DNA from: Candidatus Woesearchaeota archaeon
GTDB taxonomy: Archaea; Nanobdellota; Nanobdellia; Pacearchaeales; JAHJTO01
Reading direction: 5' to 3'
Length of the DNA stretch: 64,000 nt
Assembly: GCA_964540065.1 (NCBI GenBank)
Contig: CAZIKY010000001.1
Coordinates: 78,798-142,797 of the forward strand
Both the position numbers and the translations under genes were made by a program. Within the stretch, counting starts at the first letter, position 1. The number at the start of each line of letters is the position of its first letter. Positions 1-64,000 of the stretch are shown one piece after another. The notes beneath the pieces are model-generated. The model ran no database searches and had not been told where the DNA came from. It was given only the letters and a program-made list of their open reading frames with translations.

Positions 1-72
1 TCCGAGATCATCGGCGATTCTCTGAATAAGCTTGTCCATCTTTTCAGAGACAGAAATCTTTATTTCACCCAT
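1..72 (-). CDS. N-terminal fragment of a gene continuing beyond the window edge (hypothetical)
   Basis: Reverse complement begins ATG at 72..70 and reads MGEIKISVSEKMDKLIQRIADDLG with no stop before position 1. Confidence 0.3.
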   Translation of the reverse strand, partial: MGEIKISVSEKMDKLIQRIADDLG

Positions 73-182
73 TATATCCACTAATTCCTCACCAATTAGT
101 GAGTATTTTAGTATATAAAGGTTTCTGAAGTCGAAAGTTTAAATGAAAAGATATTTAAACATATGTTCAATAATATAAACAT

Positions 183-707
183 ATGTTTGAAGAACTAAAC
201 ACATTAAAGCCCTTTTTTGAATCCCCTTCAAGAGAGTTTAGTGTGAGGGAAGTGGCAAGAGAGCTAAAAATAGCACCAGCCACTTCAAGCAAAAAATTAA
301 AAGATTTAATGAAAAAGGGATTCCTTAAGGAGCGAAAAGAAAGAAAGGCAACTCTGTATAAGGTAGATATAGACAGCGAGGCATACAGAGATTCCAAATT
401 ATTCTATAATATTAGAAAGATAAAGGAATCAGGATTGTTAGAAAGCATAAACAGATTCTATCTAAAACCAACAGTAATACTGTTTGGATCAGCTTCAAAC
501 GGATTGGATATTGAAACTAGTGATTTTGACCTTTTGATAATTTCAGAAAAAACAAAAGAATTCCCTGAAAGAGAAAAATTCGAAAGAGCCATAAACCGCA
601 GAATACAAATGTTTGTATACAAAGAATTGAGAGAATTAGAAAATAAGCACTTAATCAATAGCGTACTTAATGGAATAGTTTTACAGGGGGAAATAAGATG
701 GACTTAG
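183..707 (+). CDS. Minimal nucleotidyltransferase (MNT-type, toxin-antitoxin component)
   Basis: 174 aa. Has the GS-x(9-10)-D-x-D nucleotidyltransferase signature (GSASNGLDIETSDFDLLI) and an N-terminal wHTH-like region. Overlaps the downstream HEPN ORF by 10 nt. Confidence 0.6.
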   Translation: MFEELNTLKPFFESPSREFSVREVARELKIAPATSSKKLKDLMKKGFLKERKERKATLYKVDIDSEAYRDSKLFYNIRKIKESGLLESINRFYLKPTVILFGSASNGLDIETSDFDLLIISEKTKEFPEREKFERAINRRIQMFVYKELRELENKHLINSVLNGIVLQGEIRWT

Positions 708-1111
708 ACGATTGCTTCAAAAAAGGTTTCATCAAAAAGACGAGTATTAACACCGAGCTAATAAAGTCACTTATTGAAATGTCTCATATAAAAGAAAAAA
801 CAATAAACAGAGCAGAAATTGATGGCGAGAATATCTCTGTGTATGTTTCAGTAGCCTATGATTCTTTGAGGGAAATATTAGAGGCAATATGCATAAGCAA
901 GGAATATAAGGTCACCTCACATCTTTGCATTGGAGAGTTATTAAAGACAATGATAGAAGATTTTGATTTTAACGAATTTGACAGGATGAGATATGTAAGA
1001 AATGGAATAAATTATTATGGAAATAAAATAGAGATGGAACAGGGCAAAGAGATAATAGGGAAAATTTTTGCTATGAAAAACAAATTGAAAAAGAGGTACT
1101 TAAAATACTAA
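698..1111 (+). CDS. HEPN-domain protein (partner of MNT)
   Basis: 137 aa all-alpha small protein, translationally coupled to the MNT gene. This is the typical MNT/HEPN pair organisation. Confidence 0.5.
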   Translation: MDLDDCFKKGFIKKTSINTELIKSLIEMSHIKEKTINRAEIDGENISVYVSVAYDSLREILEAICISKEYKVTSHLCIGELLKTMIEDFDFNEFDRMRYVRNGINYYGNKIEMEQGKEIIGKIFAMKNKLKKRYLKY

Positions 1112-1112
1112 A

Positions 1113-3545
1113 ATGGAAGAAGAAAAAGAGCTGATTCTGAAGAAGCTTCGCCCGCAATATAAGAAGTATTGGGAAGTAAGCCTCTTCAAAGAAAAGGGCT
1201 TTCAGAGGCAGAAATGCCCTAAATGCAAGAAATTCTTCTGGGCTCTAGAAAAGAAAAAGACATGCGGGGATGCAGACTGCCAAGGAGGATATACTTTTAT
1301 TGGAGATTCTCCTTGTGGGAAGAAATTCACTTATGAAGAGACTTGGAAAGCGATAAAAGATTTCTTTGTTAAAAACGGTCATACCCCGTTCAAAAGCTAT
1401 CCTGTTGTCACAAGGTGGTTCCCGGGACTTTATTTCACAGTAGCAGGAATAGTTGCCTTTCAAAGAAAAACTCGGGGAAAGACTGTCTTTGAATTCCCTG
1501 CAAACCCTTTGATCATCCCGCAATTCTGTTTAAGATTCCCAGACATAGAAAACGTTGGAGTCACAGGAAGGCACATGACTAATTTTGCAATGGTCGGCCA
1601 GCATAGCCTTCATGATCCCAAAAAGAAAACAGGATACTGGAAAGATAAATGCATTGAACTCGATTACAAACTTCTAACCGAAGTATTCAAGATAAAACCT
1701 AAGGAAATAACATTTGTTGAAGATGCTTGGATGGGTGCAGGAGCCTTCGGTTATAGCCTCGAATATTTTGTTCGAGGCCTAGAAGTAGGAAATGCAGTTT
1801 TCACAGATTTTATCGGCACCCCTAAAGACTATGAAGTAAGCGAAGAGAAGGTCATCGACATGGGGGCAGGCCTTGAAAGATTTACCTGGCTCTCTCAGGG
1901 AACTACAACTGCATACGAAGCAGTTTATCCAGAAATTGAAAAATACAAGAAAAAGGCCAAAAATGAAAAGGAACTTGAAGCAATTTATGCAATCTTTGAT
2001 CATGTTAGGGGACTTCTTCTTGCAGTAAATGACAATGCACTGCCAAGCAATGTCGGCGGAGGATATAATCTCAGAGTGATTTTAAGGCGTTCACTCAACT
2101 TCCTAGACCAATATAAGTTAGAACTGGATTTAGTGGAAATTGCCAAGCTTCACGCCAAACAGCTTAACAAAACCGGAATGATTGGGCAAGATTTGGCAAA
2201 CGCAATCCCTCAATTCGAAAAGATACTCTTAATGGAAAAAGCCAAATATGAAGAGACTAAAAAGAAAAGTGCCGCATTAATTGCAAAAATTGTCCAAGAG
2301 AGGAAAGTCCCATCGACTGATGAACTCCTCACACTTTATGAAAGCCAAGGAATCCATCCTGAAATTTTGCAGCAAGAAGCTGCAAAAGCTAATCTAAGGA
2401 TCGACGTTCCGAAAGACTTTTACCAGCAGCTCATGAAAAAGAAAGAGCGCCCAGAACAAAAGAAGGAAAAGATTTTCAAATTAGGGAAAACCAAAGAAAC
2501 AGAAATACTTTATTACAGTCGGCCTTTAATCCTCGAATTTGATGCCAAGGTAATAAAGATTTTTGATGAAGGTAAAGTGGTTGCCCTTGATAAGACTGCT
2601 TTTTATCCAGAATCAGGCGGGCAGGAAAATGATTTTGGCACAATAGACGGAATAAAAGTGCTGAATGTAGAGAGACATGACGGGGTAATTCTCCATTTCC
2701 TTGAACAACCGTTGAAAAAGAAAGGCAAAATTCATGGAATTATTGATTCTAAGAGAAGGCTTCAATTGTCCCAGCATCACACTGGAACGCATGTAGTAAA
2801 TTATGCTGCAAGAAAAGTTCTAGGAGACCAAGTTTTCCAGGCAGGTGCGCATAAAGCCGAGAATTCTTCAAGGCTGGACATTACGCATTGGGCCAATCTG
2901 ACTAAAGAAGAGATTTCGCAAATTGAAGCTGAAGCAAATAAGCTTATCCGGCAAAAAACTCCTGTAAAAAAAGAGGTCCTTCCAAGAATGGAAGCCGAGC
3001 AAAAATATGGTTTCTCAATATATCAGGGAGGAGTTGTTCCAGAAGAGAACCTCAGAATAATCAATATCGGAGGGTTGGACATTGAAGCGTGTGGAGGAAC
3101 ACATCTTGACAACACATCAGAAATTGAGCTCATCAAGATAATAAACTCTGAAAGAATCGCAGATGGAGTTACAAGAATTAATTTTGCCGCAGGGGAAGCG
3201 GCAAAAGCAATAGAGAGGAAAAAGCTGAAAATTTTAGAGGATTCTGCAGCGGCCATAAATGTATCCAAGGAAGAGCTTCCTAGTGCTGCAATGGACCTCT
3301 TCATTAAATGGAAGAAAGCGAAAAAACTCTTATCTAAAGCTAAAGAAGGGAAGCTCATTGCCCCTGAAGAGATGAAAGAGTTAGAGTTAAGTTATGAGCC
3401 GGTAAAGACTAAAGTTTCTGATGAGGATCTCCTCAATCAAACACTAAAAGTTTTGTCCACAAATCCCGAATATCTCGCTCAGACACTTCAAAGATTCTAT
3501 AAAGAGTACAATGAGGCTAAAGATCAGCTGAAGAAAATAAGATAA
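1113..3545 (+). CDS. alaS: Alanyl-tRNA synthetase (archaeal type)
   Basis: 810 aa. Class II core motifs (FTVAGIVAFQ, GAGLERFTW) and the editing-domain Zn motif (HHTGTHVVN ... ACGGTHLD). Confidence 0.9.
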   Translation: MEEEKELILKKLRPQYKKYWEVSLFKEKGFQRQKCPKCKKFFWALEKKKTCGDADCQGGYTFIGDSPCGKKFTYEETWKAIKDFFVKNGHTPFKSYPVVTRWFPGLYFTVAGIVAFQRKTRGKTVFEFPANPLIIPQFCLRFPDIENVGVTGRHMTNFAMVGQHSLHDPKKKTGYWKDKCIELDYKLLTEVFKIKPKEITFVEDAWMGAGAFGYSLEYFVRGLEVGNAVFTDFIGTPKDYEVSEEKVIDMGAGLERFTWLSQGTTTAYEAVYPEIEKYKKKAKNEKELEAIYAIFDHVRGLLLAVNDNALPSNVGGGYNLRVILRRSLNFLDQYKLELDLVEIAKLHAKQLNKTGMIGQDLANAIPQFEKILLMEKAKYEETKKKSAALIAKIVQERKVPSTDELLTLYESQGIHPEILQQEAAKANLRIDVPKDFYQQLMKKKERPEQKKEKIFKLGKTKETEILYYSRPLILEFDAKVIKIFDEGKVVALDKTAFYPESGGQENDFGTIDGIKVLNVERHDGVILHFLEQPLKKKGKIHGIIDSKRRLQLSQHHTGTHVVNYAARKVLGDQVFQAGAHKAENSSRLDITHWANLTKEEISQIEAEANKLIRQKTPVKKEVLPRMEAEQKYGFSIYQGGVVPEENLRIINIGGLDIEACGGTHLDNTSEIELIKIINSERIADGVTRINFAAGEAAKAIERKKLKILEDSAAAINVSKEELPSAAMDLFIKWKKAKKLLSKAKEGKLIAPEEMKELELSYEPVKTKVSDEDLLNQTLKVLSTNPEYLAQTLQRFYKEYNEAKDQLKKIR

Positions 3546-3596
3546 CCGATAAGGTTATAAAGATCTTATAATTAAAGACAGTATAAAAGGGGAAAG

Positions 3597-4304
3597 ATGG
3601 AAATAGAACTTAAAGAAAAGCCAAAAAAGGGGGCAATTCTGATTGAAGGTTTTCCAGGTTTCGGTTTGGTAAGCACTATCGCAACCGAATTTCTCATAGA
3701 ACACTTAAATGCAAAACCTATCGGCAAAATAAAAAGCGAAAAAATGGCTCCAGTGGTTGCTTTGCACAAAGGAGATATAATCGAGCCTTTCGGAATATTT
3801 TACAGCCAAAAAAGTAATATAGTGATAGTCCGGGCAATTTCACCGATAAAAGATATGGAATGGGAAGCTGCAGAGACTTTGAAAAAGCTTGCTAAAGATA
3901 TTCAAGCAAAAGAGATAATTTCTATCGAAGGTGTTGGCAGTGATGGCAAGCTCCCAGAGCCCGAAGCATTTTACTTTTCAAAAGATTCAAAAAAACAGAA
4001 TAAGTTTAAATCAATCAAACTCAAGAAATTAGATGAAGGGGTTATTGTAGGGGTTACCGCGGCATTGTTAGTCGTTCATCCGGAGGTAACTTGTATTTTT
4101 TCCGAAGCATACTCTAATCTTCCAGACAGCAGAGCCGCAGCCAAGATAGTAGAAGTTCTTGATGATTACCTTGACTTAGATGTAGATTACAAACCTTTAG
4201 TAAAAAAGGCTGAATCATTCGAGAGCAAGATAAGAAATTTGATTGTCAAGAGTGCTGAAGCAGCATCAAAGCAAAAAGAAAAGCATGAAAGCTACTTCGG
4301 CTGA
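3597..4304 (+). CDS. PAC2-family proteasome assembly chaperone-like protein
   Basis: 235 aa with N-terminal GFPGFGLVSTIATEFLIEHL, the hallmark GFPGxGxVG motif of the PAC2/COG1938 family. Confidence 0.6.
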   Translation: MEIELKEKPKKGAILIEGFPGFGLVSTIATEFLIEHLNAKPIGKIKSEKMAPVVALHKGDIIEPFGIFYSQKSNIVIVRAISPIKDMEWEAAETLKKLAKDIQAKEIISIEGVGSDGKLPEPEAFYFSKDSKKQNKFKSIKLKKLDEGVIVGVTAALLVVHPEVTCIFSEAYSNLPDSRAAAKIVEVLDDYLDLDVDYKPLVKKAESFESKIRNLIVKSAEAASKQKEKHESYFG

Positions 4305-4315
4305 TCCCATTCTGA

Positions 4316-4915
4316 TTAAAATTTATCCCATAAGAAATTAAAGTAATTCTTGAAATATTCTACTGTTCCCTTTTCGGAGATCATAACGCTGGCTTCATTA
4401 TTCCTCTCAAACGCGGAAAATCCCCAATTGGTGCTCCCGATTACTATCCTTTGACCATCAATTATCACTAACTTGGTATGGGTCGTCTCCTTTAAAGAAT
4501 CTAATTTGACTTCTATCCCATTTTCCCCAAGATAATCCTTAGTTTTCCAGTTTTCTTTTGTAAGGCCGGTTATCTTCTTGTTCCATTCGCTCTGATCTAA
4601 GAGCACTCTAACTTTAACACCCCTCTCTTTAGCAGAAATCAAGGCATCTTCAAGCTGCCGGACAGAATTATTAGTTTCATAAAACTTCATTTCATACATT
4701 AAGATATCTATGTTGGACCGAGCAGAATTTATCTCGTTCATAACGACTTTCGGATACTGCTCATTTATCAGGGGTGTTATCTCTCCATCGTTAAAGCTAC
4801 ATATCGGCCCTGTCCATCCAGTGTCAAGGATATAAGAAGCTCCAACAAAACCTAAAGAAAAGACAAAAAGAACACATAAAAATAAGAAGACATACCTCTT
4901 TATTTCAAAAGCCAT
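4316..4915 (-). CDS. Secreted phospholipase-D-superfamily nuclease (Nuc-like, single HKD motif)
   Basis: 199 aa. Hydrophobic N-terminal signal (FLFLCVLFVFSLGFVGASY) and an HKD motif (HTKLVIIDGQRIVIGSTNW). Confidence 0.6.
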   Translation of the reverse strand: MAFEIKRYVFLFLCVLFVFSLGFVGASYILDTGWTGPICSFNDGEITPLINEQYPKVVMNEINSARSNIDILMYEMKFYETNNSVRQLEDALISAKERGVKVRVLLDQSEWNKKITGLTKENWKTKDYLGENGIEVKLDSLKETTHTKLVIIDGQRIVIGSTNWGFSAFERNNEASVMISEKGTVEYFKNYFNFLWDKF

Positions 4916-4924
4916 GTTAAGAAA

Positions 4925-7492
4925 TTATTCTACATAAACTGCGGGGCGTCCAGGCCTTGCCTTCCCCGCTTTATTCTGAGGATCATACTTTTTTTTGTCA
5001 TTAACTGCGGAAACATAAGTCTCCTTTTGTAGCCTCTGGCCAATTATGCCGGAGTCATAGTATGCAAGCTCGTTTGGAAGGATATAAAGGTAAACTTTAT
5101 TTGGCTCTTTGCCGCTTTTTTCTTTTATTATCTTAAGAATATTCTTAGTGTCTTCAATCGCTTTTTCAACATCCTTGTCTGCTTGTTCCAGCTTCTCATC
5201 TATTTTCTTCTCATCCGCAGAAGGCCACCTCTCAAGGCTTAATAAGTTTTTATTCCCAAGATTATGCCAAAGCTCTTCACTTATATGTGGGCAGAAAGGA
5301 TGCAGCAACTTAAGGTATTTCTCCAAGGTTTCTTTACTTTCTTCTTCAGAAAAATTTTCTATAAGCTGCCTCAACTTTATAAGAGTCATGTTATACCTAA
5401 AACTCTCGATTTCTTCCGTAATATCTTTTACAGCTTTGTTTATTCTACTTTCAGATTTGGCTCCGCTCTTCCCAACTTTGACTTTTCCAAAATAGTCTAC
5501 GACTTTATTTACGAATCTGTGGCTTCCTTCAATTGCAGCGTCGTTCCATGCAAAATCTTTATCTGGTCCGGCGCTGGAAACAAGGTAAAATCTGAGCGTG
5601 TCTGTTCCAAATTTATTTATTATCATTAATGGCTCAACTCCATTTCCGCGAGACTTCGACATTACAAAACCATCAGAGCCATGAACCATCCCCTGATTGA
5701 ACAGCCTTAATGCAGGCTCACTAAAGTCTAGAATCCCAAGAGATCCGAGGAACATCGTATAAAATCTGAAGTAGATTAGATGCATACATGCATGTTCGGC
5801 TCCACCAATGTAAGTGTCAATCGGCATCCAGTATTTAGCTTTGGCTTTTCCAAATATTTCTTTTACATTATGTGGATCGCAGTACCTTAAGAAATACCAA
5901 GAGGAGTTTACAAAAGTGCTCATTGTATCAGTTTCGCGCTTCGCATCTCTCTTGCATTTAGGGCATGTGGTGTTTACAAATTCTTTGCTGGTCGCAAGAG
6001 GATTCCCCTTTCCAAATTGAACTTTAACCGGCAATTCGATAGGCAGATCTTTCTCTGGGACAGGGATCACACCGCACTCCGAACAATAGATTACAGGGAT
6101 AGGGGTCCCCCAATATCTTTGTCTTGAAAGTAGCCAGTCCCTTAGTTTATATTCGACTGCCTCACCCCCTAAACCCTTCTCTTCCAAATCTTTTGTGATG
6201 TGAATCTTTGCCTCCTCGCTGTTTAAATCATTAAAGGTTCCAGAATTAACAAGGTTCCCAAGACCCTCATAAGCTTCTTTCATTTTAAGAACATCTAATT
6301 TTCTGTCATCGGGCTGTATTACAATTTTTATCGGAATTTTATATTTTTTAGCAAATTCAAAGTCTCTCTGATCATGTGCTGGAACAGCCATCACTGCCCC
6401 CGTGCCATAATCGGCAAGAACAAAATTTGAAGCAAATATTGGCACTTGGCCATGAGTTAATGGATGGATAGCATACTTTCCGGTAAAGAAACCTTCTTTT
6501 GCTTTGTCTGCATCCAATTTTTCAGAGGTGGTAGTCTTTTTCAGAAAAGCATGATAATCTTTTTCGTATTTTGTTCCTTTTACAAACTCAGCAACTTTCG
6601 GATGCTGAGCAGCATAAACTAAGAAAGTAACTCCATAAAGAGTATCTGGCCTAGTAGTAAAGATCTCTATTTTTTCTTTCGAACCTTCCAGCCCAAAAAG
6701 AACTTTCGTCCCTTCACTTCTTCCAATCCAATGCCTTTGCATGTCTTTTATTCTTTCAGGCCAATCGAGCTTATCCAGCCCTTTAAGAAGCTCTTCAGAA
6801 TAAGCCGTTGTCTTAAGGAACCATTGCTCGAGGTGCTTAATCTCAACAGTTGTATCTTTGTGCCTCCAGCATTTTCCATCAACGACTTCTTCATTAGCTA
6901 AGACAGTATTGCATTTGGGACAGTAGTTTGCGGGAGCTTTCTTGCGGTAAGCAATTCCCTTTTTGAGCATCTGCAAGAAAATCCATTGGTCCCACTTGTA
7001 ATAAGAGGGGTCGTGGGTTCTAACTTTCCTGCTCCAATCATAGCTGATTCCCAAGGCACGAAACTGTTCTTCGAAATTCTCGATGGCTTTTTCAGTATAT
7101 TCTTTTGGATGAATTCCTTCCTTTATTGCTGCGTTCTCTGCTGGAAGTCCAAGAGAATCGTAGCCCATTGGATGTAGAACGTTAAATCCCTGCATCCTCT
7201 TGAATCTTGCATAAACATCCCCTATAGTGTAGTTGAAGGCATGACCCATGTGGAGCCCAGAACCTGAAGGGTATGGAAACATTTCAAGAACATAGAACTT
7301 TTTTTTATTGGAATCCTCTTTTACTTCGAAAGCCTTAGATTTGGCCCACTCTGCCTGCCACTTTTTCTCGACATCCTTAAAGCTTTTATGGCCGCTCCCA
7401 GAGGCCTCATTTTTTGCTTTTGGAGCTTTCGCCTTTTGATGAACTGATTTCCCCCCTTTCTTCTTAACCATACTATATCTCATGAACAGCAA
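4925..7492 (-). CDS. leuS: Leucyl-tRNA synthetase
   Basis: 855 aa. Class I HIGH-type motif (PYPSGSGLHMGHAFNYTIGDV), HPMGYDSLGLPAE, and KMSKS (VMSKSRGN). Lys-rich N-terminal extension. Confidence 0.9.
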   Translation of the reverse strand: MLFMRYSMVKKKGGKSVHQKAKAPKAKNEASGSGHKSFKDVEKKWQAEWAKSKAFEVKEDSNKKKFYVLEMFPYPSGSGLHMGHAFNYTIGDVYARFKRMQGFNVLHPMGYDSLGLPAENAAIKEGIHPKEYTEKAIENFEEQFRALGISYDWSRKVRTHDPSYYKWDQWIFLQMLKKGIAYRKKAPANYCPKCNTVLANEEVVDGKCWRHKDTTVEIKHLEQWFLKTTAYSEELLKGLDKLDWPERIKDMQRHWIGRSEGTKVLFGLEGSKEKIEIFTTRPDTLYGVTFLVYAAQHPKVAEFVKGTKYEKDYHAFLKKTTTSEKLDADKAKEGFFTGKYAIHPLTHGQVPIFASNFVLADYGTGAVMAVPAHDQRDFEFAKKYKIPIKIVIQPDDRKLDVLKMKEAYEGLGNLVNSGTFNDLNSEEAKIHITKDLEEKGLGGEAVEYKLRDWLLSRQRYWGTPIPVIYCSECGVIPVPEKDLPIELPVKVQFGKGNPLATSKEFVNTTCPKCKRDAKRETDTMSTFVNSSWYFLRYCDPHNVKEIFGKAKAKYWMPIDTYIGGAEHACMHLIYFRFYTMFLGSLGILDFSEPALRLFNQGMVHGSDGFVMSKSRGNGVEPLMIINKFGTDTLRFYLVSSAGPDKDFAWNDAAIEGSHRFVNKVVDYFGKVKVGKSGAKSESRINKAVKDITEEIESFRYNMTLIKLRQLIENFSEEESKETLEKYLKLLHPFCPHISEELWHNLGNKNLLSLERWPSADEKKIDEKLEQADKDVEKAIEDTKNILKIIKEKSGKEPNKVYLYILPNELAYYDSGIIGQRLQKETYVSAVNDKKKYDPQNKAGKARPGRPAVYVE

Positions 7493-7521
7493 TTTAAAAG
7501 ACTATCGCTGGACAGCAACTT

Positions 7522-7529
7522 TTAAAAGA
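7522..7529 (+). promoter_or_regulatory. TATA-like box (TTTAAAAG) about 27 nt upstream of tRNA-Arg
   Basis: AT-rich octamer at the archaeal BRE/TATA distance from the mature tRNA 5' end. Confidence 0.4.
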
Positions 7530-7553
7530 CCCAAAAATCACACTAATCCTATG

Positions 7554-7653
7554 CTCCCGTAGCTCAGCTTGGATAGAGCAATTGCCTTCTATTTCGAAGA
7601 AAATACCGAAGGAGCGAGCAATAGGTCGCAGGTTCAAATCCTGTCGGGAGCGT
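7554..7653 (+). tRNA. tRNA-Arg (anticodon TCT) with a 25-nt intron between positions 37 and 38
   Basis: Manual cloverleaf: acceptor GCTCCCG/CGGGAGC, D-stem GCTC/GAGC, anticodon stem ATTGC/GCAAT, loop CTTCTA|intron|A, T-arm GCAGG-TTCAAAT-CCTGT. Intron is tttcgaagaaaataccgaaggagcg. Mature length is 75 nt. Confidence 0.8.
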
Positions 7654-7663
7654 TTATATTAGA

Positions 7664-8032
7664 ATGGTAAAAATGTACAGAGATATAGGGGAAATGTTGG
7701 GATTAGAAGAGTCCACTAGCGAAGAAGATTCTAAAAGAGAGCTTAGCGCTTTTGAAAGATTTAACATCGGATTATATTGGGGTGCAATTGGGGGTTTGCA
7801 GAGAAATGCGGACAATCTGTCAAGGCTATTCCCTTCAGTTTTTAGACTAAATGATAAAACGCCTCCAAAAGATCGTATGATAGAAGCGGCAAGAAATGTC
7901 CCCGATTATTCTTTAAACGGACATACTGGACTTTCAGCTTCCGGAGCAGGATATTTATTGGGGAATTTTGCTTCTCATCCAGTAACCCTTGTTTCGGCAG
8001 CTGCCACGGCCACATATTGTTTTTCTAGGTAA
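7664..8032 (+). CDS. Hypothetical Gly/Ala-rich small protein
   Basis: 122-aa ORF directly downstream of tRNA-Arg with no recognisable motif. Confidence 0.3.
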   Translation: MVKMYRDIGEMLGLEESTSEEDSKRELSAFERFNIGLYWGAIGGLQRNADNLSRLFPSVFRLNDKTPPKDRMIEAARNVPDYSLNGHTGLSASGAGYLLGNFASHPVTLVSAAATATYCFSR

Positions 8033-8089
8033 TAATCAAAAAAGTTTAAATAGATTCAAACTTAACTGGGTGATATCAAAAGGGGAAAA

Positions 8090-8689
8090 ATGGAGCATAC
8101 ACTTCCAAAACTAAAATATAAGTACGAGGACTTAGAGCCACATATAGATGCTAAAACGGTTCAGATCCACCATGATATCCACCACCAGGGTTATGTAGAT
8201 GGACTAAATAAAGCAGAAAAGGCAATTAAAGAGCTAAGAAACTCAGGGGATTTCTCATTGATTAAGCACTGGGAAAGAGAGCTTGCATTCCACGGCTCAG
8301 GACATATTCTTCATAGCATTTACTGGGAGAACATGTCTCCAAAAGGCGGAGGCCAGCCCACAGACGCAGCGCTTAACGATTATATCAAAAAAGAATTCGG
8401 TACATTCGAATCCCTTAAGAATCAAATTATTGCTGCGGCAAACGCAGTCGAAGGATCCGGATGGTGCATACTCGGCTACCATAAGGAATGGGATAGGCTT
8501 GTAGTCCTTCAATGCGAAAAACATCAGCAGTTAACGCAATGGGGAATTATCCCATTAATCGCACTTGATGTCTGGGAACACGCGTACTATCTTCGATATC
8601 AAAACAAGCGGGCAGAATATACTAAAGCTTGGTTCAACGTTGCAAACTGGAAGGACATTGCTGCAAAGTTAAAATCCGCTTCAAAATAA
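8090..8689 (+). CDS. sod: Fe/Mn superoxide dismutase
   Basis: 199 aa with metal-ligand motifs HHDIHHQGYV and DVWEHAYY. Confidence 0.9.
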   Translation: MEHTLPKLKYKYEDLEPHIDAKTVQIHHDIHHQGYVDGLNKAEKAIKELRNSGDFSLIKHWERELAFHGSGHILHSIYWENMSPKGGGQPTDAALNDYIKKEFGTFESLKNQIIAAANAVEGSGWCILGYHKEWDRLVVLQCEKHQQLTQWGIIPLIALDVWEHAYYLRYQNKRAEYTKAWFNVANWKDIAAKLKSASK

Positions 8690-8692
8690 AAA

Positions 8693-9709
8693 TCATGCAT
8701 TACTCTGCATTATTTCTGAGGAATAATCCAAGGTTTCTGCTATTCCGCCGGAATTTACAATTTCGAAAAATTTTGGAAAGTTGATGTATCTTTTTCCACT
8801 AAGATCCTTTCTGATAAGGCAAGCAACATTTGACGGTTGGTGAGAGCTTATTACTTCATAATTGCCTAGTTCTTTAGCAAGCCGGTCAGAGAAGTCTAGA
8901 ACTTCTTCGTGCCAAGGCATTTCTTGGACAGTATGGACTTTTTGCGCTGCTCCGACCCAGACATAACCTTTCACTTCGATAAAATCTGGATTGCCCCTTT
9001 TAATCAATTCAGCATATTGACTGATATTGCAGTCATTCCAGCCCTTCACCAAGGTAAGCCTTATGCAAGTCCTGAATTTCTTCTTAGCCATTGCGTCTAG
9101 GGATGCAAGCAGTCGCTCATAATAATCTGGGAAAAGAGGCCGGTCTATCTTCTTGAGATCTTCTTTATTAGGGGCATCAAGTGAAATGTAAAGCTGAGTT
9201 ACATTTTCAAGCTTTTCTATCTGCTCTGGGAACTGAGCATTAGTCACGAGAAAAGTAGATATTTTTCTCTCATGAAATTTCTTCAAAAGCTCATTTAGCC
9301 TAGGATAGGTTATTGGCTCACCCGTAAGTGAAAGGGCGACATGCCTTATGCTGTTGCTCTGATTATAAAACTTAGCTTTAGGATTTCCCTTAAATCCCAA
9401 AAGCAGGTCAAATTGCTTTTCAATCGAATTATCAATAATAAAATCAGGTTCATCAACTGGTCCATACCAATTCTTCGAAACTGGAGCTTTTTCTCCCCTC
9501 CAGCAGAAAGTACACCTATTAGCACAAAACATAGAAGTGGTCATCTGAAGGCACTGATGGCTCCTAATTCCATAGAACTTGAATTTATAGCAGCCCCCTT
9601 CTCCCCTAACCATTTTCTTTGTCCACTCACAAACTTTGACGGCACTGTGATTCCCGACAAGACGGTATGACTGTTTTTCAAGCTCTTTTATCTGAGATTC
9701 ATTAAGCAT
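8693..9709 (-). CDS. taw1: Radical-SAM tRNA 4-demethylwyosine synthase (Taw1/TYW1-like)
   Basis: 338 aa. CxxxCxxC motif (CANRCTFCWR) plus upstream Cys residues. Length and layout fit archaeal Taw1. Confidence 0.65.
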   Translation of the reverse strand: MLNESQIKELEKQSYRLVGNHSAVKVCEWTKKMVRGEGGCYKFKFYGIRSHQCLQMTTSMFCANRCTFCWRGEKAPVSKNWYGPVDEPDFIIDNSIEKQFDLLLGFKGNPKAKFYNQSNSIRHVALSLTGEPITYPRLNELLKKFHERKISTFLVTNAQFPEQIEKLENVTQLYISLDAPNKEDLKKIDRPLFPDYYERLLASLDAMAKKKFRTCIRLTLVKGWNDCNISQYAELIKRGNPDFIEVKGYVWVGAAQKVHTVQEMPWHEEVLDFSDRLAKELGNYEVISSHQPSNVACLIRKDLSGKRYINFPKFFEIVNSGGIAETLDYSSEIMQSNA

Positions 9710-10445
9710 TTTGCATCTTTAGCTCGCCTTTGGAAGATTCAAGTCTTAAGGCATCATTAATGTTAATCATCGGCTGCCTTAGATTAACTATATCGTCATA
9801 ACCAATTCTTGGGCAGGCAGTATTCACCCAAGCTTCAACAAACGGGAAGTTTTCAAGTTCGCGCATATCCAAAGTATCCCCCACAAAAATGAAGAAGTTC
9901 TTTCCAGATTTAGAACTTTCTTTTAATTTGAGTGCAGTATTAAGATACTGCTGGCCAGTCTTAGTGCTCACCAAAACCCCGATGTTTTTAGCATACATAT
10001 ATCTCAGAATATTGGCCCGATATTTTTTCACTTGTTTATCTATATCCTTTTGGGTTAAAATCTTAACAGAGTTCGAAATAGGGTCAAACAGGATTACATC
10101 TTTCTTGACTTCGTTATCTTTCTGTGCAAGAAGCAGCGCTTTAGGATGGAATAGACCATCTCCAACATAAAGGAGCACATCGGCCTTATCAAAGATCTCC
10201 CTATCTACAAAAGAATCCAAAAAGCAATCGCACCCCAGAATTTGGTTCTCTGCAGAAGTCCTCTTAGCATGCGAAGTTAAAACATTTACCCCTGCGTCTT
10301 TCAATTGTTTCTTAACCTTATCCAGTTTCACAAATTGGACTGCAGCGAAAACTGCAACATCTTTATATTCAGATAAAAGCTTAAGAGCCTCTTTTGAAAG
10401 CTTGATCTCCTTTTCATAAAAAGCTTCAATAAACAAGAACTTCAT
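9702..10445 (-). CDS. dph2: Diphthamide synthesis Dph2 (2-(3-amino-3-carboxypropyl)histidine synthase), C-terminal fragment covering domains 2-3
   Basis: Matches archaeal Dph2 segments (ENQILGCD, GDGLFHP, IGVLVSTKTGQ, TACPRIGYDD). Its ATG (10445..10443) lies 1 nt after the TAG stop of the N-terminal fragment. The ORF track extends the frame upstream to 10502 via an alternative start. Confidence 0.7.
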   Translation of the reverse strand: MKFLFIEAFYEKEIKLSKEALKLLSEYKDVAVFAAVQFVKLDKVKKQLKDAGVNVLTSHAKRTSAENQILGCDCFLDSFVDREIFDKADVLLYVGDGLFHPKALLLAQKDNEVKKDVILFDPISNSVKILTQKDIDKQVKKYRANILRYMYAKNIGVLVSTKTGQQYLNTALKLKESSKSGKNFFIFVGDTLDMRELENFPFVEAWVNTACPRIGYDDIVNLRQPMININDALRLESSKGELKMQNA

Positions 10446-10446
10446 C

Positions 10447-10710
10447 CTACCACTCCACCGCCTTGACATATTTATTATGGCCAAATCCCACGACAACATC
10501 AACTCCTAAAGCATTGACCCCTAAAGGAAGATCACATGCTCCGAAATTGCTTCCAAACCATACCAAAACTTCGGCTCCCGTAGAAGATTCCAGTTTTCTC
10601 ACTATCTCTGCAGTTTTCACCTTCAAGCCATCAGGTAGCTGAAGCAAAACTCTTTTGCATTTGTTTTCTTTGATAAAGTCAATAACTTTCTGTTCATCAA
10701 GTTTGTACAT
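10447..10710 (-). CDS. dph2: Dph2 N-terminal fragment (domain 1), a separate ORF
   Basis: 87 aa resembling the Dph2 N-terminus (KRVLLQLPDGL ... GACDLP ... GFGHN). Ends in TAG at 10449..10447, then a +1 frame ATG starts the remainder. Confidence 0.7.
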   Translation of the reverse strand: MYKLDEQKVIDFIKENKCKRVLLQLPDGLKVKTAEIVRKLESSTGAEVLVWFGSNFGACDLPLGVNALGVDVVVGFGHNKYVKAVEW

Positions 10711-10789
10711 TTTTATTTAAATTAAGAGCATCCAGAACTTTAGATACACTCATTAAAACAATCTAAAAGAGGGTATTAAAGCTTATCGC

Positions 10790-11938
10790 TTACATCGGCG
10801 ATTCAACGCCACAGGTTTTGCATGCTTTCTGCACCCTCTCTTTGGCGATCTGCATAGCAGCTTCACGCGGAGCTATTCTCTTTTTCTTCGCGAGGTCTAA
10901 GACCAGCAGAGTATTCCTACTAACTTTCTCTTCTACAGTTTTCCACATTTTATCCACTCCCCAACCATTATACTCCACATAGCTGCTTATGACTCCGCCA
11001 GCATTTGCAACAAAATCTGGAACAACTAGAATTCCTCTTTTCATAAGCATCTTTTCAACCTCGAGAGTCGTAGGGATGTTTGATCCTTCAATTATAAGTT
11101 TAGCTTTTATCTTTCCAACATCTTCTTTCTTGATCAGATCGGGAACAGCAGCAGTAACAAGAATATCTGTATTCAAAGAGAGAATCTCCGAAGTGGGCTT
11201 AATTTCTCCAGGCTTATAATTAACAACCGAGCCGGTTTTCTCTTTAATATCTGAAAGCTTCTTAAAATCAAGCCCTTCTTTATTATAGATTATCCCCTTA
11301 GAATCTGAAACTGCAACAAGCTTGGCTCCAGCTTCACTCAAGAATTTAGCTGAAAAAGTTCCAACATTACCGAATCCTTCAACAGCAAAGGTGGATTTCT
11401 TCAAATCTAAGCCCGCATAAGGTGCAGCGACCTTCGCCGCATGATAAACTCCGAATCCTGTGCTCCCTAATTCATGGGGGATCCCGCCAAGCTTCTTAGG
11501 TTTTCCGGTAGCAGCTTTCCTAGAACCATTGGCTTTCACAAGCCATTCCATCTCTCTTTCACTAGTACTTATATCTGGAGCAGCAACATACATACTGGGA
11601 CAGACAGGTTTAATTGCTTCAGCAAATGCTTCTACAATTTCTTTTTTTCTCTTAAGATCGAAAGTTTTTGGATCTGCAACTATTCCGGACTTTGCCCCTC
11701 CAAACGGAAGATCAGCCATGGCACACTTCCAAGTCATAGTTCTAGCAAGCCTGAAGACTTCTTCTTTATCAACAGAGGGGGTCATTCTTATTCCTCCCTT
11801 TCCGGGTCCTAGAGCAATATTATCAATAACAACATATCCCCTCATTCCAACTTTTGGATTATAAACTTCCAAAATCTTCTCAGGCCCATAAGTATCTCCA
11901 AGAGACCCTATTTCTGTTTTATCGCCCATTTTTAACAT
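10790..11938 (-). CDS. gdh: Glu/Leu/Phe/Val dehydrogenase family (glutamate dehydrogenase-like)
   Basis: 382 aa with PFGGAKSGIV (GGxKGG-type motif) and a Rossmann GFGNVG. Confidence 0.8.
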   Translation of the reverse strand: MLKMGDKTEIGSLGDTYGPEKILEVYNPKVGMRGYVVIDNIALGPGKGGIRMTPSVDKEEVFRLARTMTWKCAMADLPFGGAKSGIVADPKTFDLKRKKEIVEAFAEAIKPVCPSMYVAAPDISTSEREMEWLVKANGSRKAATGKPKKLGGIPHELGSTGFGVYHAAKVAAPYAGLDLKKSTFAVEGFGNVGTFSAKFLSEAGAKLVAVSDSKGIIYNKEGLDFKKLSDIKEKTGSVVNYKPGEIKPTSEILSLNTDILVTAAVPDLIKKEDVGKIKAKLIIEGSNIPTTLEVEKMLMKRGILVVPDFVANAGGVISSYVEYNGWGVDKMWKTVEEKVSRNTLLVLDLAKKKRIAPREAAMQIAKERVQKACKTCGVESPM

Positions 11939-12866
11939 CCCCTATGTATTTCTCTGCTTCAAGAGCTGCAGCACATCCTGTGCCTGCAGAGGTTATTGCC
12001 TGTTTAAATCTTGAATCCTGGCAGTCTCCGGCAGCAAAAACTCCCGGAATACTCGTATGTTGTAATTTGTCAGTTTTTATGAAACCTAACTTGTCTACTT
12101 TTATTTCATTGGAAAAAACTTTTGTGGCAGGATCGTGTCCTATCGCAAAGAAAACGCCGTTGCACTTGATCTTTTTCTCTTTTCCAGTTTTACTATCTCT
12201 AATCTTTGCCCCCGTCACGAACTTGCCATCACCAAGAATTTCGACCAATTCAGAGTTCCATTCTATCTTTATCTTATCTTTCAATGCAAAAACTCTTTCC
12301 TGCATTATTTTGCTGGCCCTAAATTTATTCCTTCTGTGGATTATTGTAACCTTTGTGGCAAATTTAGAAAGGGCGAGAGATTCTTCCATGGCAGAATCTC
12401 CTCCGCCGATAACAATTGCTTCTTTATTTCTATAAAGAGCAGCATCACATACGGCGCATGTAGACACACCCTTGCCAAAATATTTTTCTTTTCCGGGAAC
12501 ATTGAGTGTTCTGGCAGCCGCGCCGGTAGAGATTATTACTGTGAGGGATTCGTATTTATCATTGCCGACACCTATTTCAAAATATCCCTTTTTTACCCTA
12601 AAAGAGTCAACCTTTCCAAGAATATACTTTGCCCCAAACTTCTCAGCCTGCGCTTTGCAGTTTTTTATCAACTCCGGACCCATTATTCCATCTGGAAATC
12701 CCGGATAGTTTTCCACAACCGTTGTAAGACTAAGTTGATCCAGTTCTGGAGCAGAGATTACAAGCGGGGAAAGATCTGCCCGAGCGTTATAAAGTGCGGC
12801 AGTGTGGGCTGCTATCCCTCCGCCAATTATGATCACGTTAAATCTTTCATTTTTTTTCTTTGTCAT
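11919..12866 (-). CDS. trxB: Thioredoxin reductase
   Basis: 315 aa. FAD motif IIGGGIAAHTAA, redox CAVCD motif, and a second NAD(P) GGGDSA motif. Confidence 0.85.
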   Translation of the reverse strand: MTKKKNERFNVIIIGGGIAAHTAALYNARADLSPLVISAPELDQLSLTTVVENYPGFPDGIMGPELIKNCKAQAEKFGAKYILGKVDSFRVKKGYFEIGVGNDKYESLTVIISTGAAARTLNVPGKEKYFGKGVSTCAVCDAALYRNKEAIVIGGGDSAMEESLALSKFATKVTIIHRRNKFRASKIMQERVFALKDKIKIEWNSELVEILGDGKFVTGAKIRDSKTGKEKKIKCNGVFFAIGHDPATKVFSNEIKVDKLGFIKTDKLQHTSIPGVFAAGDCQDSRFKQAITSAGTGCAAALEAEKYIGDVKNGR

Positions 12867-12880
12867 TTTAAAACTTTAAA

Positions 12881-14269
12881 CTAAGCAAGCATCCCCCTAA
12901 ACAAAGGATGTCCTTTGATGGCATTTAATGAGTCATCCAAAGCATTAATCATTTTATCTGCTTCCTTCTTGCCATGACTATAGCTAATATAAATTGGCTC
13001 TTCGGGCTCTTCATCAATCATTACGCCTCTTTTAAGCAGCTCTCTTTGAAGAACCAACGATAGATTCAAATTGCAGGCATTTATGCTTTCCCTGCAGTTT
13101 ACAATTTTGTTCTTTCCGGTAAACATAAATTTAAACATTGTTGGAAACCCTTGTAATATCGCATTGACTTTGTGGTCTTCAAAAATTTTTGGAATTTCTT
13201 TAAGCAATCTTCCTCCAACATTATTCATATGGTCAAAAACTTCCTTTTTTGCGAGTTCCTTCAAAGTCGCATTTGAAGCAACCATTGAGATACGATTTGC
13301 AGAATATGTCCCGCCATGGAAAACTTGCCCTGGACCGATCAGCTCCATGAATTCCTTCTTTCCTGCAACGGCTGCAACAGGATAGCCATTACCCATTGCT
13401 TTAGCAAGGGTGGTGATATCAGGGGTAACGTTATAAATCTCTTGCGCTCCACCCGGAGCAAGCCTGAATCCAGTCTTGACTTCATCAAAAATAAGAGCCA
13501 CATTATACTTATCACACAATTCTCTTAAATGATTCAAAAATCCTTTTTCTGGAGGAATCACTGAAGAATTCCCTGTAACGGGTTCACAGATTATTGCCCC
13601 GATTTCTTTATGATGGTTCTTCAATGTATGTTCGACCCCGGCAAAGTCGTTCCATTGATCAACATAAATAAGATCATTTATTGGTTTTGGAACACCATAT
13701 GAAGCAACTTCGGGCACAATATGGTGGTTGTGGCTAAGTTTCTTAGCAAGGGAGAACAAAAGATAGTCGTGATGTCCGTGATAATGTCCTTCAAACTTCA
13801 GAATTTTATTCTTTTTTGTATAAGCTCTTGCAACCCTTATCGCAGTCATGGTAGATTCGGTCCCAGAATTTGTAAATCTAACCATCTCTGCACTTTTGAT
13901 CATCTTAGTAATTTTTTTAGCGACTTCAATCTCAACTTCTGTATTCAATCCAAAAAGAGCCCCATCATTTTCGGCTTTATGGACTGCATCCAAAACAGGT
14001 TTGTATCCATGGCCAAGGATTATCGGCCCAAAGGCCATCCTATAGTCTACATATTTATTTCCGTCTACATCCCAAAGGTAAGCCCCGCGAGCTTTTTTGC
14101 CAAACATGGCGCATTTTTCATATCCTGGAGGGCAGATTGCCCCTCCCCACAACCTAAAATTAGAAGAAGTTCCTGCAGGGACATATTTTAGAATTTCCTT
14201 GAATAGTTTCTCAGATTTATCATAGATATGTTTATGCTTTACCTTTCTTTCACCTTCTTTTTTTGCCAT
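12881..14269 (-). CDS. Class III (PLP) aminotransferase (glutamate-1-semialdehyde aminomutase / GABA or ornithine aminotransferase-like)
   Basis: 462 aa with DEVKTGFRL, the class III DEVxTGFR motif containing the PLP lysine. Confidence 0.8.
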   Translation of the reverse strand: MAKKEGERKVKHKHIYDKSEKLFKEILKYVPAGTSSNFRLWGGAICPPGYEKCAMFGKKARGAYLWDVDGNKYVDYRMAFGPIILGHGYKPVLDAVHKAENDGALFGLNTEVEIEVAKKITKMIKSAEMVRFTNSGTESTMTAIRVARAYTKKNKILKFEGHYHGHHDYLLFSLAKKLSHNHHIVPEVASYGVPKPINDLIYVDQWNDFAGVEHTLKNHHKEIGAIICEPVTGNSSVIPPEKGFLNHLRELCDKYNVALIFDEVKTGFRLAPGGAQEIYNVTPDITTLAKAMGNGYPVAAVAGKKEFMELIGPGQVFHGGTYSANRISMVASNATLKELAKKEVFDHMNNVGGRLLKEIPKIFEDHKVNAILQGFPTMFKFMFTGKNKIVNCRESINACNLNLSLVLQRELLKRGVMIDEEPEEPIYISYSHGKKEADKMINALDDSLNAIKGHPLFRGMLA

Positions 14270-14274
14270 TTCAA

Positions 14275-15423
14275 CTAATTTATTTTTTTACCGTTAAGAT
14301 AGATATAACTTCCCCTCTTTTTAAGCTCTTTGAAAAAGTCTTTTGGGGGGATCGCATTTTCCGGAGCAAAAACTCCTTGTTTAGCGATCTCTTCACGCGC
14401 GATCATTTGTGCAATAATTCTTGCAGGAGTTGCGGTATGCCATGTCCCGCCAGAGAGATTATACTTTTTATTTGTAGGGGTTACACAGTCTACGACAGCT
14501 TTTTTGCCTGAGCCGATCACCTCTACCCTTACAAGCTCTGAATCCGCTATTTTCGTTTCAGGCTTAGGAAGCCATTGATCCATTACTCTCACAGTAAAAT
14601 TTCTCGGTTTTATCTCCTTTCCATCAACCTTAATTCCTTTTTCAGATGCGAACCCTGCCTCAATTAGGAATCTTATCTGTTCTTGGAATTCTTCTGAGAA
14701 TGTGACTCTAAATGTACATTCTTTCAGTTTGAAAGATTCAGGAAATGTCGCTAATTCACTATGCAAAGTGTAAAAACCTTTAAGCTTTCCAAAAGGTTTT
14801 GGGAAATACAAAACTTTTTCTCCGCTGCCAGGTTTCTCAAAGGTTAATTTGCCTTTAGAGAAAACAGCCGGTTCCATCATAAACTCATCAAAAATAGTCG
14901 AAAGACTGTAAGGGAGTACAAAAGGCTGCTGATATTTTGTTTTGTCCCAGTCGGCAAAACTTATGTGCATTTCTAAGGGTTTTTGGATTATTTCCGCCCC
15001 ATAAGCCGCAAGGACATTAGTTATCCCAGGAGTGCTACCACAACCCAAAACGGCAGATCTGCCTATTTTTTTGAAGTCTTTATCTAATTTTAGCTGTTTC
15101 TTTGTCATGTGAAACAACCCTCCAAGGTCAACATAATTGCATTTGGCCCTCAAACAAGCCTTCATTATTTCCAAGTTGAAATAATATTGGACCGCATTTA
15201 TGCAGACTTCACAACCAGAAAGAAGTTTTGCAGTAGCCACGGCATTATTTACATCCGCCTCTGAAGCTGTCACCCTTTCGGATTTGAAAGATTTAGCGTA
15301 TTCAAGGGCCTTTTTGAAATCTCTTCCGGCAATTACTATTTCGCAGTCCTTGCATGAATTAAAAAGATCTCTTACTATGACCGAACCAATTATACCATAT
15401 CCTCCTAAAACAACAAATTTCAT
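14275..15423 (-). CDS. Saccharopine-dehydrogenase-like NAD(P)-binding oxidoreductase
   Basis: 382 aa with N-terminal Rossmann motif MKFVVLGGYGIIGSVIVRDL. Overall layout fits the Sacchrp_dh family (lysine or polyamine metabolism). Confidence 0.65.
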   Translation of the reverse strand: MKFVVLGGYGIIGSVIVRDLFNSCKDCEIVIAGRDFKKALEYAKSFKSERVTASEADVNNAVATAKLLSGCEVCINAVQYYFNLEIMKACLRAKCNYVDLGGLFHMTKKQLKLDKDFKKIGRSAVLGCGSTPGITNVLAAYGAEIIQKPLEMHISFADWDKTKYQQPFVLPYSLSTIFDEFMMEPAVFSKGKLTFEKPGSGEKVLYFPKPFGKLKGFYTLHSELATFPESFKLKECTFRVTFSEEFQEQIRFLIEAGFASEKGIKVDGKEIKPRNFTVRVMDQWLPKPETKIADSELVRVEVIGSGKKAVVDCVTPTNKKYNLSGGTWHTATPARIIAQMIAREEIAKQGVFAPENAIPPKDFFKELKKRGSYIYLNGKKIN

Positions 15424-15924
15424 TTATCTCTTAATAGAAATACTTCTAAACTCCTCCTTACCAAATGTTTTTTCATCAAATAATTTTATTTCCTCTAATT
15501 GAATCTTATAAAGTTTAGATTCAAAAGCTTTTGAGTGAAAATCTCTTGGAGTTTTAACAAATTTTATTACGCGCGGATATCTCTTTATATAGAGCATCCC
15601 CGCTTTAATCAATTCATTCGAACTTACGCTTTTTGCTTTCCCCAAGGCTTGTAAACCCATCAAAAGAGTGCCCCATTTTTGAGTAGAATCAAAAATATTT
15701 ATGGCGACTTTTGAATTCTTGCTAATGTTTTTAGCACTTAAGGTGTCTTTAGATGTCCAAATATAGAGGTTAAACTCACCATCATAAACATAATAAGCAG
15801 TTTTACTGCATGGCCGGTCTCCATCAACTGTAGAAAGCGTTAAAAGATAATTATCTTTCAACAGATTATTTATCCGAGAGATAATTTTTTCCCTATCTCC
15901 AGCATGCTTTGTCAATATTTTCAT
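15424..15924 (-). CDS. Pyridoxamine-5'-phosphate-oxidase-like FMN-binding split-barrel protein
   Basis: 166 aa with composition and motifs resembling the PNPOx / general-stress-26 family. Confidence 0.45.
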   Translation of the reverse strand: MKILTKHAGDREKIISRINNLLKDNYLLTLSTVDGDRPCSKTAYYVYDGEFNLYIWTSKDTLSAKNISKNSKVAINIFDSTQKWGTLLMGLQALGKAKSVSSNELIKAGMLYIKRYPRVIKFVKTPRDFHSKAFESKLYKIQLEEIKLFDEKTFGKEEFRSISIKR

Positions 15925-17282
15925 TTCACAACAACACTCTTTATATTACAAAATTCAAGTATGCCATACCTTGAAAGCTCCCTTCCAACTCCCGATTTTT
16001 TTATTCCCCCAAAGGGAAGCCTTGGATCCGATGCAACAATTTTGTTTATCGAAACTGCCCCTGCTTCAAGCTTATGTGCAAGCCTTTCTGCTTTTTTCAT
16101 GTCCGTAGTCCAAACACTGGCGCCCAAGCCAAAATCTGAATCATTAGCCATCCTAATTGCTTCTTCATCGCTTACTGCAGAAATAAGTGGCATAACCGGT
16201 CCAAAAACTTCTTCTTTCTCTAAAGGCATCCCTTTTTTAACACCGACTAGGACGGTGGGTTGGTAAAAATAGCCTTTCATGTCAAGCCTCTGCCCGCCGT
16301 ATAAAACCCTTGCTCCCGCTTTAACCGATTGCCTTACTTGCCTATCAAGATTCTCAAGCTGATTTTCCCTTACCATCGGACCTATTTGAGTTGATTTTTC
16401 CATAGGATCACCCACTTTCAATTGTGAAACAAGGTCTGCCGTTCTCTTTTTGAATTCCTCAAACTTGTTTTTATGTATAATAAATCTCTTTGCAGCTATG
16501 CAGCTCTGCCCGGTGTTTATAAATCTGCCCTTAAGGGCATTGTCGCAGGTAAAATTCACATCTGCATCACTCAAAACAACAAAAGGATCGCTGCCTCCTA
16601 ATTCAAGAACGACTTTTTTTGAATTTTTAATTGCTATACCGCCGACATGTCTTCCAACATTAACACTTCCAGTGAAAGAGACCCCATTTACGCCGGGAGA
16701 CTGAATCAGCTTTTCAGCAACTTGTGTTGTTCCGATAATATTTTGAAAAACGTTCTTTGGCAAAGCCTCAGAGAAGATTTCGTGCATCGCTTCAGAGCAC
16801 CCCAAAGTAACAGTTGAATGCCTTAAAAGAACGGTATTTCCTGCAAGCATGGCCGGAACCCCAAATCTGAAAACCTGCCAAAAAGGAAAATTCCAAGGCA
16901 TTATGCATGCAATGACTCCTAGCGGATCAAAATGCACATAGGATCTCTTATATTCAGTCTTAATAATTTCATCCTGCAAAAATTTCTCAGCATTATCTGC
17001 AAAATACTCGCAGAGCCAAGCGCACTTCTCAATTTCCCCGATGCTTTCTGAAATGGGTTTTCCCATTTCAGCAGTCATTAGAGCAGCAAACTCTTCTTTT
17101 CTGCTAAGAAGGGTTTTTCGAGCTTTCCTAACATAGCTTGCTCTTTCAGCCACACTTAACTCTTTCCAAGAAGAAAGGGCTTTTTTAGAATTGTCCACAT
17201 ATCTTGAGACTTCAGACAGCTTAATCGACTTATATTTTTTTATTTTCTGCTCCGTTGCAGGATTTAGCGTCCAAAGATCCAT
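15921..17282 (-). CDS. NAD(P)-dependent aldehyde dehydrogenase
   Basis: 453 aa with ELGGSDP (catalytic Glu) and GQSCIAAKR (catalytic Cys) ALDH signatures. Confidence 0.85.
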   Translation of the reverse strand: MDLWTLNPATEQKIKKYKSIKLSEVSRYVDNSKKALSSWKELSVAERASYVRKARKTLLSRKEEFAALMTAEMGKPISESIGEIEKCAWLCEYFADNAEKFLQDEIIKTEYKRSYVHFDPLGVIACIMPWNFPFWQVFRFGVPAMLAGNTVLLRHSTVTLGCSEAMHEIFSEALPKNVFQNIIGTTQVAEKLIQSPGVNGVSFTGSVNVGRHVGGIAIKNSKKVVLELGGSDPFVVLSDADVNFTCDNALKGRFINTGQSCIAAKRFIIHKNKFEEFKKRTADLVSQLKVGDPMEKSTQIGPMVRENQLENLDRQVRQSVKAGARVLYGGQRLDMKGYFYQPTVLVGVKKGMPLEKEEVFGPVMPLISAVSDEEAIRMANDSDFGLGASVWTTDMKKAERLAHKLEAGAVSINKIVASDPRLPFGGIKKSGVGRELSRYGILEFCNIKSVVVK

Positions 17283-17285
17283 TCT

Positions 17286-18728
17286 CTAAAGATTGTTGTC
17301 GAAGAAGATATGCTTGACATTAGTATATTCTTCGAGAGAATAAGTGCTCAAATCGCTTCCATGGCCGGACTGCTTAACTCCTCCGTGAGGCATTTCGCTT
17401 ACTAAAAACAAATGAGTATTTACCCATACTTCTCCAAACTTAAGTTTGTTTGCAACATTGAATGCTTTCTTTACGTCCTTAGTCCAAACACTGCTTGCAA
17501 GGCCATAATCCACATCATTTGATTTCTCAATAACTTCTTCCATTGTCTTAAACTTCAAAACCGGGATAACCGGGCCAAATACCTCAAGTTGACAAAGGTT
17601 AGAAACCTGTGTGACTCCAGTCATAATATGTATGGGGAAGAAATAACCTTTGCCTGAAGGTTTTTTCCCTTCAAAAGCTACCTTTACTCCTTTCTCTTTC
17701 TTAGAATCTTCGACAAATCTGCTGACTCTTTGGAGGTGGACTTTAGAGTTCAAGGGCCCGAGATCTGTTTTGTCACTAGATGGATCTCCAAGTTTAAGTC
17801 CAGAGGCATATTTTTTCATCTTTGCAACAAATGTATCATGTATCTTCTCTTGAACATAAATCCTCGCAGCAGCAGTGCAATCTTGCCCAGAGTTTATAAC
17901 GCTAGCATCAACAGCAGTCTTAGCTGCCAAATCTAAATCTGCATCTTCAAAAACGATAAAGGGCGCTTTCCCCCCAAGTTCGAGATGCACTTTCTTCAAA
18001 TTTGAAGCCGCAAGTTTCTGTATGACTTTCCCGGTTTCAGTATTTCCGGTTAAAGAAATCATGTCGACTTTTTCATGGGAGGCTAAAGCGCTTCCGACAG
18101 CCTCGCCAGGACCAGTTATAACATTAAGCACCCCATTAGGCAAACCAGCTTCAACAGCAAGTTTTCCGAGCTCAAGAGTAGTCAGAGGGGTGGAAGTTGC
18201 AGGTTTAATAACAACCGTATTTCCCATAGCAAGTGCTGGGCCGATTTTCCATATGGCCATCATAAAGGGATAGTTCCATGGAGTGATGCTTGCAACAACT
18301 CCGACAGGTTCCCTCCGCAAAACACTTGTGCAGTTCTTGAAATAATCTTGAGAGCTAACATCTTTTATATTTCTTGCAGCACCCGCAAAGAATCTCAAAT
18401 TATCAATGGAAAAAATAATATCCTCTTTTGCAAGTTTAACTGTCTTCCCTTGATTTTCTGACTCGAGCTTAGCAAGCTTATCCAAATTCTTCTCGATCAA
18501 ATCTGCAAGTTTAAGGAGAACTAAAGAACGCTCTTTTACTGTTAATCCGCTCCAAACTCCTGAATCGAAAGCTTTTCTCGCAGAATTAACTGCTGCATCG
18601 ATATCTTTTTTATCGGAAGATGCAACTTTTGCGATAACTTGTTCGGTATAAGGGTTAAGGACATCAAGATATTTTTTAGAATTATTTACAGATTTTCCAT
18701 CTATTAAGTTATCGTACGATTTCACCAT
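17286..18728 (-). CDS. NAD(P)-dependent aldehyde dehydrogenase (second, tandem)
   Basis: 480 aa with LELGGKAP and GQDCTAAAR ALDH signatures. Confidence 0.85.
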   Translation of the reverse strand: MVKSYDNLIDGKSVNNSKKYLDVLNPYTEQVIAKVASSDKKDIDAAVNSARKAFDSGVWSGLTVKERSLVLLKLADLIEKNLDKLAKLESENQGKTVKLAKEDIIFSIDNLRFFAGAARNIKDVSSQDYFKNCTSVLRREPVGVVASITPWNYPFMMAIWKIGPALAMGNTVVIKPATSTPLTTLELGKLAVEAGLPNGVLNVITGPGEAVGSALASHEKVDMISLTGNTETGKVIQKLAASNLKKVHLELGGKAPFIVFEDADLDLAAKTAVDASVINSGQDCTAAARIYVQEKIHDTFVAKMKKYASGLKLGDPSSDKTDLGPLNSKVHLQRVSRFVEDSKKEKGVKVAFEGKKPSGKGYFFPIHIMTGVTQVSNLCQLEVFGPVIPVLKFKTMEEVIEKSNDVDYGLASSVWTKDVKKAFNVANKLKFGEVWVNTHLFLVSEMPHGGVKQSGHGSDLSTYSLEEYTNVKHIFFDNNL

Positions 18729-18982
18729 CTTTTAATAGATACAATAGAAAAAGCACATATAAAAACTTATCTCCGACATAAAAAGAATTACAAAATTTTA
18801 AAGCAAAGAAAAGAGAGGCACTTTTCAATTCGTAATATCTTGGGGGATATTAACGAAAATGAGATCAAACCTTCCCCAAAGTTGATTGCACCTCTCTTTT
18901 CTCTTTGATATTTATATGCTTCACTTCTTTTTAAAGGTTTAGGAAAATGCTTTGCACTCGAAATGAAGGTTAAGGGAATAAA

Positions 18983-18990
18983 TTTAAAAG
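18983..18990 (+). promoter_or_regulatory. TATA-like box (TTTAAAAG) upstream of tRNA-Cys
   Basis: Positioned about -31 to -24 relative to the tRNA 5' end. Confidence 0.4.
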
Positions 18991-19013
18991 CTGTTTTAAT
19001 AATCAATTAACAT

Positions 19014-19086
19014 GCGGGGGTGGCTCAGTGGCTACGGCAGTCGGCTGCAACCCGACTATTCGCGGGTTCGAGTCCCGCCCCCCGCT
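19014..19086 (+). tRNA. tRNA-Cys (anticodon GCA)
   Basis: Acceptor GCGGGGG/CCCCCGC, anticodon stem GTCGG/CCGAC with loop CTGCAAC, T-arm GCGGG-TTCGAGT-CCCGC. The D-arm pairs imperfectly. Confidence 0.7.
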
Positions 19087-19191
19087 TTCCTTCTCTTTCA
19101 AGTGTTAATTCCTAGGGGCGATCAGGGCTCCTGGAAATGTTTATAAAATAGATATAGAGTATATGCTACTGAGAATCTAAAGGGGGAACCT

Positions 19192-19509
19192 ATGGATGAA
19201 GACAAAAAACAAGTTTTAGAAAAAGGCTTAGTAGAATTAGTAGATAGTCTAAATGAGGGGGTAGGGTTTATTGAAAAAATTTGGGGGAAGGAATACACCC
19301 TGGTGCAATATGGGAATAATTTTTTTATAATGGGGAATTCATTCACCTTGCCCAAAAATTATACTCGAAAAGCGTTTGATTTAATCTCTTCTCAAGGGAG
19401 AATAACGGGGAGATATCATGAAGAGGCAGCAAAAAGAAGGGCCCCAATAATTGATTTACAAATAAATTCTATCGCAAAAGAAATTGGGGTCGAGTATGTT
19501 TGTGCTTAA
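19192..19509 (+). CDS. Hypothetical protein
   Basis: 105-aa ORF with no recognisable motif. Confidence 0.3.
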   Translation: MDEDKKQVLEKGLVELVDSLNEGVGFIEKIWGKEYTLVQYGNNFFIMGNSFTLPKNYTRKAFDLISSQGRITGRYHEEAAKRRAPIIDLQINSIAKEIGVEYVCA

Positions 19510-20660
19510 GATTTTACAAATTCTTCGATTTTATCCATGGCCTTTTCGATAAGCTCAAATTTAGTGGCATAAGAGCATCGGATAAAACCTTCGCCGTATT
19601 TTCCAAATTCAGTTCCTGGAACGACTGCAACTTTCTTCTCTCGAAGCAAGGTTCTTGCAAATTCCAAACTCTTGAGCTTAGAAACTTCAGTTATATTTGA
19701 GAAAGTATAGAAAGCCCCTCTAGGCACCGTAGTCTTTAATCCAATTCCATTCAACCTCTTAACAATAAACTTTCTCCTGCGATCATATTCTCTCACCATC
19801 TTTTGAATATGACTTTGCGGCAATGACAATGCCTTGATCCCAAGCCATTGTGATAAATTTGGTGGGCAGATAGTGACATAATCTGCAACCTTCTCCATAG
19901 ACTTGATCAGCTCTTTAGGACCGCAGGCATACCCTAGCCTAAAGCCAGGCATAGCGTAAGATTTTGAAAAACTTTGAAGAGTTACAACATAATCTTCCAT
20001 CCCATTCAAAGAACCGATAGAGATATGTTTAGCGCCATCATAAATCAATTTCTCATAGGCCTCATCGGAAAAGATGTAAAGATCATTCTCGACAGCAATA
20101 TCTGCGATCTCTTCCATAACTTTCTTTGAAAGAACATTCCCAGTAGGATTGGCAGGAGAATTCAAAATGATTACATTTGTTTTCTTCTTGTCTATAGATT
20201 CTTTTACCCTGTCAGGATTTATCTCGAAATTATCTTTCTCTTCAAGTTTAACAAAAACGGGATTTCCGTTGACAAGTTCTATCGCAGGAAGGTAACCAAG
20301 GTATCCCGGATTTGGAATGATAACTTGTTCTGAAGGATCAATTGTCGCAAGAAGGGAAATAAAGATTGCTTCCTGGCTCCCGCAGGAAACGAGGATGTTG
20401 TCTTTATCTGCCCTGATCTTATTTTCTTTAGCAAGTTTCTTGGCGATTGCCTCTTTAAGCTCGGTCTTACCTGAAGAAGCAGTATAATGCGTAGCCTTCC
20501 CGATTATTTTAGAGGCATAATCCAGGATAGGTTTTGGAGTTGTAAAATCCGGTTCCCCGGGCCCCAAGGAAATTACCTCTTTAGACTCTGCAGAGAGCTT
20601 CATCAGCTCTCCAATCATCGCTTCTGGCAGCTGAACCTCTCTTTCAGAAATTTCCCTCAT
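19506..20660 (-). CDS. Class I/II PLP aminotransferase (aspartate aminotransferase-like)
   Basis: 384 aa with SFSKSYAMPGFRLGY (PLP-lysine motif) and overall AAT fold I organisation. Confidence 0.8.
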   Translation of the reverse strand: MREISEREVQLPEAMIGELMKLSAESKEVISLGPGEPDFTTPKPILDYASKIIGKATHYTASSGKTELKEAIAKKLAKENKIRADKDNILVSCGSQEAIFISLLATIDPSEQVIIPNPGYLGYLPAIELVNGNPVFVKLEEKDNFEINPDRVKESIDKKKTNVIILNSPANPTGNVLSKKVMEEIADIAVENDLYIFSDEAYEKLIYDGAKHISIGSLNGMEDYVVTLQSFSKSYAMPGFRLGYACGPKELIKSMEKVADYVTICPPNLSQWLGIKALSLPQSHIQKMVREYDRRRKFIVKRLNGIGLKTTVPRGAFYTFSNITEVSKLKSLEFARTLLREKKVAVVPGTEFGKYGEGFIRCSYATKFELIEKAMDKIEEFVKS

Positions 20661-20758
20661 TTTATTTAAAACAAAAGCTTAACCGATATTTAAACTTTTA
20701 TTGGCGGATCGCAACAGTTTAGCCAAAGATTAATAAATTTCAAAACCTTCTAAACAGC

Positions 20759-20911
20759 ATGAAACTTCCTAAATCTGTAATGGGTGGAGGAGCAGTTCTT
20801 TTGGCAGTTTTAATCGCTTTAACAGAAGCGATGGGCTGGCCAGGACAGATCCATTATGCATGGGCTGCACTTTCCCTTATTTGGGGTTTGTTGACTTTCG
20901 CGGGAAAGTAA
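20759..20911 (+). CDS. Small hydrophobic protein (about 50 aa)
   Basis: ATG-initiated ORF MKLPKSVMGGGAVLLAVLIALTEAMGWPGQIHYAWAALSLIWGLLTFAGK with two predicted TM segments. It is below the ORF-track size cutoff. Confidence 0.3.
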   Translation: MKLPKSVMGGGAVLLAVLIALTEAMGWPGQIHYAWAALSLIWGLLTFAGK

Positions 20912-20996
20912 ATCCCGTGACCAAGTTATAGTTTGTAATGACCTAGTCTAAACTTTGTAACATAAGGTTTATAAGAAATGTATCTCTCCCTGTCTT

Positions 20997-22502
20997 ATGG
21001 CCGATAAAAAAGAGGAAAGCAGAATAACTATCGAAGATATCTCTTCTTTCTGTAAAAGGAAGGGATTCGTCTTTCCTTCAAGCGAGATTTACGGGGGACT
21101 TGCAGGATTTTGGGATTTAGGCCCCTTGGGCGTAGAATTAATGAATAACTTAAAGAGAGAGTGGTGGAATTACTTTGTTCATCAAAAAGACAATATGGTT
21201 GGCCTTGATGCGAGCATAATCTCAAACCCTAAAATATGGAAAGCTTCCGGCCACGTGGCAAACTTCTCAGATGTTGCAGTTACATGCAAGAAATGTAAGA
21301 AAGCAAACAAAGTGGATAAAGCTGAACTCGCAAAAGCAAAATGTTCTTTCTGCGCAGGAGAGCTCGACAAGACAAGTGCAAAAAACCTCCAGCAGATGCT
21401 TACTACAAAGGTCGGCCCAGTAGAGCAGGATTCTACTACCTCTTACTTAAGGCCGGAAAACGCCCAAGGGATGTTCACAAACTTTAAGCTTGTTACCGAC
21501 ACATCAAGAGTGAAACTTCCATTCGGAATAGCTCAAATCGGAAAGTGTTTTAGGAACGAGATTGCTCCAAGAGATTTTTTATTCAGGTGCAGAGAGTTTA
21601 CAATAGCTGAGTTCGAATTCTTCATACACCCTAATGAAACAAAATGCCCTCTTCTGGATAAATCTCATGTTAATTTAAAAGTCCGGCTTCTTAACGCAGA
21701 AACACAAACAAAAGGGAAATCAGATTTAAAGGAAACCACAATAGGTAAGATGCTTCAGGAAAAGAGATTGGATGAATGGCATGCTTATTGGCTTGCAGAA
21801 CAAATTATGTTTTTTGATTCTATCGGAATAGATACAAATAGGATAAAAATCAGAGAGCACATGAAGGATGAACTTTCGCATTACTCCTCTGCAACATTCG
21901 ATCTCGATTACGAATTTCCTTTCGGAAGCTACGAGTTTGCAGGAAATGCCAACAGAGGACAATATGACCTCACAAACCATGCAAAAGAGAGCAATCAGAA
22001 ATTGGATTATTTTGATGAAGTCGGCAAATCCAGAGTCATTCCAAAGGTAATAGAGCCCACTTTTGGGATGGACAGGGTTTTCCTCGCCTCAATAGTTGAT
22101 GGATATGAATTCGATCATAAGAGAAACAACATTGTTTTAAAGATCCATCCAAGGCTTGCTCCAGTAAAGGCAGCAGTCTTCCCAATAATAAAAGATGAAA
22201 AGTATAATAAGATGGCTGAAGAGGTTGTTAACGATTTGAAAAAAGAGTTCCGAGTAGTTTATGATGAGTCTGGCAGTATCGGCAGAAGATATTCTAGAAA
22301 CGATGAGCAGGGCACGCCTTTCTGTATCACAGTCGATGAAGATTCTCCAAAAAAGAAAGACGTAACAATTCGTGATCGCGATAGCACCAAACAGATCCGA
22401 GTAAAGGTCAGGGATCTCAAAGAAACTATGCGAAAACTCCTAAACAAGGAGATAGATTTCTCAAAAGCAGGCAAGCTTGTTGAAACAAGGGTTAAAGAAT
22501 AA
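20997..22502 (+). CDS. glyS: Glycyl-tRNA synthetase (archaeal/eukaryal alpha2 type)
   Basis: 501 aa with class II motif 2 (FRNEIAPRDFLFRCREFTIAEFEFF) and a C-terminal anticodon-binding domain. Confidence 0.9.
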   Translation: MADKKEESRITIEDISSFCKRKGFVFPSSEIYGGLAGFWDLGPLGVELMNNLKREWWNYFVHQKDNMVGLDASIISNPKIWKASGHVANFSDVAVTCKKCKKANKVDKAELAKAKCSFCAGELDKTSAKNLQQMLTTKVGPVEQDSTTSYLRPENAQGMFTNFKLVTDTSRVKLPFGIAQIGKCFRNEIAPRDFLFRCREFTIAEFEFFIHPNETKCPLLDKSHVNLKVRLLNAETQTKGKSDLKETTIGKMLQEKRLDEWHAYWLAEQIMFFDSIGIDTNRIKIREHMKDELSHYSSATFDLDYEFPFGSYEFAGNANRGQYDLTNHAKESNQKLDYFDEVGKSRVIPKVIEPTFGMDRVFLASIVDGYEFDHKRNNIVLKIHPRLAPVKAAVFPIIKDEKYNKMAEEVVNDLKKEFRVVYDESGSIGRRYSRNDEQGTPFCITVDEDSPKKKDVTIRDRDSTKQIRVKVRDLKETMRKLLNKEIDFSKAGKLVETRVKE

Positions 22503-22504
22503 GC

Positions 22505-22512
22505 TTTAAAAT
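22505..22512 (+). promoter_or_regulatory. TATA-like box (TTTAAAAT) upstream of tRNA-Ala
   Basis: Starts 3 nt after the glyS stop and is centred about -27 relative to the tRNA. Confidence 0.35.
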
Positions 22513-22535
22513 AGGACCAAACTTCAGGAATTTAA

Positions 22536-22607
22536 GGGCCTGTAATTCAACGGTAGAATGTCCGGCTGGCAGTCGGAATGTTGTGGGTTCAAATCCCGCC
22601 GGGTCCA
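22536..22607 (+). tRNA. tRNA-Ala (anticodon GGC)
   Basis: Full cloverleaf: D-stem ATTC/GAAT, anticodon stem TCCGG/TCGGA with loop CTGGCAG, T-arm GTGGG-TTCAAAT-CCCGC. The G3:U70 Ala identity pair is present. Confidence 0.8.
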
Positions 22608-22609
22608 TT

Positions 22610-23224
22610 TTAGTTTTCTAGCGCCTTGAGAAATTTCTTCTTATCCCTTCCCCGCACTTCTTTGCCCCATAAAACGAAAAGACGATTTATCTCAGACCAA
22701 TATTTCTTCGGAGCAATCTTCATCAGTTCTAATTCTGTTTGATGAGGAGTTTTGGTTTTAACCAAACCAAGAACATTGGACAAACGATGCACATGAGTAT
22801 CTACTGGGATCCCATCTTTTTTATGTACCTCTGTTAAAACGATGTTAGCAGTTTTCCTGCCAACTCCTGGAATTGCAACAAGTTTTTCCATATCATCAGG
22901 GACTTTCCCGTCATACTCTTCCACTATAAACTTTGCAGCAGCGATAACATGTTTTGTTTTGGTTTTGTTATAATTAATACTCTTAACAATTTTGAAAACA
23001 TCTTTATATTTTGCATTAGCAAGACTTTCAAGAGTAGGATATCTTTCAAACAGCTTTTCAGCAATAGGAATTGTTGTTTCATCCCTAGATTGCGCCGATA
23101 AAATGGTGGAAATCAATGTCTGCCAATCTGCTTCCCACTCTTCGGCAGCAAGCCTTTTTTCGCTTTCCCCATATTTCTTTTGAGCCTTTCTTAAGATCTT
23201 AAGAAAGTACTTCCTCTTATCCAT
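22610..23224 (-). CDS. HhH-GPD superfamily DNA glycosylase (endonuclease III-like, lacking the Fe-S cysteine cluster)
   Basis: 204 aa with LVAIPGVGRKTANIVL (helix-hairpin-helix with catalytic Lys) and VDTHVHRL (catalytic Asp). No C-terminal Cx6Cx2Cx5C. Confidence 0.7.
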   Translation of the reverse strand: MDKRKYFLKILRKAQKKYGESEKRLAAEEWEADWQTLISTILSAQSRDETTIPIAEKLFERYPTLESLANAKYKDVFKIVKSINYNKTKTKHVIAAAKFIVEEYDGKVPDDMEKLVAIPGVGRKTANIVLTEVHKKDGIPVDTHVHRLSNVLGLVKTKTPHQTELELMKIAPKKYWSEINRLFVLWGKEVRGRDKKKFLKALEN

Positions 23225-23236
23225 AATGTTTTAAAG

Positions 23237-23656
23237 TTGCTAGGATTTAATAATTCTATGAATGATTGTGTTTTTTGCAGGATAACCAAAGGAGATATTC
23301 CCTCATACAAAGTTTATGAAGATAAAGACTTCATGGCTTTTTTGGACATTCATCCGTTAAATCCCGGGCATACCCTGGTGGTTCCAAAAAAGCACGCTAA
23401 GACTGTAAACGATTACGAGCCCTTTGGGAAGTATTGGGAAGCTGCAAGGAAAGTCTCTAAAGCAGTTCAAAAAGCGCTAAACCCCATAGTTGTGATATAC
23501 ATTGTCTACGGATTGGATGTGCCCCATGCCCACATACATTTAATGCCAAGATACAAAGACGACGGCCATGAAGAAGGGCCAAACTTCAGAAAAGTGAAAG
23601 ATATTTCTAAGGAAGAGATGCAAGCAATCGCAGAGAAGATAAAAAAAGCCTTATAA
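23237..23656 (+). CDS. HIT-family (histidine triad) nucleotide hydrolase
   Basis: 139 aa with HAHIHLMP, matching the HxHxHxx HIT motif. Confidence 0.8.
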   Translation: MLGFNNSMNDCVFCRITKGDIPSYKVYEDKDFMAFLDIHPLNPGHTLVVPKKHAKTVNDYEPFGKYWEAARKVSKAVQKALNPIVVIYIVYGLDVPHAHIHLMPRYKDDGHEEGPNFRKVKDISKEEMQAIAEKIKKAL

Positions 23657-23657
23657 A
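23650..23657 (+). promoter_or_regulatory. TATA-like box (TTATAAAC) upstream of tRNA-Met
   Basis: Lies 30 nt upstream of the tRNA 5' end. The same octamer precedes tRNA-Leu and tRNA-Thr. Confidence 0.4.
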
Positions 23658-23679
23658 CCACCCCCTACTCCTAAAAATA

Positions 23680-23751
23680 CGCCTGTGTAGCTTAGTGGTA
23701 GAGCGCGAGTCTCATAAGCTCGAGGTCGTGGGTTCGACTCCCATCACAGGC
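23680..23751 (+). tRNA. tRNA-Met (anticodon CAT), elongator-type (G1:C72); tRNA-Ile2 (CAU) cannot be excluded
   Basis: Acceptor GCCTGTG/CACAGGC, D-stem GCTT/GAGC, anticodon stem CGAGT/GCTCG with loop CTCATAA, T-arm GTGGG-TTCGACT-CCCAT. Confidence 0.8.
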
Positions 23752-23757
23752 ATTAAA

Positions 23758-24204
23758 ATGAAGAAACTGATTCAAGTCCAGGCTATTCTCTACAGATTAA
23801 ATAAAAAAAGTTATGAATTCTTGGTACTTAAAAGAGTCCCAGAAAAAAAAGGTTTTTGGCAACCCATCACTGGAGGCAAAAAAGAAGGTGAAAGGATAAA
23901 GGATGCACTATACCGAGAGATTAATGAAGAAGCAGGAATAAAAGAGGAGGAGATATTAAACTCTAAAGAGGTTCATTCGTTCAACTGGTCAGCAAATGAT
24001 AGAGATAAGCCCGAAACAAAAATAAATTTTAAAGAATATGCTTTCGGGGTAGAAGTCAATTCAAAATCTAGAATTAGTTTGAGCAAGGAGCATGAAGAGT
24101 ATAAATGGATGCCATATGAGGAAGCACTTTCTCTAATTTATCATGAGACAAATAAAGAAAGTTTAAGAAGATTAAATAATTTATTAACAAATGGAAAACA
24201 ATAG
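23758..24204 (+). CDS. NUDIX hydrolase
   Basis: Nudix box GGKKEGERIKDALYREINEEAGI (Gx5Ex7REUxEExGU). The start is taken at the internal ATG at 23758 because the track ORF (from 23695) would overlap the tRNA. Confidence 0.8.
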   Translation: MKKLIQVQAILYRLNKKSYEFLVLKRVPEKKGFWQPITGGKKEGERIKDALYREINEEAGIKEEEILNSKEVHSFNWSANDRDKPETKINFKEYAFGVEVNSKSRISLSKEHEEYKWMPYEEALSLIYHETNKESLRRLNNLLTNGKQ

Positions 24205-24862
24205 GATAAGACTTTCTCCTTCTAAGCTAAACTTGTTCCTTGAGTGCCCACTTTGCTTTTGGATGGAAAATGTAGAGAAGATCCATCGGCCAAGAGGGAT
24301 TTTCCCAAGCCTTCCTTCAGGAATGGATTCTGTGCTGAAAAAATACTTTGATTCATTCAGAGAATCTGGAGAAATACCCCCGGAGATTGAGGGAAAAGTT
24401 GAGGGAGAACTCATGCAGGACCTGGAGCTTCTCAAAAAATGGACAAACAACCGAGTAGGAATCCAATTTGAAGATGAAGAATCTGGTGCTTTGTTGATGG
24501 GGGCGCTTGATGAATGCTTGGTCAATGGGGAAACATACATCCCTTTAGACTTCAAAACAAGAGGATTTGACCTCAAAGAAGACAGCACAGACTATTATCA
24601 AAACCAACTTGACACTTATTGCCTCCTTCTTGAAAAAAATGGCTTTAAACAGCCGGGCTTTGCATATTTGGTTTATTTCATTCCTGAAAAATATGAAGGC
24701 CAAGGAATTACAAAGTTCAAAATAGAAATTAAGAAGGTAAAAACTTCCCCGGAAAGAGCATTAAAGATTTTCAGAGAGGCAGTTAGACTCCTAAAATCTC
24801 AAAAACCTCAAGCCCATTCTAAATGCGAGTTTTGTTCTTGGCATTCTAGTTTTCACAATTGA
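24191..24862 (+). CDS. PD-(D/E)XK nuclease with four Cys (Cas4-like / RecB-family, DUF83-like)
   Basis: 223 aa. N-terminal SPSKLNLFLECPLCFW, motif II GALDEC, motif III IPLDFKTRG (ivDYKTG-like), a QNQLDTY motif (Q..Y) and C-terminal CEFC, giving 2+2 Cys. Confidence 0.6.
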   Translation: MENNRIRLSPSKLNLFLECPLCFWMENVEKIHRPRGIFPSLPSGMDSVLKKYFDSFRESGEIPPEIEGKVEGELMQDLELLKKWTNNRVGIQFEDEESGALLMGALDECLVNGETYIPLDFKTRGFDLKEDSTDYYQNQLDTYCLLLEKNGFKQPGFAYLVYFIPEKYEGQGITKFKIEIKKVKTSPERALKIFREAVRLLKSQKPQAHSKCEFCSWHSSFHN

Positions 24863-24904
24863 GCCATCAAAAAGCTTTTAAGGGAGCTTTTTTGAGGTAT
24901 TTGT

Positions 24905-25975
24905 ATGGTCAATGTTGGATTAGCGATTTGGGATGATCACGGAAAGAGGGATTTGGTCAAAGACCTCAGAAGCCTGATAGCAATAATTAAAAAAGAGCAG
25001 AGAAAAGTTAAAGGAAATAGCTGCAGAATAGATCTCCTATCAGGACTAGAGCTCCAGGTAGAAGGCAAGTATCAGGGTTCTTCAAATGGTGATGGAGCAA
25101 CATGGCCTTCATTAAGTTATGATCAAGATGATTTCTTAGGCCATTTCTTTAACAGGCTTAAGCTGCTCACAGTCCATGCGCCTTGCAGCGGGAAAAACAT
25201 AATCTCCACGAGCGAGTCTGAAAGGAAATGGAGCATAGAGGAAACGAAAAAGGCAATGGACTTCACGTATAAAATCGGGGGGAGTTCTCTTGTTCTTCAT
25301 CCGGGAAGTGTTAACTATTGGAGCGACTTGTCAAAACCAAGAAGGGAGCAAGACGAAGAGAGGTTTTACGATTCTTTTAGGGAGCTTGCAAGGCATTATT
25401 TTGAAAAGGGCTATAATCGCCCACATCTTCGCGGTAAAATGTCTTTGGGGATAGAAAATATGGATCCGCCGCATTTAATAATGACAAGAAAAGAGCACGA
25501 AAGAGTCTTCAAAAGGTGTCTGGAAATTATGGTTGAAGAAAGTAAAGGCCAAAGCAAGGAAGAAATATATGATGGCAGCCTAAAAATGAGGGTAGATTTC
25601 TCTCATTACTGGAATAGCCACATAACGTTAAAGGAAAATCCGGATAAAAACTTTGTTGAGGGATATGATGAAATCACTAAGGGAGATATAATTAATTATT
25701 TTGCTAATCTTATAAGGGATAACTATTCTGCAATAGAAGGTTTCCATATGGGGGGATGTTACAACAATTCCCAAAGAAGGTCAAGAATAACTCATGGGCC
25801 AATAATGCAGATATCCAGAGTATATGATTGGAATGAGTTAAACTTTGAAAAGGTCTTAAACCTCCCAGGAGTTCTTGAAAAAAATTTGATTTTAGAAGTT
25901 TTTGGAGTTGATTTTAAAACGTTGATTTTCTCGCACCAAAATGTTTTGGATTATGTGAGTCAAAGGGAAAGGTAA
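24905..25975 (+). CDS. Divergent xylose-isomerase-like TIM-barrel protein resembling endonuclease IV (AP endonuclease family 2)
   Basis: 356 aa with VHAPCSG (cf. HAPY), LVLHPGS (cf. HPGS), GIENMD (cf. ENtAG) and DFSHYWNSH (cf. DTCH), in the same order as in Nfo. Confidence 0.45.
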   Translation: MVNVGLAIWDDHGKRDLVKDLRSLIAIIKKEQRKVKGNSCRIDLLSGLELQVEGKYQGSSNGDGATWPSLSYDQDDFLGHFFNRLKLLTVHAPCSGKNIISTSESERKWSIEETKKAMDFTYKIGGSSLVLHPGSVNYWSDLSKPRREQDEERFYDSFRELARHYFEKGYNRPHLRGKMSLGIENMDPPHLIMTRKEHERVFKRCLEIMVEESKGQSKEEIYDGSLKMRVDFSHYWNSHITLKENPDKNFVEGYDEITKGDIINYFANLIRDNYSAIEGFHMGGCYNNSQRRSRITHGPIMQISRVYDWNELNFEKVLNLPGVLEKNLILEVFGVDFKTLIFSHQNVLDYVSQRER

Positions 25976-25976
25976 G

Positions 25977-27395
25977 ATGACTATTGCAGAAACAAGAAAT
26001 TATTACCGTGGAGAATCAGTAATCCATAGGATGTTAGAATTCTGCGGAGTAGACCATCAAAAAGCTATAAATTTCAGTGTTAACGGAGAAGCATTATCTC
26101 AATCAAAAGAGTTGCAAAAACTAATTTCCGCAGGAACATCTGAATTTTTAGTGGGATGGGGAGGCCAGCTCTTAAGAGAAAGAGGGAATGCTAAGCAAAG
26201 AGTCCGTAACTTCAGTTTAGGATGGATCTTAGATAAGGGATTAGATGCCCATAGATCTCTGTGGGACAAAGAAAATACTTTGGGAGTAATAGATGTGGAA
26301 TATTTTTCTGAGAGATATCCTGGAGAAGCTTTTGCAAGACAAGAAGATGTTTTCTGGAGAATGGAGCCATTTTATCAGTGTGTCAAAGATTTATTATTCT
26401 CTTACGGAATAAAACCTTTAACGGTGGCAACAGGGCAAGGATATCATTTTGATTTTAGAGTTTCAAAAAACAGTCCTGCACATAAGATGCTTGAAGAAAT
26501 TGCTTCTCCAGAGGGCACAATAATGGATAAATATCGCCATCTAAGCGGAGATGTATTCACTAGAAAGGTAAGTGAACAAGAAGGCAAGGGATTTGAAGGA
26601 ATAGGCAAAGCAATAGAATTTATTATCTATGAAGCCATAAGAAAGTCTCCAGAATACAAGGGCAATATTCCCCTATCAATCGGAGATATTCCTTCAAATA
26701 ATGAAAAAAGGGAGGGGATAAACATAGATCTCTCACTTTTATGCGGTCCATTGAACATGAGATCCGTAAGAATTCCTTTTTCAAGTTACCATAAGCATAA
26801 AGCTAGTCCCTGGAAAGTTGGAGAGCAAGTATCTAGGGAAATCCCTGTACAAATAACTCTCCCGCGGTACACCCCTTGCAACAACAATGAACTTCTTTTA
26901 TATGAGCTTTTCAATAACAGAAGACATTTCCACAATTCAGCAAATTATGCTGGAGCCGTAACAACCCAAATACCTGAAGTGAATGAGGGTATTGCAAATT
27001 TGATAAAGAGCTATAAAAAATCGGAGCTATTCAAATTTCATAAAGTGTTTGATTCAGAACAGCATGACTCTCCGGAGAGATGGCAGCATTCTTATGACAG
27101 ATATCACAGCAGAGATGCAAGGATCGAAAGTTTATTGAGAAATCCTGCTCCTGCATTGCTTGTTCCTGCAAACATCCAATATTTGACGAGAAGGTTAATG
27201 CATGAAGGATGGCATCCAAAACATATAGCCGGATTATTAAGGTCCAAATATGAAAGAGATCATGGATGGGCAGAAGAAAAAGGCGGAAATTGGGATTTTT
27301 ATAAAAGAGACGCAGCCACACATGCAAACAAATGGGTTAGATTTTACAGTGGACTTATCACCACAGGATTAGACTACCTAGTTACAAGAGGGTAA
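25977..27395 (+). CDS. Archaeo-eukaryotic primase (AEP) superfamily primase-polymerase-like protein
   Basis: 472 aa. Motif I VIDVEYF (DxE), then about 50 aa later motif II TGQGYHFDF (sGxGxH), then RIPFSSYHKHK (the RxPGSxNxK-like segment of PriS/PrimPol). Confidence 0.4.
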   Translation: MTIAETRNYYRGESVIHRMLEFCGVDHQKAINFSVNGEALSQSKELQKLISAGTSEFLVGWGGQLLRERGNAKQRVRNFSLGWILDKGLDAHRSLWDKENTLGVIDVEYFSERYPGEAFARQEDVFWRMEPFYQCVKDLLFSYGIKPLTVATGQGYHFDFRVSKNSPAHKMLEEIASPEGTIMDKYRHLSGDVFTRKVSEQEGKGFEGIGKAIEFIIYEAIRKSPEYKGNIPLSIGDIPSNNEKREGINIDLSLLCGPLNMRSVRIPFSSYHKHKASPWKVGEQVSREIPVQITLPRYTPCNNNELLLYELFNNRRHFHNSANYAGAVTTQIPEVNEGIANLIKSYKKSELFKFHKVFDSEQHDSPERWQHSYDRYHSRDARIESLLRNPAPALLVPANIQYLTRRLMHEGWHPKHIAGLLRSKYERDHGWAEEKGGNWDFYKRDAATHANKWVRFYSGLITTGLDYLVTRG

Positions 27396-27411
27396 GTTCA
27401 GAAATTAAAAT

Positions 27412-27702
27412 TCACTTTGTTAGAACAATATCCATCGTGCTGACGTTAACTTTCCTTCCTTCTTTGTTCTCAAATTCTTCACTGTCAATCTTTATCTCTT
27501 TTATCTGAATATTTTGATCCTTGAGAAATCTTTTTCTGCAAACTTCAACTATGTCTACTGCCCTGGCAATAAACTTTCCCCTTGCCTTTACAGTAACTTC
27601 CTTGGCCCCTTTAGTTGTAAACTGCATAACCACCCCGGTCACATAGTTCATAAAAGGCTTTCCTCCGACATATACTACATTGTCTTCTTCGTTCTCTGCC
27701 AT
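27412..27702 (-). CDS. albA: Alba DNA/RNA-binding chromatin protein
   Basis: 96 aa. NVVYVGGKPFMNYV ... VTVKARGKFIARAVDIVE ... VSTMDIVL aligns along its length with Sso10b/Alba. Confidence 0.85.
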   Translation of the reverse strand: MAENEEDNVVYVGGKPFMNYVTGVVMQFTTKGAKEVTVKARGKFIARAVDIVEVCRKRFLKDQNIQIKEIKIDSEEFENKEGRKVNVSTMDIVLTK

Positions 27703-27777
27703 TTTACTACAAGTTCACTTAATAAAAGCTAACTATGAGATCTTTTAAATTTTATTATTCTCAAGAATACCTAAGAA

Positions 27778-27966
27778 TTACTTCTTTTTCTTCATAAGCC
27801 TGGAAATGTAGCCTGCAATGCTATTCCTGAGTTTTTTAGATATCCCTGGAACCTTTTGTTCGACCTTTCTCTTATTTTCTTCAAAATCTGCAGAGAAAGA
27901 TCCTTTATCACTGGCCATTATGTCCTTTGTAGACCTTTTAACAAGAGTACTTTTAATTCTTCCCAT
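27778..27966 (-). CDS. rps17e: Ribosomal protein S17e
   Basis: 62 aa with MGRIKSTLVKR ... DFEENKRKV ... LRNSIAGYISRL, matching the S17e consensus. Confidence 0.8.
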   Translation of the reverse strand: MGRIKSTLVKRSTKDIMASDKGSFSADFEENKRKVEQKVPGISKKLRNSIAGYISRLMKKKK

Positions 27967-27991
27967 GAGGATAAATCGACAAAAGCCCTAT

Positions 27992-28960
27992 TTAAAGCTT
28001 GCGTATAACAAATTTACCTTTGAGGTTCTCCGCGACTTCTTCCCCCTTTTTGCTGAGCTTGCCCTTGGTCAAAAACAAAACCGGGAGCTTCAAATCCGCC
28101 CCTTCCTGATAAATTAGGGCCACATCGCCTTCATTTATGGATTTCTTGTTCTTTCCAAACAAAAAGAAGTCCAGTTTGCCTATCCCTGATTCAACTTCCA
28201 CTATTGCCTTGAAGTCCTTCCCGCCTGCATCAACCTCCCTCTTCAGCGCAACTTTATTCTCTTCCATCCAAGATTTGACTTCATTATTAAAACTAGAAGG
28301 GGCAGGCGATTTTTTTCGAGGCTTTTTAAGAGTTTTTTCCAAATCTGGAACTCTCTCTTCTTCGTCTTCCTTAGAAAGTTCTTCCGAAGGCTTCTCTAAA
28401 ACTTCTTTTTCAGTTTCGGCCTTAAGTTCTTTTTCGGGAATTTTAGGCGATTCGAGGGCCGAAGATTTAACTGCGGGAGTTTGAGAGGGAGCTTCTTCAG
28501 TCAACAAAGATTTTATCTTCTTTCCCGCCTCTTCCGGCTGTAGTAGATGGAACCTCCAGAAAAGTTTCTCTTCTCCGGATTGGACAATTGTCATAGGCAT
28601 GGCAAAATCTTTCATATTCCTAAATGCAACTCTAATCGCTGGCTCGCACTTTTTATCCTCTGCCACCCCTTTCTCCTTCAAGATAGTATGAGCTTCTCTT
28701 TCTTTAAAATCAAGAAACTTAGTATATCCTTCAAGCTTCTCTTCCTGCCCTCTGACAAAATATAGCGGGCTTCCTCCGACTTTGAGATTGCTGGACAAAA
28801 TAACCTTTTCCCTTAAAAGCTCTGAAAGCAGAGCCGAGGCAAGAAAGCTGTTTAAATTCAAAGTTTTTGAGATAGCATGGGCAACAAGCGGCCCGTTATT
28901 TTTGACATAGTCTGCAATCCTGCTTTTCTGCTCGGCAACATTTACCTTAAATCCTTCCAT
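27992..28960 (-). CDS. Hypothetical protein with an N-terminal winged-helix-like domain and an acidic/Lys-rich linker
   Basis: 322 aa with no Cys and no catalytic motif. The central region is low-complexity E/K/S-rich. Confidence 0.3.
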   Translation of the reverse strand: MEGFKVNVAEQKSRIADYVKNNGPLVAHAISKTLNLNSFLASALLSELLREKVILSSNLKVGGSPLYFVRGQEEKLEGYTKFLDFKEREAHTILKEKGVAEDKKCEPAIRVAFRNMKDFAMPMTIVQSGEEKLFWRFHLLQPEEAGKKIKSLLTEEAPSQTPAVKSSALESPKIPEKELKAETEKEVLEKPSEELSKEDEEERVPDLEKTLKKPRKKSPAPSSFNNEVKSWMEENKVALKREVDAGGKDFKAIVEVESGIGKLDFFLFGKNKKSINEGDVALIYQEGADLKLPVLFLTKGKLSKKGEEVAENLKGKFVIRKL

Positions 28961-29018
28961 CAGATTAAGAAAAGAAGTGAAGTTTTAAACTTTGTTAACT
29001 TTTGAAAGATAGTTAAAT

Positions 29019-29588
29019 TTAAGGCCTAAGCCATCTCGCTTCATAATAGGTAACATCTCCTTCGTCATCAACAACTGCAATAAGAAGATTCTTTTTAGTT
29101 GAATGCGCAACCCTGTTTTTGGCGGCAAACTCATGCCAGGTAAGGCTTGAACTTTCATGCACTGGGAAAACAATCCATTTGGCGTGTTCCTCCCCCATCT
29201 TTACACCTTTCTCATAAACCCTGAAATCTGCTCCAAACTTCAAGGCAGTCTTGACAAGATATCCTCTGCCCCTCAGATCTGCAAAAACCAGGTACCTAGT
29301 CATAAAACCTGAATCTGCCTTGCTTACTTCCTTCAAAAAAGATTCTGAGGATAATTTCTTTCCGCCTTTAAAAATTTCCATCTTGCCTTTCTGGATAAGA
29401 TAAAAAGATTCAACAAGTGAGTAGTTCACTTTCCCTTCAATCATCTCCCCAAATCTGCTTTTGCTGTATAGATTTACAGCTTCAGAAGAATTGCTTATCA
29501 CTTTTTCTGCAGAGAAGGCTGCCTTAATCTTCTTCCCCTGAAGCTTTTCTTGAGATTCTAAAGATTTGGTTTTCTTGGTTTTTGCCAT
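29019..29588 (-). CDS. endA: tRNA-splicing endonuclease (homotetramer-type catalytic subunit)
   Basis: 189 aa. FADLRGRGYLVKTALKFGADFRVYE and downstream His match the EndA catalytic domain. The size fits alpha4-type EndA. Confidence 0.85.
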   Translation of the reverse strand: MAKTKKTKSLESQEKLQGKKIKAAFSAEKVISNSSEAVNLYSKSRFGEMIEGKVNYSLVESFYLIQKGKMEIFKGGKKLSSESFLKEVSKADSGFMTRYLVFADLRGRGYLVKTALKFGADFRVYEKGVKMGEEHAKWIVFPVHESSSLTWHEFAAKNRVAHSTKKNLLIAVVDDEGDVTYYEARWLRP

Positions 29589-29638
29589 ATAAAACCTAGC
29601 CCAGATAGATATTTAAAAGTTATTTTCTAGAATACATT

Positions 29639-30535
29639 ATGGAGATAACATTTCTAGGAACCTCATTTGCAATACCTACAAAAAGAAGAAACCACACAGC
29701 TATCCTATTGACAAATGAAGGGGAGAACATCCTCGTAGACTGTGGAGAAGGCACGCAAAGGCAATTTAGAAAGGCGGGTTTGAACCCCTGCAAGATAACC
29801 AAGCTGCTTATCACACATTGGCATGGAGATCACGTTTTCGGAATAATGGGCCTCCTCAGAACTTTGGCATTAAGCGGATACAGCAAAACTTTGCATATTT
29901 ATGGCCCAAAAGGCACATCCTATAAAATGGAAAAGATAATCGACACATTCATAAAAGAAGTTGAGATTGGCCTAGAAGTCCATGAAATCAGCAGCGATGG
30001 ACAGATTTACGATGGAGAAGTTGTTATAAACGCTTACAAAATGGATCATGGAATCCCATGTGTTGCCTATACAATAGAGCAAAAAACAAAGGTTAAAATG
30101 GATGTAGCCAAACTAAAGAAGCTCGGAGTCCAGGGCCCGCTTGTTGGAGAGCTCCAAAGAGGAAAAGATATAACTTACGAAGGCAAGAAAATAAAGTCAA
30201 AAGATGTAACTTTCCTCCAAAAGGGCAAGAAAGTGGCTTTCGTCTTAGATACTAAGCTTAACGATAACTGCGTAAAAGCTGCAAAGGATGCGGATGTTTT
30301 GATATGTGAAGCAACATACTTGGAAGAAGACAAAGAAAAGGCTGAAGAGAACAAACACCTTACTTCAGCCCAAGGCGGAGAAATTGCGAAGAAAGCCAAA
30401 GCAAAAGCGCTTTACCTAACGCACATAAGTCAAAGATATGAAACAAGAGAAGACCAAATTGTTAAAGAAGCGAGAAACAAATTCAAGAATTCTTTTATCG
30501 CTCAGGATTTGATGAGGGTAGAGGTTAAAGAATAA
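29639..30535 (+). CDS. rnz: Ribonuclease Z (tRNA 3' endonuclease), short form
   Basis: 298 aa metallo-beta-lactamase fold with HWHGDH (HxHxDH) and downstream His/Asp ligands. Confidence 0.85.
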   Translation: MEITFLGTSFAIPTKRRNHTAILLTNEGENILVDCGEGTQRQFRKAGLNPCKITKLLITHWHGDHVFGIMGLLRTLALSGYSKTLHIYGPKGTSYKMEKIIDTFIKEVEIGLEVHEISSDGQIYDGEVVINAYKMDHGIPCVAYTIEQKTKVKMDVAKLKKLGVQGPLVGELQRGKDITYEGKKIKSKDVTFLQKGKKVAFVLDTKLNDNCVKAAKDADVLICEATYLEEDKEKAEENKHLTSAQGGEIAKKAKAKALYLTHISQRYETREDQIVKEARNKFKNSFIAQDLMRVEVKE

Positions 30536-30555
30536 TATTAACAATTAGGCCAAAC

Positions 30556-31503
30556 TTAAGCTGTAGCTTTCATGCCTGCCTTCTTTTCAGCTTCCTTGAT
30601 CTTCATCTTTTCTTCAAGGCCAAGCTTATCAAGAAGTTCTTTGTATCTGTTTCTGATTGTAACTTCAGTTATTCCTGCAACATCTGCGACTTCTCTTTGA
30701 GTTCTTTTCTCAAGGTTCAAAAGAGCTGCAACGTAAAGTGCCGCAGCGGCGATTCCTGCTGGACCTCTTCCGCTAGTCAATTCAGAAATCTCTGCTTTCT
30801 TAAGAATTTTAAGCGCGTCATTTTGAGTTTTTGGGGATAAATGAAGCACTGAAGCGAATCTTGAGATGTAATCTTTGGGATTGCTTGCAGAAACAGTCAA
30901 ATTAAGTTTCCGCGTTATAAACCTATAAGTTCTTCCGATCTCTTTTCTTTCAACTTCAGATGTCGCTGCGATCTCATCAAGAGTTCTTGGAATGTTATAA
31001 GTTCTGCAGGCAGCATAGATGCACGCAGAGATTACAGATTCCATGCTTCTCCCGCGGACTAGTCCCCTCTGAAGAACGACATTGTACATTCTGCTTGCCT
31101 CTTCTTTAACAACATTAGGTAAATTGAGATAGCTTGCAACTTTTCTAAGCTCAGTCATAGCAAGCCTTAAGTTCCTTTCAATGCTTGTGGAAACCCTTTC
31201 CTGCCACTTCTTAAGTCTGCTGTATTTCTTTATTCTCTTCTCTCCAAGACGGTAAATATCAGAAATCTCTCCTATGTTTGTGGTAAGGCCTTTATCGAAT
31301 TTCTGCATAGAAAGCGGCGCTCCGCCTCTTCCTTTCTTAGGCCCCTCGTCAAACTGCCTCCATTCTTGCCCAAGATCGACCATTTCCTTCTCGATAACCA
31401 GGCCGCACTGCCCGCACATGGTTTCCCCACGCTGCTCATCAAAGATCATCTTGCTAGAATTACATTCCGGGCACTTTTTAACAGAAGCCGTCGACATACT
31501 CAA
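30556..31503 (-). CDS. tfb: Transcription initiation factor TFIIB (TFB)
   Basis: 315 aa. N-terminal Zn ribbon (CPECNSS ... CGQCGL), B-finger/linker and two cyclin repeats. Confidence 0.9.
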   Translation of the reverse strand: MSMSTASVKKCPECNSSKMIFDEQRGETMCGQCGLVIEKEMVDLGQEWRQFDEGPKKGRGGAPLSMQKFDKGLTTNIGEISDIYRLGEKRIKKYSRLKKWQERVSTSIERNLRLAMTELRKVASYLNLPNVVKEEASRMYNVVLQRGLVRGRSMESVISACIYAACRTYNIPRTLDEIAATSEVERKEIGRTYRFITRKLNLTVSASNPKDYISRFASVLHLSPKTQNDALKILKKAEISELTSGRGPAGIAAAALYVAALLNLEKRTQREVADVAGITEVTIRNRYKELLDKLGLEEKMKIKEAEKKAGMKATA

Positions 31504-31596
31504 ACATAACCTCGAATTGATTTATAAACCTTTCGGTTTTGCTTTTTAAAGCTTTCGCAACCGTTTTAAAACTAAAATAAGACCATAATTAGAAAT

Positions 31597-31953
31597 TTAT
31601 TCGCTGACCAAGACTGCAGCCACATTACCTTCTTGGCCTGGGCGGTTTGTGATAACTGCTTTTCCTGCTTCAGTCTCAATTATAGTGCCTTTCACAAGAA
31701 CGGTTTTAAAATAACGATTCGAGGGGGATCGGATTACATTCTTGATCTTAACTTTCTTCATTTTTTTGGTTTTAGGATCAGTAACGACGGCAGTATCGCT
31801 GAATAAGGATACTGTTTTCATTTTTCCACCCATCATCCTTACTTCCTTTCTTCTTTCTGCACCAAGATTGGTCAATCTAGGTTTGCCGGGAATTTCAGAT
31901 AATTTCTTTTTCCTAAGAGGGATATACTTTCCCCCGCTTATCTTTCTTACCAT
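31597..31953 (-). CDS. rps8e: Ribosomal protein S8e
   Basis: 118 aa. GGK ... RKKK N-terminus and C-terminal GKAVITNRPGQEGNVAAVLV fit S8e. Confidence 0.8.
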   Translation of the reverse strand: MVRKISGGKYIPLRKKKLSEIPGKPRLTNLGAERRKEVRMMGGKMKTVSLFSDTAVVTDPKTKKMKKVKIKNVIRSPSNRYFKTVLVKGTIIETEAGKAVITNRPGQEGNVAAVLVSE

Positions 31954-32238
31954 TGAACTGAGAACTGAAATTCGTTTAAAAACCTTTCTAAATAAAAAGC
32001 CTTTGTCAGTTTAGGCGTCCTTCCCCGAATGGATGCATTCGGGATACAAAATTGCACTCTTTGCAATTTTTGCATCTTTCTCCAACACTAAATTTGCCCT
32101 CAGAATTTACCTCACACCCGCATTTAAGTTTCATAGCAAGAGGAATAAAATGGAACTTAAAAAGTTTTGCAGATTCATTGGAAAAAGAGGGTTACAACTC
32201 AAGAAAAGGTTTAAAAACTTACAACTGGAGTCTTTATC

Positions 32239-32484
32239 ATGGTTAACGGTATTGAAAGACCGCTTGATTTATTGAACGAATCGAAAGGAAAAGAGATCAT
32301 GATCGAGCTGAAGGATGGAAAACAGCTCGTCGGAACTTTGCTTGCGTTTGATATACATATCAACCTTGTTGTTGACAACACTAAAGAAATTGTCAATAAT
32401 GAGTTAAAACGCAGCCTAGGCCTCTCTTTTGTAAGAGGAAACACAATCCTTTGGGTTTCCCCGGCTCAAGCAGGCAAAAAGTAA
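32239..32484 (+). CDS. Sm-like archaeal protein (SmAP/LSm)
   Basis: 81 aa. Sm1 (IELKDGKQLVGTLLAFDIHINLVV) and Sm2 (VRGNTIL) motifs. Confidence 0.85.
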   Translation: MVNGIERPLDLLNESKGKEIMIELKDGKQLVGTLLAFDIHINLVVDNTKEIVNNELKRSLGLSFVRGNTILWVSPAQAGKK

Positions 32485-32549
32485 AGAGGCTTAAATCTAA
32501 GAAAATTTAAACAGCTAAACTTTTAGCGTGAGCTTTGAAGTAATAAGAG

Positions 32550-32557
32550 TTATAAAC
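32550..32557 (+). promoter_or_regulatory. TATA-like box (TTATAAAC) upstream of tRNA-Leu
   Basis: Lies 31 nt upstream of the tRNA 5' end. Same octamer as upstream of tRNA-Met. Confidence 0.4.
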
Positions 32558-32580
32558 CCACAATTCTCAGATAAAAGTAT

Positions 32581-32662
32581 GCGGAGATGCCGGAGCGGTC
32601 AAACGGGTCACGTTTAGGCCGTGATGCTTAGTGCTACAGAGGTTCGAATCCTCTTCTCCGCA
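32581..32662 (+). tRNA. tRNA-Leu (anticodon TAG), class II with long variable arm
   Basis: Acceptor GCGGAGA/TCTCCGC, anticodon stem TCACG/CGTGA with loop TTTAGGC, 13-nt variable arm, T-arm AGAGG-TTCGAAT-CCTCT. Confidence 0.8.
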
Positions 32663-32683
32663 CTTTTAATCAAAAGAGGTTGT

Positions 32684-34477
32684 ATGGGGATAAAAGACAA
32701 TCCAATTTTTCTCTTATCTAGAAAAACTTGGGAGTACTCTAAGGGCAATAGGCACAAGGTAGCCTTATATCTTTTCATGTTTATCTGTGCTAATTTAATT
32801 TTTCTTACAGAACCCCTCATCGTTGCAAAAGTATTAAACACAATCCAAGAAGAGGGGGTGAGCTATGAAAATCTCTCACTAATACTTCTCCTTCTTTCAA
32901 CACTCGTAGCCGTAACATTGGGCTTTTGGGCATTCCATGGACCTGCCAGGGTAATTGAAAATCAAAATGCTTTCTTAGTAAGGGCAAACTATCAGAAGCG
33001 CATGCTTGAAGGAACAATGGCCTTGCCAGCATCGTGGCATGCAGATCATCATTCTGGAGACACTATTGACAAAATCCAAAAGGGTTCAAACGCTTTATTC
33101 GAATTTTCTGCCAGAAGTTTTATGATTGTAGAAGCCATAGTTGGGACCTTCGGAGCATACATCGCTCTAGCTTATTTTAATATTCATTCAACATATATAG
33201 TCTTGCCAGTAATGATTCTCACAATCTTATTTATGATAAAGTTTGACCAAAGGCTGTCCAAACAATATGAAGAGTATTACAAGCTTGAAAACAAAGTCTC
33301 TGCCAAAGTTTATGACACAATAGGAAACATAACCACTGTCACGGCCTTGAGAATGGAAAAAATCATTTCAAAGTCGCTTTTTCAAAAGATTATGCAGCCC
33401 TTGGGTCTGTATAAAAAGAATATAAGGCTGAATGAGAAAAAGTGGTTCATGGTTTCAGTATCTGGATCGATCCTTTTCTTTTTAGTTGTATCCAGCTACA
33501 TCATATCTAGCCTTAACAACGGTGTTCCAATATTGATCGGCACAGTCTACGCATTATATGGATATATCTACAGGATAAATGGGGTGTTTTTCCAATTAGC
33601 GTGGATTTACAATGACATGATAAGGGAAAAAAGTGCTGTGCTTAACTCGGAAGAGATCTCAAAAGAATTCAAAGAGATCAAAAAGAGCGACAAAAATATG
33701 TTGAAAGATTTAAAGTGGGAAGAGCTTAGCATGAAAAATTTGAATTTCTCTTATCACACAAAAGAGGGGGCAGATTTACATTTAGATAATATCTCTGTTT
33801 CGATAAAAAGAAATGAGAAGGTAGCATTTATTGGAGCAAGCGGCAGCGGAAAAACAACGCTTCTAAGATTAATGAGAGAGATTTATATCCCTAAAAGTGG
33901 AGAGATTTATCTAGATAAAATCCCGCTGAAAGAAGGTTTTAAAGATATAAGTCAAGGAATCTCTTTCATCCCCCAAGAGCCAGAACTGTTTGCAACGACC
34001 ATCAAAGAAAATATCACTATGGGTGCTACAACTGACGGCAAAAAAATAAGAAAATTTACAGATATGGCAAATTTCACCCCAGTTATTGAAAGGCTTCCAA
34101 AAAGACTGGATTCATATATCTTCGAAAAAGGGGTTAATCTAAGTGGCGGGGAGAAACAGCGCTTAGCCCTTGCAAGGGGCCTGATGGCATCAGAAGATAA
34201 GCAGATTGTCCTACTTGATGAGCCAACCAGCAGTGTAGATCTTAAAAATGAGTTTGCAATATATAGCAATATTTTTGAAAAGTTTAAAGATAAAACAATA
34301 ATCTCTACAATGCATAGGTTGCATTTGCTGCCTTTGTTCGACAGGATTTACTTCTTTAGAAACGGAAAAGTGATAGTGTCCGGAACATTCGAAGAGATTA
34401 TCCAAAACTCTCCAGAATTCAGGAAGATATGGAAAAGGCATGAAGCTTTGATTAAAGCTAAAGAAAGGGCAAAATAA
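32684..34477 (+). CDS. ABC exporter, fused permease-ATPase (MsbA/MdlB-like)
   Basis: Six predicted TM helices, then Walker A GASGSGKTTLLRLM, signature LSGGEKQRLALARGL and Walker B VLLDEPTS. The start is taken at the internal ATG (MGIKDNP...) because the track ORF from 32621 overlaps tRNA-Leu. Confidence 0.8.
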   Translation: MGIKDNPIFLLSRKTWEYSKGNRHKVALYLFMFICANLIFLTEPLIVAKVLNTIQEEGVSYENLSLILLLLSTLVAVTLGFWAFHGPARVIENQNAFLVRANYQKRMLEGTMALPASWHADHHSGDTIDKIQKGSNALFEFSARSFMIVEAIVGTFGAYIALAYFNIHSTYIVLPVMILTILFMIKFDQRLSKQYEEYYKLENKVSAKVYDTIGNITTVTALRMEKIISKSLFQKIMQPLGLYKKNIRLNEKKWFMVSVSGSILFFLVVSSYIISSLNNGVPILIGTVYALYGYIYRINGVFFQLAWIYNDMIREKSAVLNSEEISKEFKEIKKSDKNMLKDLKWEELSMKNLNFSYHTKEGADLHLDNISVSIKRNEKVAFIGASGSGKTTLLRLMREIYIPKSGEIYLDKIPLKEGFKDISQGISFIPQEPELFATTIKENITMGATTDGKKIRKFTDMANFTPVIERLPKRLDSYIFEKGVNLSGGEKQRLALARGLMASEDKQIVLLDEPTSSVDLKNEFAIYSNIFEKFKDKTIISTMHRLHLLPLFDRIYFFRNGKVIVSGTFEEIIQNSPEFRKIWKRHEALIKAKERAK

Positions 34478-34529
34478 TAGACCGATAAGGCACCACAATA
34501 ATCTATTTATAGATGATTTTCTACAAATA

Positions 34530-35156
34530 ATGATGAGATCCCTCGGAAGGTTATCTCTTGCAATTCTAACTGCTAGCTACGTTACTCTCTCTAATCCTTT
34601 AGAGATTTCAGCAGAAACTAAAGGTGCCGATAAGGGTAAAAAAGAGATCAAATACTTCAGGGGAAAATCAGATTATGATCCTGCAAAGGTAAAAGCTGAA
34701 AGGAAGAAACGGGCACAGGAAGATAAACAATATAGAGAAGTTGTCTTTGAAACATTCAAAGATTATGTCTCAACACTAATCGCCAAAGAATTCGGAGTAA
34801 TCCCTTATTTCTTTGCACCAAAATATTTTTCGAGATGGAAAGGGAAAATGGTTGACCTCAACCCAGAGGAGATAAAGGGCAACTTGAATAAAGCCCTAAG
34901 TGTCAAAGATTTCAGCAGAGTAAAACTCGAAGAATTGATTATTGGAGATGACCCGAATAATCAAGAGAGATTTAAGATAAGGAAACTGTCTGAATTCAGG
35001 AAAGAGTTTAGAGAAAGAGGGTACAAAGAGAAAATACTTTCAAATGACTATCTTGTAATCACAGACTTAAACAAGGAATTGCCTATTCAATCAAAAACTT
35101 TCTTCAGATGCGAAAAGGGTGATACCCGTTGTAAGATTATCGGTGTTTCTTATTAA
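34530..35156 (+). CDS. Secreted hypothetical protein
   Basis: 208 aa. N-terminal signal-like segment (LSLAILTASYVTLSNPLEISAE), then a highly charged K/E-rich body. Confidence 0.35.
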   Translation: MMRSLGRLSLAILTASYVTLSNPLEISAETKGADKGKKEIKYFRGKSDYDPAKVKAERKKRAQEDKQYREVVFETFKDYVSTLIAKEFGVIPYFFAPKYFSRWKGKMVDLNPEEIKGNLNKALSVKDFSRVKLEELIIGDDPNNQERFKIRKLSEFRKEFRERGYKEKILSNDYLVITDLNKELPIQSKTFFRCEKGDTRCKIIGVSY

Positions 35157-38100
35157 GCTACTTCTAGGCATAACCGGCTTCCAGAGTTATATTCACAATT
35201 TAGCTTTGCTACACTCGTGCATGCTTCATTCGTGCAAGCAGAAGGATTACCGTCAAATTCACTACATGAAGGGGCGGAGGCACATGAGCTGCAGCTCCCA
35301 AAAGAGTCTTCAAAAGGCCATATTTCTGGCTTGTAATAACATGAAGTGTAAGAAAGTTCATTCCCTTTTATCTCAAGGGCGATGTTGCCGCAGTTATTTC
35401 TTGTGCAAAGAGAAGTTACTCCCTTCCCACATTCTCCACAGCTTGAAGGATTATTTTTCTTAAAATTTTCAAACTCTTGAGCTTCAACTGCACTTAAGGT
35501 GATATTTATTCTTTTTCCGGGAGCAAGGCTTGCACTTTCCAAATTATTTTCCCTTATTATCTGCTGTACTTTAGATCTCGCCCGGTCATCAAGTTGAGAT
35601 TCATAACCATAAATCTTTCCTAGAGTATTCAAGACAAAATCTGCTAAAAGCTCTGTTCTAGAAACAGTATAATAAATTGTCTGCGGGGATCCCCAAGAAG
35701 TTATCTGGCCCCTCGTAGTTTGCTCTCCAGAAAAGACTATTCCATCTTGGGAATCTGCTACAGCAGATTCTTGACAAAGTCGGTAATTCTCCAGAATATC
35801 ATTAGTGTAAGAAACTACATTAGTTCCAAGATCATCTGCAAGTCTTCTTCCCCTAACCATGAATTGAGAAGAGCTTGTAGTCCTAATCACATTTTCAAGA
35901 TCACTCCAGGTATTAACTTTATAAAATTTTATGGCCCCTTCTAAATTTGGCCCCCCAACAAGATATTCTGCAAGTGCAAAACTTACTGGTTGATCTTTTC
36001 TCCGATGTTTATTATGGACACTTATTAGATGAGATAATCCTGCACGGATATTTGTTCTTGGGTCTTTAAGATCATCCGGATCAGTTATCTGTGGAGCAGG
36101 ACCATTTCTGCCAAATAAGATTTGCATAAGGCCTATAGCATTAGAAACAGAAACAGCATTAGGATTGCCACCAGACTCTCTCAAGATCAAGGCTTTTACA
36201 AGAGTATGTGTCTCGTATTCGCTATACCTTTCACTTGCGCCAATTTCAGCCATAACTTCCCTAATCAACTCACCATATTGGCTTTCAACATTGCTACATT
36301 TTAGTTTTTTGTTCCCTGCAGATTGCCCAGTGCCAGTCACTGTTTCAGTTGGTGCAGGCAAAGTTCTCAGCTCAGTAACAATCAATTTGTAGATCTCAAC
36401 GATTTTTATTCTAGACAATGCCTTATATCGGTTAGAGATGCTCGATTCTGCCACCCTATTAAACTCTGAGAATGCTCTGCTAGCCCTCAACGCCTCTGAG
36501 ATATCCTGGTCAATTACTGCTGATTCTTTTCTAGAGGTCTTTCCTTCACTTATTATCTTTTTCAGCTGCCTCAAAAGATTGTCAAGCTCTTCTTTTCTGT
36601 CGCCAGTAGTTAGTTTGCTGTAAATATCCCTGCTTTCCTGCTCAGTTACGATCTTCCCTTCCTGAGTCAAAAGATTAATGCTTTGATTCCTCGACTCTTC
36701 CAAAGTTAGATTTCTAAGTCCAAGATCCCTTATTGCATTGCTGACAGTATTTCTGTCCAGCCAGCAGCCAATCCTGCCGTCAGGATCACAGAATCCAACT
36801 TTATCCCATCTGTTAGGATCACTTCTCAAACCGGGATTATCTCCAGAGCAGATCCTTACAATTCCTCTCCTGTAAATTTCTGGCTGGACTGCCTCTCCAA
36901 TGCCTCCGACCCCTGGCTGAGCCAAAACTGGAAGGAGTGCTTCCGGCAAAGACTCTGCAGCAAGAAGAGTAGATTTTCCAGCAGTGCATTCATCTTCAGT
37001 CTTTATCTGATAATCTGGAACAGTCTGAGACGCAACATAATAATCTGTAATCTCTTGCACTCCAAATCCGGTTGTCGCTTTCTTAAATCCGCAATAATCT
37101 TTTAAGTTTACCCTTACACAAAGCTGCTTATATCCGCTAGGCAAAATTACATCCCGAGTTATATCTGCTGATTCTCCGATGGGGGTGTATCCTGTCTGTA
37201 TGATTGCCCTTTCAGGAATATTTATTGTGGGAACAAATGCTGGCTCCGCAAGATAAACGGTCCAGTAAGCCGGCTCATCTCTTCCGGCAAAGATATGCCA
37301 GAATACTTTGTATTGAGAGCTTTGAGGGACAGTAACTGATGAAAAGGGAATTTCATCAAACCAGGCATTTATTTGAACGGGAGACTCCGGTCTTGCAAGC
37401 TCATCGAACAGATTTGCAGAATCAGGATACCTTAAACCAATAAATGCCTTGCATAAGAAGCTTCCTGCTTCAGCAGTCGATCTGACTTGGAATGCCCTTA
37501 ACGCGTTTGCACCATAATAATTTGTAAAGAATTGTACTTGCTGGACGCTGTTTTCATAAGCGCTTGCAAATGTCATATATTCTCCGCCTCCGCCGCGGCC
37601 ATAGACTGTTCTTTCAACTAAATTGGGGATTCCAACTTTGAGTAAAGGTGTTAATTCTTTCCAGAAAAACTCGCAAAGATATACGCTTTTAAGCTGGTCG
37701 CATATTCCGACATTTCTTCCAGTCTCCAAATTTTCCTGAAGGCACCTTCTAACGTCTTTCAAAACACTCACTAAATTATCCAAACCTGCATGGACTCCAG
37801 TTAAACAAACTGGGACAGCAACTCCTCCTTTCTCTCCTCCGAGTATTCCTGGAACCCCTGCATTGGGCAGACACAATGCCAAACTCCCAACAATTCCTGT
37901 CTGCACAACATTATCTGTAGGGAATCTTCCTCCGAAGTCGCATCTGCTTGGAGGGCATAAAACTGGATCGCATAAGTTGTAAAGGAGATTACATCTTTCT
38001 GGAGACATGACATCTTCACATTCAATTCCGGGAGAAGTAGCCTTAGCTTGGCCAACCGGAACAGTTATTCCACATGAAGGAAGTGAAATTGGCTGTCCAA

Positions 38101-41100
38101 CTTTTGCATTCCTAGATTGTGAGGCGGCTTCCTTCAAGCATCTTGAAGCTTGGATGACAAAAAGCCTTGTCTGTTCTTCAGTAAGAGGCCCCAAACCACC
38201 TTGGCCTGGCTGATAATTCTCCGTAAGAGGGAAATATCTTGAGCAAGGAGAGTCGTCTCCTGAAGGATTGTCGACATAATCAATATTGCCATCTGGCCCA
38301 ACATTTGCTATCCAGAAGTGTGTGGGTTCTCCGGCTTCTGTATAAGACTCAACATTAGTTATGCCTGCCCTCAAGCTGTCTCCATACGGCCTTGTCGCCG
38401 CATACCATCCCTGGCTTCCATCTGGAGCTTGCCCTAAAGGAATAATTGCAGGCAATCCAGAATAAGGCCCGCTTCCCCAGTATCTTATCTCAGGATTCTG
38501 AAGTACATTGCTGCAGGATCTTCTTCCAGCAACCCTAAGCACTTTATTTCTCAAAACAACAGATTCAGGATCACTAACTTTAGTGACCTGCCCATTATCT
38601 AACTTGAAGTAATTTCCTGTAGGAAGATAAAAGTCTCCTTCACCTTTCGTGACAACCAAGCCGAATACTCCTGTGGCTACAAAAGGTTCAGCGAAGTCCG
38701 TCCTCGTTACCCTTGCATTTACTAAATTAATCAAGGCGATTGTGTCTCCTTCCTTAACCCCCAATCCTTCCAGATTTTGTGAAACTCCTGTAGTTTTTTC
38801 AAGGTCTTTTAAAGGTATTACGACTGCATCTGTGGCCTTGCCTTCAACGATTGTAGGTATGGTCGCTCTAAGATTGGGGAATATCTGGCTGACAGAATTT
38901 TTTGCTAAACTGGAATCCACAATGTTTTTGTGAAGAGTTTCATATTTAGTAAGCCTCTCAAAAAGTTTCTGTTCATATCCTTTACAGAATGCGCTACCAG
39001 GAGATAGTTCCTTTCCTTCACGGCACTTAGCAATAATCTGCGCTTCAGTATTCAGATCTCTGGTTTCTTCAAAGCTTAGGGTCTCATTTCCATAAAGACT
39101 TGAGAACCTGCTTAAGGCAGCACTGACTCTTGAAGGATCTAAAGTCTGATTCTGCCCATTTAAGTCAATACCACTTATCCCGCCGAGGTTATATCTGTTG
39201 AAAACTTCTGTCTGGAAAGCATCGACTAAAACTTTCCTGCCTTCAGGAGTTATAGTCTCTTTGCAGATTATTCCAATAAATGTGCAGTCTTTTTTTATTA
39301 CTCCCGGGGTTTTCTTAAGGGTCTCACTTAGCTTATTGGAATCTTCAATAACATTTTGCAGAGAATCTATCTGCTTTCCGATATCTTCACGAGATTTAAA
39401 AATGCATTCGTTGAAATCATTAGTCCCTATGCTCTGTTGATTAGATTTTTCATTGCACCATTCAGTCCATCCTTTGTAAGTTCCTCCTCTTGCACCAGTA
39501 AGGGTAGCTTCCCTCATGACAATCTGTCTGGCAAGAGCCTCCCCCTTTGAAACAAAATTTTCTATGAAATTTGTGGCCCAGATAGCTGCACTTCCTGCAA
39601 GGCAAACTTTTCTCCAAGTCATCACAAGATCTCCTAATCTTTGAGTGATTTCCTCAAATTGAGTGATAGTATTATCAAGCTGGGAGATCAAAGATTTTGT
39701 CTGTTCAGTACTAAGTTTTATTGCCCTCTTTTCTATCCCAATATGCACTGAGAAATTTGCAAAGGTCTCGCCTTCTTTGCTAAACGGATGAATTGAAACT
39801 GTAGCTTGCCTCTGAAGATTTATTCTCTCAAGCCGTACGTCGATTGTATCACTTAATTTCTCTGACTGCCCTCTTCTTAATGTGACTTCACTTCTCTTTA
39901 ACTGCTCATTTGGCCTGAAGTCGCTTATCCTTCTTAGGAATACTGAAGTTTCATCAATCCGTTCAACCTGCCAATCCGATCCGATCACTTCCTTAAAACC
40001 AACAGTCCTAATTTCATTATTGACAAAGATCTCTGCTCCAAGTTCTGCAGTTGTTGGCCTGGATAAAGTCTCCAAAGCAACATAATAAGTTCTTCCGCCT
40101 GAAGAGATAATCTTGGTAGCTTCATTTGTGTCTCCAGAAGAATAAATATCCTTAAGTCTCTGCCTTGCTTTTGGAGTCTTTGTTGACTGAGGATATCTGT
40201 TGATTATTTCTTCAAGAATTTTTACTTGATCTTGGTTTTTTCCCAATATCCTTGCAGTTTCAGCTGCCTGCCATAAGGCATTCTCACCAAGGAATTCTCC
40301 CTGAGGCGTATCTACTTCTTTTTCGTTAGGGAAATCTTTAACGACAGTTTCATAATTTGCCTTGTACAAAGCATAATATTTCTCCACGACAGGCTGATAG
40401 CTCTGCTGAAGTATCGCATCCACGCTTACAACCTCAATAACTACCCCATCAACAAGGCTATCGCTCCTATCAACTACAACAATTGAATCCGATCCGGCAA
40501 CTTCCCTTAAGGCCGAAGCAAAACTGCTTTGACTAGAAGCTTTAGCTCTGACATCAGATCCAGCAAGGAACCGCTCTATCCTCTTGTTCGTCTCAGTTAT
40601 CTGTTTTGGATCTCTTGTTTTTTGAAGTACCACTATTTTCCATTCTTCATTAAAGTTTTCTCTCGGAATAAGGTACTTCCCAACAAAAGAAACAGTGAAG
40701 TTGGAAGTTGGCTTTCCAGCCACATTCACTGAAAGCAAATCTCCTCCTCTGTACTCTTTGATCCCCTCTTCTCCTACCTTTATCCTTGCTATCGCTCCAG
40801 GCTTATTCAAAACATAAAGACCCTCGGGACATTGCAGCGAAACTCTTCCGCCGACCCCATACGATGAAGGGGAAACCTCTGTAACCCTGCACCGATTATC
40901 TAAAACCATCATCCCTTCACCGATATCAATGGAATTTCCGTTAACATTTAAGGTAGCTTTATCTTTAGGTGCATCTATTTGATTTAGCCGGATATTCAAT
41001 CCGGCACCGCAGTACATTCCCGGAAGGTAGACCAAAGAGGACCTTTTTCCAGGTTCAAGAGTGAAAGTCTGTAAAGGTCTTTCAGGTCCGGCATAAATTG

Positions 41101-41839
41101 CGACTTGAGCAGTATTTCCACTTATTCCAAGAACACGCACATAACCCTTGCCGTTCCAGAATCCATATCTCTGATAATCTCTTTGCCATTGCTCCTCTGT
41201 TAGAACTGGGAGAATAAAGTTGTCATTCGTTATTCCAAAGCTTGTGGTGACGTCATAGGTTATCCTAGCAGTTAAATTTGCATTTATCGAATCTGGCATG
41301 TCTCTCTCTGCAGGAATCTGATTTAAAACAACGACTACATATCCTAATTCTCCGCTTATAGGAGAACCGACAAGCTCATCAAAAGGAGTTGTCTGCTTTA
41401 AGGCAGCCCTATATGGGTGGAAAAGAATCGCCTTTATTCCTTCAGGAGCCCTGGCCCCAGAAGCAAAGTTTACACTCCTTATATGGGGCACTTCTATAAG
41501 AGGATTCGTTTTCAAAGTAGTTAGTTTGCAAAATACTGGAATGGACTGTTCTTCAAGAAGGTCAGATCTTACAACAGCAGGGCTGCAGGATCCTGGAAGA
41601 ATATTAAGCACAAAATCCTGCCCTTGTCCGTCCTGGCAGAATTGCTGGTCAATTGTCGGGAAATAATATTTTGAAGCTTCTCCATAATAACTGAACGGCG
41701 AATATTGGTAAGAGGGTATGGCTGAAACTTGCGCAGAAACAAATGCTGGATCAGAAACTAAGAATACTGCAAAAGCTACTGCTAAAATTATCGAAAACTT
41801 CTTCATTAAAAGTTTTTTATTTATTTCTCCTTTTGCCAT
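35153..41839 (-). CDS. Giant (2228 aa) secreted, Cys-rich surface protein with a C-proximal GH23/SLT lytic-transglycosylase-like domain
   Basis: Uninterrupted 6.7-kb ORF. Sec-type signal peptide (KKFSIILAVAFAVFLVSDPAFVSAQV). SLT motifs LILRESGG (catalytic Glu at about residue 1888, nt 36176..36178), AIGLMQI and ALAEYLVGGPN. A mid-protein and a C-terminal Cys-rich segment (last about 95 aa). Confidence 0.7.
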   Translation of the reverse strand: MAKGEINKKLLMKKFSIILAVAFAVFLVSDPAFVSAQVSAIPSYQYSPFSYYGEASKYYFPTIDQQFCQDGQGQDFVLNILPGSCSPAVVRSDLLEEQSIPVFCKLTTLKTNPLIEVPHIRSVNFASGARAPEGIKAILFHPYRAALKQTTPFDELVGSPISGELGYVVVVLNQIPAERDMPDSINANLTARITYDVTTSFGITNDNFILPVLTEEQWQRDYQRYGFWNGKGYVRVLGISGNTAQVAIYAGPERPLQTFTLEPGKRSSLVYLPGMYCGAGLNIRLNQIDAPKDKATLNVNGNSIDIGEGMMVLDNRCRVTEVSPSSYGVGGRVSLQCPEGLYVLNKPGAIARIKVGEEGIKEYRGGDLLSVNVAGKPTSNFTVSFVGKYLIPRENFNEEWKIVVLQKTRDPKQITETNKRIERFLAGSDVRAKASSQSSFASALREVAGSDSIVVVDRSDSLVDGVVIEVVSVDAILQQSYQPVVEKYYALYKANYETVVKDFPNEKEVDTPQGEFLGENALWQAAETARILGKNQDQVKILEEIINRYPQSTKTPKARQRLKDIYSSGDTNEATKIISSGGRTYYVALETLSRPTTAELGAEIFVNNEIRTVGFKEVIGSDWQVERIDETSVFLRRISDFRPNEQLKRSEVTLRRGQSEKLSDTIDVRLERINLQRQATVSIHPFSKEGETFANFSVHIGIEKRAIKLSTEQTKSLISQLDNTITQFEEITQRLGDLVMTWRKVCLAGSAAIWATNFIENFVSKGEALARQIVMREATLTGARGGTYKGWTEWCNEKSNQQSIGTNDFNECIFKSREDIGKQIDSLQNVIEDSNKLSETLKKTPGVIKKDCTFIGIICKETITPEGRKVLVDAFQTEVFNRYNLGGISGIDLNGQNQTLDPSRVSAALSRFSSLYGNETLSFEETRDLNTEAQIIAKCREGKELSPGSAFCKGYEQKLFERLTKYETLHKNIVDSSLAKNSVSQIFPNLRATIPTIVEGKATDAVVIPLKDLEKTTGVSQNLEGLGVKEGDTIALINLVNARVTRTDFAEPFVATGVFGLVVTKGEGDFYLPTGNYFKLDNGQVTKVSDPESVVLRNKVLRVAGRRSCSNVLQNPEIRYWGSGPYSGLPAIIPLGQAPDGSQGWYAATRPYGDSLRAGITNVESYTEAGEPTHFWIANVGPDGNIDYVDNPSGDDSPCSRYFPLTENYQPGQGGLGPLTEEQTRLFVIQASRCLKEAASQSRNAKVGQPISLPSCGITVPVGQAKATSPGIECEDVMSPERCNLLYNLCDPVLCPPSRCDFGGRFPTDNVVQTGIVGSLALCLPNAGVPGILGGEKGGVAVPVCLTGVHAGLDNLVSVLKDVRRCLQENLETGRNVGICDQLKSVYLCEFFWKELTPLLKVGIPNLVERTVYGRGGGGEYMTFASAYENSVQQVQFFTNYYGANALRAFQVRSTAEAGSFLCKAFIGLRYPDSANLFDELARPESPVQINAWFDEIPFSSVTVPQSSQYKVFWHIFAGRDEPAYWTVYLAEPAFVPTINIPERAIIQTGYTPIGESADITRDVILPSGYKQLCVRVNLKDYCGFKKATTGFGVQEITDYYVASQTVPDYQIKTEDECTAGKSTLLAAESLPEALLPVLAQPGVGGIGEAVQPEIYRRGIVRICSGDNPGLRSDPNRWDKVGFCDPDGRIGCWLDRNTVSNAIRDLGLRNLTLEESRNQSINLLTQEGKIVTEQESRDIYSKLTTGDRKEELDNLLRQLKKIISEGKTSRKESAVIDQDISEALRASRAFSEFNRVAESSISNRYKALSRIKIVEIYKLIVTELRTLPAPTETVTGTGQSAGNKKLKCSNVESQYGELIREVMAEIGASERYSEYETHTLVKALILRESGGNPNAVSVSNAIGLMQILFGRNGPAPQITDPDDLKDPRTNIRAGLSHLISVHNKHRRKDQPVSFALAEYLVGGPNLEGAIKFYKVNTWSDLENVIRTTSSSQFMVRGRRLADDLGTNVVSYTNDILENYRLCQESAVADSQDGIVFSGEQTTRGQITSWGSPQTIYYTVSRTELLADFVLNTLGKIYGYESQLDDRARSKVQQIIRENNLESASLAPGKRINITLSAVEAQEFENFKKNNPSSCGECGKGVTSLCTRNNCGNIALEIKGNELSYTSCYYKPEIWPFEDSFGSCSSCASAPSCSEFDGNPSACTNEACTSVAKLNCEYNSGSRLCLEVA

Positions 41840-41857
41840 CCTATTTTTTATTTTTGA

Positions 41858-43720
41858 TTATCTAAGTGTAATTCCAACAGTTGAAACTGCAATATTATTG
41901 TAAACGTCCTGCAGTTCCAAAACAGTTCTAGGGGTTGGCTGCGCACCAATCTCCACACCAACGAAACTTGCTGCTTCCAAATCTTCATCTGTAAACATTA
42001 CATCAGCAGTGCCACCGCCGATAGTAAGCTGATTGAGCTCTTGGGCAGGCTGACTGATAGTATAACATTCTTCTCTGTCAAAGCCTAAAACTCCGAACAG
42101 TCCGCTTCTAGGAACACTCACACATTTCTCAACGCTTTGTGCTTCAAGGACGATCCTTCCTTCTTTGAAAAGGTAAGAAGTTACCTTATAGTTCCCCTCA
42201 ACAAGATTTATTCTATTCTGTTCTGGATATAAAATGCTTTCAGTAGCGTCTTCAGAACTGAATGTTACTAAAGCAGTCTCGCCCTCTTCCAGCCTTACGA
42301 GATCCTTAAGTACAACAACTTCAAGATTATGCTTTGGCTTCATTATAACAACTGCGCTTTCCACTTCATTCGTTGAAACTTGGACCCTTGCATCAGCATA
42401 GCCTTCTTTTTTAGCGATGATAAATCCGTTAACGCATTGAGGGAATTGTCCTTCAAGATTTCCTTCCTCTGCAAAGCCTACTCGACAGACGGTCCCTGCG
42501 CATTTAAAGCTTACATCTGCTTCAACAGAAAATCCTTGGAGATCAATCACATCTACATTAACCTCTTGGGTCTTGAATTGGCAAAGCTCCTGCACTTCTC
42601 CTTCCGGACTTTCGATTGGAACTTCTCCTCTTGGAAGATTATTTTCAACTGAGACAATCACGGGAAATTGGAAAAGACCGAAGTCTTCATCGAAAATTTG
42701 CACCATTACTGGATAAGTAACGGTATAGACGAAGTGATAAGGGACATAACAGAATCCCAGTATTCCGAGCCCCTCTTGGTTTCCTATTGGGTCTGCCCTT
42801 AAAAGATCATCAGTAGAAGGGACTATCTCTATTTTTGTGGGGAAATTTTGATCATAAATGAAATTCACTTGTTCTCCTTCTAAGCCAAGATCCAGGTCTC
42901 TTTCAAAATATTTTCTTTCATCACTTGAAAGATCATAGTAATTTCCGGCGACCCTTATTGTAGGGATGTTGTCTGCAAGTGCAGTCTTAAGATCGCTAAC
43001 AATTTGTTGCTTCTGCCATATCTTGGGGCTGCAGGTCAATTCAACTCCTGTCCCCGGGACATATAATGCGAGGATATCTGTGGTGTACTCTTCAAAAAAC
43101 TTAAGATTTTTATGCCGGTCATAAAGTGCTGTAGACAGATCATAAAGCCTTCCAAAATTGCTTCTTACAGAAGTAGAGTAAGAAGTGATCCTTCTCGAGG
43201 TCTGTTGGTAATCGATTGTAACAGGCCATTCAAGATCCACATAAACTCTGTCAGACCTCAGATCAACATTTATATTAGAAGGCTCTTCCAAAGTAAAGAC
43301 ATAGCCTTCTTGTTCAAGAGCGGAAAAGTCACAGTTAAGAAGATTTTGAGAGATATAATCCTCTAGTTGATTTTCCATCGAGCTTATAGAAGGGACTTGC
43401 TCTTTGTATATTCCATTTGCAGAGAGGTAAAACCAGAAAGGAATTGTTGATCCAAAAAATTCTAACTGGGAAGTTGAAGGAGCATATTCGCTTCCAGGTT
43501 CAAACTCTGGAAGTTCAATGTATCCGCCTTGTTCCCCCATAGTTTCAAGACCCTCGAGAGCCAAGTCAGAAACGCACCCTAAAATTTGATCATTAACTGG
43601 CGCAACATCTGCAGGCAGACCAAACGGCCTCAAACCTAAAGAGTATGCAAGAACAATTCCTGCGACAAGCAAAATCGCAATGATTACATATAGGGCAATC
43701 TGGCCTTTCTTATTCGACAT
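41858..43720 (-). CDS. Acidic secreted protein with an N-terminal class III (type IV pilin-like) signal/anchor
   Basis: The probable start is the internal ATG giving MSNKKGQIALYVIIAILLVAGIVLAYSLG (K-K-G then a hydrophobic helix). About 620 aa. The track ORF from 43837 overlaps tRNA-Val, so its N-terminal extension is discounted. Confidence 0.5.
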   Translation of the reverse strand: MSNKKGQIALYVIIAILLVAGIVLAYSLGLRPFGLPADVAPVNDQILGCVSDLALEGLETMGEQGGYIELPEFEPGSEYAPSTSQLEFFGSTIPFWFYLSANGIYKEQVPSISSMENQLEDYISQNLLNCDFSALEQEGYVFTLEEPSNINVDLRSDRVYVDLEWPVTIDYQQTSRRITSYSTSVRSNFGRLYDLSTALYDRHKNLKFFEEYTTDILALYVPGTGVELTCSPKIWQKQQIVSDLKTALADNIPTIRVAGNYYDLSSDERKYFERDLDLGLEGEQVNFIYDQNFPTKIEIVPSTDDLLRADPIGNQEGLGILGFCYVPYHFVYTVTYPVMVQIFDEDFGLFQFPVIVSVENNLPRGEVPIESPEGEVQELCQFKTQEVNVDVIDLQGFSVEADVSFKCAGTVCRVGFAEEGNLEGQFPQCVNGFIIAKKEGYADARVQVSTNEVESAVVIMKPKHNLEVVVLKDLVRLEEGETALVTFSSEDATESILYPEQNRINLVEGNYKVTSYLFKEGRIVLEAQSVEKCVSVPRSGLFGVLGFDREECYTISQPAQELNQLTIGGGTADVMFTDEDLEAASFVGVEIGAQPTPRTVLELQDVYNNIAVSTVGITLR

Positions 43721-43796
43721 TTTCCCTCTTTTAAGCTCATTTAAAGAGGAAAAAGTGATATATAAAGGTTGTTCAATAATCTCGAAGAAAAATAAA

Positions 43797-43868
43797 TGAC
43801 CCCAGGAGGAGTCGAACCTCCATTTGGTCCACGTCAAGGACCCGTCATAGCCGCTAGACCATGGGGTC
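43797..43868 (-). tRNA. tRNA-Val (anticodon GAC)
   Basis: Minus-strand cloverleaf: acceptor GACCCCA/TGGGGTC, anticodon stem GGTCC/GGACC with loop TTGACGT, T-arm GGAGG-TTCGACT-CCTCC. A TTTAAAAC box lies about 30 nt upstream at 43897..43904. Confidence 0.8.
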
Positions 43869-43905
43869 AGTCATAACGTTGATAGAAAAGCGCGTGTTTT
43901 AAAGA

Positions 43906-45039
43906 TTATGGTTGCCTTTTCTGCCTGCCTTTCTTTGATCCCTTAGAATTTGACTTCTCTTTTTCAGGAGTTGCAGGAATTGATTTGACAACATTGTAAG
44001 AGATTTCTATCCCCTCCTTATCATATCTCTTCTTGAGCGCCTTTATGAATTCGTGAGTCACAAGGTACTTGTCGACATATCCTTCGACCATTAAACGCAC
44101 AGAGAATTCGATATTAGAACCGGCGAATTTGGAGAACCTCATAAAAGGTTGAAAAGTCTCTACAGCCCCTGGAACTTCTTTTTGGATTTGTCTGGCCACA
44201 TCTAATGTAACTCTCTCTACCTTTTCCAAGTTAGAGTCGTAAGAAACTCCGCAATCCACAAGGATAATAGTTTCCTCTTTTGGCAAAGAATTGTTAATCA
44301 ACAAACTGTCAGCGATTTTAGAATTTGGAACTACAATGGTATTGCTAAGGACAGTCCTTATCCTTGTAGTATTCCAGCCTATATCCTCGACGTATCCCGC
44401 ATTATTTGCATCAATTTCTATGAAGTCTCCTACATTAAGGGATTTGTCGGATAAAAGCCTTAAACCTGCAAAAAAGTTTGCCAGTGTAGGCTGCAAAGCT
44501 AGGCCGATCGCAAGAGCTCCTACTCCAAGGGTTGCCAGAAGTGGAGTGATTGCAACGTTAAAAAAATCTAGGATAATAAGTCCACCGATTATGTAAATTA
44601 TCCCGCTGACAATTTTATTTATCAGTTTAGGAGTTTTCCTAACCCCATGATGGGCCCTGAGCCAGTGTGTAAATGCAGTATTGATTGTGGTGGAAAGTGA
44701 GATTGCCACTAAAAGAACTGCTAGAACAAAGAAGGTTGTGTTAAGAAATCCAGAATAGGATTTTATAAAGGTAAGAGATTGAAGGGCAAGATAGATCCCT
44801 GCAAAGAGTATAAGATAATAGATGGGAAGGTTAACCATCCTTAAGAAATTATCATCAAAGTGCGTCTCCGTCTTTCTTGCAAATTTCACGTAAAGAGTAT
44901 TAAGGAACTTATACACAAGACTTGCAAAGATCCATGCTGCAAGTAGAAAAAGACTAGCCTGCAAATATTCATTCTGCATAACAAGCGGAAATTTAATACT
45001 GGATAAATCTGACAAAACTGCAAAGACCGAAAGCCCCAT
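43906..45039 (-). CDS. Small-conductance mechanosensitive channel (MscS family)
   Basis: 377 aa. N-terminal TM helices, the MscS pore helix region (GVGALAIGLALQPTLANFFAGL) and a C-terminal beta domain. Confidence 0.8.
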   Translation of the reverse strand: MGLSVFAVLSDLSSIKFPLVMQNEYLQASLFLLAAWIFASLVYKFLNTLYVKFARKTETHFDDNFLRMVNLPIYYLILFAGIYLALQSLTFIKSYSGFLNTTFFVLAVLLVAISLSTTINTAFTHWLRAHHGVRKTPKLINKIVSGIIYIIGGLIILDFFNVAITPLLATLGVGALAIGLALQPTLANFFAGLRLLSDKSLNVGDFIEIDANNAGYVEDIGWNTTRIRTVLSNTIVVPNSKIADSLLINNSLPKEETIILVDCGVSYDSNLEKVERVTLDVARQIQKEVPGAVETFQPFMRFSKFAGSNIEFSVRLMVEGYVDKYLVTHEFIKALKKRYDKEGIEISYNVVKSIPATPEKEKSNSKGSKKGRQKRQP

Positions 45040-45131
45040 TTCACCCCTCTTTATCCATGATATTTGATCGACTATTTAAAGCTATTTGACTGCAAAATAA
45101 GGTTTAAAAATCGTCGCTGTTCACTAAAGAC

Positions 45132-46400
45132 ATGGCAAGAATCTATATAGAGACAAATGGGTGCACCCATAATCAGTCAGACAGCGAGCATATGGCCGGC
45201 TTACTTTCGCAAAACGGGCACCAGATTGTCAATAATGAAGAGTCAGCAGACTTGGTTTTATTTAACACTTGCACCGTAAAAACCCCTACCGAGCATGCTT
45301 TTTTTAATCGCCTAAAAGAAGTCGAAGGAAAAAATAAAAAGATTGTTGTGGGGGGATGCATCCCGCAGTCAGATCCAGGAAAATTCAAAAACCATTCAAT
45401 AATCGGAACCCATCAGCTTGAAAAAATAAATGAAATCGTTATTGGAACATTAAATGGGGAAACTTTGTCTGCAGTCAAGAGAAACAGCCAAAATCCCCTT
45501 CTTCTCCCAAAAATACGCTCTAATCCCTTGATAGAAATAATCACGATAAATACTGGCTGTTTGGGATCCTGCACTTTTTGCAAAACAAAATCTGCTAGGG
45601 GAAACTTAGCTTCATACCCTCCGGAAGAAATAATCAAAAGAGCAAGGGAGGCCACAAATGAAGGCGTTAAGGAGATATGGCTCACTTCTCAAGACACTGC
45701 TTGTTATGGCTTTGACAAAAAGACTAATGTTGCAAATCTTCTAAAAGAACTCTGCAAGATAAATAAAGACTTTAAGATCCGTTTGGGTATGGGAAATCCA
45801 GACCATTTCATAAAGATAACAGACGAATTAATTGAAGCCATGAAAGACAATAAGATTTACAAATTTTTGCATATCCCTCTCCAATCAGGAAACAATGAGG
45901 TTTTGAAAGATATGAAAAGAGAGTACACATTGGAGCAATATAAGATTATAATCGAAAAATTCAAAAAAGCAATTCCGGATATAACTGTCGCTACAGATAT
46001 AATCTGCGGTTTTCCGGGTGAAACAAAAGATCAATTTGAAGATACAGCCAGGATAATTCAGGAAACTAAACCGGATATAGTCAACGTTTCTAGATACTGG
46101 GCAAGAAGCAAGACTCTCGCCTCAAGAAGAAAAGACCAAGTTCCAACTAAAGAGATAATGCAAAGAAGTGAAAGACTATCTAAAATTGCTCAAAAAATCT
46201 CGTTAGAAAACAAAAGAAAAAATATTGGAAAGGAGTTCAGAATTTTAATCACTGAAAGTGGTAAGGAAAACCTCCAGTGGAAAGGCCGGACAGCAAATTA
46301 CTTAGAAACTCTAGTCAAAGGGCACTTGAAAATAGGTCAAGAGATCCAGGTAAAAATAACTGGAGCGACAGCACATAACCTAATAGGGAAAAAGATTTGA
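45132..46400 (+). CDS. Radical-SAM tRNA methylthiotransferase (archaeal/eukaryal MtaB/CDKAL1-like, ms2t6A)
   Basis: 422 aa. N-terminal MTTase domain with Cys (IETNGCTHNQ), radical SAM GCLGSCTFC and a C-terminal TRAM-like domain. Confidence 0.8.
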   Translation: MARIYIETNGCTHNQSDSEHMAGLLSQNGHQIVNNEESADLVLFNTCTVKTPTEHAFFNRLKEVEGKNKKIVVGGCIPQSDPGKFKNHSIIGTHQLEKINEIVIGTLNGETLSAVKRNSQNPLLLPKIRSNPLIEIITINTGCLGSCTFCKTKSARGNLASYPPEEIIKRAREATNEGVKEIWLTSQDTACYGFDKKTNVANLLKELCKINKDFKIRLGMGNPDHFIKITDELIEAMKDNKIYKFLHIPLQSGNNEVLKDMKREYTLEQYKIIIEKFKKAIPDITVATDIICGFPGETKDQFEDTARIIQETKPDIVNVSRYWARSKTLASRRKDQVPTKEIMQRSERLSKIAQKISLENKRKNIGKEFRILITESGKENLQWKGRTANYLETLVKGHLKIGQEIQVKITGATAHNLIGKKI

Positions 46401-46403
46401 TAA

Positions 46404-47090
46404 CTACACGACCCTAATAATCATCCATATTCCTAAAAGTATTAACACTAAGCCTAAGGATAGTCTCATCAATCCCCTGTGTTTAAGCCTCCAGCTTTCT
46501 AGTTTTTTAATTGAAGCGCCCTTGAATACTGCAAAAAGAATAACTATTAGGGGCAAGATGAAAATAAGATTATAAAGGACAAGCAGGGTAAAATTGCTTA
46601 TTGTTAATCCCGAAAGAGACATGAGGCTTAAAACGGCCAAGTAAACTGCTCCAGTACATGGAAGCTCGACTAAGGCTACAAATGCTCCCAAAAAGAAGGC
46701 AGTACTAAGCTTTCCCGAAACCCTTTTAACATAAACTTTTATCCTTTCTGCTTCCTTGGGAAAGATCATAAGGCTTGGCCCCAAACCATACCAAAAATAA
46801 TCCTTTATCTCAAGAAGCCCTGCAACTATAATAATCGCTGCAAGAACAATATAAGATATAACTGAGAACCTTCCAAGCTGCTGGATTATCGGGAGAATTA
46901 AAAGCCCTGCAAGAAGATAAGTTATGAAAACCGCAGAAATATAAACTAATCCATTGACTAAAATTTTTCCCCTCTCCTTGAAAGTTTTAGTAAGATATGC
47001 CAACAAGAATATCAGGACCCCAAAAGCACAAGGGTTGATTGCATCTACAGCAGCCGCTCCGATAATTAAAGGGATATTTACTTCAGCCAT
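46404..47090 (-). CDS. ccdA: CcdA/DsbD-family thiol-disulfide transporter membrane protein
   Basis: 228 aa polytopic protein with the two conserved intramembrane Cys (INPCAFG and ELPCTGA). Confidence 0.7.
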   Translation of the reverse strand: MAEVNIPLIIGAAAVDAINPCAFGVLIFLLAYLTKTFKERGKILVNGLVYISAVFITYLLAGLLILPIIQQLGRFSVISYIVLAAIIIVAGLLEIKDYFWYGLGPSLMIFPKEAERIKVYVKRVSGKLSTAFFLGAFVALVELPCTGAVYLAVLSLMSLSGLTISNFTLLVLYNLIFILPLIVILFAVFKGASIKKLESWRLKHRGLMRLSLGLVLILLGIWMIIRVV

Positions 47091-47097
47091 CGTCTAA

Positions 47098-47223
47098 TTA
47101 ACAAAATTCGCAAACTTTCTTCTTCTTTGCAGCTTCGAATGCTTTACGGCATTTTTCACTGCAAAATTTTTGGGCTTTTCCCTTCAGCACCTTTTTGCAT
47201 ACTTTGCATAAACCGTCAGTCAT
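47098..47223 (-). CDS. 41-aa zinc-ribbon mini-protein
   Basis: MTDGLCKVCKKVLKGKAQKFCSEKCRKAFEAAKKKKVCEFC (CxxC ... CxxxC ... CxxC). Its ATG abuts the stop of the upstream His-rich membrane gene and it ends 8 nt before ccdA. Confidence 0.35.
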   Translation of the reverse strand: MTDGLCKVCKKVLKGKAQKFCSEKCRKAFEAAKKKKVCEFC

Positions 47224-48006
47224 TTATTCTAACCTCAAAATGATTTCATCTTTATCCTTCCATGGATAATCTAAACCTTCTACCTTTTCCACCCCGTTTA
47301 CTTTTAAAGTAAGATTGGCAGGCTTTGTGCCGCAATTTTGTGGAAGCTCGTATTTCATTTGCCTTAAAAATTCTTTCACAGAAAATATTTCCGGATCAAA
47401 TAATTCCCGAGTTTGCGGATTAATTCCAGTAATATTGTGCCAATGCGCGAGATTTCTTTCTTTGTGTGTATGTTGCCCCCCAAGATTGCCCTTTTCTAAG
47501 GGAAAGTAAATATCTTCTCCACAAACCTCTGCATCAATATGTGCATGTATATGCATTGCAATATTGCAGTTTCCAGCATTATCACATACTACTATTCCAG
47601 ATTCTGCTCCAGCAGAATAATAAAAAAGCAAGCTGTAAAGGATTATTAGAGTAAGAGCTAGCGACAAAACTGAATAAAGAACTTTCATCCAGGATTTTTT
47701 CTTCCAGGATGTTCTATAAAGGTAAAAAGTACTTGCCACAAAGACTATGAGGGTTATTATTGAGAGTAACAAAAAAAGATTGGGAAAAACAAAGTGGTCA
47801 GCAAAATACGCGGCCTTTAGGGCAAAGGTTGGTTGTTGTAAAAGTGTTTCAAATTCTCTCCCTGCAATAAGCCCCTCTGCGTCTGGGCAGGACTCTGGAG
47901 GGCAGACTTTTCGAGTTTGATTAAAGTCTTCATGAGCAAGAGAAAGAGGGGAAAGAAGGCTTGCAAAAATTACAGTAAGAATTAAGATTATTCCTCCCCT
48001 TTTCAT
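47224..48006 (-). CDS. Membrane protein with signal peptide, Cys pairs and His-rich putative metal-binding motifs
   Basis: 260 aa. VCPPESCPD, TM segments, then HIHAHID ... HTHKE ... HWH. Confidence 0.4.
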   Translation of the reverse strand: MKRGGIILILTVIFASLLSPLSLAHEDFNQTRKVCPPESCPDAEGLIAGREFETLLQQPTFALKAAYFADHFVFPNLFLLLSIITLIVFVASTFYLYRTSWKKKSWMKVLYSVLSLALTLIILYSLLFYYSAGAESGIVVCDNAGNCNIAMHIHAHIDAEVCGEDIYFPLEKGNLGGQHTHKERNLAHWHNITGINPQTRELFDPEIFSVKEFLRQMKYELPQNCGTKPANLTLKVNGVEKVEGLDYPWKDKDEIILRLE

Positions 48007-48044
48007 AGATCTCAGAGAGGTCTATCTTTTTTAAAACTTTTCAA

Positions 48045-48116
48045 AGCCTCCAGAGGGATTTGAACCCTCGACCCTCGGTTTACAAAACCGATGCTCTACC
48101 GCTGAGCTATGGAGGC
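48045..48116 (-). tRNA. tRNA-Thr (anticodon TGT)
   Basis: Minus-strand cloverleaf: acceptor GCCTCCA/TGGAGGC, D-stem GCTC/GAGC, anticodon stem TCGGT/ACCGA with loop TTTGTAA, T-arm GAGGG-TTCAAAT-CCCTC. A TTATAAAC box (minus strand) lies at 48139..48146. Confidence 0.8.
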
Positions 48117-48147
48117 ATAAATCTGCGAAGAAAAAAGTGTTTATAAG

Positions 48148-49035
48148 CTAATCGGTGGAGTTTTCTAAGGGTTTGGAGGTTTTTTCAGGGATTTTTTCGC
48201 CGCCGAGGAAATTCAATAGCATTCTCTCAAGTTTATGCCTCTTTCTTGATTTTGCAGCTTTTTTAGCCGCCCTCTCGCGCCGTCCAAGAAATGCCTTTCT
48301 TAAAAGATAATGTCTTGCTTGGGCAGAAGGAGGGGTCATTATTTTTATCGTTTGGAAAAGCATCAAAACAAAAATATAAACCAGTATGGAAGCTATCAGC
48401 GTATAAAGGTCGAGAGGAATATCTGAATAAACAATAGAGATCATAATAAATGCAAAAGAGTAAACTGCTAACGGAGAGCTTATCACGAAAGAAATCCTTT
48501 TGGGTATGGCATGGGTGAATAAGACTATCATAAAAAGCAAGGAAAAGAATAATAGGATAAATATCAAAAGGAATTTAGCAAGAACTTCTAATGGAAGATA
48601 GGTTTGTGCGATCGGAACTGCCGGGAGAATATAGATCATTGCGGGAACTTCAGAGATAACAGCATATTTCACAAGCATTTCTCTGAGCAGATTGACCCCT
48701 ACAAATAAAAGGGCTATCCAGTCTGCAAAAGCGCTGGCCCACCCTAGCTTTTCATTTTTCCAGCGGCCAAAATAAAGCTGCATGAAAAGAAGGACAATAA
48801 GCAAAGGTAAGGCTATCCAAAGCATCTGAGGATCTGTGAATGGAGAAGTTATTATTTGAGTGAATCTCGGAAGGATAAACTCATTAACATAGTAAGGCAA
48901 ACCAGGAGTAACCTGAACACTCTCATTTCCGGCAACTTGGTATCCGGTAAATGTTGGGAAAGCCGAAGAGATTACGACCAGGACGGCTACTAAAATAAGG
49001 GCAAAGAATACTCTATTTTTTGATAGCCTCTCCAT
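48148..49035 (-). CDS. Polytopic membrane protein, hypothetical
   Basis: 295 aa with about 7 hydrophobic segments and a basic C-terminus. Confidence 0.4.
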   Translation of the reverse strand: MERLSKNRVFFALILVAVLVVISSAFPTFTGYQVAGNESVQVTPGLPYYVNEFILPRFTQIITSPFTDPQMLWIALPLLIVLLFMQLYFGRWKNEKLGWASAFADWIALLFVGVNLLREMLVKYAVISEVPAMIYILPAVPIAQTYLPLEVLAKFLLIFILLFFSLLFMIVLFTHAIPKRISFVISSPLAVYSFAFIMISIVYSDIPLDLYTLIASILVYIFVLMLFQTIKIMTPPSAQARHYLLRKAFLGRRERAAKKAAKSRKRHKLERMLLNFLGGEKIPEKTSKPLENSTD

Positions 49036-49093
49036 TACAAAACAAAAGATCGAGAATATTTAAACCTATTTCAAAAAATTTATCATCAAGAAG

Positions 49094-49321
49094 TCAGTCT
49101 ATCTTAAGTTTTTTCTTAATTTTATTTAAATCACGGTGTATTGCCTTTATTTCTTTATACTCTTTACGAACTGTCCACCATTTTGCGGCAGAAAAAGCAA
49201 GCCAGGCCAGAACAACAAGACCGGTAGCTTGGAATAGCCTTATGATTAGATTAAGATTGCCTATGAGCTTTTCAACAAGTTCCGGTGCAGCTAATATTGC
49301 TGCTTCCTCTCCAACAACCAT
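49094..49321 (-). CDS. Small membrane protein, hypothetical
   Basis: 75 aa with one hydrophobic helix and a K-rich C-terminus. Confidence 0.3.
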   Translation of the reverse strand: MVVGEEAAILAAPELVEKLIGNLNLIIRLFQATGLVVLAWLAFSAAKWWTVRKEYKEIKAIHRDLNKIKKKLKID

Positions 49322-49372
49322 GTTAAATTATAACTTTGTCCCTTTATTATCTTTTCTGCCCGACAAAGATCA

Positions 49373-49705
49373 TCAAAAAATAGTATCTTCAAGAGGGCAG
49401 TCTTTAATCCCCTTAAACTTCTTCCCAGAGGCTAAATCTGAAACAATAGGCTTAAGCTTAGCCAGGGTATCAGAACTTACTCCGGAGATTATAACCTTCT
49501 GGATATCCTTTCCCTTCACGTGCAAGCCATAAATGTCTTTATCGGCCAAAGCTATCTTTCTTGCAACAACATCATTAGAATCATAAAAACCTGATCCCCT
49601 TTGTATCCTGCGCCGATATTCTTCTGCAATTTGAAGGTTGCGGGGATACCTTACTTGTCCAATTAGACTTTGGCTAAATGTGCTAAGACGTGCTTCATAT
49701 CCCAT
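49373..49705 (-). CDS. Hypothetical basic protein (possibly an RNA-binding or ribosome-associated factor)
   Basis: 110 aa, R/K-rich, located within a ribosomal-protein neighbourhood. No confident family assignment. Confidence 0.3.
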   Translation of the reverse strand: MGYEARLSTFSQSLIGQVRYPRNLQIAEEYRRRIQRGSGFYDSNDVVARKIALADKDIYGLHVKGKDIQKVIISGVSSDTLAKLKPIVSDLASGKKFKGIKDCPLEDTIF

Positions 49706-49745
49706 CTTCTTTTCTGATTAAAGTAATGATTGCAGATTATTACTT

Positions 49746-50270
49746 CTACTTCTCTAATTTAAGAACGCGGATTTCGCAGAAAGCAAGAGGGTAGATCTTT
49801 TTCAGCTGAGAAGCCATTTCCTTCTGAAGACTGCCCCTCAAAACGGCCTCAAAAACTTCTGAGGCATTCTTTTCAGCCGCAAATTTTGTTATAAATTCTT
49901 TGGCAGACTCTCTTAGCTTTTGCCTTACTGATCTATAAACTCTTTTTTTGGTTATCATAAAAGGTTTAACTGTAAGTTTTGCATCTTTAGCTGGGCACGA
50001 AAAGCTGTCTTCGATCCAGCTTATATTTTTCCGGATCATCCTTCTTATGTATGAAGGCATAACTCTCAGGGAAACAAAATTTCCGCTTAGCTTCCCATCT
50101 TTTAAAGAAGTTGAAACAACTGCCTCGACCCCTCTTCCTCGAAGCATTCGAGTCATGTCAAGTTTAAGGAATTTGCCGTCAAGATTTTCTTGAGCAGTGC
50201 TCAATGCAGGAAACTGCTGCCCCAAAAGAGGAACTTCAATTTGGAATATCTTTTTCTTTTCTACTGCCAT
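49746..50270 (-). CDS. rps3ae: Ribosomal protein S3Ae (S1e)
   Basis: 174 aa. FQIEVPLLGQ ... KIYPLAFCEIRVLK matches the S3Ae termini and length. Confidence 0.8.
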   Translation of the reverse strand: MAVEKKKIFQIEVPLLGQQFPALSTAQENLDGKFLKLDMTRMLRGRGVEAVVSTSLKDGKLSGNFVSLRVMPSYIRRMIRKNISWIEDSFSCPAKDAKLTVKPFMITKKRVYRSVRQKLRESAKEFITKFAAEKNASEVFEAVLRGSLQKEMASQLKKIYPLAFCEIRVLKLEK

Positions 50271-50271
50271 T

Positions 50272-50580
50272 TTATTCTATCTTTAATTTGCCCACTCTCC
50301 TTCCTTTTTTCTGGATGGTGCTTTTTTTACATACTGCGCAGGTGTACTTAAGGTTTGTCTTTTTAGTGGATTTGGTCTTTCTCTTCCAGCTTGAAACTGC
50401 AGGCTTGCTCCATCTTCCCAAGTTTCCATAGCCCCTGGCTCTCCCACGAAGTTTAGCTCTTTGCTTGGACCCTTTCTTCAAAGATCCTCTTTTACCGCCT
50501 GAGCTTACGACTGCGATTTTCTGCTCAGTATGCTTATTACAATAAGGGCAATACCTTGATGTTACTTTCGGCAATTTCAT
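50272..50580 (-). CDS. rpl44e: Ribosomal protein L44e
   Basis: 102 aa. CPYCNKHTEQ ... CAVCKK Zn-binding pattern and basic composition typical of L44e. Confidence 0.8.
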   Translation of the reverse strand: MKLPKVTSRYCPYCNKHTEQKIAVVSSGGKRGSLKKGSKQRAKLRGRARGYGNLGRWSKPAVSSWKRKTKSTKKTNLKYTCAVCKKSTIQKKGRRVGKLKIE

Positions 50581-50617
50581 TTTTATCTAGTTTTAAGCCA
50601 ACCAACGACAGAACGAA

Positions 50618-51193
50618 TCATTCCCCCTCATTAACGTAAACTGCTTTTCCGCCGTTTACGAGAATTTCGGAAACTTTTTGTGGAAGATTTGCTATATCGC
50701 CAAGCTTGAACGGACCCATTTTTTTCTCTTCAGGACCCATAAATTCGGCTGTATCCTGGGTAAAGCGGACTAGTTGGTTTTTTAAATCTTTCCCTTCAGC
50801 AAGGCCGCTTAAGACTGTATCAAGCAGTTTTTCGTCTGTTTCCAGTTCTTTAAGTATAGAGTCAAAAAGCCTTTTTTCCGCATCAGTCATATTTTCAGAA
50901 TCCCGTTTGCTGATGCCGGTTTTAGATGCAAGAAAAGCGATATTAATCACCTTTTTCTGCCTTCTTGTTATTATCTCCCGGAGGATAGTGATTGCATTTT
51001 CAAGCTGTTTCTTGGTCTTTATTATGGCCTCGTTAAAAAGCTCGTCATTCTTCTCGGCAATCTTCTTTTTGTCACGGAAATAAGAAGAAACTTCCGCAAA
51101 GAACCCTTTAGGGAGAGTTTGAAGCTGCTCACTGTATTTCTCCTTCCTCAGAATTTCATAAAGCTCTGCATAAGTAATCATAAAAACGGACAA
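50618..51193 (-). CDS. GINS complex subunit (Gins51/Gins15-like)
   Basis: 191 aa. N-terminal A-domain YAELYEILRKEKYSEQLQTLPKGFFAEV and C-terminal B-domain FMGPEEKKMGPFKLGDIANLPQKVSEILVNGGKA. Confidence 0.6.
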   Translation of the reverse strand: MSVFMITYAELYEILRKEKYSEQLQTLPKGFFAEVSSYFRDKKKIAEKNDELFNEAIIKTKKQLENAITILREIITRRQKKVINIAFLASKTGISKRDSENMTDAEKRLFDSILKELETDEKLLDTVLSGLAEGKDLKNQLVRFTQDTAEFMGPEEKKMGPFKLGDIANLPQKVSEILVNGGKAVYVNEGE

Positions 51194-51262
51194 TTTTGAA
51201 CGTATTTAACTTTTATTGTTGTCACAAAAGATATTTGTTAAGAACAGTAAAAACCTCAAAGA

Positions 51263-52591
51263 CTATTGTGCAAGATTCATAAGCTCTTTAGCGTATTTTT
51301 TTCCAAAACCGCCCTTAGCACAGCTCTTCTCATCAAACCTTTTAACTTTGTCTTTTCCGCTACCGTAGATTAAAAAGGGCACCAGGTCTGCAGAATGCCT
51401 CTTCAAATCAGATGGAGTAGCATGATCCGAAGTGACAAGAAGCTTGGGGTTTTTCTTCTTAAGGAAGCTGAATAAAATCTCGTCGATCATTTCAAGCATT
51501 TTCTTTTTGTGAACAGGCATTCCATCATGGCCTGGAATGTCCGTTTCCTTTATGTGGATATAGAACGAGTCAAATTCGTCCCATTTCTCATCCAACTTTT
51601 TCTTGACGAAATCAAGGTAAACCCGAAGATTATGATAAAGATTCTTGTAAACATTAGCCGTGGACATTTCTGGGTGAGGATATTTTATGGCCTGCATCCC
51701 GGAAAGCTTAGCGAGGGCGATCTCAAGCGGCATTATTGAAAAAGCCAGCCATTTCCCGCTTTTCTTTGGAAGATCGGGAAGTTCTACTCCGGCATCCCTC
51801 AAAAGGAGGATATTCGCGGGAGGAAGCCCGTTGGCTTCTCTGGAAATGTTAAGAGGGTGTTTTTTCAAAACCCTGTAGCTCTGGTCGGTAAAGTTATTCA
51901 ATAAATTTGCAGTTATCTGGGTAATTTCTTCATCATCAAGGGCCTTGGACTGAGTCACGACATTTTTCCCTTTTACGGCCACGGCAATTCTTCCCATCTT
52001 AGTATATCCTGGATCCGTATTTGTGACATTATCAGAAAAACTGCCCTTGACAACCAAAACCCCTCTGTGCTCGATTGTATGTTTGAAGATAAAAGGAAAT
52101 CTCAGTCTGACATTTTTATTTATAGACTTCGTAAGCATCGCAGCCTCGGTATTTGTCAAAGTTCTCCCGACTCTCCTGTCAACAAGCTTACCATCTTTTA
52201 CTGTTGCAAAATTTGCCCTGACCGCAAGGTCTCCGATCTTAAGAGGAATTCCTGCCCCATAAGCTTCAAGAGGACCGCGGCCGGTAAAATATTTTTCGGG
52301 ATCATAACCAAGTATTGCCATCAAAGCAGAATCAGATTCGGGTGCAACCCCTTTCTTTATGGGAATATGCGCTCCGGTCTTGCCGTTTTCTGCAAACCAA
52401 TCCAGATTGGGTTTAAATGCAACTTCAAAAGGAGTCCTATCCTGAAGCTCTTTAGAAGGCCTGTCGGCAGCGCCGTCAAGGACTACAAGTACAAACTTCT
52501 TGCTTCCTTTAGCCATCTCTTTCTGAACAATGCGACTTTTATTAACTTTTCGCGCTTGCAGGATAACTTTTAAATAAGCCTTCCCGCTCAT
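51263..52591 (-). CDS. apgM: Archaeal-type cofactor-independent phosphoglycerate mutase (ApgM)
   Basis: 442 aa. Metalloenzyme superfamily N-terminal VLVVLDGAADRP and C-terminal TSDHATPSD are typical of ApgM. Confidence 0.75.
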   Translation of the reverse strand: MSGKAYLKVILQARKVNKSRIVQKEMAKGSKKFVLVVLDGAADRPSKELQDRTPFEVAFKPNLDWFAENGKTGAHIPIKKGVAPESDSALMAILGYDPEKYFTGRGPLEAYGAGIPLKIGDLAVRANFATVKDGKLVDRRVGRTLTNTEAAMLTKSINKNVRLRFPFIFKHTIEHRGVLVVKGSFSDNVTNTDPGYTKMGRIAVAVKGKNVVTQSKALDDEEITQITANLLNNFTDQSYRVLKKHPLNISREANGLPPANILLLRDAGVELPDLPKKSGKWLAFSIMPLEIALAKLSGMQAIKYPHPEMSTANVYKNLYHNLRVYLDFVKKKLDEKWDEFDSFYIHIKETDIPGHDGMPVHKKKMLEMIDEILFSFLKKKNPKLLVTSDHATPSDLKRHSADLVPFLIYGSGKDKVKRFDEKSCAKGGFGKKYAKELMNLAQ

Positions 52592-52597
52592 TAAAAT

Positions 52598-53752
52598 ATG
52601 TTCAATTTCTTCAAAGAAAAAATAAAGAAGGCTTTTGAGAAAATAAAGGGTACTGAAGAAGACTTAGAAGAAGAATCCAAGGAGGCTAAGAAAGAGATTA
52701 AGGAAGAAAAAAAGAAGGTTGAAAAGCTCAAGAAGGAAGAAAAAGGACTCAAAAAAGAGGAAAAGAAGAAGGAAAAAGAGGCTAAAGAAGCTGAAAAGAG
52801 CAAGAAAGAAGAGATAAAAGAGGACATTAAGGAGATCAAAGAAGAAGTAAAAAAGGTAGAGGAAAAAAAGGAGGAAAGGATTGGCATTCTCGGAAGGATC
52901 AAGGAAAGGCTTATTACATCGACCCTCACGCAGGAAGGATTTGAAGAGCTTTTCGAGCCATTAGAGCTAGCATTAATCGAAAACAACTTCTCGATAAAGA
53001 TCATAAGAAAGCTAAAAGAAAGGCTTGAGAAAGAGCTTGTTGAAAAGCCTTTCAAAAAAAGCGAAGTTGAATCAAAAATTAAAGAAGAGTTGAAAAATGT
53101 TATAAGGAATTCAATAATCGAGCCTTTCGACCTTATAGAAAAGATAAGGGAAAAGAAGGATAAGCCATTCACAATAGTTTTCTTCGGAATAAATGGTGCG
53201 GGAAAGACGACAACCATTGCTAAGATAGCTCATAGGCTTCATCAAAATAAAATGAAATGCGTTTTAGCGGCAGCAGACACATTTAGAGCAGCAAGCATTG
53301 AGCAGCTGGAAAAGCATGCCCAAAAACTCGATGTCAAGGTGGTCAAACATGATTATGGTGCAGACCCTGCAGCAGTTGCTTTTGATGCGATCGCCCATGC
53401 AAGATCAAAGAATATTGATGTTGTCTTGATAGACACTGCAGGAAGAATGCACACAAAAACTGATTTGATGAAAGAGATGGAAAAAATATGCAGAGTTGCA
53501 AAGCCGGATTTGAAAATCTTCGTTGGAGAAGCCATAACTGGCAGCGACTTATTGGAGCAGCTTAGCAAATTTAATGATTCTATAGGGATAGATGCCGCAA
53601 TCCTTACAAAGGCAGATGTAGATGAAAAAGGTGGAGCTTTAATCAGTGTAGGAGAAGTAACCGGAAAACCAATAATCTTCCTGGGGATGGGCCAGGAATA
53701 CGGAGATCTAAAAATCCTGGATAAAGAAAAAATCTTAGAAAGCTTATTCTGA
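52598..53752 (+). CDS. ftsY: Signal recognition particle receptor FtsY
   Basis: 384 aa. K/E-rich N-terminal A-region, then an NG domain with GINGAGKTTTIAKIA, DTAGR and TKAD. Confidence 0.9.
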   Translation: MFNFFKEKIKKAFEKIKGTEEDLEEESKEAKKEIKEEKKKVEKLKKEEKGLKKEEKKKEKEAKEAEKSKKEEIKEDIKEIKEEVKKVEEKKEERIGILGRIKERLITSTLTQEGFEELFEPLELALIENNFSIKIIRKLKERLEKELVEKPFKKSEVESKIKEELKNVIRNSIIEPFDLIEKIREKKDKPFTIVFFGINGAGKTTTIAKIAHRLHQNKMKCVLAAADTFRAASIEQLEKHAQKLDVKVVKHDYGADPAAVAFDAIAHARSKNIDVVLIDTAGRMHTKTDLMKEMEKICRVAKPDLKIFVGEAITGSDLLEQLSKFNDSIGIDAAILTKADVDEKGGALISVGEVTGKPIIFLGMGQEYGDLKILDKEKILESLF

Positions 53753-53823
53753 TAATGATTGTAACTTGATCACAATATAATCACCATATAAAACCTTAAA
53801 AATGGATTTTTACTGATAAAAAT

Positions 53824-53982
53824 ATGTCTGATACAAGATATAAATGCGAAAAATGCAATTTTGGGTGGGCTTCAAAATCTGGAGAGGTTCCAAAAAGATG
53901 CCCCTATTGTGGGAAAGCAGATAACTTCGGTCCGGCAAATGCGGATGCTTCATTCATAGATGTCGAAGATATGTTAAAGTAA
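53824..53982 (+). CDS. 52-aa zinc-ribbon protein, paralog A
   Basis: MSDTRYKCEKCNFGWASKSGEVPKRCPYCGKADNFGPANADASFIDVEDMLK. CxxC-x14-CxxC with an acidic C-terminal F[IL]DV[ED]D[ML]LK tail. Below the ORF-track size cutoff. Confidence 0.45.
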   Translation: MSDTRYKCEKCNFGWASKSGEVPKRCPYCGKADNFGPANADASFIDVEDMLK

Positions 53983-54056
53983 ACGGGAAAGCAGTTTACT
54001 TTTACAACTCGGAAAAGGTTCTAAAAGTTTAAATACAATAGGATTTCTAGAAGATT

Positions 54057-54215
54057 ATGGCTGAAAAACTCACATGCAGTATGTGCAATTTTAAATGGAC
54101 TTCTTCAACGGGAAAGGTTCCGGTAAGATGCCCTTACTGCGGAAGGGATGGAACAGTCATGGACTTGGAAGGGACACAGGCCAAATTCTTAGATGTAGAT
54201 GATCTTTTGAAGTAA
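54057..54215 (+). CDS. 52-aa zinc-ribbon protein, paralog B
   Basis: MAEKLTCSMCNFKWTSSTGKVPVRCPYCGRDGTVMDLEGTQAKFLDVDDLLK. Same 159-nt length as paralog A, with identical Cys spacing and tail. Confidence 0.45.
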   Translation: MAEKLTCSMCNFKWTSSTGKVPVRCPYCGRDGTVMDLEGTQAKFLDVDDLLK

Positions 54216-54287
54216 AGATAAATTCCTTCTTTGCAAAAGACTTATTAAACCTTAATTTAAACACCTTATTATAGAACCTTAGATCAG

Positions 54288-55676
54288 ATGGTACTTGAAA
54301 AACTCGGGAATGTATTGAAGAGCACGATGAAAAAGATAGCAGATGCTATCTTCGTAGACAAGGCCCTAGTCGAGGGGATCATCAAGGACCTAAAGTACTC
54401 CCTTCTTGAAGCAGATGTAAATCCTGCTTTGATCAGCGATCTTGCAGAAAAAATAAGAAAAACTGCCCTTGACGAAAAAACCAAGCTCGACAGGAAAGAA
54501 CAGCTTATCAAATTAATCCATGATGAAATGGTTAACCTTCTTGGAAAAGAGAAATACGACCTTCCAACAGGCGCCCAAAAGCCACTCAAAGTAATGTTCC
54601 TCGGGCTTTACGGTTCAGGAAAAACAACTACTATCGGAAAACTGGGAATGTATTACTCTAAGAGGGGCTTCAAAACCTGCCTTATAGGCCTTGATGTCCA
54701 TAGGCCAGCCGCTCCAGAGCAACTCGAACAGATTGCCCAAAAGGCAAAACTTCCCGTGTTCATAAACAAAACAGAAAAATCTGCAATTAAGATTTGGAAG
54801 GAGTTTGAAGATAAGATAAAGAAATATGATCTTGTCTTAATAGACACTGCTGGAAGAGATGTTCTAGACAAGGAACTTATAAAAGAGCTTGAGGATCTCA
54901 ACAAAACTATCAACCCTGCCCAAAAAATCCTCGTTATCCCTGCAGACATCGGCCAGACCGCAAAAAAGCAAGCCTCTGAATTCCAAAAATCTGTTGGAAT
55001 TAACGGAGTCATAATCACAAGAATGGACGGCACTGCAAAAGCAGGCGGTGCCTTAACGGCCTGTGCAGAAACTAATGCTCCAGTATTATTTGTGGGAACC
55101 GGTGAAAAGCCCCAGGACATAGAAACTTTCAATCCTACAGCTTTTGTCTCAAGGCTTTTAGGAATGGGAGATTTAGAAGCGCTTTTAGAGAAAGCGAATC
55201 AAGCAATCGAAAAAGAAAAAGCAGAGAAGCTGGAAAAAAGCTTGGCAGAGGGAAAATTCTCTCTCCTAGAATTCTATGATCAGATAAAGGGAATGCAAAG
55301 CATGGGGCCTCTTGGAAAGATAATGGAGCTTATTCCAGGACTAGGTGGGGCAAAGATGCCTGAAGGCCTTTTAGATGTTCAGGAGAAGAAGCTGAAAAAA
55401 TGGAAGGCTGCAATGGACAGTATGACTCAAACAGAAATAGAAGATCCAGATTCCATAGAAAGCAAAAGGATAACAAGAATCGCTAAGGGTTCGGGCACTT
55501 CTCCAGGAGAGATCAAAGAAATGTTAAGCCAATACAAAGTAGTCAAACAATTTGCAGCAAAAGGAAAGGGGATGGACCTTTCACAGATGCAAAATCCCCA
55601 AGATTTGATGAGAAATATGGGTGCAAAGCAGCTTAGAAAGCTGGCAAAGAAGTATAAAGGCCAGCTACCGATTTAA
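54288..55676 (+). CDS. srp54: Signal recognition particle protein SRP54
   Basis: 462 aa. N domain, G domain (GLYGSGKTTTIGKLG, DTAGR, TRMD) and a Met-rich M domain (GMQSMGPLGKIMELIPGLGG). Confidence 0.9.
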   Translation: MVLEKLGNVLKSTMKKIADAIFVDKALVEGIIKDLKYSLLEADVNPALISDLAEKIRKTALDEKTKLDRKEQLIKLIHDEMVNLLGKEKYDLPTGAQKPLKVMFLGLYGSGKTTTIGKLGMYYSKRGFKTCLIGLDVHRPAAPEQLEQIAQKAKLPVFINKTEKSAIKIWKEFEDKIKKYDLVLIDTAGRDVLDKELIKELEDLNKTINPAQKILVIPADIGQTAKKQASEFQKSVGINGVIITRMDGTAKAGGALTACAETNAPVLFVGTGEKPQDIETFNPTAFVSRLLGMGDLEALLEKANQAIEKEKAEKLEKSLAEGKFSLLEFYDQIKGMQSMGPLGKIMELIPGLGGAKMPEGLLDVQEKKLKKWKAAMDSMTQTEIEDPDSIESKRITRIAKGSGTSPGEIKEMLSQYKVVKQFAAKGKGMDLSQMQNPQDLMRNMGAKQLRKLAKKYKGQLPI

Positions 55677-56812
55677 TTGGGAATAACACTCATTAATTCT
55701 CCAACATTCTTTATGTCATAATCTGACTTAACCTTATGGTCTTCCTCTTTGCGGTTTCCAGTTCTTACCCTAATTGTTTTTAACCCTATATTTTGGCCTG
55801 CGATAATATCTGATTCAAGGTCTCCAACCATATAGCTGCCTGTAGTGTCAATATTATGTTCTTGAATCATTTTTTCTATGAGCCTAGTTGCAGGTTTTTT
55901 ATCTGGGCAAAGATTATTCTTATCTCTTTCATGCTCACAATAACCATAGCCTGCAAATTCGACCCCTTTTTCAGAATATTTCCTTAAAACAGATTTGAAA
56001 ACATCTTCTACCTCTTGTATTGACATCCTGCCCTTAGCAACCCATGGTTGAGATGAAACTATAAAAAGCTTATAGCCCATATTCTGGGCTTGAGCTAAAG
56101 CATTATAACTGAATGAGTAAATATCCCCTTTAGGAATAACTTCTGGAGCACCCTCATCGCTCACAAGAGTGGCATCCTTATCAAAAAAGATTGCTTTGTT
56201 CATAGGCATCCCAAGAAGATTTTTGACATGAGACTGCATCACTAGATTTATTGCTTCTGGCCTGCCGTTAGTATTCACATACTTTACATTGGAGAATCTT
56301 TCTCCAAGCTCGAGGTAAAGATCTCTCTGCCTTGTAAGCATTTCAAGATTTTCTCCAGGGCTAATCGGTTCGCCAGTTTCCTCATGGCGTTTCCTTATCC
56401 TTTCCATTGCAATTTCTGGATCACAGATTAAAACTAAAGATAATTCTGGTTTCCGATAATGAGTGTGTCTCGAAACAAGATATTCTAAATCAAATCCTTC
56501 TATCTGCTGTATAACTAAAGAAGACAAATATCCCCGATTATTGAGTATCAAATTTCCTTCTTCCTTAAGCAAAGGCCTCATGTCTTGCTCAGAAAGCTTC
56601 CAACGCCCCTTCATAAAAAGCTCGAAGCATCGACGTTTATCAAAATCCGGCTGTCTCCGCAAGGCCTTTATTTCTTCCCTAAAATAATGCGGCTCCCGAA
56701 ATTGATGGACCTTATAACTGGTATTTGAAGTTAGAAAATTAGAGAGATCTTCAACACGTTTATCTTTTCCGCTCCCACTGATCCCTTCGACTAGAATGAA
56801 TTGGGATTTCAT
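55673..56812 (-). CDS. Bifunctional thymidylate kinase (N-terminal) / HAD-IIIA phosphatase (C-terminal, GmhB/HisB-N-like) fusion
   Basis: Tmk-like motifs: P-loop EGISGSGKD, FREP (TREP-like), NNRGYLSS ... QQ (DRY ... YQ-like), LID RIRKRHEE. HAD motifs: FFDKDATLV (DxDxT), GYCEHERDKNNLCPDKKP (GmhB CxH ... CxxKP Zn site), GDLESD. The start is taken at the ATG encoding MKSQFILVEG. The track ORF extends to 56851. Confidence 0.6.
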   Translation of the reverse strand: MKSQFILVEGISGSGKDKRVEDLSNFLTSNTSYKVHQFREPHYFREEIKALRRQPDFDKRRCFELFMKGRWKLSEQDMRPLLKEEGNLILNNRGYLSSLVIQQIEGFDLEYLVSRHTHYRKPELSLVLICDPEIAMERIRKRHEETGEPISPGENLEMLTRQRDLYLELGERFSNVKYVNTNGRPEAINLVMQSHVKNLLGMPMNKAIFFDKDATLVSDEGAPEVIPKGDIYSFSYNALAQAQNMGYKLFIVSSQPWVAKGRMSIQEVEDVFKSVLRKYSEKGVEFAGYGYCEHERDKNNLCPDKKPATRLIEKMIQEHNIDTTGSYMVGDLESDIIAGQNIGLKTIRVRTGNRKEEDHKVKSDYDIKNVGELMSVIPN

Positions 56813-56814
56813 CT

Positions 56815-57468
56815 TTACTTGCCTGTTCCCGTTCCTCTTGGAGCACCGCATCCAAGAATCCCGAAATCCCGGTATAAATCATAAGAATCTTTTCTTCGAT
56901 AATCCTTTTTTTCTTCATTAGTTTTTGGAATTTCCTGGACGATCTTTACGTCTTTCCACTCATTTGCTAGGGCATAAAAAGGGCATTCTGGCGGGATGCC
57001 CTGCACATGCAACACATTTACTGAATTTTCTAAGTATCGTGCAAGGGAAATTCTATGCAACCCATCAACAACAATATTCATCTTAACTTCTATGGGGTGA
57101 TCATATTTTATGTCTCCACGAGTATCATGATAGATCATTTTCTCCTCGCTAACTTCAACAATAGGGGGAATTAGCATATGCACTTCTCCATTTATGTCTA
57201 ACTCATATCCTCCCGTGAGTTTAAGGGGATCTATGCCATGTTCTCCTAGAAGATGAAGCCTCATGTCTCTCAAAGATTCTAATCTATCTTGCAAAAGGTA
57301 TTTGCTTCCGGGATTCAATTCTGTCCAAAACATCTCTCTTAAAACAATTCGAGCTTTTTGATAAGGAAATACTTTTGGGGAGTTGGGATCTTTAGATTTA
57401 AGAGGGACTGACCTGACTTCACTTATGAGTTTTTCGAGAGGAATGTGTTTTCGGACTAAGACTTTCAT
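56815..57468 (-). CDS. Hypothetical protein in the thymidylate cluster
   Basis: 217-aa ORF with no recognised motif. Translationally coupled on both sides (stop 2 nt before the downstream Tmk-HAD gene start at 56812; its own start overlaps the upstream ThyX-like gene by 4 nt). Confidence 0.35.
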   Translation of the reverse strand: MKVLVRKHIPLEKLISEVRSVPLKSKDPNSPKVFPYQKARIVLREMFWTELNPGSKYLLQDRLESLRDMRLHLLGEHGIDPLKLTGGYELDINGEVHMLIPPIVEVSEEKMIYHDTRGDIKYDHPIEVKMNIVVDGLHRISLARYLENSVNVLHVQGIPPECPFYALANEWKDVKIVQEIPKTNEEKKDYRRKDSYDLYRDFGILGCGAPRGTGTGK

Positions 57469-59315
57469 TTTAAAATTGTGCTACTTCGTTTTGAATTGTA
57501 CCAGGCCTTGGCATCTTTAAGATTGATTAAATGTGCGGGATAGTCTTCATGATGTGTTCTGAACAATCTTCCAAACTCGGGCATCCTTTGAGTATCTTCC
57601 CTTGCAATATCTAAGGCGACTCTTTTGTATGAGCTTATTGCTCCATCTCTGGATCTCAGCTCGGATACAAAAAGATCCTGGCCGAACTGCCAGCTGTAAA
57701 GTCTTCTAAATCTGAATGCAAATGGAACCATTAGCTGAGCCACATTTGGATCACAGCCATCATCGACAATTCTTCTATAAGTTTTATCGACTTTTTGCAT
57801 CAAAAATTGGAATTCGTCTTGAAGCCCCATTTCAAAGAATAAATCAGGAGTCTCAGCACCATGATATGTAGATAACAATTGTTTTGATTTTGTTCCCCTT
57901 CTGTGCCTCTGAAGATCTCTGTCGCCGCCATAGTCTATCAAAGTTTCCCTCATCAGACCGCCATGAAGCAGCTCTAAAGGATCTGCATCGAATCTGCCCC
58001 TAAGCCTTAAAACCGTATCGACAACATGGGTTATATCAGTCGGGTTCTTTGCAAAGTGGTTGTAAAGCTGTTTTATAGAGCAATGAGAATAGGGGAAAAC
58101 TAAAGAAGCGGCCAATTGTGCGTCATTGTATGAAGGAATAACATGGTCAACAAAATTTGTTCTCGAAGTTATTTCATAGGATTTGGTTCTTTCATCTTCA
58201 ACCCTAGACATCACAAAGTCAGTTAGTTCTTGCCTCAAACCAATAAGAAAATCGTTTCTGCCCGCATGAGTATTCTTTCCAAGAAGTGTTGGGAGAACTT
58301 TTCTTCCTTCAACCAACAAATTTTCTCCAAGATTTCTTGCAGTTATCAATGGTGAAGACAAAAGAGTCGTTAGATCCTCCTCCAGGGTCCTGGCATCACT
58401 CGCTACAGCCATCGAAGTCGTTATTGCCGGGAAAAGAAGATACCTCGTGAAATCAAATACTGTTTTTCTCGCATATTTAGGATAACCCTCTTCTCTTTCT
58501 TTGTAAATCTTGGCTTTTTTTTCCTCAAGATCTTTATCGCTGAAAACTCTTTCAGGATCCTTTCTTAATTCTTTCTTTTTCCATTCTACAACCCCTTCTT
58601 CAATACTTTCAGGAGTAAGCCAAAATTCTCTGAACGCCTGATTAGTAGGGTGCTTCTCAATATAATCTGTGCAGCGATCAGTGAAGTTTACATAAGCATC
58701 GCTCAAGAGCCTTATGGTTTCAAGAATTTGATCTGCATGCTTAGATCCTTTTATATCCGGATTGTCTTCAGCCCTCTTAAGAACCTTCGTACGATCGATA
58801 TACCTAGTAGACACAACTTGGGGCCTATCTTTTGGATTTTGAGTCACATTTTTGCCATCCAAGTCTGTAATGTTTTCTGCATGATAAAGCACATTCGCAC
58901 CGTCTTTTATAGAGCCATCACCATAACTCCTTATGGCCTCATCCCTTTCTTCCGAAGTATAGGATATTCCAAGAGACCAATCAGTATGGAATCTTGCACT
59001 TTCACTCTTTAAGGCTGCCCCGATAGATGGCCCTTCTTTTACTCTTCCATTTTCTTTTATCCTTTGCACGAGATCTCGAGCCATAGCAGGGTTTTTATCT
59101 AATGATTCCAAAAATTTTGCTTGATAAGGTTTGTCGCTTCTGCTAAATTTTGCGGCAAGAGTTGCTTGCTCCTCGGGACCGAATTCTTCTGAAGGGATAA
59201 CAAAAGAGATATCTGCGAAAGGTGATGTAAACGATCTAGAAAGTATGATTCTTTCCTCTTCTTCACTAAGGTTTTTTGTAAATCTCCCCATTTTAGCCCT
59301 CTTTTTATTCCACAA
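57465..59315 (-). CDS. Long ThyX-like protein (putative flavin-dependent thymidylate synthase, extended/duplicated form)
   Basis: 616 aa. Contains QRHRRGTKSKQLLSTY resembling the ThyX RHR-x7-S ... RY signature with a 2-aa insertion. Context next to Tmk and RNR supports the call. Otherwise unassigned. Confidence 0.35.
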   Translation of the reverse strand: MWNKKRAKMGRFTKNLSEEEERIILSRSFTSPFADISFVIPSEEFGPEEQATLAAKFSRSDKPYQAKFLESLDKNPAMARDLVQRIKENGRVKEGPSIGAALKSESARFHTDWSLGISYTSEERDEAIRSYGDGSIKDGANVLYHAENITDLDGKNVTQNPKDRPQVVSTRYIDRTKVLKRAEDNPDIKGSKHADQILETIRLLSDAYVNFTDRCTDYIEKHPTNQAFREFWLTPESIEEGVVEWKKKELRKDPERVFSDKDLEEKKAKIYKEREEGYPKYARKTVFDFTRYLLFPAITTSMAVASDARTLEEDLTTLLSSPLITARNLGENLLVEGRKVLPTLLGKNTHAGRNDFLIGLRQELTDFVMSRVEDERTKSYEITSRTNFVDHVIPSYNDAQLAASLVFPYSHCSIKQLYNHFAKNPTDITHVVDTVLRLRGRFDADPLELLHGGLMRETLIDYGGDRDLQRHRRGTKSKQLLSTYHGAETPDLFFEMGLQDEFQFLMQKVDKTYRRIVDDGCDPNVAQLMVPFAFRFRRLYSWQFGQDLFVSELRSRDGAISSYKRVALDIAREDTQRMPEFGRLFRTHHEDYPAHLINLKDAKAWYNSKRSSTILK

Positions 59316-59388
59316 TTTATCAAATTTACTATTTAAATAATTATAATCGCCAGAATGATTTTTTTATAATATCTTTTCCAGAACATCC

Positions 59389-62300
59389 TTGAGTAATCTT
59401 TATAAGAAGCGGCCCATTACCAATATAAAGATGGTGATTAGAAGGGTCCGTAAGAGGACCGGAGAAACTGTAGCATTTAATTCTTGGAAGATTACGGCCG
59501 CAATAGAGAAAGCTATGAAGGCTGTCGGTGAGCACGACAGAAAAGAAGCAAGAGTTTTAACAGATGGAGTTGTCAAATCGCTTGGAGAAAGGGAAAAATC
59601 CTTCTTCAAAGGCATTCCGGGAATAGAGGACATCCAGAATATTGTTGAGCAGGCATTAATGCGATCAAAATTCCAAAGAACGGCCAAAGCTTACCTGCTT
59701 TACAGAAAATCCAGGGCGCATGCCCGAGAGTTAAGAGAGTATTTCAAAATTAAAGATGATCTCAAACTGGATGTCAATGCAATCAAAGTCCTTCAGGAGA
59801 GGTATCTCCTAAAAAATGAGAAAGGTGAGATAATCGAAACTCCAACAGAACTCTTCAAAAGGGTTGCAAGAGCAGTCGCCCATGTTGATAAGTATTATGG
59901 AGAGAACATAGATCATGTAAAAGAGATTGAAAAAGAATTTTTTAATGCAATGAAAAACCTCGAATTCATGCCCAATACCCCCACACTTTTCAACGCAGAA
60001 ACAGAATTGGGCCAGTTGTCTGCCTGCTTCACCGAAGAGCAACCAATCATGACTTCACAAGGGATAAAACCCATCAAAGAGATAAAAGTTGGAGATTTAG
60101 TATTAACTGCTTCAGGCAAATTTTCGATAGTTAATAAAACAATGCAAAGAATGGCCAAAAGCAGATATAAGATTAATGTGTTAAAACTACCAAGTTCAAC
60201 TTTATCCGTTACTGGAGATCACCCCATTCTGGCCCTAAAAGGGAATAAACCCTCATGGGTGATGGTTAAGGATCTAAAAGAGGGAGATTTTGTAGCAATA
60301 TCCTATCCGAGAGAAACACAGGATTTAGAAGAAATAGAGCTAATAGACTTCCTATCAGATAAAAGATTCTTTGTAAAAGAGAATCTTATCTACAGAAAAA
60401 ATACTGATTCTAGATTAAGATCTGGAGAAGTAAGCAAACAAGTCAAACCAGTTAAGAACAGAATAGTTGTGGACGAAGAGCTATTGAGACTTTTAGGCTA
60501 TTTTGCAAGTGAAGGAGATATTGACGGTAAAGATTGTATCCGGTTTACTTTCTCAAACAAGGAAACAGTATATGCCCAGGATGTTATCGAGATCTTAAAA
60601 GAAAAGTTCAATATATCTTCCAAAATAGAAAGCTCAAATTTTGGAAACTGGATAAATGTTAGAGCTAATTCTTTAATTCTCTGTGAATTATTTGAAAAAA
60701 TAATCGGGAAAGGATTTAACAAAAAAGTCGTACCATCATGGATTTTAAAATTGCCAAAAGAAAAGCAAAAAGGATTTATTATCGGCGCGTTCAGAGGAGA
60801 TTCAACTTTATTTTTGAACAAACATGTGCACAATGCAAGGTTAGTTATGTCTAATGTTAATTTAGTATATGCTGTTTGGGTAATGTTGATGAGGAGAGGC
60901 GTGGTACCTAGCTTTAGAAAGGAAAAGGTACCCGCTCTTGGGAGAACAAACCCTTATTCTTGTTTAATAAAGTCTGCTGAAAGTAAAAGGTTGATGGAAG
61001 AGATTTATTTAAAAAGAGTGGATAGCCCGACACAAGCCAGCATGCAAAGAATATCAGAGAAACTGATCGGCGATACAGTATTTTTGCCTATAAAAAGCAT
61101 AGAATATGTAGAAGAAGAGGCATTAGTTTATAACTTTGAGGTGGAGGGAGAACACACTTACGTAGCGAATTGTGTTGCAGTACATAACTGCTTTGTCCTC
61201 CCCATAGATGATAGTCTTGAAAGCATTTTTACGACACTTAAGCATACTGCCACTATACAGCAAAGCGGCGGCGGTACGGGTTTTTCATTTTCCCAGCTGA
61301 GGCCAAAAGGAGACATGGTAAAAAGCACTAAAGGTACCGCATCCGGGCCAGTTTCATTCATAAAGATTTATGATCAAACAACAGAGGTAATCAAACAGGG
61401 GGGAAAGAGACGCGGGGCGAACATGGCAATACTCCATGTAAGCCATCCAGACATCCTTGAATTTGTAACTGCAAAAAAAGGTTCAAAACATCTTAGCAAC
61501 TTCAATATTTCAGTTGCGGCCGATGACAAATTTATGAAAGCTGTGATCAAAGGAAAAAAATATCCTCTGATAAATCCAAGAATGGGAGAGATCGTTAATA
61601 AGATTGATGCTAAAGAGCTGTTTAATTTTATTGCACAAAATGCCTGGGAAACAGGAGACCCGGGCATGATATTCATAGATGAGATAAATAAATATAATCC
61701 TGTTCTAAAAACTGTTGGGAAAATAGAAGCCACAAATCCTTGCGGAGAGGTCCCGCTTCTCCCATATGAATCTTGCAATCTCGGTTCGATTAACCTTTCA
61801 AAAGTTTATGATGAAAAAAGTAAAGATATAGATTGGGGTAAGTTATGCCATCTGGTTAGATTGGGGATTCATTTCTTAGACAATGTAATTGATGCTAATA
61901 GGTATCCTATTCCGGAGCTTGAAAAAGCCGCAAAAGAGAACAGAAGAATTGGCCTGGGAGTGATGGGGTTTGCAGATCTTCTGATAAAAATAGGGATTCC
62001 TTACAATTCTCCTGAAACAATCAAACTTGCAGAGAAAATAGCGAAATTTATTTCTGATGAAGCAGATAAGAGAAGTATAGAGCTTGCAAATGAAAGGGGA
62101 TCTTTCCCAAACTTTAAGGGCTCAGCTCTTGAAAAAAAATTTAAGGCAATCAGAAACGTTGCAAGAACAACAATTGCTCCTACAGGAACTATCTCAATAA
62201 TCTCGGGTTGCTCGTCTGGAATTGAGCCCCTATTTGCAGTAGCCTTTATGAGGGAAGTTCTTGGAGGCAAACACTTGTTTGAAGTAAATAAAGAGTTCCA

Positions 62301-62700
62301 AAGCATATTGCTAAAAGAAGGGCTTTATGATGACAAGTTATTAGATAAAATCGCAAAACAGGGAAACCTTAAGGGAATAAAGCTTCCTAAAGAGATTAAA
62401 GATCTTTTTGTGACTGCCTTAGAGATTTCTCCAGAGCACCATATAAAAATCCAGGCAGCATTTCAAAAATACACAGATAATGCAGTGAGCAAGACGATTA
62501 ACCTTCCAAACTCTGCAAAGCCTAAAGACATTGCGGCAGCTTACCTTTTGGCCTACAAGCTAAAATGCAAGGGAATAACTGTCTACAGATATGGGAGCAA
62601 GCCTTCCCAAGTCCTTTATCTTGGAGAAGGAAAGAAGTATACCAAAGCGAATATAGACTTTAGCGGTGGGACTTGCATCGGAAAAGTCTGCACTTTCTAA
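59389..62700 (+). CDS. nrdJ: Class II (adenosylcobalamin) ribonucleotide reductase with N-terminal ATP-cone, interrupted by an intein
   Basis: ATP-cone (VIRRVRKRTGETVAFNSWKI). Catalytic-site motif split as ...TELGQLSA | intein | CFVLPIDDSLESIF. Downstream NPCGEVPL and C-terminal Cys cluster. The extein is about 715 aa. Confidence 0.85.
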   Translation: MSNLYKKRPITNIKMVIRRVRKRTGETVAFNSWKITAAIEKAMKAVGEHDRKEARVLTDGVVKSLGEREKSFFKGIPGIEDIQNIVEQALMRSKFQRTAKAYLLYRKSRAHARELREYFKIKDDLKLDVNAIKVLQERYLLKNEKGEIIETPTELFKRVARAVAHVDKYYGENIDHVKEIEKEFFNAMKNLEFMPNTPTLFNAETELGQLSACFTEEQPIMTSQGIKPIKEIKVGDLVLTASGKFSIVNKTMQRMAKSRYKINVLKLPSSTLSVTGDHPILALKGNKPSWVMVKDLKEGDFVAISYPRETQDLEEIELIDFLSDKRFFVKENLIYRKNTDSRLRSGEVSKQVKPVKNRIVVDEELLRLLGYFASEGDIDGKDCIRFTFSNKETVYAQDVIEILKEKFNISSKIESSNFGNWINVRANSLILCELFEKIIGKGFNKKVVPSWILKLPKEKQKGFIIGAFRGDSTLFLNKHVHNARLVMSNVNLVYAVWVMLMRRGVVPSFRKEKVPALGRTNPYSCLIKSAESKRLMEEIYLKRVDSPTQASMQRISEKLIGDTVFLPIKSIEYVEEEALVYNFEVEGEHTYVANCVAVHNCFVLPIDDSLESIFTTLKHTATIQQSGGGTGFSFSQLRPKGDMVKSTKGTASGPVSFIKIYDQTTEVIKQGGKRRGANMAILHVSHPDILEFVTAKKGSKHLSNFNISVAADDKFMKAVIKGKKYPLINPRMGEIVNKIDAKELFNFIAQNAWETGDPGMIFIDEINKYNPVLKTVGKIEATNPCGEVPLLPYESCNLGSINLSKVYDEKSKDIDWGKLCHLVRLGIHFLDNVIDANRYPIPELEKAAKENRRIGLGVMGFADLLIKIGIPYNSPETIKLAEKIAKFISDEADKRSIELANERGSFPNFKGSALEKKFKAIRNVARTTIAPTGTISIISGCSSGIEPLFAVAFMREVLGGKHLFEVNKEFQSILLKEGLYDDKLLDKIAKQGNLKGIKLPKEIKDLFVTALEISPEHHIKIQAAFQKYTDNAVSKTINLPNSAKPKDIAAAYLLAYKLKCKGITVYRYGSKPSQVLYLGEGKKYTKANIDFSGGTCIGKVCTF
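60025..61188 (+). mobile_element. Intein (388 aa) with LAGLIDADG homing-endonuclease domain inside the RNR gene
   Basis: Starts with Cys (CFTEEQPIMT), ends VAVHN followed by extein +1 Cys. Two LAGLIDADG-like blocks (LLGYFASEGDIDG, GFIIGAFRGDSTLF). Inserted exactly at the conserved active-site Cys. Confidence 0.75.
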
Positions 62701-62759
62701 AAGTTAGAAATTTCCTTAACTACCGATAGGTTAATAAAGGCAAAATTTTTGCCTTCGGG

Positions 62760-63011
62760 ATGTCAATAGACCAAAGAGTAGAAAGAGATAAAAGTTTGGT
62801 TCTAAAGCCAGGATATGCTATCCAAGTAAAAAGCGATGGTTTATCTGTAGTGCCTACACAAGACACTCGACAGAGAGAGTATAACCACGATGTTAGGAAA
62901 GTTATTGGCGATAAATTAGCCATAACTGCCCGAAGGTACATCGGTGGAAAATCTGTAGAGGTAAAAGGCACCATAGGTTTAGAATATGTGGCAAATTACT
63001 GCTTCAATTAA
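62760..63011 (+). CDS. Hypothetical small protein
   Basis: 83-aa ORF between RNR and bud32 with no recognised motif. Confidence 0.3.
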   Translation: MSIDQRVERDKSLVLKPGYAIQVKSDGLSVVPTQDTRQREYNHDVRKVIGDKLAITARRYIGGKSVEVKGTIGLEYVANYCFN

Positions 63012-63057
63012 ATTACTTTCTAACAAAATTTATAACTGAAGATTTGCTTAGTTAGGC

Positions 63058-63690
63058 ATGGAAAAAGAAAAGATTATAGCAAAAGGAGCCGAAGCAGTCC
63101 TAATACATAAGGGAGATTCATTGATCAAACGCAGGGTGAGTAAAGGTTACCGCCATCCCGAACTGGATAAATGGATAAGAACTAGGAGAACAAGAAGGGA
63201 ATCAAAGATTCTTGATAAGGTTAGCAAAACCATAAACTCCCCAAAACTCCTTAATTCGGATGAAGCAAAAACTGAGATCGAAATGCAGTTTGTTGGAGGA
63301 AAAGTCTTGAGCGACAATCTTGATAAGCTTTCAAAAAAAGATTCTTTGAAAATCTGCTTTGATATCGGCAGCGAAATCGGCCTTCTCCACAGCATGGACA
63401 TAATCCATGGAGACTTAACTACGAGCAATATGATTCTTAACGGTGAAAAAATTTCTTTGATTGATTTTGGCCTCGGTTTCCACTCTGCAAGAGCTGAAGA
63501 TAAAGCCGTTGATCTTAAGCTTCTAAAGGAGGCAATGAAAAGTAAACACTACAAAAACTGGGAAGATTATTTCAACCAAGTCCTCAAAGGATATAAGGTC
63601 ACAAGCAAAGAAGAAAGCAAAGTTTTCGAGCAGTTAAAAAAGGTTGAAGGCAGAGGCAGATATAAGGGAAAGAAGAAAGAAAATTATTGA
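63058..63690 (+). CDS. bud32: Bud32/PRPK atypical protein kinase (KEOPS complex)
   Basis: 210 aa. GAEAVLIHK ... KRRVSKGYRHPELD ... IIHGDLTTSNMIL ... IDFGL matches Bud32. RIO-type kinase is the alternative. Confidence 0.8.
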   Translation: MEKEKIIAKGAEAVLIHKGDSLIKRRVSKGYRHPELDKWIRTRRTRRESKILDKVSKTINSPKLLNSDEAKTEIEMQFVGGKVLSDNLDKLSKKDSLKICFDIGSEIGLLHSMDIIHGDLTTSNMILNGEKISLIDFGLGFHSARAEDKAVDLKLLKEAMKSKHYKNWEDYFNQVLKGYKVTSKEESKVFEQLKKVEGRGRYKGKKKENY

Positions 63691-63709
63691 ATTCTGAGTC
63701 CAAGAAAGC

Positions 63710-63717
63710 TTTAAAAG
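63710..63717 (+). promoter_or_regulatory. TATA-like box (TTTAAAAG) upstream of tRNA-Gln
   Basis: Lies 31 nt upstream of the tRNA 5' end, the same spacing as at the other tRNAs. Confidence 0.4.
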
Positions 63718-63740
63718 TCGAACAACTTTTTCTCAATTAT

Positions 63741-63812
63741 AGCCCCATAGTACAGCGGTCCAGTATGCGGGTCTTTGGAACCTGTGACCCCGGTTCGAAT
63801 CCGGGTGGGGCT
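63741..63812 (+). tRNA. tRNA-Gln (anticodon TTG) with A1:U72
   Basis: Acceptor AGCCCCA/TGGGGCT, D-stem GTAC/GTAT, anticodon stem CGGGT/ACCTG with loop CTTTGGA, T-arm CCCGG-TTCGAAT-CCGGG. Confidence 0.8.
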
Positions 63813-63834
63813 ATTATTTTCATATTTTCAAAAA

Positions 63835-64000
63835 ATGAACCGAATGTTAAAAGAGATGGCTGAAGATGCTAAAGCTTTAGGAGGAATACCTTTTTTTATT
63901 ATCTCGATTCTTTTCACGCTGGCAACAGGGTACATAGATCTTGCCATAAAATTATCTCTAGGATTCATTCTCTGCTATATAATCGCAGCCCCCTTCAGGC
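63835..64000 (+). CDS. N-terminal fragment of a membrane protein running off the window
   Basis: ATG at 63835, then a hydrophobic segment (FFIISILFTLATGYIDLAIKLSLGFILCYIIAAPF). No stop before the window end. Confidence 0.3.
   Translation, partial: MNRMLKEMAEDAKALGGIPFFIISILFTLATGYIDLAIKLSLGFILCYIIAAPFR

Follow-up and report, generated by a model that had tools for sequence, protein, structure and literature searches.

The window, by which we mean the whole 64-kb stretch of DNA analyzed here, carries dph2 as two consecutive open reading frames on the minus strand, with no segment of archaeal Dph2 absent. The upstream frame, dph2N (10447..10710, minus strand, TAG stop within these coordinates), encodes an 87-aa protein, MYKLDEQK...GFGHNKYVKAVEW, that is the N-terminal piece of Dph2 and comprises most of domain 1, including the first Fe-S ligand, Cys59 (TGT, 10536-10534, minus strand). 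At its C-terminal end lies a clade-conserved motif, GHN-x-Y-x-K-x-x-E-W. The downstream frame, dph2C (9702..10445, minus strand), encodes the 247-aa C-terminal piece, which opens MKFLFIEAFYEK... and contains the inferred last strand of domain 1 together with domains 2 and 3. The other two Fe-S ligands, Cys72 (TGC, 10232-10230) and Cys211 (TGC, 9815-9813), are encoded here, both on the minus strand.

The junction (10443..10456, minus strand) was read directly from the sequence. A Shine-Dalgarno (SD)-like GGAG within the end of dph2N (10456-10453) is followed by the terminal Trp codon TGG (10452-10450; the protein ends ...VEW), the TAG stop (10449-10447), a single g as spacer (10446) and the ATG of dph2C (10445-10443), all on the minus strand. 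The layout given in the initial annotation, two adjacent frames of 87 and 247 aa joined by TAG-g-ATG, thus stands, on the minus strand. The GGAG falls within codons of conserved residues. The mechanical list of open reading frames offers an alternative dph2C start, a TTG at 10502, which would give a protein of 266 aa. This 19-aa extension was rejected, as it has no ortholog support and all orthologs begin at a Met aligned with the ATG at 10445. Downstream of dph2C lies a taw1/TYW1-like radical-SAM gene for wyosine base formation (8693..9709, minus strand; PF04055 and PF08608). The ATG of this gene and the stop of dph2C overlap by 8 nt, and the two genes therefore probably share one operon. A taw1/TYW1-like gene is found downstream on the same strand at 22 of 80 related loci, and likewise at locus L083.

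In the Dph2 profiles the two halves match adjoining segments, in agreement with the initial proposal that the second frame is the rest of archaeal Dph2. Positions 1-59 of Pfam PF01866 are covered by dph2N and positions 64-286 by dph2C, both above the gathering score; in TIGR03682 the corresponding ranges are 2-65 and 72-297. By profile score the match to Dph2 is far beyond chance, because the E-values are 1e-20 and 9e-42 for the two halves and 1.7e-62 for their concatenation. Taken singly, the halves score 57.0 and 143.3 bits against TIGR03682, both below the equivalog cut-off of 202.8, while the concatenation exceeds it (211.5 bits) in a single stretch, with residues 18-323 aligned to positions 2-297 of 308. 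When the concatenation is aligned with three full-length Dph2 proteins of solved structure, the alignment continues through the junction, and the lengths differ by no more than 1-3 residues. The family is therefore that of archaeal Dph2, 2-(3-amino-3-carboxypropyl)histidine synthase (TIGR03682 / arCOG04112; Pfam PF01866). A comparison of domain 1 with domain 2 gave no significant internal repeat (hhalign, E about 0.24), and a motif search of the 64-kb window returned no match to the EF-2 diphthamide loop.

Where in the fold does the break lie? Using an alignment of 34 full-length homologs, the concatenated N and C pieces were modeled as one chain with AlphaFold2 (pLDDT 88.4, pTM 0.83). The three-domain Dph2 fold is present in this single-chain model, and the 15 best Foldseek matches in the PDB are all Dph2, with query-normalized TM scores of 0.72-0.86 over about 330 columns (0.80-0.86 for 14 of the 15). 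In the model, the break falls in the loop of residues 78-89, which connects strand 3 (72-77) to a strand at 90-94, the latter corresponding to dph2C residues 3-7. DSSP assigns these residues to a strand in the concatenated model, while in a model of the C piece alone they are coil of lower confidence. We assigned strand 90-94 to its domain from the order of secondary-structure elements in the model and from the comparison of the DSSP strings of the two models. The break thus probably lies in the loop before the last strand of domain 1, with that strand supplied by the C half, and probably not, as had been proposed, exactly between domain 1 and domains 2-3.

Dph2 holds its [4Fe-4S] cluster with three Cys ligands, one per domain (Cys59, Cys163 and Cys287 in PhDph2; PMC11048331). 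The initial annotation had asked whether both pieces keep these ligands, and all three are kept: the motifs GACD (dph2N Cys59), LGCD (dph2C Cys72) and TACPR (dph2C Cys211) align with those of 6bxm, 6q2d and 3lzc. The three cysteines, one in the N half and two in the C half, are invariant across orthologs. Relative to locus L083, dN is 0.20 for the N half and 0.29 for the C half; dN/dS is about 0.09 and 0.13, respectively, values that show only that dN is much lower than dS, as dS is saturated (>2). Because functional residues are invariant and dN is much lower than dS, the sequences indicate that strong purifying selection acts on both halves.

A survey of related genomes extends the same arrangement well beyond the window. 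A 79%-identical relative found in the same sample shares this geometry in other bases, TGG-TAA-t-ATG, and in a 64-71%-identical relative the frames overlap in an ATGGTAA junction. We then considered 79 species-level loci, the window included, from Woese-, Pace- and Nanoarchaeota genomes that contain both halves. In all 79 the halves are separate frames on the same strand, N upstream, with the same break point, and none is fused; the comparison with related genomes that had been suggested at the outset therefore returned the same split throughout. The profile edges are correspondingly tight, the N piece ending at position 84-87 of 87 (85-87 in most) and the C piece starting at 1-3, always with an ATG. 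The C-terminal residue of dph2N is Trp in 73 of the 79. Spacing is more variable. At 58 loci the halves are -7 to +69 nt apart, the commonest class being the +1-nt spacing (15 of the 79), and at the other 21 they are separated by 133-1221 nt. Most of these gaps hold unrelated frames (LMW-phosphatase/ArsC-like, UDG-like and hypothetical, as named by eye without a profile test), while no convincing frame was seen in the three shortest (133-144 nt). The halves are independent cistrons, separable by other genes.

Protein database matches are consistent with these counts. Among 427 homologs of the N piece, the best 120 are all 80-108 aa long, down to 44% identity, and the best 120 homologs of the C piece are all 208-276 aa; no fused ortholog was found among these two sets. 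Of the 150 best N-piece matches among 50%-identity representatives, 92 are no longer than 135 aa. An exact look-up with the 87-aa protein gave no match, even though the same contig encodes it. A second conserved split site was considered for the representatives of intermediate length (136-290 aa) and found to be unsupported, as these look like heterogeneous fragments.

Could the break be an error of sequencing or assembly? The true gene would then be one frame of about 335 aa and the TAG-g-ATG artefactual, and a one-base change near the junction would indeed join both frames. However, an independent Logan assembly is identical over 8.4 kb, the junction contains no homopolymer, a related strain and 78 other species are split with different nucleotides and spacings, and the closest 120 + 120 database matches include no fused ortholog, all of which makes an indel vanishingly improbable. 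Alternatively, recoding might produce a single fused Dph2, by a +1 frameshift at the TAG here or by read-through in in-frame orthologs. Ribosomes are known to shift frame at slow stop codons (prfB, antizyme), and a +1 shift at this TAG would read AGG-ATG-AAG, fusing the halves as ...VEW-R-MKF... into a protein about as long as unsplit Dph2. Against this, re-pairing of tRNA-Trp from UGG to GGU is unfavorable. Moreover, among the 58 adjacent pairs the three possible frames of C relative to N occur 26, 23 and 9 times, so that no recoding frame is conserved; the junction sequences vary without a conserved slippery motif, the downstream ATG is retained at every locus, and the 133-1221 nt that part the halves at 21 loci mostly contain whole genes. 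Recoding is thus very unlikely, and with varying frames and junctions and an ever-present ATG, the locus was not classed as a programmed ribosomal frameshift gene.

A recent frameshift pseudogene, in which dph2 is decaying in a reduced genome that has stopped making diphthamide, was also considered. DPANN genomes are reduced, and some archaeal lineages have lost the dph genes (PMC6143161). However, lineages only 40-56% identical share a break at the same residue, catalytic and ligand residues are invariant in both halves, dN is much lower than dS, each half still has a proper ATG and a stop codon, and the N piece has a conserved C-terminal motif of its own, with Trp as the last residue. Decay is therefore extremely unlikely, and the label of frameshift pseudogene was rejected for a break that is clade-wide in a sequence that is constrained. 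Of the three explanations put forward in the initial annotation, the genuinely split gene was the right one, and the recent +1 frameshift pseudogene and the sequencing indel are refuted, given the identical independent assembly, the 79%-identical relative that splits with different bases and the break common to all 79 loci.

We conclude that this is very probably an ancient, genuine and functionally maintained two-cistron dph2. For DPANN archaea of the Woesearchaeota/Pacearchaeota type, from which the window comes, this arrangement is the normal one. How would such a gene give rise to a working enzyme? Each cistron would be translated separately, and translation of dph2C is probably coupled to that of dph2N by the TAG-g-ATG junction, with its 1-nt spacer, and by the GGAG 8-11 nt upstream. 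The junction geometry plausibly suits coupling or re-initiation. An SD-like 4-mer precedes the ATG of the C piece in 43 of the 58 adjacent pairs, compared with 12 of the 79 N-piece starts. Across this window, SD motifs are not clearly enriched (19% vs 15% background); we therefore regard coupling here as plausible only and do not claim SD dependence. The contrast across species is the clearer signal. The two polypeptides would then join non-covalently into one Dph2 protomer, in which the first beta-strand of dph2C would complete the beta-sheet of the dph2N domain. In a two-chain protomer the [4Fe-4S] cluster would be ligated by both chains, the small one contributing a single Cys and the large one two. 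Two such N + C pairs would be the equivalent of the usual Dph2 homodimer and would transfer the 3-amino-3-carboxypropyl group from SAM to the conserved EF-2 His. That the proteins are made, associate, hold a cluster and modify EF-2 we infer from conservation and modeling.

On balance, we lean towards viewing the split as a synapomorphy of the whole Woese-/Pacearchaeota radiation, one that yields a two-chain radical-SAM-type enzyme, with its cluster held across the Cys59 / Cys72 + Cys211 interface and with beta-strand complementation between the chains. The new, almost invariant C-terminal Trp of dph2N may act as a clasp between them. In the literature we found no description or test of the cross-interface cluster, the strand complementation or the Trp clasp.

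The existence of a split dph2 is already known and has been published for DPANN archaea (PMC3655853, PMC6143161, PMC6349945). Narrowe et al. 2018 report separate genes for the N- and C-terminal domains of Dph1/2 in DPANN archaea (PMC6143161), and the summary by Dombrowski et al. 2019 lists split Dph1/2 in some Parv-, Pace-, Woese- and Altiarchaeota (PMC6349945). These authors had to concatenate the halves for phylogeny (PMC6143161, PMC6349945), and Narrowe et al. warned against using the split gene as a completeness marker (PMC6143161). Measured against those accounts, the window is a further instance of the same phenomenon without essential difference. The break point, junction geometry, intervening genes, terminal Trp and cross-chain ligation worked out here are absent from the descriptions of the split in these sources (PMC6143161, PMC6349945). 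Podar et al. 2013 (PMC3655853) count DPH2 among the split genes of nanoarchaea: in the Yellowstone nanoarchaeon Nst1 it likewise consists of two genes, Nst 222 and Nst 440. As their distant gene numbers indicate, the Nst1 halves are non-adjacent, whereas those in the window are 1 nt apart. Nanoarchaeum equitans, another DPANN archaeon with a reduced genome, offers the same kind of event in reverse gyrase, AlaRS, RNA polymerase B and other genes, where a conserved protein that is otherwise one chain is translated as two separate pieces. Its halves are usually scattered and many of its splits are lineage-specific, whereas the dph2 split spans a very broad clade, in which the two genes mostly stay side by side and often overlap.

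Unsplit archaeal Dph2 (P. horikoshii 3LZC/3LZD, Ca. Methanoperedens 6BXM and M. smithii 6Q2D) matches the same profile as the Dph2 of the window, has the same fold of three domains and likewise uses three Cys ligands, each in a different domain. These proteins are single chains of about 330-340 aa that form a homodimer, while the window encodes Dph2 in two frames, and they lack the conserved Trp that marks its new C-terminus. [quoted passage not shown] Its subunits, however, are full-length paralogues of three domains each, whereas the window encodes one protomer in two pieces, and the window Dph2 scores 38.7 against the eukaryotic DPH2 model TIGR00272, far below the cut-off of 184.

What does the split mean for these archaea? 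It does not overturn current understanding. In practice, these genomes will be miscounted by annotation pipelines and by completeness estimators built around a single Dph2 marker. The pair is also a natural test of whether the three-domain cluster site of Dph2 tolerates a two-chain build, which is of modest interest to radical-SAM enzymologists. The common break point may be a rare genomic change that marks the Woese-/Pacearchaeota clade, and if the two-chain reading is true, the step at which the chains assemble could serve to control diphthamide synthesis.

Dph2 is encoded in the window by two adjacent minus-strand ORFs. The 87-aa dph2N (10710..10447) ends in GFGHNKYVKAVEW and a TAG stop at 10449-10447; a single spacer nucleotide, g, at 10446 precedes the ATG (10445-10443) of the 247-aa dph2C (10445..9702), bearing out the TAG-g-ATG junction described in the initial annotation. 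An SD-like 4-mer, GGAG, lies on the same strand at 10456-10453, positions -11 to -8 from this ATG. An alternative TTG start at 10502 appears in a mechanical ORF list, with an extension backed by 0 orthologs. The two pieces match consecutive profile positions, 1-59 and 64-286 of PF01866 and 2-65 and 72-297 of TIGR03682 (diphthamide-synthesis family). Joined as one chain, they align through the junction with the Dph2 proteins of Ca. Methanoperedens (6bxm), M. smithii (6q2d) and P. horikoshii (3lzc), as in GHNKYVKAVEW/MKFLFIEAF (slash at the junction) versus GHTPLPLKYE-VPTLFIEAF of a solved full-length Dph2; the larger ORF does match the remainder of the archaeal protein. This concatenation scores 211.5 and passes the NCBIfam equivalog cut-off of 202.8; each half alone falls below it. 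The gene is complete but cut, with no segment absent between the halves.

Is the cut a sequencing indel, a recent +1 frameshift pseudogene or a genuinely split gene, the three options initially offered? These 8.4 kb recur at 100% identity in a Logan assembly of run SRR5011273, where genes of 87 aa and 247 aa are again called. In that run a second organism (L082, Logan SRR5011273_391025, 1-200; C piece 79% identical) carries the junction ...LEW-TAA-t-ATG-AAA (TGG-TAA-t-ATG), like that of the window in geometry and unlike it in stop codon and spacer base; two related populations with split dph2 therefore share the sample. In a 64-71% identical relative (L083) the junction overlaps, ACATGGTAAAA, the C-piece ATG overlapping the Trp codon and stop. 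An independent assembly and the same split with other junction bases in both relatives thus contradict an indel, which we reject. A recent pseudogene is likewise rejected, since the split is common to relatives, both halves are constrained and the ligand cysteines are kept. One genome per GTDB species was scanned, yielding 80 loci, with each half located by its own profile against all stop-to-stop segments. At all 79 loci with both halves (78 plus the window) these are separate ORFs on the same strand, N piece upstream, broken at the same profile position; a fused dph2 was found in 0/79. The ortholog comparison proposed in the initial annotation thus returns the same split throughout. Comparison of the window with L083 gives dS > 2 and a dN of 0.20 for the N piece and 0.29 for the C piece; because dS is saturated, the ratios of ~0.09 and ~0.13 indicate no more than dN << dS. 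All three Fe-S ligands, singled out earlier for inspection, are retained: the equivalents of PhDph2 Cys59, Cys163 and Cys287 (PMC11048331) are Cys59 of the N piece and Cys72 and Cys211 of the C piece, which align with the ligand motifs of solved structures and are invariant among orthologs. In a 5.8-billion-protein collection, the best 120 N-piece matches are all 80-108 aa (44-100% identity) and the best 120 C-piece matches all 208-276 aa, named sources among both being Woesearchaeota, Pacearchaeota or Nanoarchaeota. Among the best 150 N-piece matches to 50%-identity cluster representatives, 92 are <=135 aa and 34 are full-length proteins of >290 aa, the latter only at 35-46% identity. The split is real and conserved, and the gene is probably functional.

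Could one polypeptide still arise by a conserved frameshift or read-through? Measured between the last base of the dph2N stop and the ATG of the C piece, the spacing is -7 nt at 13 loci (ATGGTAG, ATGGTAA or ATGGTGA overlap), -4 nt at 2, -1 nt at 4, 0 nt at 3, +1 nt at 15 including the window, +2 to +8 nt at 14, 12 to 69 nt at 7 and 133 to 1221 nt at 21. The C frame relative to N is distributed 26/23/9 over the three possibilities in the 58 adjacent pairs. Most of the 21 wide gaps hold ORFs of unrelated kinds (L020, L021, L022, L033, L049, L055; also L064, L070, L075, L008, L009, L012), labelled by eye rather than by profile match as LMW-phosphatase/ArsC-like, UDG-like, DUF1016-like or small hypotheticals. 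The LMW phosphatase/ArsC-like ORF, with a CRANxGRSQ motif and likewise named by eye, occupies the gap at 6/21; the three shortest wide gaps (133-144 nt) contain no convincing ORF. These varied spacings, frames and intervening ORFs rule out a conserved frameshift or read-through, and the halves are independent cistrons.

Several gap ORFs overlap the dph2N stop. At L080 (2944-3657) a C piece has no N piece within 3 kb upstream, and the halves may lie farther apart, as in Nst1; at L077, where the N piece is missing too, the C piece sits at a contig edge, so this locus is uninformative. The C piece of L012 (2881-3687, a Woesearchaeota MAG) carries a ~29-aa internal direct duplication, KEIMLGNEVIGFLKKEKIKSIALFASVQ twice, which is a genuine tandem duplication or else a product of misassembly. 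That of L002 (3001-3885) occupies two stop-to-stop segments, profile positions 2-238 and then 201-240 again, suggesting a disrupted or duplicated 3' end. Contigs labelled 'uncultured Methanosarcinales', 'Patescibacteria group bacterium', 'Acidobacteriota bacterium' or 'Paceibacterota bacterium' (L010, L013, L014, L028, L038, L039, L056, L057 and others) carry DPANN-type split dph2, which points to probable mislabelling or contamination of the bins.

In 43/58 adjacent pairs the C-piece ATG is preceded, at 4-18 nt, by an SD-like 4-mer, against 12/79 of the N-piece starts. Since SD use shows no obvious enrichment across the window's own genes, translational coupling of dph2N and dph2C is here reasonably inferred rather than demonstrated. 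A taw1/TYW1-like radical-SAM gene (8693-9709, minus strand) starts 8 nt inside the dph2C end (ATGCTTAATGA). A taw1-like gene also follows dph2C on the same strand in 22/80 related loci (among them L003-L007, L010, L021, L025, L034, L036, L048, L051 and L060) and in L083, as would be expected if two radical-SAM-type enzymes that modify the translation apparatus share a conserved operon. Elsewhere in the window, a 100-nt tRNA gene at 7553-7652 (plus strand; Rfam 58.3 bits), missed by ARAGORN, has the anticodon UCU (Arg) as read from the alignment; past the start of the anticodon loop it carries 27 inserted nt, which would fit an archaeal intron at 37/38.

The N piece has gained a conserved C-terminus of its own, GHN[KR][FY]xKxxEW, with Trp as final residue in 73/79 loci; full-length Dph2 proteins lack a conserved Trp at the corresponding site. 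An AlphaFold2 model of the concatenation as one chain (alignment of 34 full-length homologs; pLDDT 88.4, pTM 0.83) superposes on solved Dph2 structures with TM 0.80-0.86. It places strand 20-24, helix 27-44, strand 47-50, helix 65-68 and strand 72-77 in the N piece, followed by loop 78-89, of lowest confidence in the N-terminal half, with the junction between residues 87 and 88; then come strand 90-94 (C-piece residues 3-7), helix 105-111 and the next beta-alpha unit, 116-122. By this order the N piece has only three strands, the next coming from the C piece. Modelled alone, the C piece has residues 1-17 as coil (first ten residues, mean pLDDT 72); in the concatenation, 90-94 is a strand and block 91-100 averages pLDDT 90. 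A DSSP strand call requires a hydrogen-bonded partner; as the strand forms only with the N piece, that partner would come from the N piece. The C piece would thus donate the last domain 1 strand by strand complementation. If so, the cut would fall in a surface loop just before strand 90-94 rather than exactly between domain 1 and domains 2-3, as placed earlier. A profile-profile test of an internal repeat was not significant.

Beside the observed gene structure, conservation, ligand retention and fold compatibility, we infer co-translation, assembly, a cross-chain cluster and activity. One operon, probably including the overlapping taw1, would yield two Dph2 polypeptides, a small and a large chain, which would come together as a Dph2 protomer. 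Its [4Fe-4S] cluster would be held by one Cys from the small chain and two from the large, and two such chain pairs would replace the usual homodimer.

Earlier publications record a split DPH2 for the nanoarchaeon Nst1 (genes 222 and 440; Podar et al. 2013, PMC3655853), give an account of split Dph1/2 in DPANN archaea (Narrowe et al. 2018, PMC6143161) and name the split for some Parv-, Pace-, Woese- and Altiarchaeota (Dombrowski et al. 2019, PMC6349945). The split being already published, the window adds one more instance to a known case. The texts returned by literature searches gave, in the portions available, no account of the universality of the break (79/79 species), the range of junction geometries or intervening genes, the conserved terminal Trp or the likely strand donation. 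The sole mildly novel angle is the structural consequence, a predicted cluster ligated across two chains.

What the first reader, a model, noticed from the sequence alone, without database searches (positions are those of the whole stretch)
22610..27395. DNA end-processing/repair island: HhH-GPD glycosylase and HIT, tRNA-Met, then Nudix / Cas4-like nuclease / EndoIV-like / AEP primase-polymerase-like operon
On one side of tRNA-Met sit a lyase-type HhH-GPD glycosylase without an Fe-S cluster and a HIT hydrolase. On the other side four co-oriented, overlapping genes encode a Nudix hydrolase, an Fe-S PD-(D/E)XK (Cas4-like) exonuclease, a divergent endonuclease-IV-like TIM barrel and an AEP-superfamily primase-polymerase-like protein (stop/start overlaps 24191/24204 and 25975/25977). 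Together these cover base removal, AP-site or 3'-end cleaning, 5' resection, gap synthesis, and pool or adenylate sanitation. That points to a self-contained excision or end-repair module. Alternatively it is the replication-repair core of a degraded integrated element, given the tRNA adjacency and the primase-polymerase.
Basis: partly seen in the sequence, partly recalled or inferred. Interest (0 to 1): 0.8.

Follow-up and report, generated by a model that had tools for sequence, protein, structure and literature searches.

The report
Conserved primase-polymerase and EndoIV-like enzyme pair
Only the last two genes of the proposed six-gene "repair island" form a conserved unit: an unannotated primase-polymerase-type enzyme paired with, and sometimes fused to, an endonuclease-IV-like metal enzyme in many uncultured bacteria and archaea, probably a small machine that cleans and re-extends damaged nucleic-acid ends.

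Summary
All the ORFs and tRNA-Met exist as described, and every family call holds at superfamily level.

**The 356-aa protein.** It is a xylose-isomerase-like TIM barrel of the MJ1311 subfamily. It keeps 8 of endonuclease IV's 9 metal ligands. Relatives and fusion proteins keep all 9.

**The island is not conserved.**
- In 87 related loci, none has an Nth-like, Nudix or Cas4-like gene; two have a HIT gene.
- None has a ligase.
- There is no att repeat, no compositional anomaly, and no homologue in viral, plasmid or phage collections.

**The TIM–AEP pair is conserved.**
- It is adjacent and co-oriented in 46 of 87 loci, across many bacterial phyla and several archaeal lineages.
- It is fused into one polypeptide in two clusters.

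**Best reading.** This is a cellular two-enzyme module: 3′-end or AP-site cleaning by the barrel, then extension or priming by the AEP. It is analogous to LigD's Pol and PE domains, or to EndoIV with Prim-PolC. The substrate (DNA or RNA) is unproven.

It is a new AEP family with a new partner, and moderately to highly interesting.

The parts
24905..25975 (+). Core part 1: a 356-aa xylose-isomerase-like TIM barrel of the MJ1311 subfamily with an EndoIV-type metal-ligand set. Ligand residues and first codon positions: H91 (25175), H132 (25298), E184 (25454), D231 (25595), H234 (25604), H281 (25745), H297 (25793), E331 (25895). The position equivalent to Nfo D229 is I295.
25977..27395 (+). Core part 2: a 472-aa member of a previously unannotated AEP (archaeo-eukaryotic primase) superfamily family. 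It has a catalytic core plus a C-terminal helical domain.
26292..26300 (+). AEP motif I: D106-V-E108, in VIDVEY. These are metal-binding acidic residues.
   Evidence: Invariant in about 104 family members.
26430..26447 (+). AEP motif II: T152-G-Q-G-Y-H157, of the sGxGxH type (nucleotide binding).
   Evidence: G153 and G155 are invariant in a 9-sequence alignment (only G155 in the 48-sequence one). The His is N or S in about 8 of 104 members.
26727..26729 (+). AEP motif III: D251, in NIDLS. It is followed by the invariant R262, R265 and K273.
26982..27362 (+). C-terminal all-helical domain (about residues 336-462) carrying the invariant WHPKHIAGL motif. In about 90% of homologues it holds four Cys in a 1+3 arrangement. 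The window copy lacks all four.
24191..24862 (+). Context only, not conserved with the pair: a Cas4-like PD-(D/E)XK nuclease with D-F-K and QLDTY motifs and CxxC...CxxC cysteines.
   Evidence: PDDEXK_1 3e-12; Cas4 TIGR00372 25.9 bits, below its cut-off of 65. PADLOC Cas4 7e-10; phrog_31195 2e-48. Absent from 87 related loci.
23758..24204 (+). Context only: a Nudix hydrolase of 148 aa, starting 5 nt after tRNA-Met.
   Evidence: Pfam NUDIX 3e-15. The best NCBIfam hit, NudB-type, is below its cut-off. Nudix box. Absent from related loci.
23681..23752 (+). tRNA-Met (CAT).
   Evidence: ARAGORN. Rfam 73.3 bits. No att-like repeat of its 3' end.
23237..23656 (+). Context only: a HIT-family hydrolase (motif HAHIH).
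   Evidence: Pfam HIT 8e-20. A HIT homologue lies within 8 kb of the AEP gene in only 2 of 87 related loci.
22610..23224 (-). Context only: an endonuclease-III-like HhH-GPD glycosylase/lyase with no cysteines, hence no Fe-S cluster.
   Evidence: HhH-GPD 1e-23. TIGR01083 nth 175.8 bits, below its cut-off of 211.7. The Lys in GVGRKTA, the Asp in VDTH, and zero Cys. Absent from related loci.

Best explanation
The real unit is a two-gene module at 24905-27395 in an ordinary archaeal (DPANN-like) chromosome. The Nth-like, HIT, Nudix and Cas4-like genes are genome-specific neighbours.

**Gene 1.** A TIM-barrel metallo-enzyme of the MJ1311 subfamily. Its active site carries the His/His/Glu/Asp-x-x-His/His/(Asp-x-)His/Glu ligand set that in endonuclease IV holds a trinuclear metal centre for phosphoester hydrolysis.

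**Gene 2.** A new family of AEP-superfamily nucleotidyltransferases. The catalytic triad and nucleotide-binding motif are intact. The core is most like the bacterial repair Prim-Pols (Prim-PolC, LigD-Pol). It is followed by a helical domain that in most members carries four cysteines, probably an Fe-S cluster of PriL-CTD type.

**Proposed mechanism.**
1. Shown: the two proteins are a functional unit. They are adjacent and co-oriented in about half of all loci, in either gene order, across bacteria and archaea, and they are fused in some.
2. Inferred: they form a complex. The barrel hydrolyses blocked 3' ends or abasic sites to leave a 3'-OH.
3. Inferred: the AEP then extends that end or primes next to it. 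A host ligase encoded elsewhere seals the nick.

Functionally this parallels LigD's phosphoesterase and polymerase domains, and the EndoIV + Prim-PolC + LigC base-excision pathway.

In this particular genome the pair is probably co-transcribed with the Nudix and Cas4-like genes downstream of tRNA-Met. That is inferred from the spacings: 5 nt, a 14-nt overlap, 42 nt and 1 nt.
For: **AEP identity**
- Model pLDDT 95, pTM 0.94.
- D106, E108, D251, R262, R265 and K273 are invariant in about 104 members, including tandem paralogues.

**TIM identity**
- Pfam AP_endonuc_2.
- Profile hit to MJ1311 at 1e-26 over full length, EndoIV at 3e-8.
- Nine invariant residues. They align with Nfo H109, E145, D179, H182, H216 and E261, and with the first His (HAP motif) of M. 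tuberculosis EndoIV.
- The D-x-H motif is kept in short-type partners and in the fusions.

**Coupling**
- A same-strand adjacent TIM in 46 of 87 loci, in both gene orders.
- Natural fusions P0110 (747 aa) and P0124 (724 aa), whose TIM domain has 9 of 9 ligands.
- 1-nt spacing in the window.

**Cellular, not mobile**
- No PHROG or PADLOC hit.
- No homologue in 2.9 million viral contigs, 72,556 plasmids or 50,697 phages.
- Other recurring neighbours annotated are housekeeping genes.

**Precedent**
- EndoIV cleans the 3' end before Prim-PolC gap filling in a reconstituted BER pathway (PMC5663958).
- MJ1311 has been listed as the EndoIV homologue of M. jannaschii (PMC2770678).
Against: - No biochemical data exist for either family.
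- By sequence, ketose 3-epimerases (2.6e-10) score slightly better than EndoIV (3e-8).
- From memory, and not checkable here: the MJ1311 structure paper (Uechi et al. 2014) reported the nine EndoIV ligands conserved but no DNA-binding groove.
- The window-type barrel has lost the Nfo-D229-equivalent ligand (I295). Its H297 loop is modelled with low confidence.
- About half of the loci lack an adjacent barrel. They show tandem AEP paralogues or a DUF374-AEP-LpoB arrangement instead.
- No ligase, Ku or other repair gene is a recurrent neighbour.
- CbiR shows that this superfamily can hydrolyse phosphodiesters that are not DNA.
- One member carries an N-terminal CBS pair, a domain more typical of metabolic enzymes.
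- The window copy of the AEP lacks the four Cys found in about 90% of the family.
Confidence: 0.55

Rival explanations
1. All six genes (Nth-like glycosylase, HIT, Nudix, Cas4-like nuclease, TIM barrel, AEP) form one self-contained excision and end-repair pathway: base removal, 3' cleaning, 5' resection, gap synthesis and sanitation of the nucleotide pool or adenylates.
For: - All six family assignments hold.
- The four downstream genes are tightly packed and co-oriented, so probably co-transcribed in this genome.
- An Nth-type lyase produces exactly the 3'-blocked ends that an EndoIV-like enzyme removes. This follows from established BER biochemistry and PMC5663958.
Against: - None of 87 related loci has an Nth-like, Nudix or Cas4-like gene within about 8 kb of the AEP. 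HIT appears twice.
- The closest relative, whose TIM is 70% identical, has VTT/DedA upstream instead.
- Nth-like and HIT lie on the other side of a tRNA gene, and Nth-like is on the opposite strand.
- The clustering therefore rests on a single genome.
Confidence: 0.12
2. The TIM-AEP module does not work on DNA damage. It acts on RNA (for example tRNA or RNA 3'-end healing and resynthesis) or on another nucleotide-containing phosphodiester. The barrel would act as a phosphodiesterase or phosphatase on that substrate.
For: - The AEP-TIM-HisRS-AspRS arrangement recurs in about 16 loci, down to 44-55% AEP identity.
- The window's neighbourhood is rich in tRNA genes, aminoacyl-tRNA synthetases, the tRNA-splicing endonuclease and RNase Z. 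RNase Z also sits next to the gene in L009.
- There is a CBS-AEP fusion.
- CbiR is a precedent for a substrate that is not DNA.
- From memory: MJ1311 reportedly lacks a DNA-binding groove.
- Glycosyltransferase and other cell-envelope genes neighbour the pair in several loci.
Against: - To my knowledge, every characterised AEP polymerises nucleic acid on a DNA template.
- The closest structural relatives are DNA-repair Prim-Pols.
- The HisRS-AspRS synteny is confined to one clade.
- The tRNA-related neighbours are ordinary housekeeping genes of compact genomes.
Confidence: 0.2
3. The 472-aa protein is simply this DPANN archaeon's replicative primase: a monomeric PriS-PriL fusion like NEQ395 of Nanoarchaeum equitans.
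For: - Many DPANN archaea use a monomeric PriS-PriL fusion with a [4Fe-4S] cluster whose ligands have a 1+3 arrangement (PMC10250227).
- This family likewise combines an AEP core with a helical domain holding 1+3 Cys, and it has weak PriL-CTD and photolyase similarity.
- No other PriS or PriL was seen among the window ORFs scanned with Pfam.
Against: - Most members are bacterial, and by general knowledge bacteria use DnaG.
- Members also occur in Methanosarcinales and Korarchaeota, which by general knowledge have canonical PriS and PriL.
- Only 2 of the 80 best loci are labelled DPANN.
- There is no Pfam PriS or PriL match.
- The window copy has lost the Cys cluster.
- 64 kb is too little sequence to expect the true primase gene to be in view.
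Confidence: 0.08
4. The region is the replication and repair core of a degraded element integrated at tRNA-Met.
For: It lies next to a tRNA gene, and it contains a primase-polymerase and a Cas4-like nuclease whose best match is a viral PHROG (2e-48).
Against: - No direct repeat of the tRNA-Met 3' end anywhere in the window.
- No integrase.
- GC 0.37-0.39, the same as the surroundings.
- Alba, S17e, the tRNA-splicing endonuclease, RNase Z, TFB and GlyRS flank the region.
- The AEP family is absent from viral contigs, plasmids and phages. Relatives sit in housekeeping contexts.
Confidence: 0.03

Closest known systems
Prim-PolC / LigC base-excision repair complex of mycobacteria, working with EndoIV
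   Different: - 14% sequence identity, with no sequence-level detection.
- No ligase is encoded nearby.
- The partner here is a dedicated, sometimes fused, MJ1311-type barrel, not the housekeeping Nfo.
- This family has an extra C-terminal helical four-Cys domain. To my knowledge Prim-PolC lacks one.
LigD (polymerase + phosphoesterase + ligase) of bacterial NHEJ
   Different: - By general knowledge, the LigD phosphoesterase domain has a different fold from the TIM barrel here.
- No ligase domain and no Ku neighbour.
- Found in archaea and in many anaerobic bacterial phyla, in housekeeping contexts.
MJ1311 (PDB 3wqo), an uncharacterised 'D-tagatose 3-epimerase-like' protein of M. jannaschii
   Different: MJ1311's function is unknown. 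To my knowledge it has no AEP partner. The window-type barrel is about 70 aa longer because of insertions, and lacks the Asp of the D-x-H motif.
Endonuclease IV (E. coli Nfo and orthologues)
   Different: - No match to any endonuclease IV model in NCBIfam.
- The profile E-value to EndoIV is only 3e-8 to 9e-4.
- The window copy has 8 of 9 ligands.
- The DNA-recognition loops have not been shown to be present.
Monomeric PriS-PriL primases (NEQ395 of N. equitans; PolpTN2)
   Different: - No Pfam PriS or PriL match.
- Mostly bacterial and chromosomal.
- Paired with a phosphoesterase-type barrel.
CbiR, the cobamide-remodelling phosphodiesterase
   Same: An AP_endonuc_2 barrel with conserved His, Asp and Glu metal ligands, whose function was inferred from gene context. 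It gives a weak NCBIfam hit (0.0033).
   Different: CbiR sits in cobamide operons and cleaves a cofactor. No cobamide genes lie near the pair.

Membership tests
AEP (archaeo-eukaryotic primase) superfamily | AEP catalytic fold | tested here: met
AEP (archaeo-eukaryotic primase) superfamily | Motif I (DxD or DxE), motif II (sGxGxH) and motif III (hD) present and conserved | tested here: met
   D106-x-E108, 152-TGQGYH-157 and D251. The acidic residues are invariant in about 104 members. The motif II His is replaced by N or S in about 8.
AEP (archaeo-eukaryotic primase) superfamily | Membership of an already described AEP sequence family (Pfam, NCBIfam, PHROGs or PDB) | tested here: not met
   No hit in Pfam, NCBIfam, PHROGs, PADLOC or PDB sequences, with either the single sequence or the family profile. 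It is therefore a new family at sequence level.
LigD-Pol / Prim-PolC (NHEJ/BER Prim-Pol) family | Genomic or physical association with an ATP-dependent ligase (LigD or LigC) and/or Ku | tested here: not met
   No recurrent ligase or Ku neighbour in 87 loci. A scan for ligase motifs I and III was negative. Singleton neighbours were not all annotated.
LigD-Pol / Prim-PolC (NHEJ/BER Prim-Pol) family | 5'-phosphate-binding pocket and gap-filling activity | not testable with these tools
   This needs model coordinates with DNA, or biochemistry.
Endonuclease IV (Nfo) family | TIM barrel of the AP_endonuc_2 superfamily | tested here: met
Endonuclease IV (Nfo) family | Nine ligands of the trinuclear metal centre: H69, H109, E145, D179, H182, H216, D229, H231, E261. 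The residue list is from memory. Six of the nine coincide with the invariant columns of the alignment. | tested here: inconclusive
   The window protein has 8 of 9 (the D229 equivalent is I295). Short-type partners and the fusions have 9 of 9. MJ1311, whose function is unknown, has the same set, so the ligands do not prove nuclease activity.
Endonuclease IV (Nfo) family | Recognition by curated endonuclease IV models, with EndoIV as the closest relative | tested here: not met
   No match to any endonuclease IV model in NCBIfam at E <= 0.1. In the profile search MJ1311 (1e-26) and ketose epimerases (2.6e-10) rank above EndoIV (3e-8).
Endonuclease IV (Nfo) family | DNA-binding groove and recognition loops; AP-endonuclease or 3'-diesterase activity | not testable with these tools
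   The tools return no coordinates. From memory, the MJ1311 crystal structure was reported to lack the groove.
MJ1311-like subfamily of AP_endonuc_2 | Full-length, highly significant profile match with shared ligand positions | tested here: met
PriL-CTD-like Fe-S domain (C-terminal domain of the AEP family) | Helical fold similar to PriL-CTD or photolyase, plus four cluster-binding Cys | tested here: inconclusive
Cas4 | PD-(D/E)XK motifs and QxxxY; 1+3 Cys Fe-S pattern; curated model score | tested here: inconclusive
   D-F-K and QLDTY are present. PDDEXK_1 is above its cut-off. TIGR00372 scores 25.9, below its cut-off of 65. PADLOC Cas4 7e-10. The Cys pattern is CxxC...CxxC, not canonical. 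The window was not scanned for a CRISPR array or cas genes.
Endonuclease III (Nth) | HhH-GPD with catalytic Lys and Asp, plus a C-terminal [4Fe-4S] loop | tested here: not met
   The HhH-GPD domain and the Lys and Asp are present. There are zero Cys, and TIGR01083 scores 175.8, below its cut-off of 211.7. It is an Nth-like glycosylase/lyase without the cluster.
tRNA-integrated mobile element | att repeat of the tRNA 3' end, an integrase, atypical composition | tested here: not met
   and 77-79.

The most novel reading that the evidence does not exclude
The pair is a previously unrecognised cellular nucleic-acid repair or restart machine. It belongs to no mobile element and is widespread in anaerobic, uncultured bacteria and archaea.

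It would consist of an Fe-S-containing AEP with the domain logic of a complete monomeric primase (catalytic core plus a PriL-CTD-like domain), obligately coupled to, and sometimes fused with, an EndoIV-type trinuclear-metal phosphoesterase. Such a machine could clean a blocked 3' end and then either extend it or prime de novo beside it, without Ku or a dedicated ligase.

It would also be an exception to the published generalisation that PriL-type domains accompany replicative primases while MGE-encoded AEPs carry PriCT domains (PMC5862659).
Probability: 0.3. Interest if true: 0.85.

Novelty: new variant of a known kind. Interest (0 to 1): 0.65.

Why it matters
AEP enzymes in bacteria are known either as NHEJ/BER polymerases tied to ligases and Ku, or as replicases of mobile elements. 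This family fits neither description.

- It is sizeable: at least 683 clusters at 50% identity, and at least 374 species-level genomes.
- It is invisible to Pfam, NCBIfam, PHROGs and PADLOC.
- It is chromosomal.
- Its partner is an EndoIV-like barrel.

If the proposed function holds, three things follow:
- It would define a new minimal end-healing and synthesis pathway in lineages that are mostly uncultured, including genome-reduced DPANN archaea.
- It would give the long-uncharacterised MJ1311 subfamily a functional context.
- It would provide a compact Rosetta-stone pair (the fusion proteins) that can be tested directly in vitro.

For annotation, it turns hundreds of 'hypothetical protein' and 'sugar phosphate isomerase/epimerase' calls into a specific, testable prediction.

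Tried and rejected
1. **Integrated element at tRNA-Met.** Searched for repeats of the tRNA 3' end with a generic direct-repeat finder and with 25-nt and 17-nt patterns allowing up to 3 mismatches. Only the tRNA itself was found. GC content is flat. Rejected.
2. **Conservation of the whole island.** Ran phmmer with the Nth-like, HIT, Nudix and Cas4-like proteins against all ORFs of 87 loci. Only two weak HIT hits. Rejected.
3. **Sequence-level link of the AEP family to known structures.** Tried the single sequence and a 48-sequence profile against PDB sequences. Nothing.
4. **Phage or defence origin.** PHROGs, PADLOC, viral contigs, plasmids and phages were all negative for the AEP and the TIM barrel.
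5. **Ligase or Ku partner.** Neighbour clustering, Pfam on recurrent clusters, and a ligase-motif regex found none.
7. **The last word-indexed homologue search with the TIM profile.** It returned only 11 proteins, so the TIM model rests on a shallow alignment of 10 sequences.
8. **The MJ1311 structure paper.** It could not be retrieved. Its content is quoted from memory only.
9. **The 38-nt repeat at 22490 and 30523.** This is a trivial coincidence: both copies span gene ends that encode ...VKE*.
10. **Organism name.** The sources give no name or accession.
11. **A canonical PriS or PriL in the window.** None among the 29 window ORFs scanned with Pfam. This is uninformative for a 64-kb window.

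Full report
**Observation**

The ORF listing and ARAGORN give the following:
- A 204-aa ORF on the minus strand (22610-23224).
- A 139-aa ORF (23237-23656).
- tRNA-Met(CAT) at 23681-23752.
- Four co-oriented ORFs ending at 24204, 24862, 25975 and 27395.

Pfam and NCBIfam assign HhH-GPD (1e-23), HIT (8e-20), NUDIX (3e-15), PDDEXK_1 (3e-12, with weak Cas4 matches) and AP_endonuc_2 (5e-11, partial). The 472-aa protein gets nothing.

The endonuclease III model scores 175.8 bits against the Nth-like protein, below its 211.7 cut-off. That protein keeps the Lys of GVGRKTA and the Asp of VDTH but has no cysteine at all. 'Lyase-type without Fe-S' is therefore right.

Small corrections:
- The Nudix gene starts at ATG 23758, 5 nt after the tRNA. 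It does not start at the GTG inside the tRNA.
- 25975/25977 is an abutment with a 1-nt spacer, not an overlap.
- The Cas4-like protein's cysteines are CxxC...CxxC, not the canonical Cas4 pattern.

**The 472-aa protein is an AEP, and a new family**

It has 86 word-indexed homologues, all unnamed or labelled 'hypothetical'. An exhaustive profile search finds 683 clusters at 50% identity, 321 of them at E <= 1e-30. A pattern scan finds relatives in 374 species-representative genomes. All 80 loci listed are MAGs. They come from Elusimicrobia, 'Clostridia', Planctomycetes, Verrucomicrobia, Thermodesulfobacteriota, the PVC group and Hydrogenedentota, and from Micrarchaeota, Woesearchaeota and Methanosarcinales. 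A Korarchaeota member appears.

Neither the sequence nor a 48-sequence profile hits any PDB sequence. PHROGs and PADLOC are also negative.

- Then CAPP, the S-2L PrimPol, RepB', pRN1, human PrimPol and the poxvirus and herpesvirus primases. The top 21 hits are all AEPs.

Foldseek independently lists AEPs first.

The alignment shows the three AEP motifs: VIDVEY (D106, E108), TGQGYH (152-157) and NIDLS (D251). D106, E108, D251, R262, R265, K273, H355, H413 and H416 are essentially invariant across about 104 members. The enzyme is therefore predicted to be catalytically competent.

**The C-terminal domain**

Residues of about 336-462 form an all-helical domain with an invariant WHPKHIAGL motif. 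About 90% of members carry four Cys: one after the position equivalent to residue 382, and three in a C-terminal tail. The window protein has R at the first position and ends before the other three. The Alba gene's stop lies 16 nt downstream, so this is a genuinely short form and not a frameshift.

The monomeric DPANN primase NEQ395 has [4Fe-4S] ligands in a similar 1+3 arrangement (PMC10250227). Kazlauskas et al. relate the PriCT, PriX and PriL Fe-S domains to one another (PMC5862659). I regard a PriL-CTD-like Fe-S domain as plausible but unproven.

**The 356-aa protein**

A profile of 22 partner barrels hits the uncharacterised MJ1311 (3wqo) at 1e-26 over its full length. That is well ahead of ketose 3-epimerases (2.6e-10), TTHB071 (3.5e-10) and EndoIV (3e-8 for M. 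tuberculosis, 9e-4 for E. coli).

Nine residues are invariant: E49, H91, H132, E184, D231, H234, H281, H297 and E331. Aligned with E. coli Nfo, fetched from MG1655, the invariant columns fall on Nfo H109, E145, D179, H182, H216 and E261. The first His pairs with the HAP motif of M. tuberculosis EndoIV in the HMM alignment. Short-type partners and the fusion proteins also keep the D-x-H motif (Nfo D229/H231). The window type keeps only the His, with I295 in place of the Asp. So the ligand set is of EndoIV type: 8 of 9 here and 9 of 9 in relatives.

MJ1311 was listed as the EndoIV homologue of M. jannaschii (PMC2770678). From memory only, its structure paper noted the nine EndoIV ligands but no DNA-binding groove. 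CbiR shows that the superfamily also hydrolyses phosphodiesters that are not DNA.

I therefore call the protein 'EndoIV-like metallo-phosphoesterase, MJ1311 subfamily', and do not call it Nfo.

**What is conserved**

I called ORFs in 87 loci and searched them with family HMMs. A same-strand barrel of this subfamily abuts the AEP gene in 46 of them. The architectures are:
- (a) TIM (about 390 aa) followed by AEP. This is the window's type. It occurs in a Woesearchaeote, Methanosarcinales, Thermodesulfobacteriota, Desulfonatronospira and Wallbacteria.
- (b) AEP, TIM (about 285 aa), HisRS, AspRS. This occurs in one Elusimicrobia/'Clostridia' clade and persists down to 44-55% AEP identity.
- (c) AEP followed by TIM, in Planctomycetes and Verrucomicrobia.
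- (d) DUF374, AEP, LpoB, TPR protein, with no barrel.
- (e) Tandem AEP paralogues, both catalytically intact. In the archaeal pairs the second copy has no Cys.

Two clusters, P0110 (747 aa) and P0124 (724 aa), are AEP-TIM fusions whose barrel has all nine ligands. One member, P0175, has an N-terminal CBS pair.

Other recurrent neighbours annotated are housekeeping or cell-envelope genes, and some recurrent clusters had no Pfam match. No ligase candidate was found.

None of the window's other four 'island' genes recurs, apart from two background-level HIT hits. The nearest relatives illustrate this. L090, whose TIM is 70% identical, reads VTT/DedA, TIM, AEP. In L088 and L089 (TIM 44% identical) the barrel has no AEP beside it.

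**Not a mobile element**
- No repeat of the tRNA-Met 3' end.
- GC 0.37-0.39, like the rest of the window.
- The flanks are GlyRS, Alba, S17e, the tRNA-splicing endonuclease, RNase Z and TFB. The wider window holds AlaRS, LeuRS, SRP54, FtsY and RNR.
- The AEP family is absent from 2.9 million viral contigs, 72,556 plasmids and 50,697 phage records.

**Mechanism**
- Shown: both proteins carry complete catalytic inventories of their superfamilies. They are linked by adjacency in both gene orders across domains of life, and by fusion.
- Inferred: they act as a complex on nucleic acid. The barrel hydrolyses 3'-blocking groups or abasic sites. The AEP extends the resulting 3'-OH or primes next to it. 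Ligation is left to a host ligase.
- Precedents: LigD (a phosphoesterase and an AEP polymerase in one protein), and the reconstituted FPG, EndoIV, Prim-PolC, LigC pathway (PMC5663958).

If the barrel lacks a DNA-binding groove of its own, as I recall for MJ1311, then tight coupling to a DNA-binding AEP would make sense.

In this genome an Nth-type lyase, which makes 3'-blocked ends, happens to lie 1.7 kb away. That fits the proposal, but it is a single case.

**Rivals**
- A substrate that is RNA or otherwise not DNA remains open (0.2).
- The 'replicative DPANN primase' reading is unlikely (0.08). The family is mostly bacterial, also occurs in Methanosarcinales and Korarchaeota, is rare among DPANN-labelled loci, and is structurally closer to repair Prim-Pols than to PriS.
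- The six-gene pathway reading survives only as a genome-specific possibility (0.12).
- The integrated-element reading is essentially refuted (0.03).

**Novelty and verdict**

I found no paper describing an AEP family partnered with an AP_endonuc_2 barrel. No curated library recognises the AEP.

This is a new AEP family with a new kind of partner, so a new variant of a known kind: an AEP-based end-processing and synthesis system.

Interest is 0.65.

Noticed in passing
window 7553-7652 (+): Rfam finds a 100-nt tRNA (58.3 bits) that ARAGORN did not report. It is presumably an intron-containing tRNA, which fits an archaeal genome that encodes a tRNA-splicing endonuclease at 29019-29588.
   Followed up: no
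window 23752-23758: Only 5 nt separate the 3' end of tRNA-Met from the Nudix ATG. The four downstream genes are spaced by a 14-nt overlap, 42 nt and 1 nt. The tRNA and the four protein genes may be one transcript that needs tRNA processing. A TATA-like CTAAAAATA lies just upstream of the tRNA.
   Followed up: partly
window 25977-27395; L009, L010, L012, L014: The window's AEP lacks all four Cys that about 90% of the family conserves. The same loss is seen in the shorter second copy (440-448 aa) of the tandem AEP paralogues in Woesearchaeota and Methanosarcinales loci. Cluster-free forms therefore arose more than once.
   Followed up: partly
L019, L024, L034-L036, L048, L053-L055, L069, L070 (bacteria); L009, L010, L012, L014 (archaea): Tandem AEP-AEP paralogue pairs, both with intact catalytic residues. 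Except in L014 they have no adjacent TIM barrel. They may form a heteromeric enzyme. Unexplained.
   Followed up: partly
P0175 (612 aa): A family member with an N-terminal CBS-domain pair (Pfam 3.5e-23) fused to the AEP. This hints at regulation by an adenosyl ligand.
   Followed up: no
L017, L026, L028, L038, L039, L042-L044, L052, L056, L059-L062, L064, L065: An operon-like AEP-TIM-HisRS-AspRS arrangement, with 20-50-nt gaps in the one locus checked (L052). About 14 of these 16 loci carry both synthetase genes. It persists in members sharing only 44-55% AEP identity. Several of these loci also have heptosyltransferase or GT1 genes upstream.
   Followed up: partly
window 24191-24862 (+): The Cas4-like nuclease matches a viral family of unknown function over its full length (phrog_31195, 2.3e-48). 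That is much stronger than its match to Cas4 models. Its cysteines are CxxC...CxxC.
   Followed up: no
window 27992-28960 (-): A 322-aa protein between the S17e and tRNA-splicing-endonuclease genes. It has no Pfam match and a Glu/Lys-rich central region.
   Followed up: no
window 59389-62700 (+): The large subunit of ribonucleotide reductase is interrupted by an intein with a LAGLIDADG homing-endonuclease domain.
   Followed up: no
window 35153-41839 (-) and 41858-43837 (-): A giant 2228-aa ORF, which I did not scan, followed by a 659-aa ORF with no Pfam match.
   Followed up: no
L088 / L089 9031-10086: In these relatives (TIM 44% identical) the TIM gene is followed by a protein with a hydrophobic N-terminal stretch and an HExxH motif, not by an AEP. 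A MazE/PIN toxin-antitoxin pair lies nearby. The barrel subfamily therefore also exists without the AEP.
   Followed up: partly
window 22490-22527 and 30523-30560: A 38-nt direct repeat (79% identity) at the 3' ends of the GlyRS and RNase Z genes. Both proteins end in ...VKE*. It is most likely coincidence.
   Followed up: yes

Follow-up and report, generated by a model that had tools for sequence, protein, structure and literature searches.

A rare, previously unannotated AEP family coupled to a TIM-barrel phosphoesterase points to a DNA repair or priming module

The 64-kb stretch of DNA analysed here, which we refer to as the window, is an archaeal housekeeping region that carries TFB, Alba, tRNA-splicing endonuclease and RNase Z genes (read by eye, except Alba), and the gene cluster under study sits among tRNA genes, GlyRS and the latter two. 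The cluster comprises the following genes:

24191..24862, + strand: Cas4-like PD-(D/E)XK nuclease, upstream and co-directional (PF12705, E 3e-12; PADLOC Cas4, E 7e-10)
24905..25975, + strand: partner gene, a 356-aa long-form MJ1311-like TIM-barrel metallo-phosphoesterase (PF01261)
25977..27395, + strand: AEP-family open-reading frame of 472 aa, from the ORF listing

A single nucleotide separates the stop codon of the partner gene from the start codon of the AEP (junction GGGAAAGGTAAGATG), and the AEP is translationally coupled to the TIM-barrel phosphoesterase. The 472-aa open-reading frame itself returned zero matches in Pfam, NCBIfam, PADLOC and PHROGs, and searches of PDB sequences gave chance matches only, both with the single sequence (phmmer) and with profiles of the full-length family and of its C-terminal domain (hmmsearch), examples being a cellobiohydrolase at E 2.1 and D-amino-acid aminotransferases at E 0.5. 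We found 86 full-length homologs, 28-47% identical to it, and its AlphaFold model (pLDDT 95.1, pTM 0.94) shows a catalytic core with the AEP/RRM-like fold by which AEPs are recognised. A preliminary description, made from the letters alone, had assigned the protein to the archaeo-eukaryotic primases (AEPs) on the order of three motifs; VIDVEYF, TGQGYHFDF and RIPFSSYHKHK are indeed present in that order and spacing, with 51 residues from D106 to H157, and the assignment gains support from the model, in which the conserved motifs fall on the expected strands. The C-terminal extension, put at about 250 aa in that description, is actually about 170 aa long. Domains and motifs are placed as follows:

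25977..26141, + strand: N-terminal helical region, residues ~1-55 (helices H3-51 in the model)
26142..26876, + strand: AEP catalytic core, residues ~56-300
26286..26306, + strand: motif I (hhhDhE), VIDVEYF, residues 104-110, on strand 100-111 of the model, which takes in LGVIDVE
26430..26456, + strand: motif II (sxH), TGQGYHFDF, residues 152-160, on strand 155-163 of the model
26718..26735, + strand: motif III (hD), INIDLS with D251, at the end of strand 246-251 in the model
26760..26801, + strand: RSVRIPFSSYHKHK segment with R262, R265, S269 and K273, placed by conservation in homologs
26877..27392, + strand: C-terminal all-helical domain, residues ~301-472, PriL-CTD/PriX/PriCT-like, in a Cys-less truncated version
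27210..27236, + strand: WHPKHIAGL, the family's most conserved motif (alignment A1)

Residue conservation was counted over ~146 homologs, a partly redundant set, and shows that the motifs are no chance occurrence: D106 occurs in 146 of 146, position 108 is always acidic (E in 141, D in 5), and residue 157 is H in 131, N in 13 and S in 2, the N157 variant being restricted to one clade made up mostly of Thermodesulfobacteriota and Desulfonatronospira loci. G155 is invariant, D251, R262 and R265 are each present in 146 of 146 homologs, S269 in 144 and K273 in 145; R265, S269 and K273 lie in RIPFSSYHKHK (residues 265-275, nt 26769-26801). D106 and E108 are the predicted metal ligands and D251 the predicted third acidic ligand, whilst the segment with R262, R265, S269 and K273 may contact the incoming nucleotide, as it is analogous to the R.PGS.N.K segment of other AEPs. 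Outside the core, Y10, R18, E21 and G24 of the N-terminal region are nearly invariant in alignment A1. The active-site residues, invariant or replaced conservatively in these homologs, match the published AEP motif definitions (hhhDhD/E, sxH and hD; PMC10250227) on the expected strands of the model, and the evidence supports the 472-aa open-reading frame as a single-chain AEP nucleotidyltransferase of an unannotated family, catalytically intact by its predicted active site.

The C-terminal domain is probably of the PriL-CTD/PriX/PriCT type, which would make it akin to a part of the primase large subunit. A Foldseek search of PDB with the domain model gave nothing significant; among Pfam families, PF04104 (DNA_primase_lrg) came top for queries with this domain only, in 4 of 34 members with a best E of 0.0024, and its match to the homolog P0012, at 14.4 bits against a cut-off of 22.4, spans from PPC to the WHPKH region. 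W412, P414, H416 and G419 of the WHPKHIAGL motif are invariant in alignment A1. Four cysteines are kept in 40-45 of 47 homologs, with a spacing in P0012 (C-x85-C-x8-C-x4-C) that resembles that of NEQ395 of Nanoarchaeum equitans, where C289, C364, C376 and C384 are the cluster ligands, and in most family members the four probably bind a [4Fe-4S] cluster. The 472-aa protein lacks all four, together with the last ~30 residues of the family, and its Cys-less state is, as read from the alignment, a loss of putative ligands that most relatives carry. We rejected a frameshift or assembly error behind the missing tail, because the stop codon (27393-27395) is followed by 16 nt and then the convergent Alba gene, and because the first Cys site, inside the open-reading frame, is replaced too. 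NEQ395 Cys mutants without the Fe-S cluster still prime, and by analogy the Cys-less copy may therefore still be active.

The partner matches PF01261 (xylose-isomerase-like TIM barrel) at E 5e-11 with 43.2 bits over a cut-off of 31.1, and the profile of its family matches MJ1311 (3wqo) at E 2e-41. Its likeness to Endo IV is more distant (E ~1e-10) and is exceeded by that to sugar 3-epimerases (E 1e-19), which counts against a repair function. An hhalign comparison of the partner family with E. coli Nfo nonetheless aligned the metal ligands, at a probability of 95.5%: taking the nine ligands of the Nfo trinuclear centre to be H69, H109, E145, D179, H182, H216, D229, H231 and E261, all from H109 onwards align with conserved columns of the partner family. 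Every metal ligand is present in the short form of the partner, whereas the long form in the window carries insertions and has H91, H132, E184, D231, H234, H281, H297 and E331, the equivalent of D229 being absent; the assignment of H297 presumably holds after correction of a 3-column offset in the MAFFT alignment. The window's AEP-TIM pair could thus be weakened, because its AEP is without the Cys ligands and its TIM barrel without the D229 equivalent. According to the paper on the 3WQO structure, MJ1311 reportedly is without the DNA-binding groove of Endo IV, a further point against repair; Kiyonari et al. 2009 listed MJ1311 as the Endo IV homolog predicted for M. jannaschii.

The TIM barrel is the only conserved partner of the AEP family. 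In 43 of 83 loci it adjoins the AEP in the same orientation, in archaea and at least eight bacterial phyla, and natural AEP-TIM fusions occur in two proteins (P0106 and P0121); the AEP probably binds the TIM-barrel protein physically. About half of the loci are without a TIM neighbour and 14 carry a tandem AEP paralog instead, which again counts against repair. Neighbour families clustered within 4 kb across the 83 loci were recurrent only for the TIM barrel, HisRS, AspRS, DUF374 and LpoB-like proteins; integrase, helicase and replication genes were not among the conserved neighbours, nor were ligase or Ku among the recurrent families in this clustering, another point against repair. The order AEP-TIM-HisRS-AspRS is found in ~17 bacterial loci, an arrangement that also speaks against repair, and the hisS-aspS synteny is absent in archaeal, Thermodesulfobacteriota, Planctomycetota and Verrucomicrobiota loci. 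Retrieved by the WHPKHIAGL motif alone, the family is present in 374 of 185,579 species genomes, most of its members being bacterial (e.g. Elusimicrobia, Clostridia, Planctomycetota and Verrucomicrobiota). It is chromosomal, and no relatives were found in 2.9 million IMG/VR viral contigs, phage records or plasmid records. Our literature search turned up no account of an AEP associated with a partner of the xylose-isomerase-like or Endo IV-like kind.

In archaea and eukaryotes, AEPs are the replicative primases; in bacteria, they serve as repair polymerases in end-joining and base excision repair. The closest structure to the window AEP is Prim-PolC, and the closest known systems are the mycobacterial Prim-PolC and the bacterial and archaeal LigD-Pol, AEP polymerases of NHEJ and base excision repair (PDB 6sa0, 2fao, 2iru and 5dmu). 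The family differs from these in having no detectable sequence similarity to them (Pfam, PDB sequences), in its added PriL-CTD-like domain, and in a TIM-barrel partner or fusion in place of ligase and Ku. With NEQ395 and PolpTN2 of plasmid pTN2 it shares an AEP core followed by a PriL-CTD-like four-Cys domain in one chain, and a compact size (393 aa in NEQ395, 455-540 aa here). NEQ395, however, is the sole primase of its genome and is recognised by HHpred as PriS plus PriL, and PolpTN2 is plasmid-borne, whereas this family sits on chromosomes, mostly those of bacteria, falls below the thresholds of the PriS and PriL models, is coupled to a phosphoesterase and, in the window copy, is without the Cys ligands. 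The combination that marks PriS, a match to its sequence model with a separate PriL, was not found. According to Kazlauskas et al. 2018 (PMC5862659), PriCT domains occur exclusively in AEPs that mobile elements encode, and the family differs from the PriCT-1, PriCT-2 and PriX domains of mobile-element and Crenarchaeota AEPs in being without a mobile-element context.

Together, the AEP family and its Endo IV-like partner point to a rare, previously undescribed DNA repair or priming module. We consider a two-enzyme chromosomal module for DNA repair or damage tolerance the most likely function, with a probability of roughly one half. The analysis establishes the fold, the conserved active site, the order of domains and the coupling and fusion of the genes, whereas the function, with its substrates, its sequence of steps and the choice between priming and gap filling, is inferred, as are the Fe-S cluster and the complex of the two proteins. 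In such a module a damaged site, be it abasic or a blocked 3' end, would be incised or cleaned by the TIM barrel, leaving a gap for the AEP to prime or fill; the helical domain corresponds to the module with which other AEPs hold their template together with the initiating nucleotide or the 5' end. Prim-PolC offers a precedent: short gaps are filled by it in base excision repair, and it performs best when Endo IV processes the ends (PMC5663958). More doubtful, and put forward tentatively, is a fuller version in which uncultivated anaerobic bacteria and some archaea would possess an unrecognised machine, a single-chain [4Fe-4S] PriL-type primase joined with its coupled or fused MJ1311/Endo IV-like phosphoesterase in one complex, where abasic sites or blocked 3' ends would be processed by the phosphoesterase and the gap dealt with by the primase, through priming or filling.

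To our knowledge, the PriL-type Fe-S domain has been considered nearly exclusive to replicative primases. The PriCT domains are cluster-less relatives of it (PMC5862659). The family described here, which lies outside Pfam, NCBIfam, PADLOC and PHROGs, carries a PriL-like domain on the chromosomes of bacteria from many phyla and links it, in two proteins by outright fusion, to a phosphoesterase with a predicted Endo IV-type metal centre. If the single-complex version is true, the PriL-type Fe-S primase module enters the DNA metabolism of cellular bacteria and the orphan MJ1311 family receives its first function. If the repair role is right, the pair would define a new pathway of two enzymes and offer a compact system in which to study what the helical domain and its Fe-S cluster do for an AEP, with naturally Cys-less variants, the window protein among them, as built-in controls; should that role prove wrong, the AEP catalogue still gains a clean new entry.

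Other functions could account for the same genes. The AEP may be purely a gap-filling or end-joining polymerase of the LigD-Pol/Prim-PolC type, incapable of de novo priming, with the C-terminal domain as a clamp for DNA or its 5' end; we regard this as unlikely, the PriL-CTD-like module being the hallmark of priming AEPs, the 47 members searched giving no LigD or Prim-Pol match in Pfam even at E 10, and ligase and Ku not being conserved near the 83 clustered loci. That this small archaeal genome instead uses it as its replicative primase, or as a back-up to that primase, in the form of a monomeric PriS-PriL fusion like NEQ395, seems to us quite improbable. Such a role would suit the single chain of AEP and PriL-like domain, the housekeeping surroundings, and the annotated open-reading frames of the window, among which there is no priS or priL, but the last point covers 64 kb of the genome only. 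Most members, moreover, are in bacteria, which replicate with DnaG, and the patchy distribution, the missing PriS Pfam match and the tight coupling to a phosphoesterase all speak against it.

We give similarly little credence to an action of the AEP-TIM pair on RNA, for instance on damaged tRNA, with the TIM barrel taking off a 3'-phosphate or 2',3'-cyclic phosphate and the AEP lengthening or rebuilding the end. The HisRS-AspRS order in the bacterial loci fits this idea, as do the tRNA genes, GlyRS, tRNA-splicing endonuclease and RNase Z around the window's cluster and the preference of NHEJ-type AEPs for rNTPs. The hisS-aspS synteny may, however, reflect lineage inheritance only; it is absent from the archaeal loci and from those of the three bacterial phyla named above, and all characterised AEPs that we know of act on DNA templates.

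Least credible is a primase-polymerase of a mobile element or anti-phage defence system: mobile elements do encode many of the bacterial AEPs that have PriCT-like helical domains (PMC5862659), and a Cas4-like gene lies upstream in the window, but we rejected a mobile-element origin on the zero relatives in IMG/VR viral contigs, phage records and plasmids, and PADLOC and PHROGs gave no matches, the conserved neighbours include no integrase, helicase or replication genes, Tandem Repeats Finder returned no repeat array in the window beyond one short A/G-rich repeat, and the Cas4-like gene does not accompany the family in the other loci fetched.

The AEP gene had been described at the outset as operonic with two nucleases. 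One of these, the TIM barrel, proved to be its conserved partner; the other, the Cas4-like gene, had no homolog beside any other locus fetched. The Cas4-like nuclease was accordingly rejected as a part of the system, as were the NUDIX, HIT and EndoIII genes, none of which are neighbours of the family elsewhere. The Cas4-like protein carries four cysteines, at positions 19, 22, 212 and 215.

The preliminary description had claimed an archaeo-eukaryotic primase (AEP) of 472 residues with three motifs, and both the open-reading frame and the motifs were recovered where it placed them:

24905-25975, + strand: upstream TIM-barrel gene (PF01261, Pfam)
25977..27395, + strand: AEP gene, 472 aa
AEP residues 104-110: VIDVEYF
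AEP residues 152-160: TGQGYHFDF
AEP residues 265-275: RIPFSSYHKHK

In the model the catalytic motifs fall where an AEP should have them, on strands 100-111, 155-163 and 246-251, and this, together with the fold comparison of the N-terminal two thirds, bears out the AEP assignment; we regard the AEP fold and the intact active site as virtually certain. The placement among PrimPols was not upheld, the core instead grouping with the AEP-proper clade (LigD-Pol, PriS).

Fold comparison of known structures with the AEP core (score)
Prim-PolC with gapped DNA (6sa0; 245 residues aligned): 16.7
P. aeruginosa LigD-Pol: 15.0
Methanocella NHEJ polymerase: 14.4
M. tuberculosis LigD-Pol: 14.3
PriS (Pyrococcus, human, yeast, Sulfolobus): 10.9-12.2
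CRISPR-associated Prim-Pol: 10.8
RepB': 9.2-9.4
Human PrimPol: 6.7
pRN1 ORF904: 6.5

The AEP has no match in Pfam or NCBIfam (E ≤ 1), 47 family members have no Pfam match even at E ≤ 10, and PDB sequences searched with the single sequence and with a profile likewise gave none. Among 5.8 billion proteins searched there were 86 homologs (28-47% identity), all full length (~97-99% of the query) and all unnamed or 'hypothetical', whilst an HMM run exhaustively against 1.84 billion cluster representatives gave 686 matches at E ≤ 1e-3 and 320 at E ≤ 1e-30. Relatives retrieved by the motif WHP[KR]H[IV]AGL number 374 in 185,579 species genomes; the 80 relatives listed all come from metagenome-assembled genomes, with archaeal hosts (Micrarchaeota, Woesearchaeota, uncultured Methanosarcinales) and bacterial ones (Elusimicrobia, Clostridia, Planctomycetota, Chthoniobacterales, Thermodesulfobacteriota, Hydrogenedentota, Ignavibacteria, PVC-group bacteria and others). 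Across ~146 aligned, partly redundant sequences the proposed catalytic D, E and H held up: D106 is present in 146/146, position 108 is acidic throughout (E in 141, D in 5) and position 157 is H in 131, N in 13 and S in 2, the N variant being limited to one clade of mostly Thermodesulfobacteriota and Desulfonatronospira loci. G155, D251, R262 and R265 are each found in 146/146, S269 in 144 and K273 in 145. These residues agree with hhhDhD/E, sxH and hD as defined for the AEP motifs (PMC10250227). As far as libraries and searchable literature show, three things are new: this distinct, unannotated, chromosomal and mostly bacterial AEP family, the seemingly obligate pairing of that family with an MJ1311/Endo IV-type phosphoesterase, and natural Cys-less variants including the AEP of the window. 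The combination of an AEP with a PriL-like helper domain is already known from NEQ395 (the single-chain primase of Nanoarchaeum equitans), PolpTN2 and PriCT-bearing PrimPols.

The TIM stop codon and the AEP start codon are separated by one base, with a purine-rich stretch ahead of the AEP ATG. Among 83 non-redundant loci a TIM homolog is adjacent on the same strand in 43, as a short form (~280 aa) downstream of the AEP in 32 and a long form (~390 aa) upstream in 11; 14/83 have a tandem AEP paralog and no TIM, 15/83 have neither, and 11/83 lie at a contig edge where the arrangement is not assessable. Natural AEP-PF01261 fusions occur twice in the 1.84-billion-protein library (P0106, 747 aa; P0121, 724 aa), and the AEP is very probably functionally coupled to the TIM barrel. 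Another fusion, P0173 (612 aa), carries a CBS pair N-terminal to the AEP. Of the two nucleases in the earlier operon claim, only the TIM barrel is a conserved partner of the family; the Cas4-like gene, like the NUDIX, HIT and EndoIII genes of the window, is not beside the family in the other loci examined. This Cas4-like PD-(D/E)XK nuclease (24191-24862) is stand-alone, has Cys at 19, 22, 212 and 215, and its start overlaps the NUDIX gene end by 14 nt.

The partner family keeps H91, H132, E184, D231, H234, H281 and E331 (window numbering) invariant and conserves a DDH or xTH motif. Its profile matches the orphan MJ1311 structure (3wqo) at E 2e-41, and sugar 3-epimerases at ~1e-19 versus Endo IV at ~1e-10; in hhalign it matches E. 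coli Nfo (endonuclease IV) with 95.5% probability, Nfo H109, E145, D179, H182, H216, D229, H231 and E261 aligning with conserved columns. The long form in the window differs in having no equivalent of Nfo D229 and reads RITH there; after correction for a 3-column MAFFT offset, H297 of this stretch would be the conserved His. According to the 3WQO paper, MJ1311 reportedly has nine Endo IV zinc ligands and lacks the DNA-binding groove. It is a predicted Endo IV homolog of M. jannaschii (Kiyonari et al. 2009).

The C-terminal domain (residues ~301-472) is all-helical, and no motif in the family is better conserved than its WHPKHIAGL. Four Cys are common to most homologs (45, 44, 44 and 40 of 47 sequences), one within an LPPC motif and three within a C-terminal NCxS...C...CG tail, likely ligands of a predicted [4Fe-4S] cluster. 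PF04104 (DNA_primase_lrg) was the top Pfam family for queries of this domain (4/34 members matched, best E 0.0024); in the Cys-bearing homolog P0012 the match spans PPC to WHPKH at 14.4 bits, under the 22.4-bit cut-off. The P0012 spacing, C-x85-C-x8-C-x4-C, resembles that of the NEQ395 cluster ligands (C289, C364, C376, C384). Although Foldseek on the P0012 domain model (pLDDT 89.7) found nothing significant, this ranking and spacing make a PriL-CTD/PriX/PriCT-like module likely. The window AEP has none of the four Cys: its LPPC site reads RDAR-IESLL, it carries an AEEKGGN insertion, and its chain ends ~30 residues early, which is not an assembly artefact because a convergent Alba gene starts 16 nt past the stop. 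PriX, the pRN1 helix bundle and NEQ395 Cys mutants still prime without a cluster, so Cys loss does not imply inactivity.

The best-supported reading, at a probability of about 0.5, is a two-enzyme DNA repair or damage-tolerance module in which incising or cleaning the lesion would fall to the TIM barrel, and priming or filling to the AEP; a DNA-repair role for the pair stands at even odds. Prim-PolC, the closest solved structure to the core, fills gaps of 1-3 nt during base excision repair in mycobacteria, and in a reconstituted pathway it performs best with Endo IV cleaning the 3' end (PMC5663958). By comparison the AEP family builds such a pairing into its gene arrangement, through adjacency and, in two cases, outright fusion. 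The AEP might instead be a polymerase that only fills gaps, but unlike Prim-PolC the family carries an extra PriL-type module, whose role in other AEPs is to position template and initiating nucleotide, and no ligase or Ku is among its recurrent neighbours. Another rival is a replicative primase like NEQ395, in which an AEP core and a PriL-like domain likewise share one chain; against it stands the family's coupling to the phosphoesterase-like TIM barrel. An RNA or tRNA end-repair pair was prompted by the co-directional array AEP-TIM-HisRS-AspRS, which recurs in Elusimicrobia, 'Clostridia' MAGs and unclassified bacteria (~17 loci including partial arrays, among them L015, L024, L026, L036, L037, L040, L041, L050, L054, L057-L060 and L062) and could reflect either lineage synteny or a functional link. 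Weakest is a mobile-element or defence enzyme: no relatives were found in viral contigs, phage records or plasmids, the AEP has no match in PADLOC or PHROGs, and no helicase or integrase is among the recurrent neighbours of the family. A separate Elusimicrobia subgroup has DUF374-AEP-LpoB-like genes with overlapping stops and starts.

Tandem paralogs take two forms. In archaeal loci (Woesearchaeota, uncultured Methanosarcinales) a divergent Cys-less copy of ~440 aa, retaining catalytic D, E, H and D, directly follows the Cys-bearing one (L007:6189-7520, L008:7765-9111, L010:9506-10828, L012:9400-10698), which suggests a heteromeric pair. At bacterial loci from the PVC group and from related candidate phyla (L017, L022, L032, L033, L034, L046, L051, L052, L053, L067, L068) both full-length copies keep catalytic residues and Cys; no TIM barrel adjoins any of these 11, so a tandem pair of this kind and a neighbouring TIM barrel look mutually exclusive.

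The window (G+C 36-43%) is archaeal and chromosomal by its gene content: TFB, ribosomal protein S17e, tRNA-splicing endonuclease, RNase Z and GlyRS (identified by eye), Alba, AlaRS, LeuRS, SRP54, an intein-bearing ribonucleotide reductase and several tRNA genes. Tandem Repeats Finder found no repeat array in the 64 kb except a short A/G-rich repeat at 52730-52824. Other features are:

23681-23752: tRNA-Met, overlapping the GTG (23695) that was called mechanically as the start of the NUDIX frame, whose true start is probably the ATG at 23758 (MKKLIQ...)
27992-28960: 322-aa frame between the S17e and tRNA-splicing endonuclease genes, no Pfam match, Lys/Glu-rich central linker
35153-41839: 2228-aa giant frame, single Pfam match a transglycosylase SLT domain (residues 1878-1947)
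41858-43837: 659-aa frame following the giant one, no Pfam match
55673-59315: thymidylate kinase-HAD-like hydrolase fusion (392 aa), adjoined by a 616-aa protein whose sole match, a weak one in the C-terminal part, is to ThyX (Thy1)
59389-62700: ribonucleotide reductase large subunit, 1103 aa, split by an intein with a LAGLIDADG homing-endonuclease domain

Within ~3 kb of the AEP gene of locus L001 (Woesearchaeota) there are likewise dNK/thymidylate-kinase-like and HAD genes, here separate from each other.
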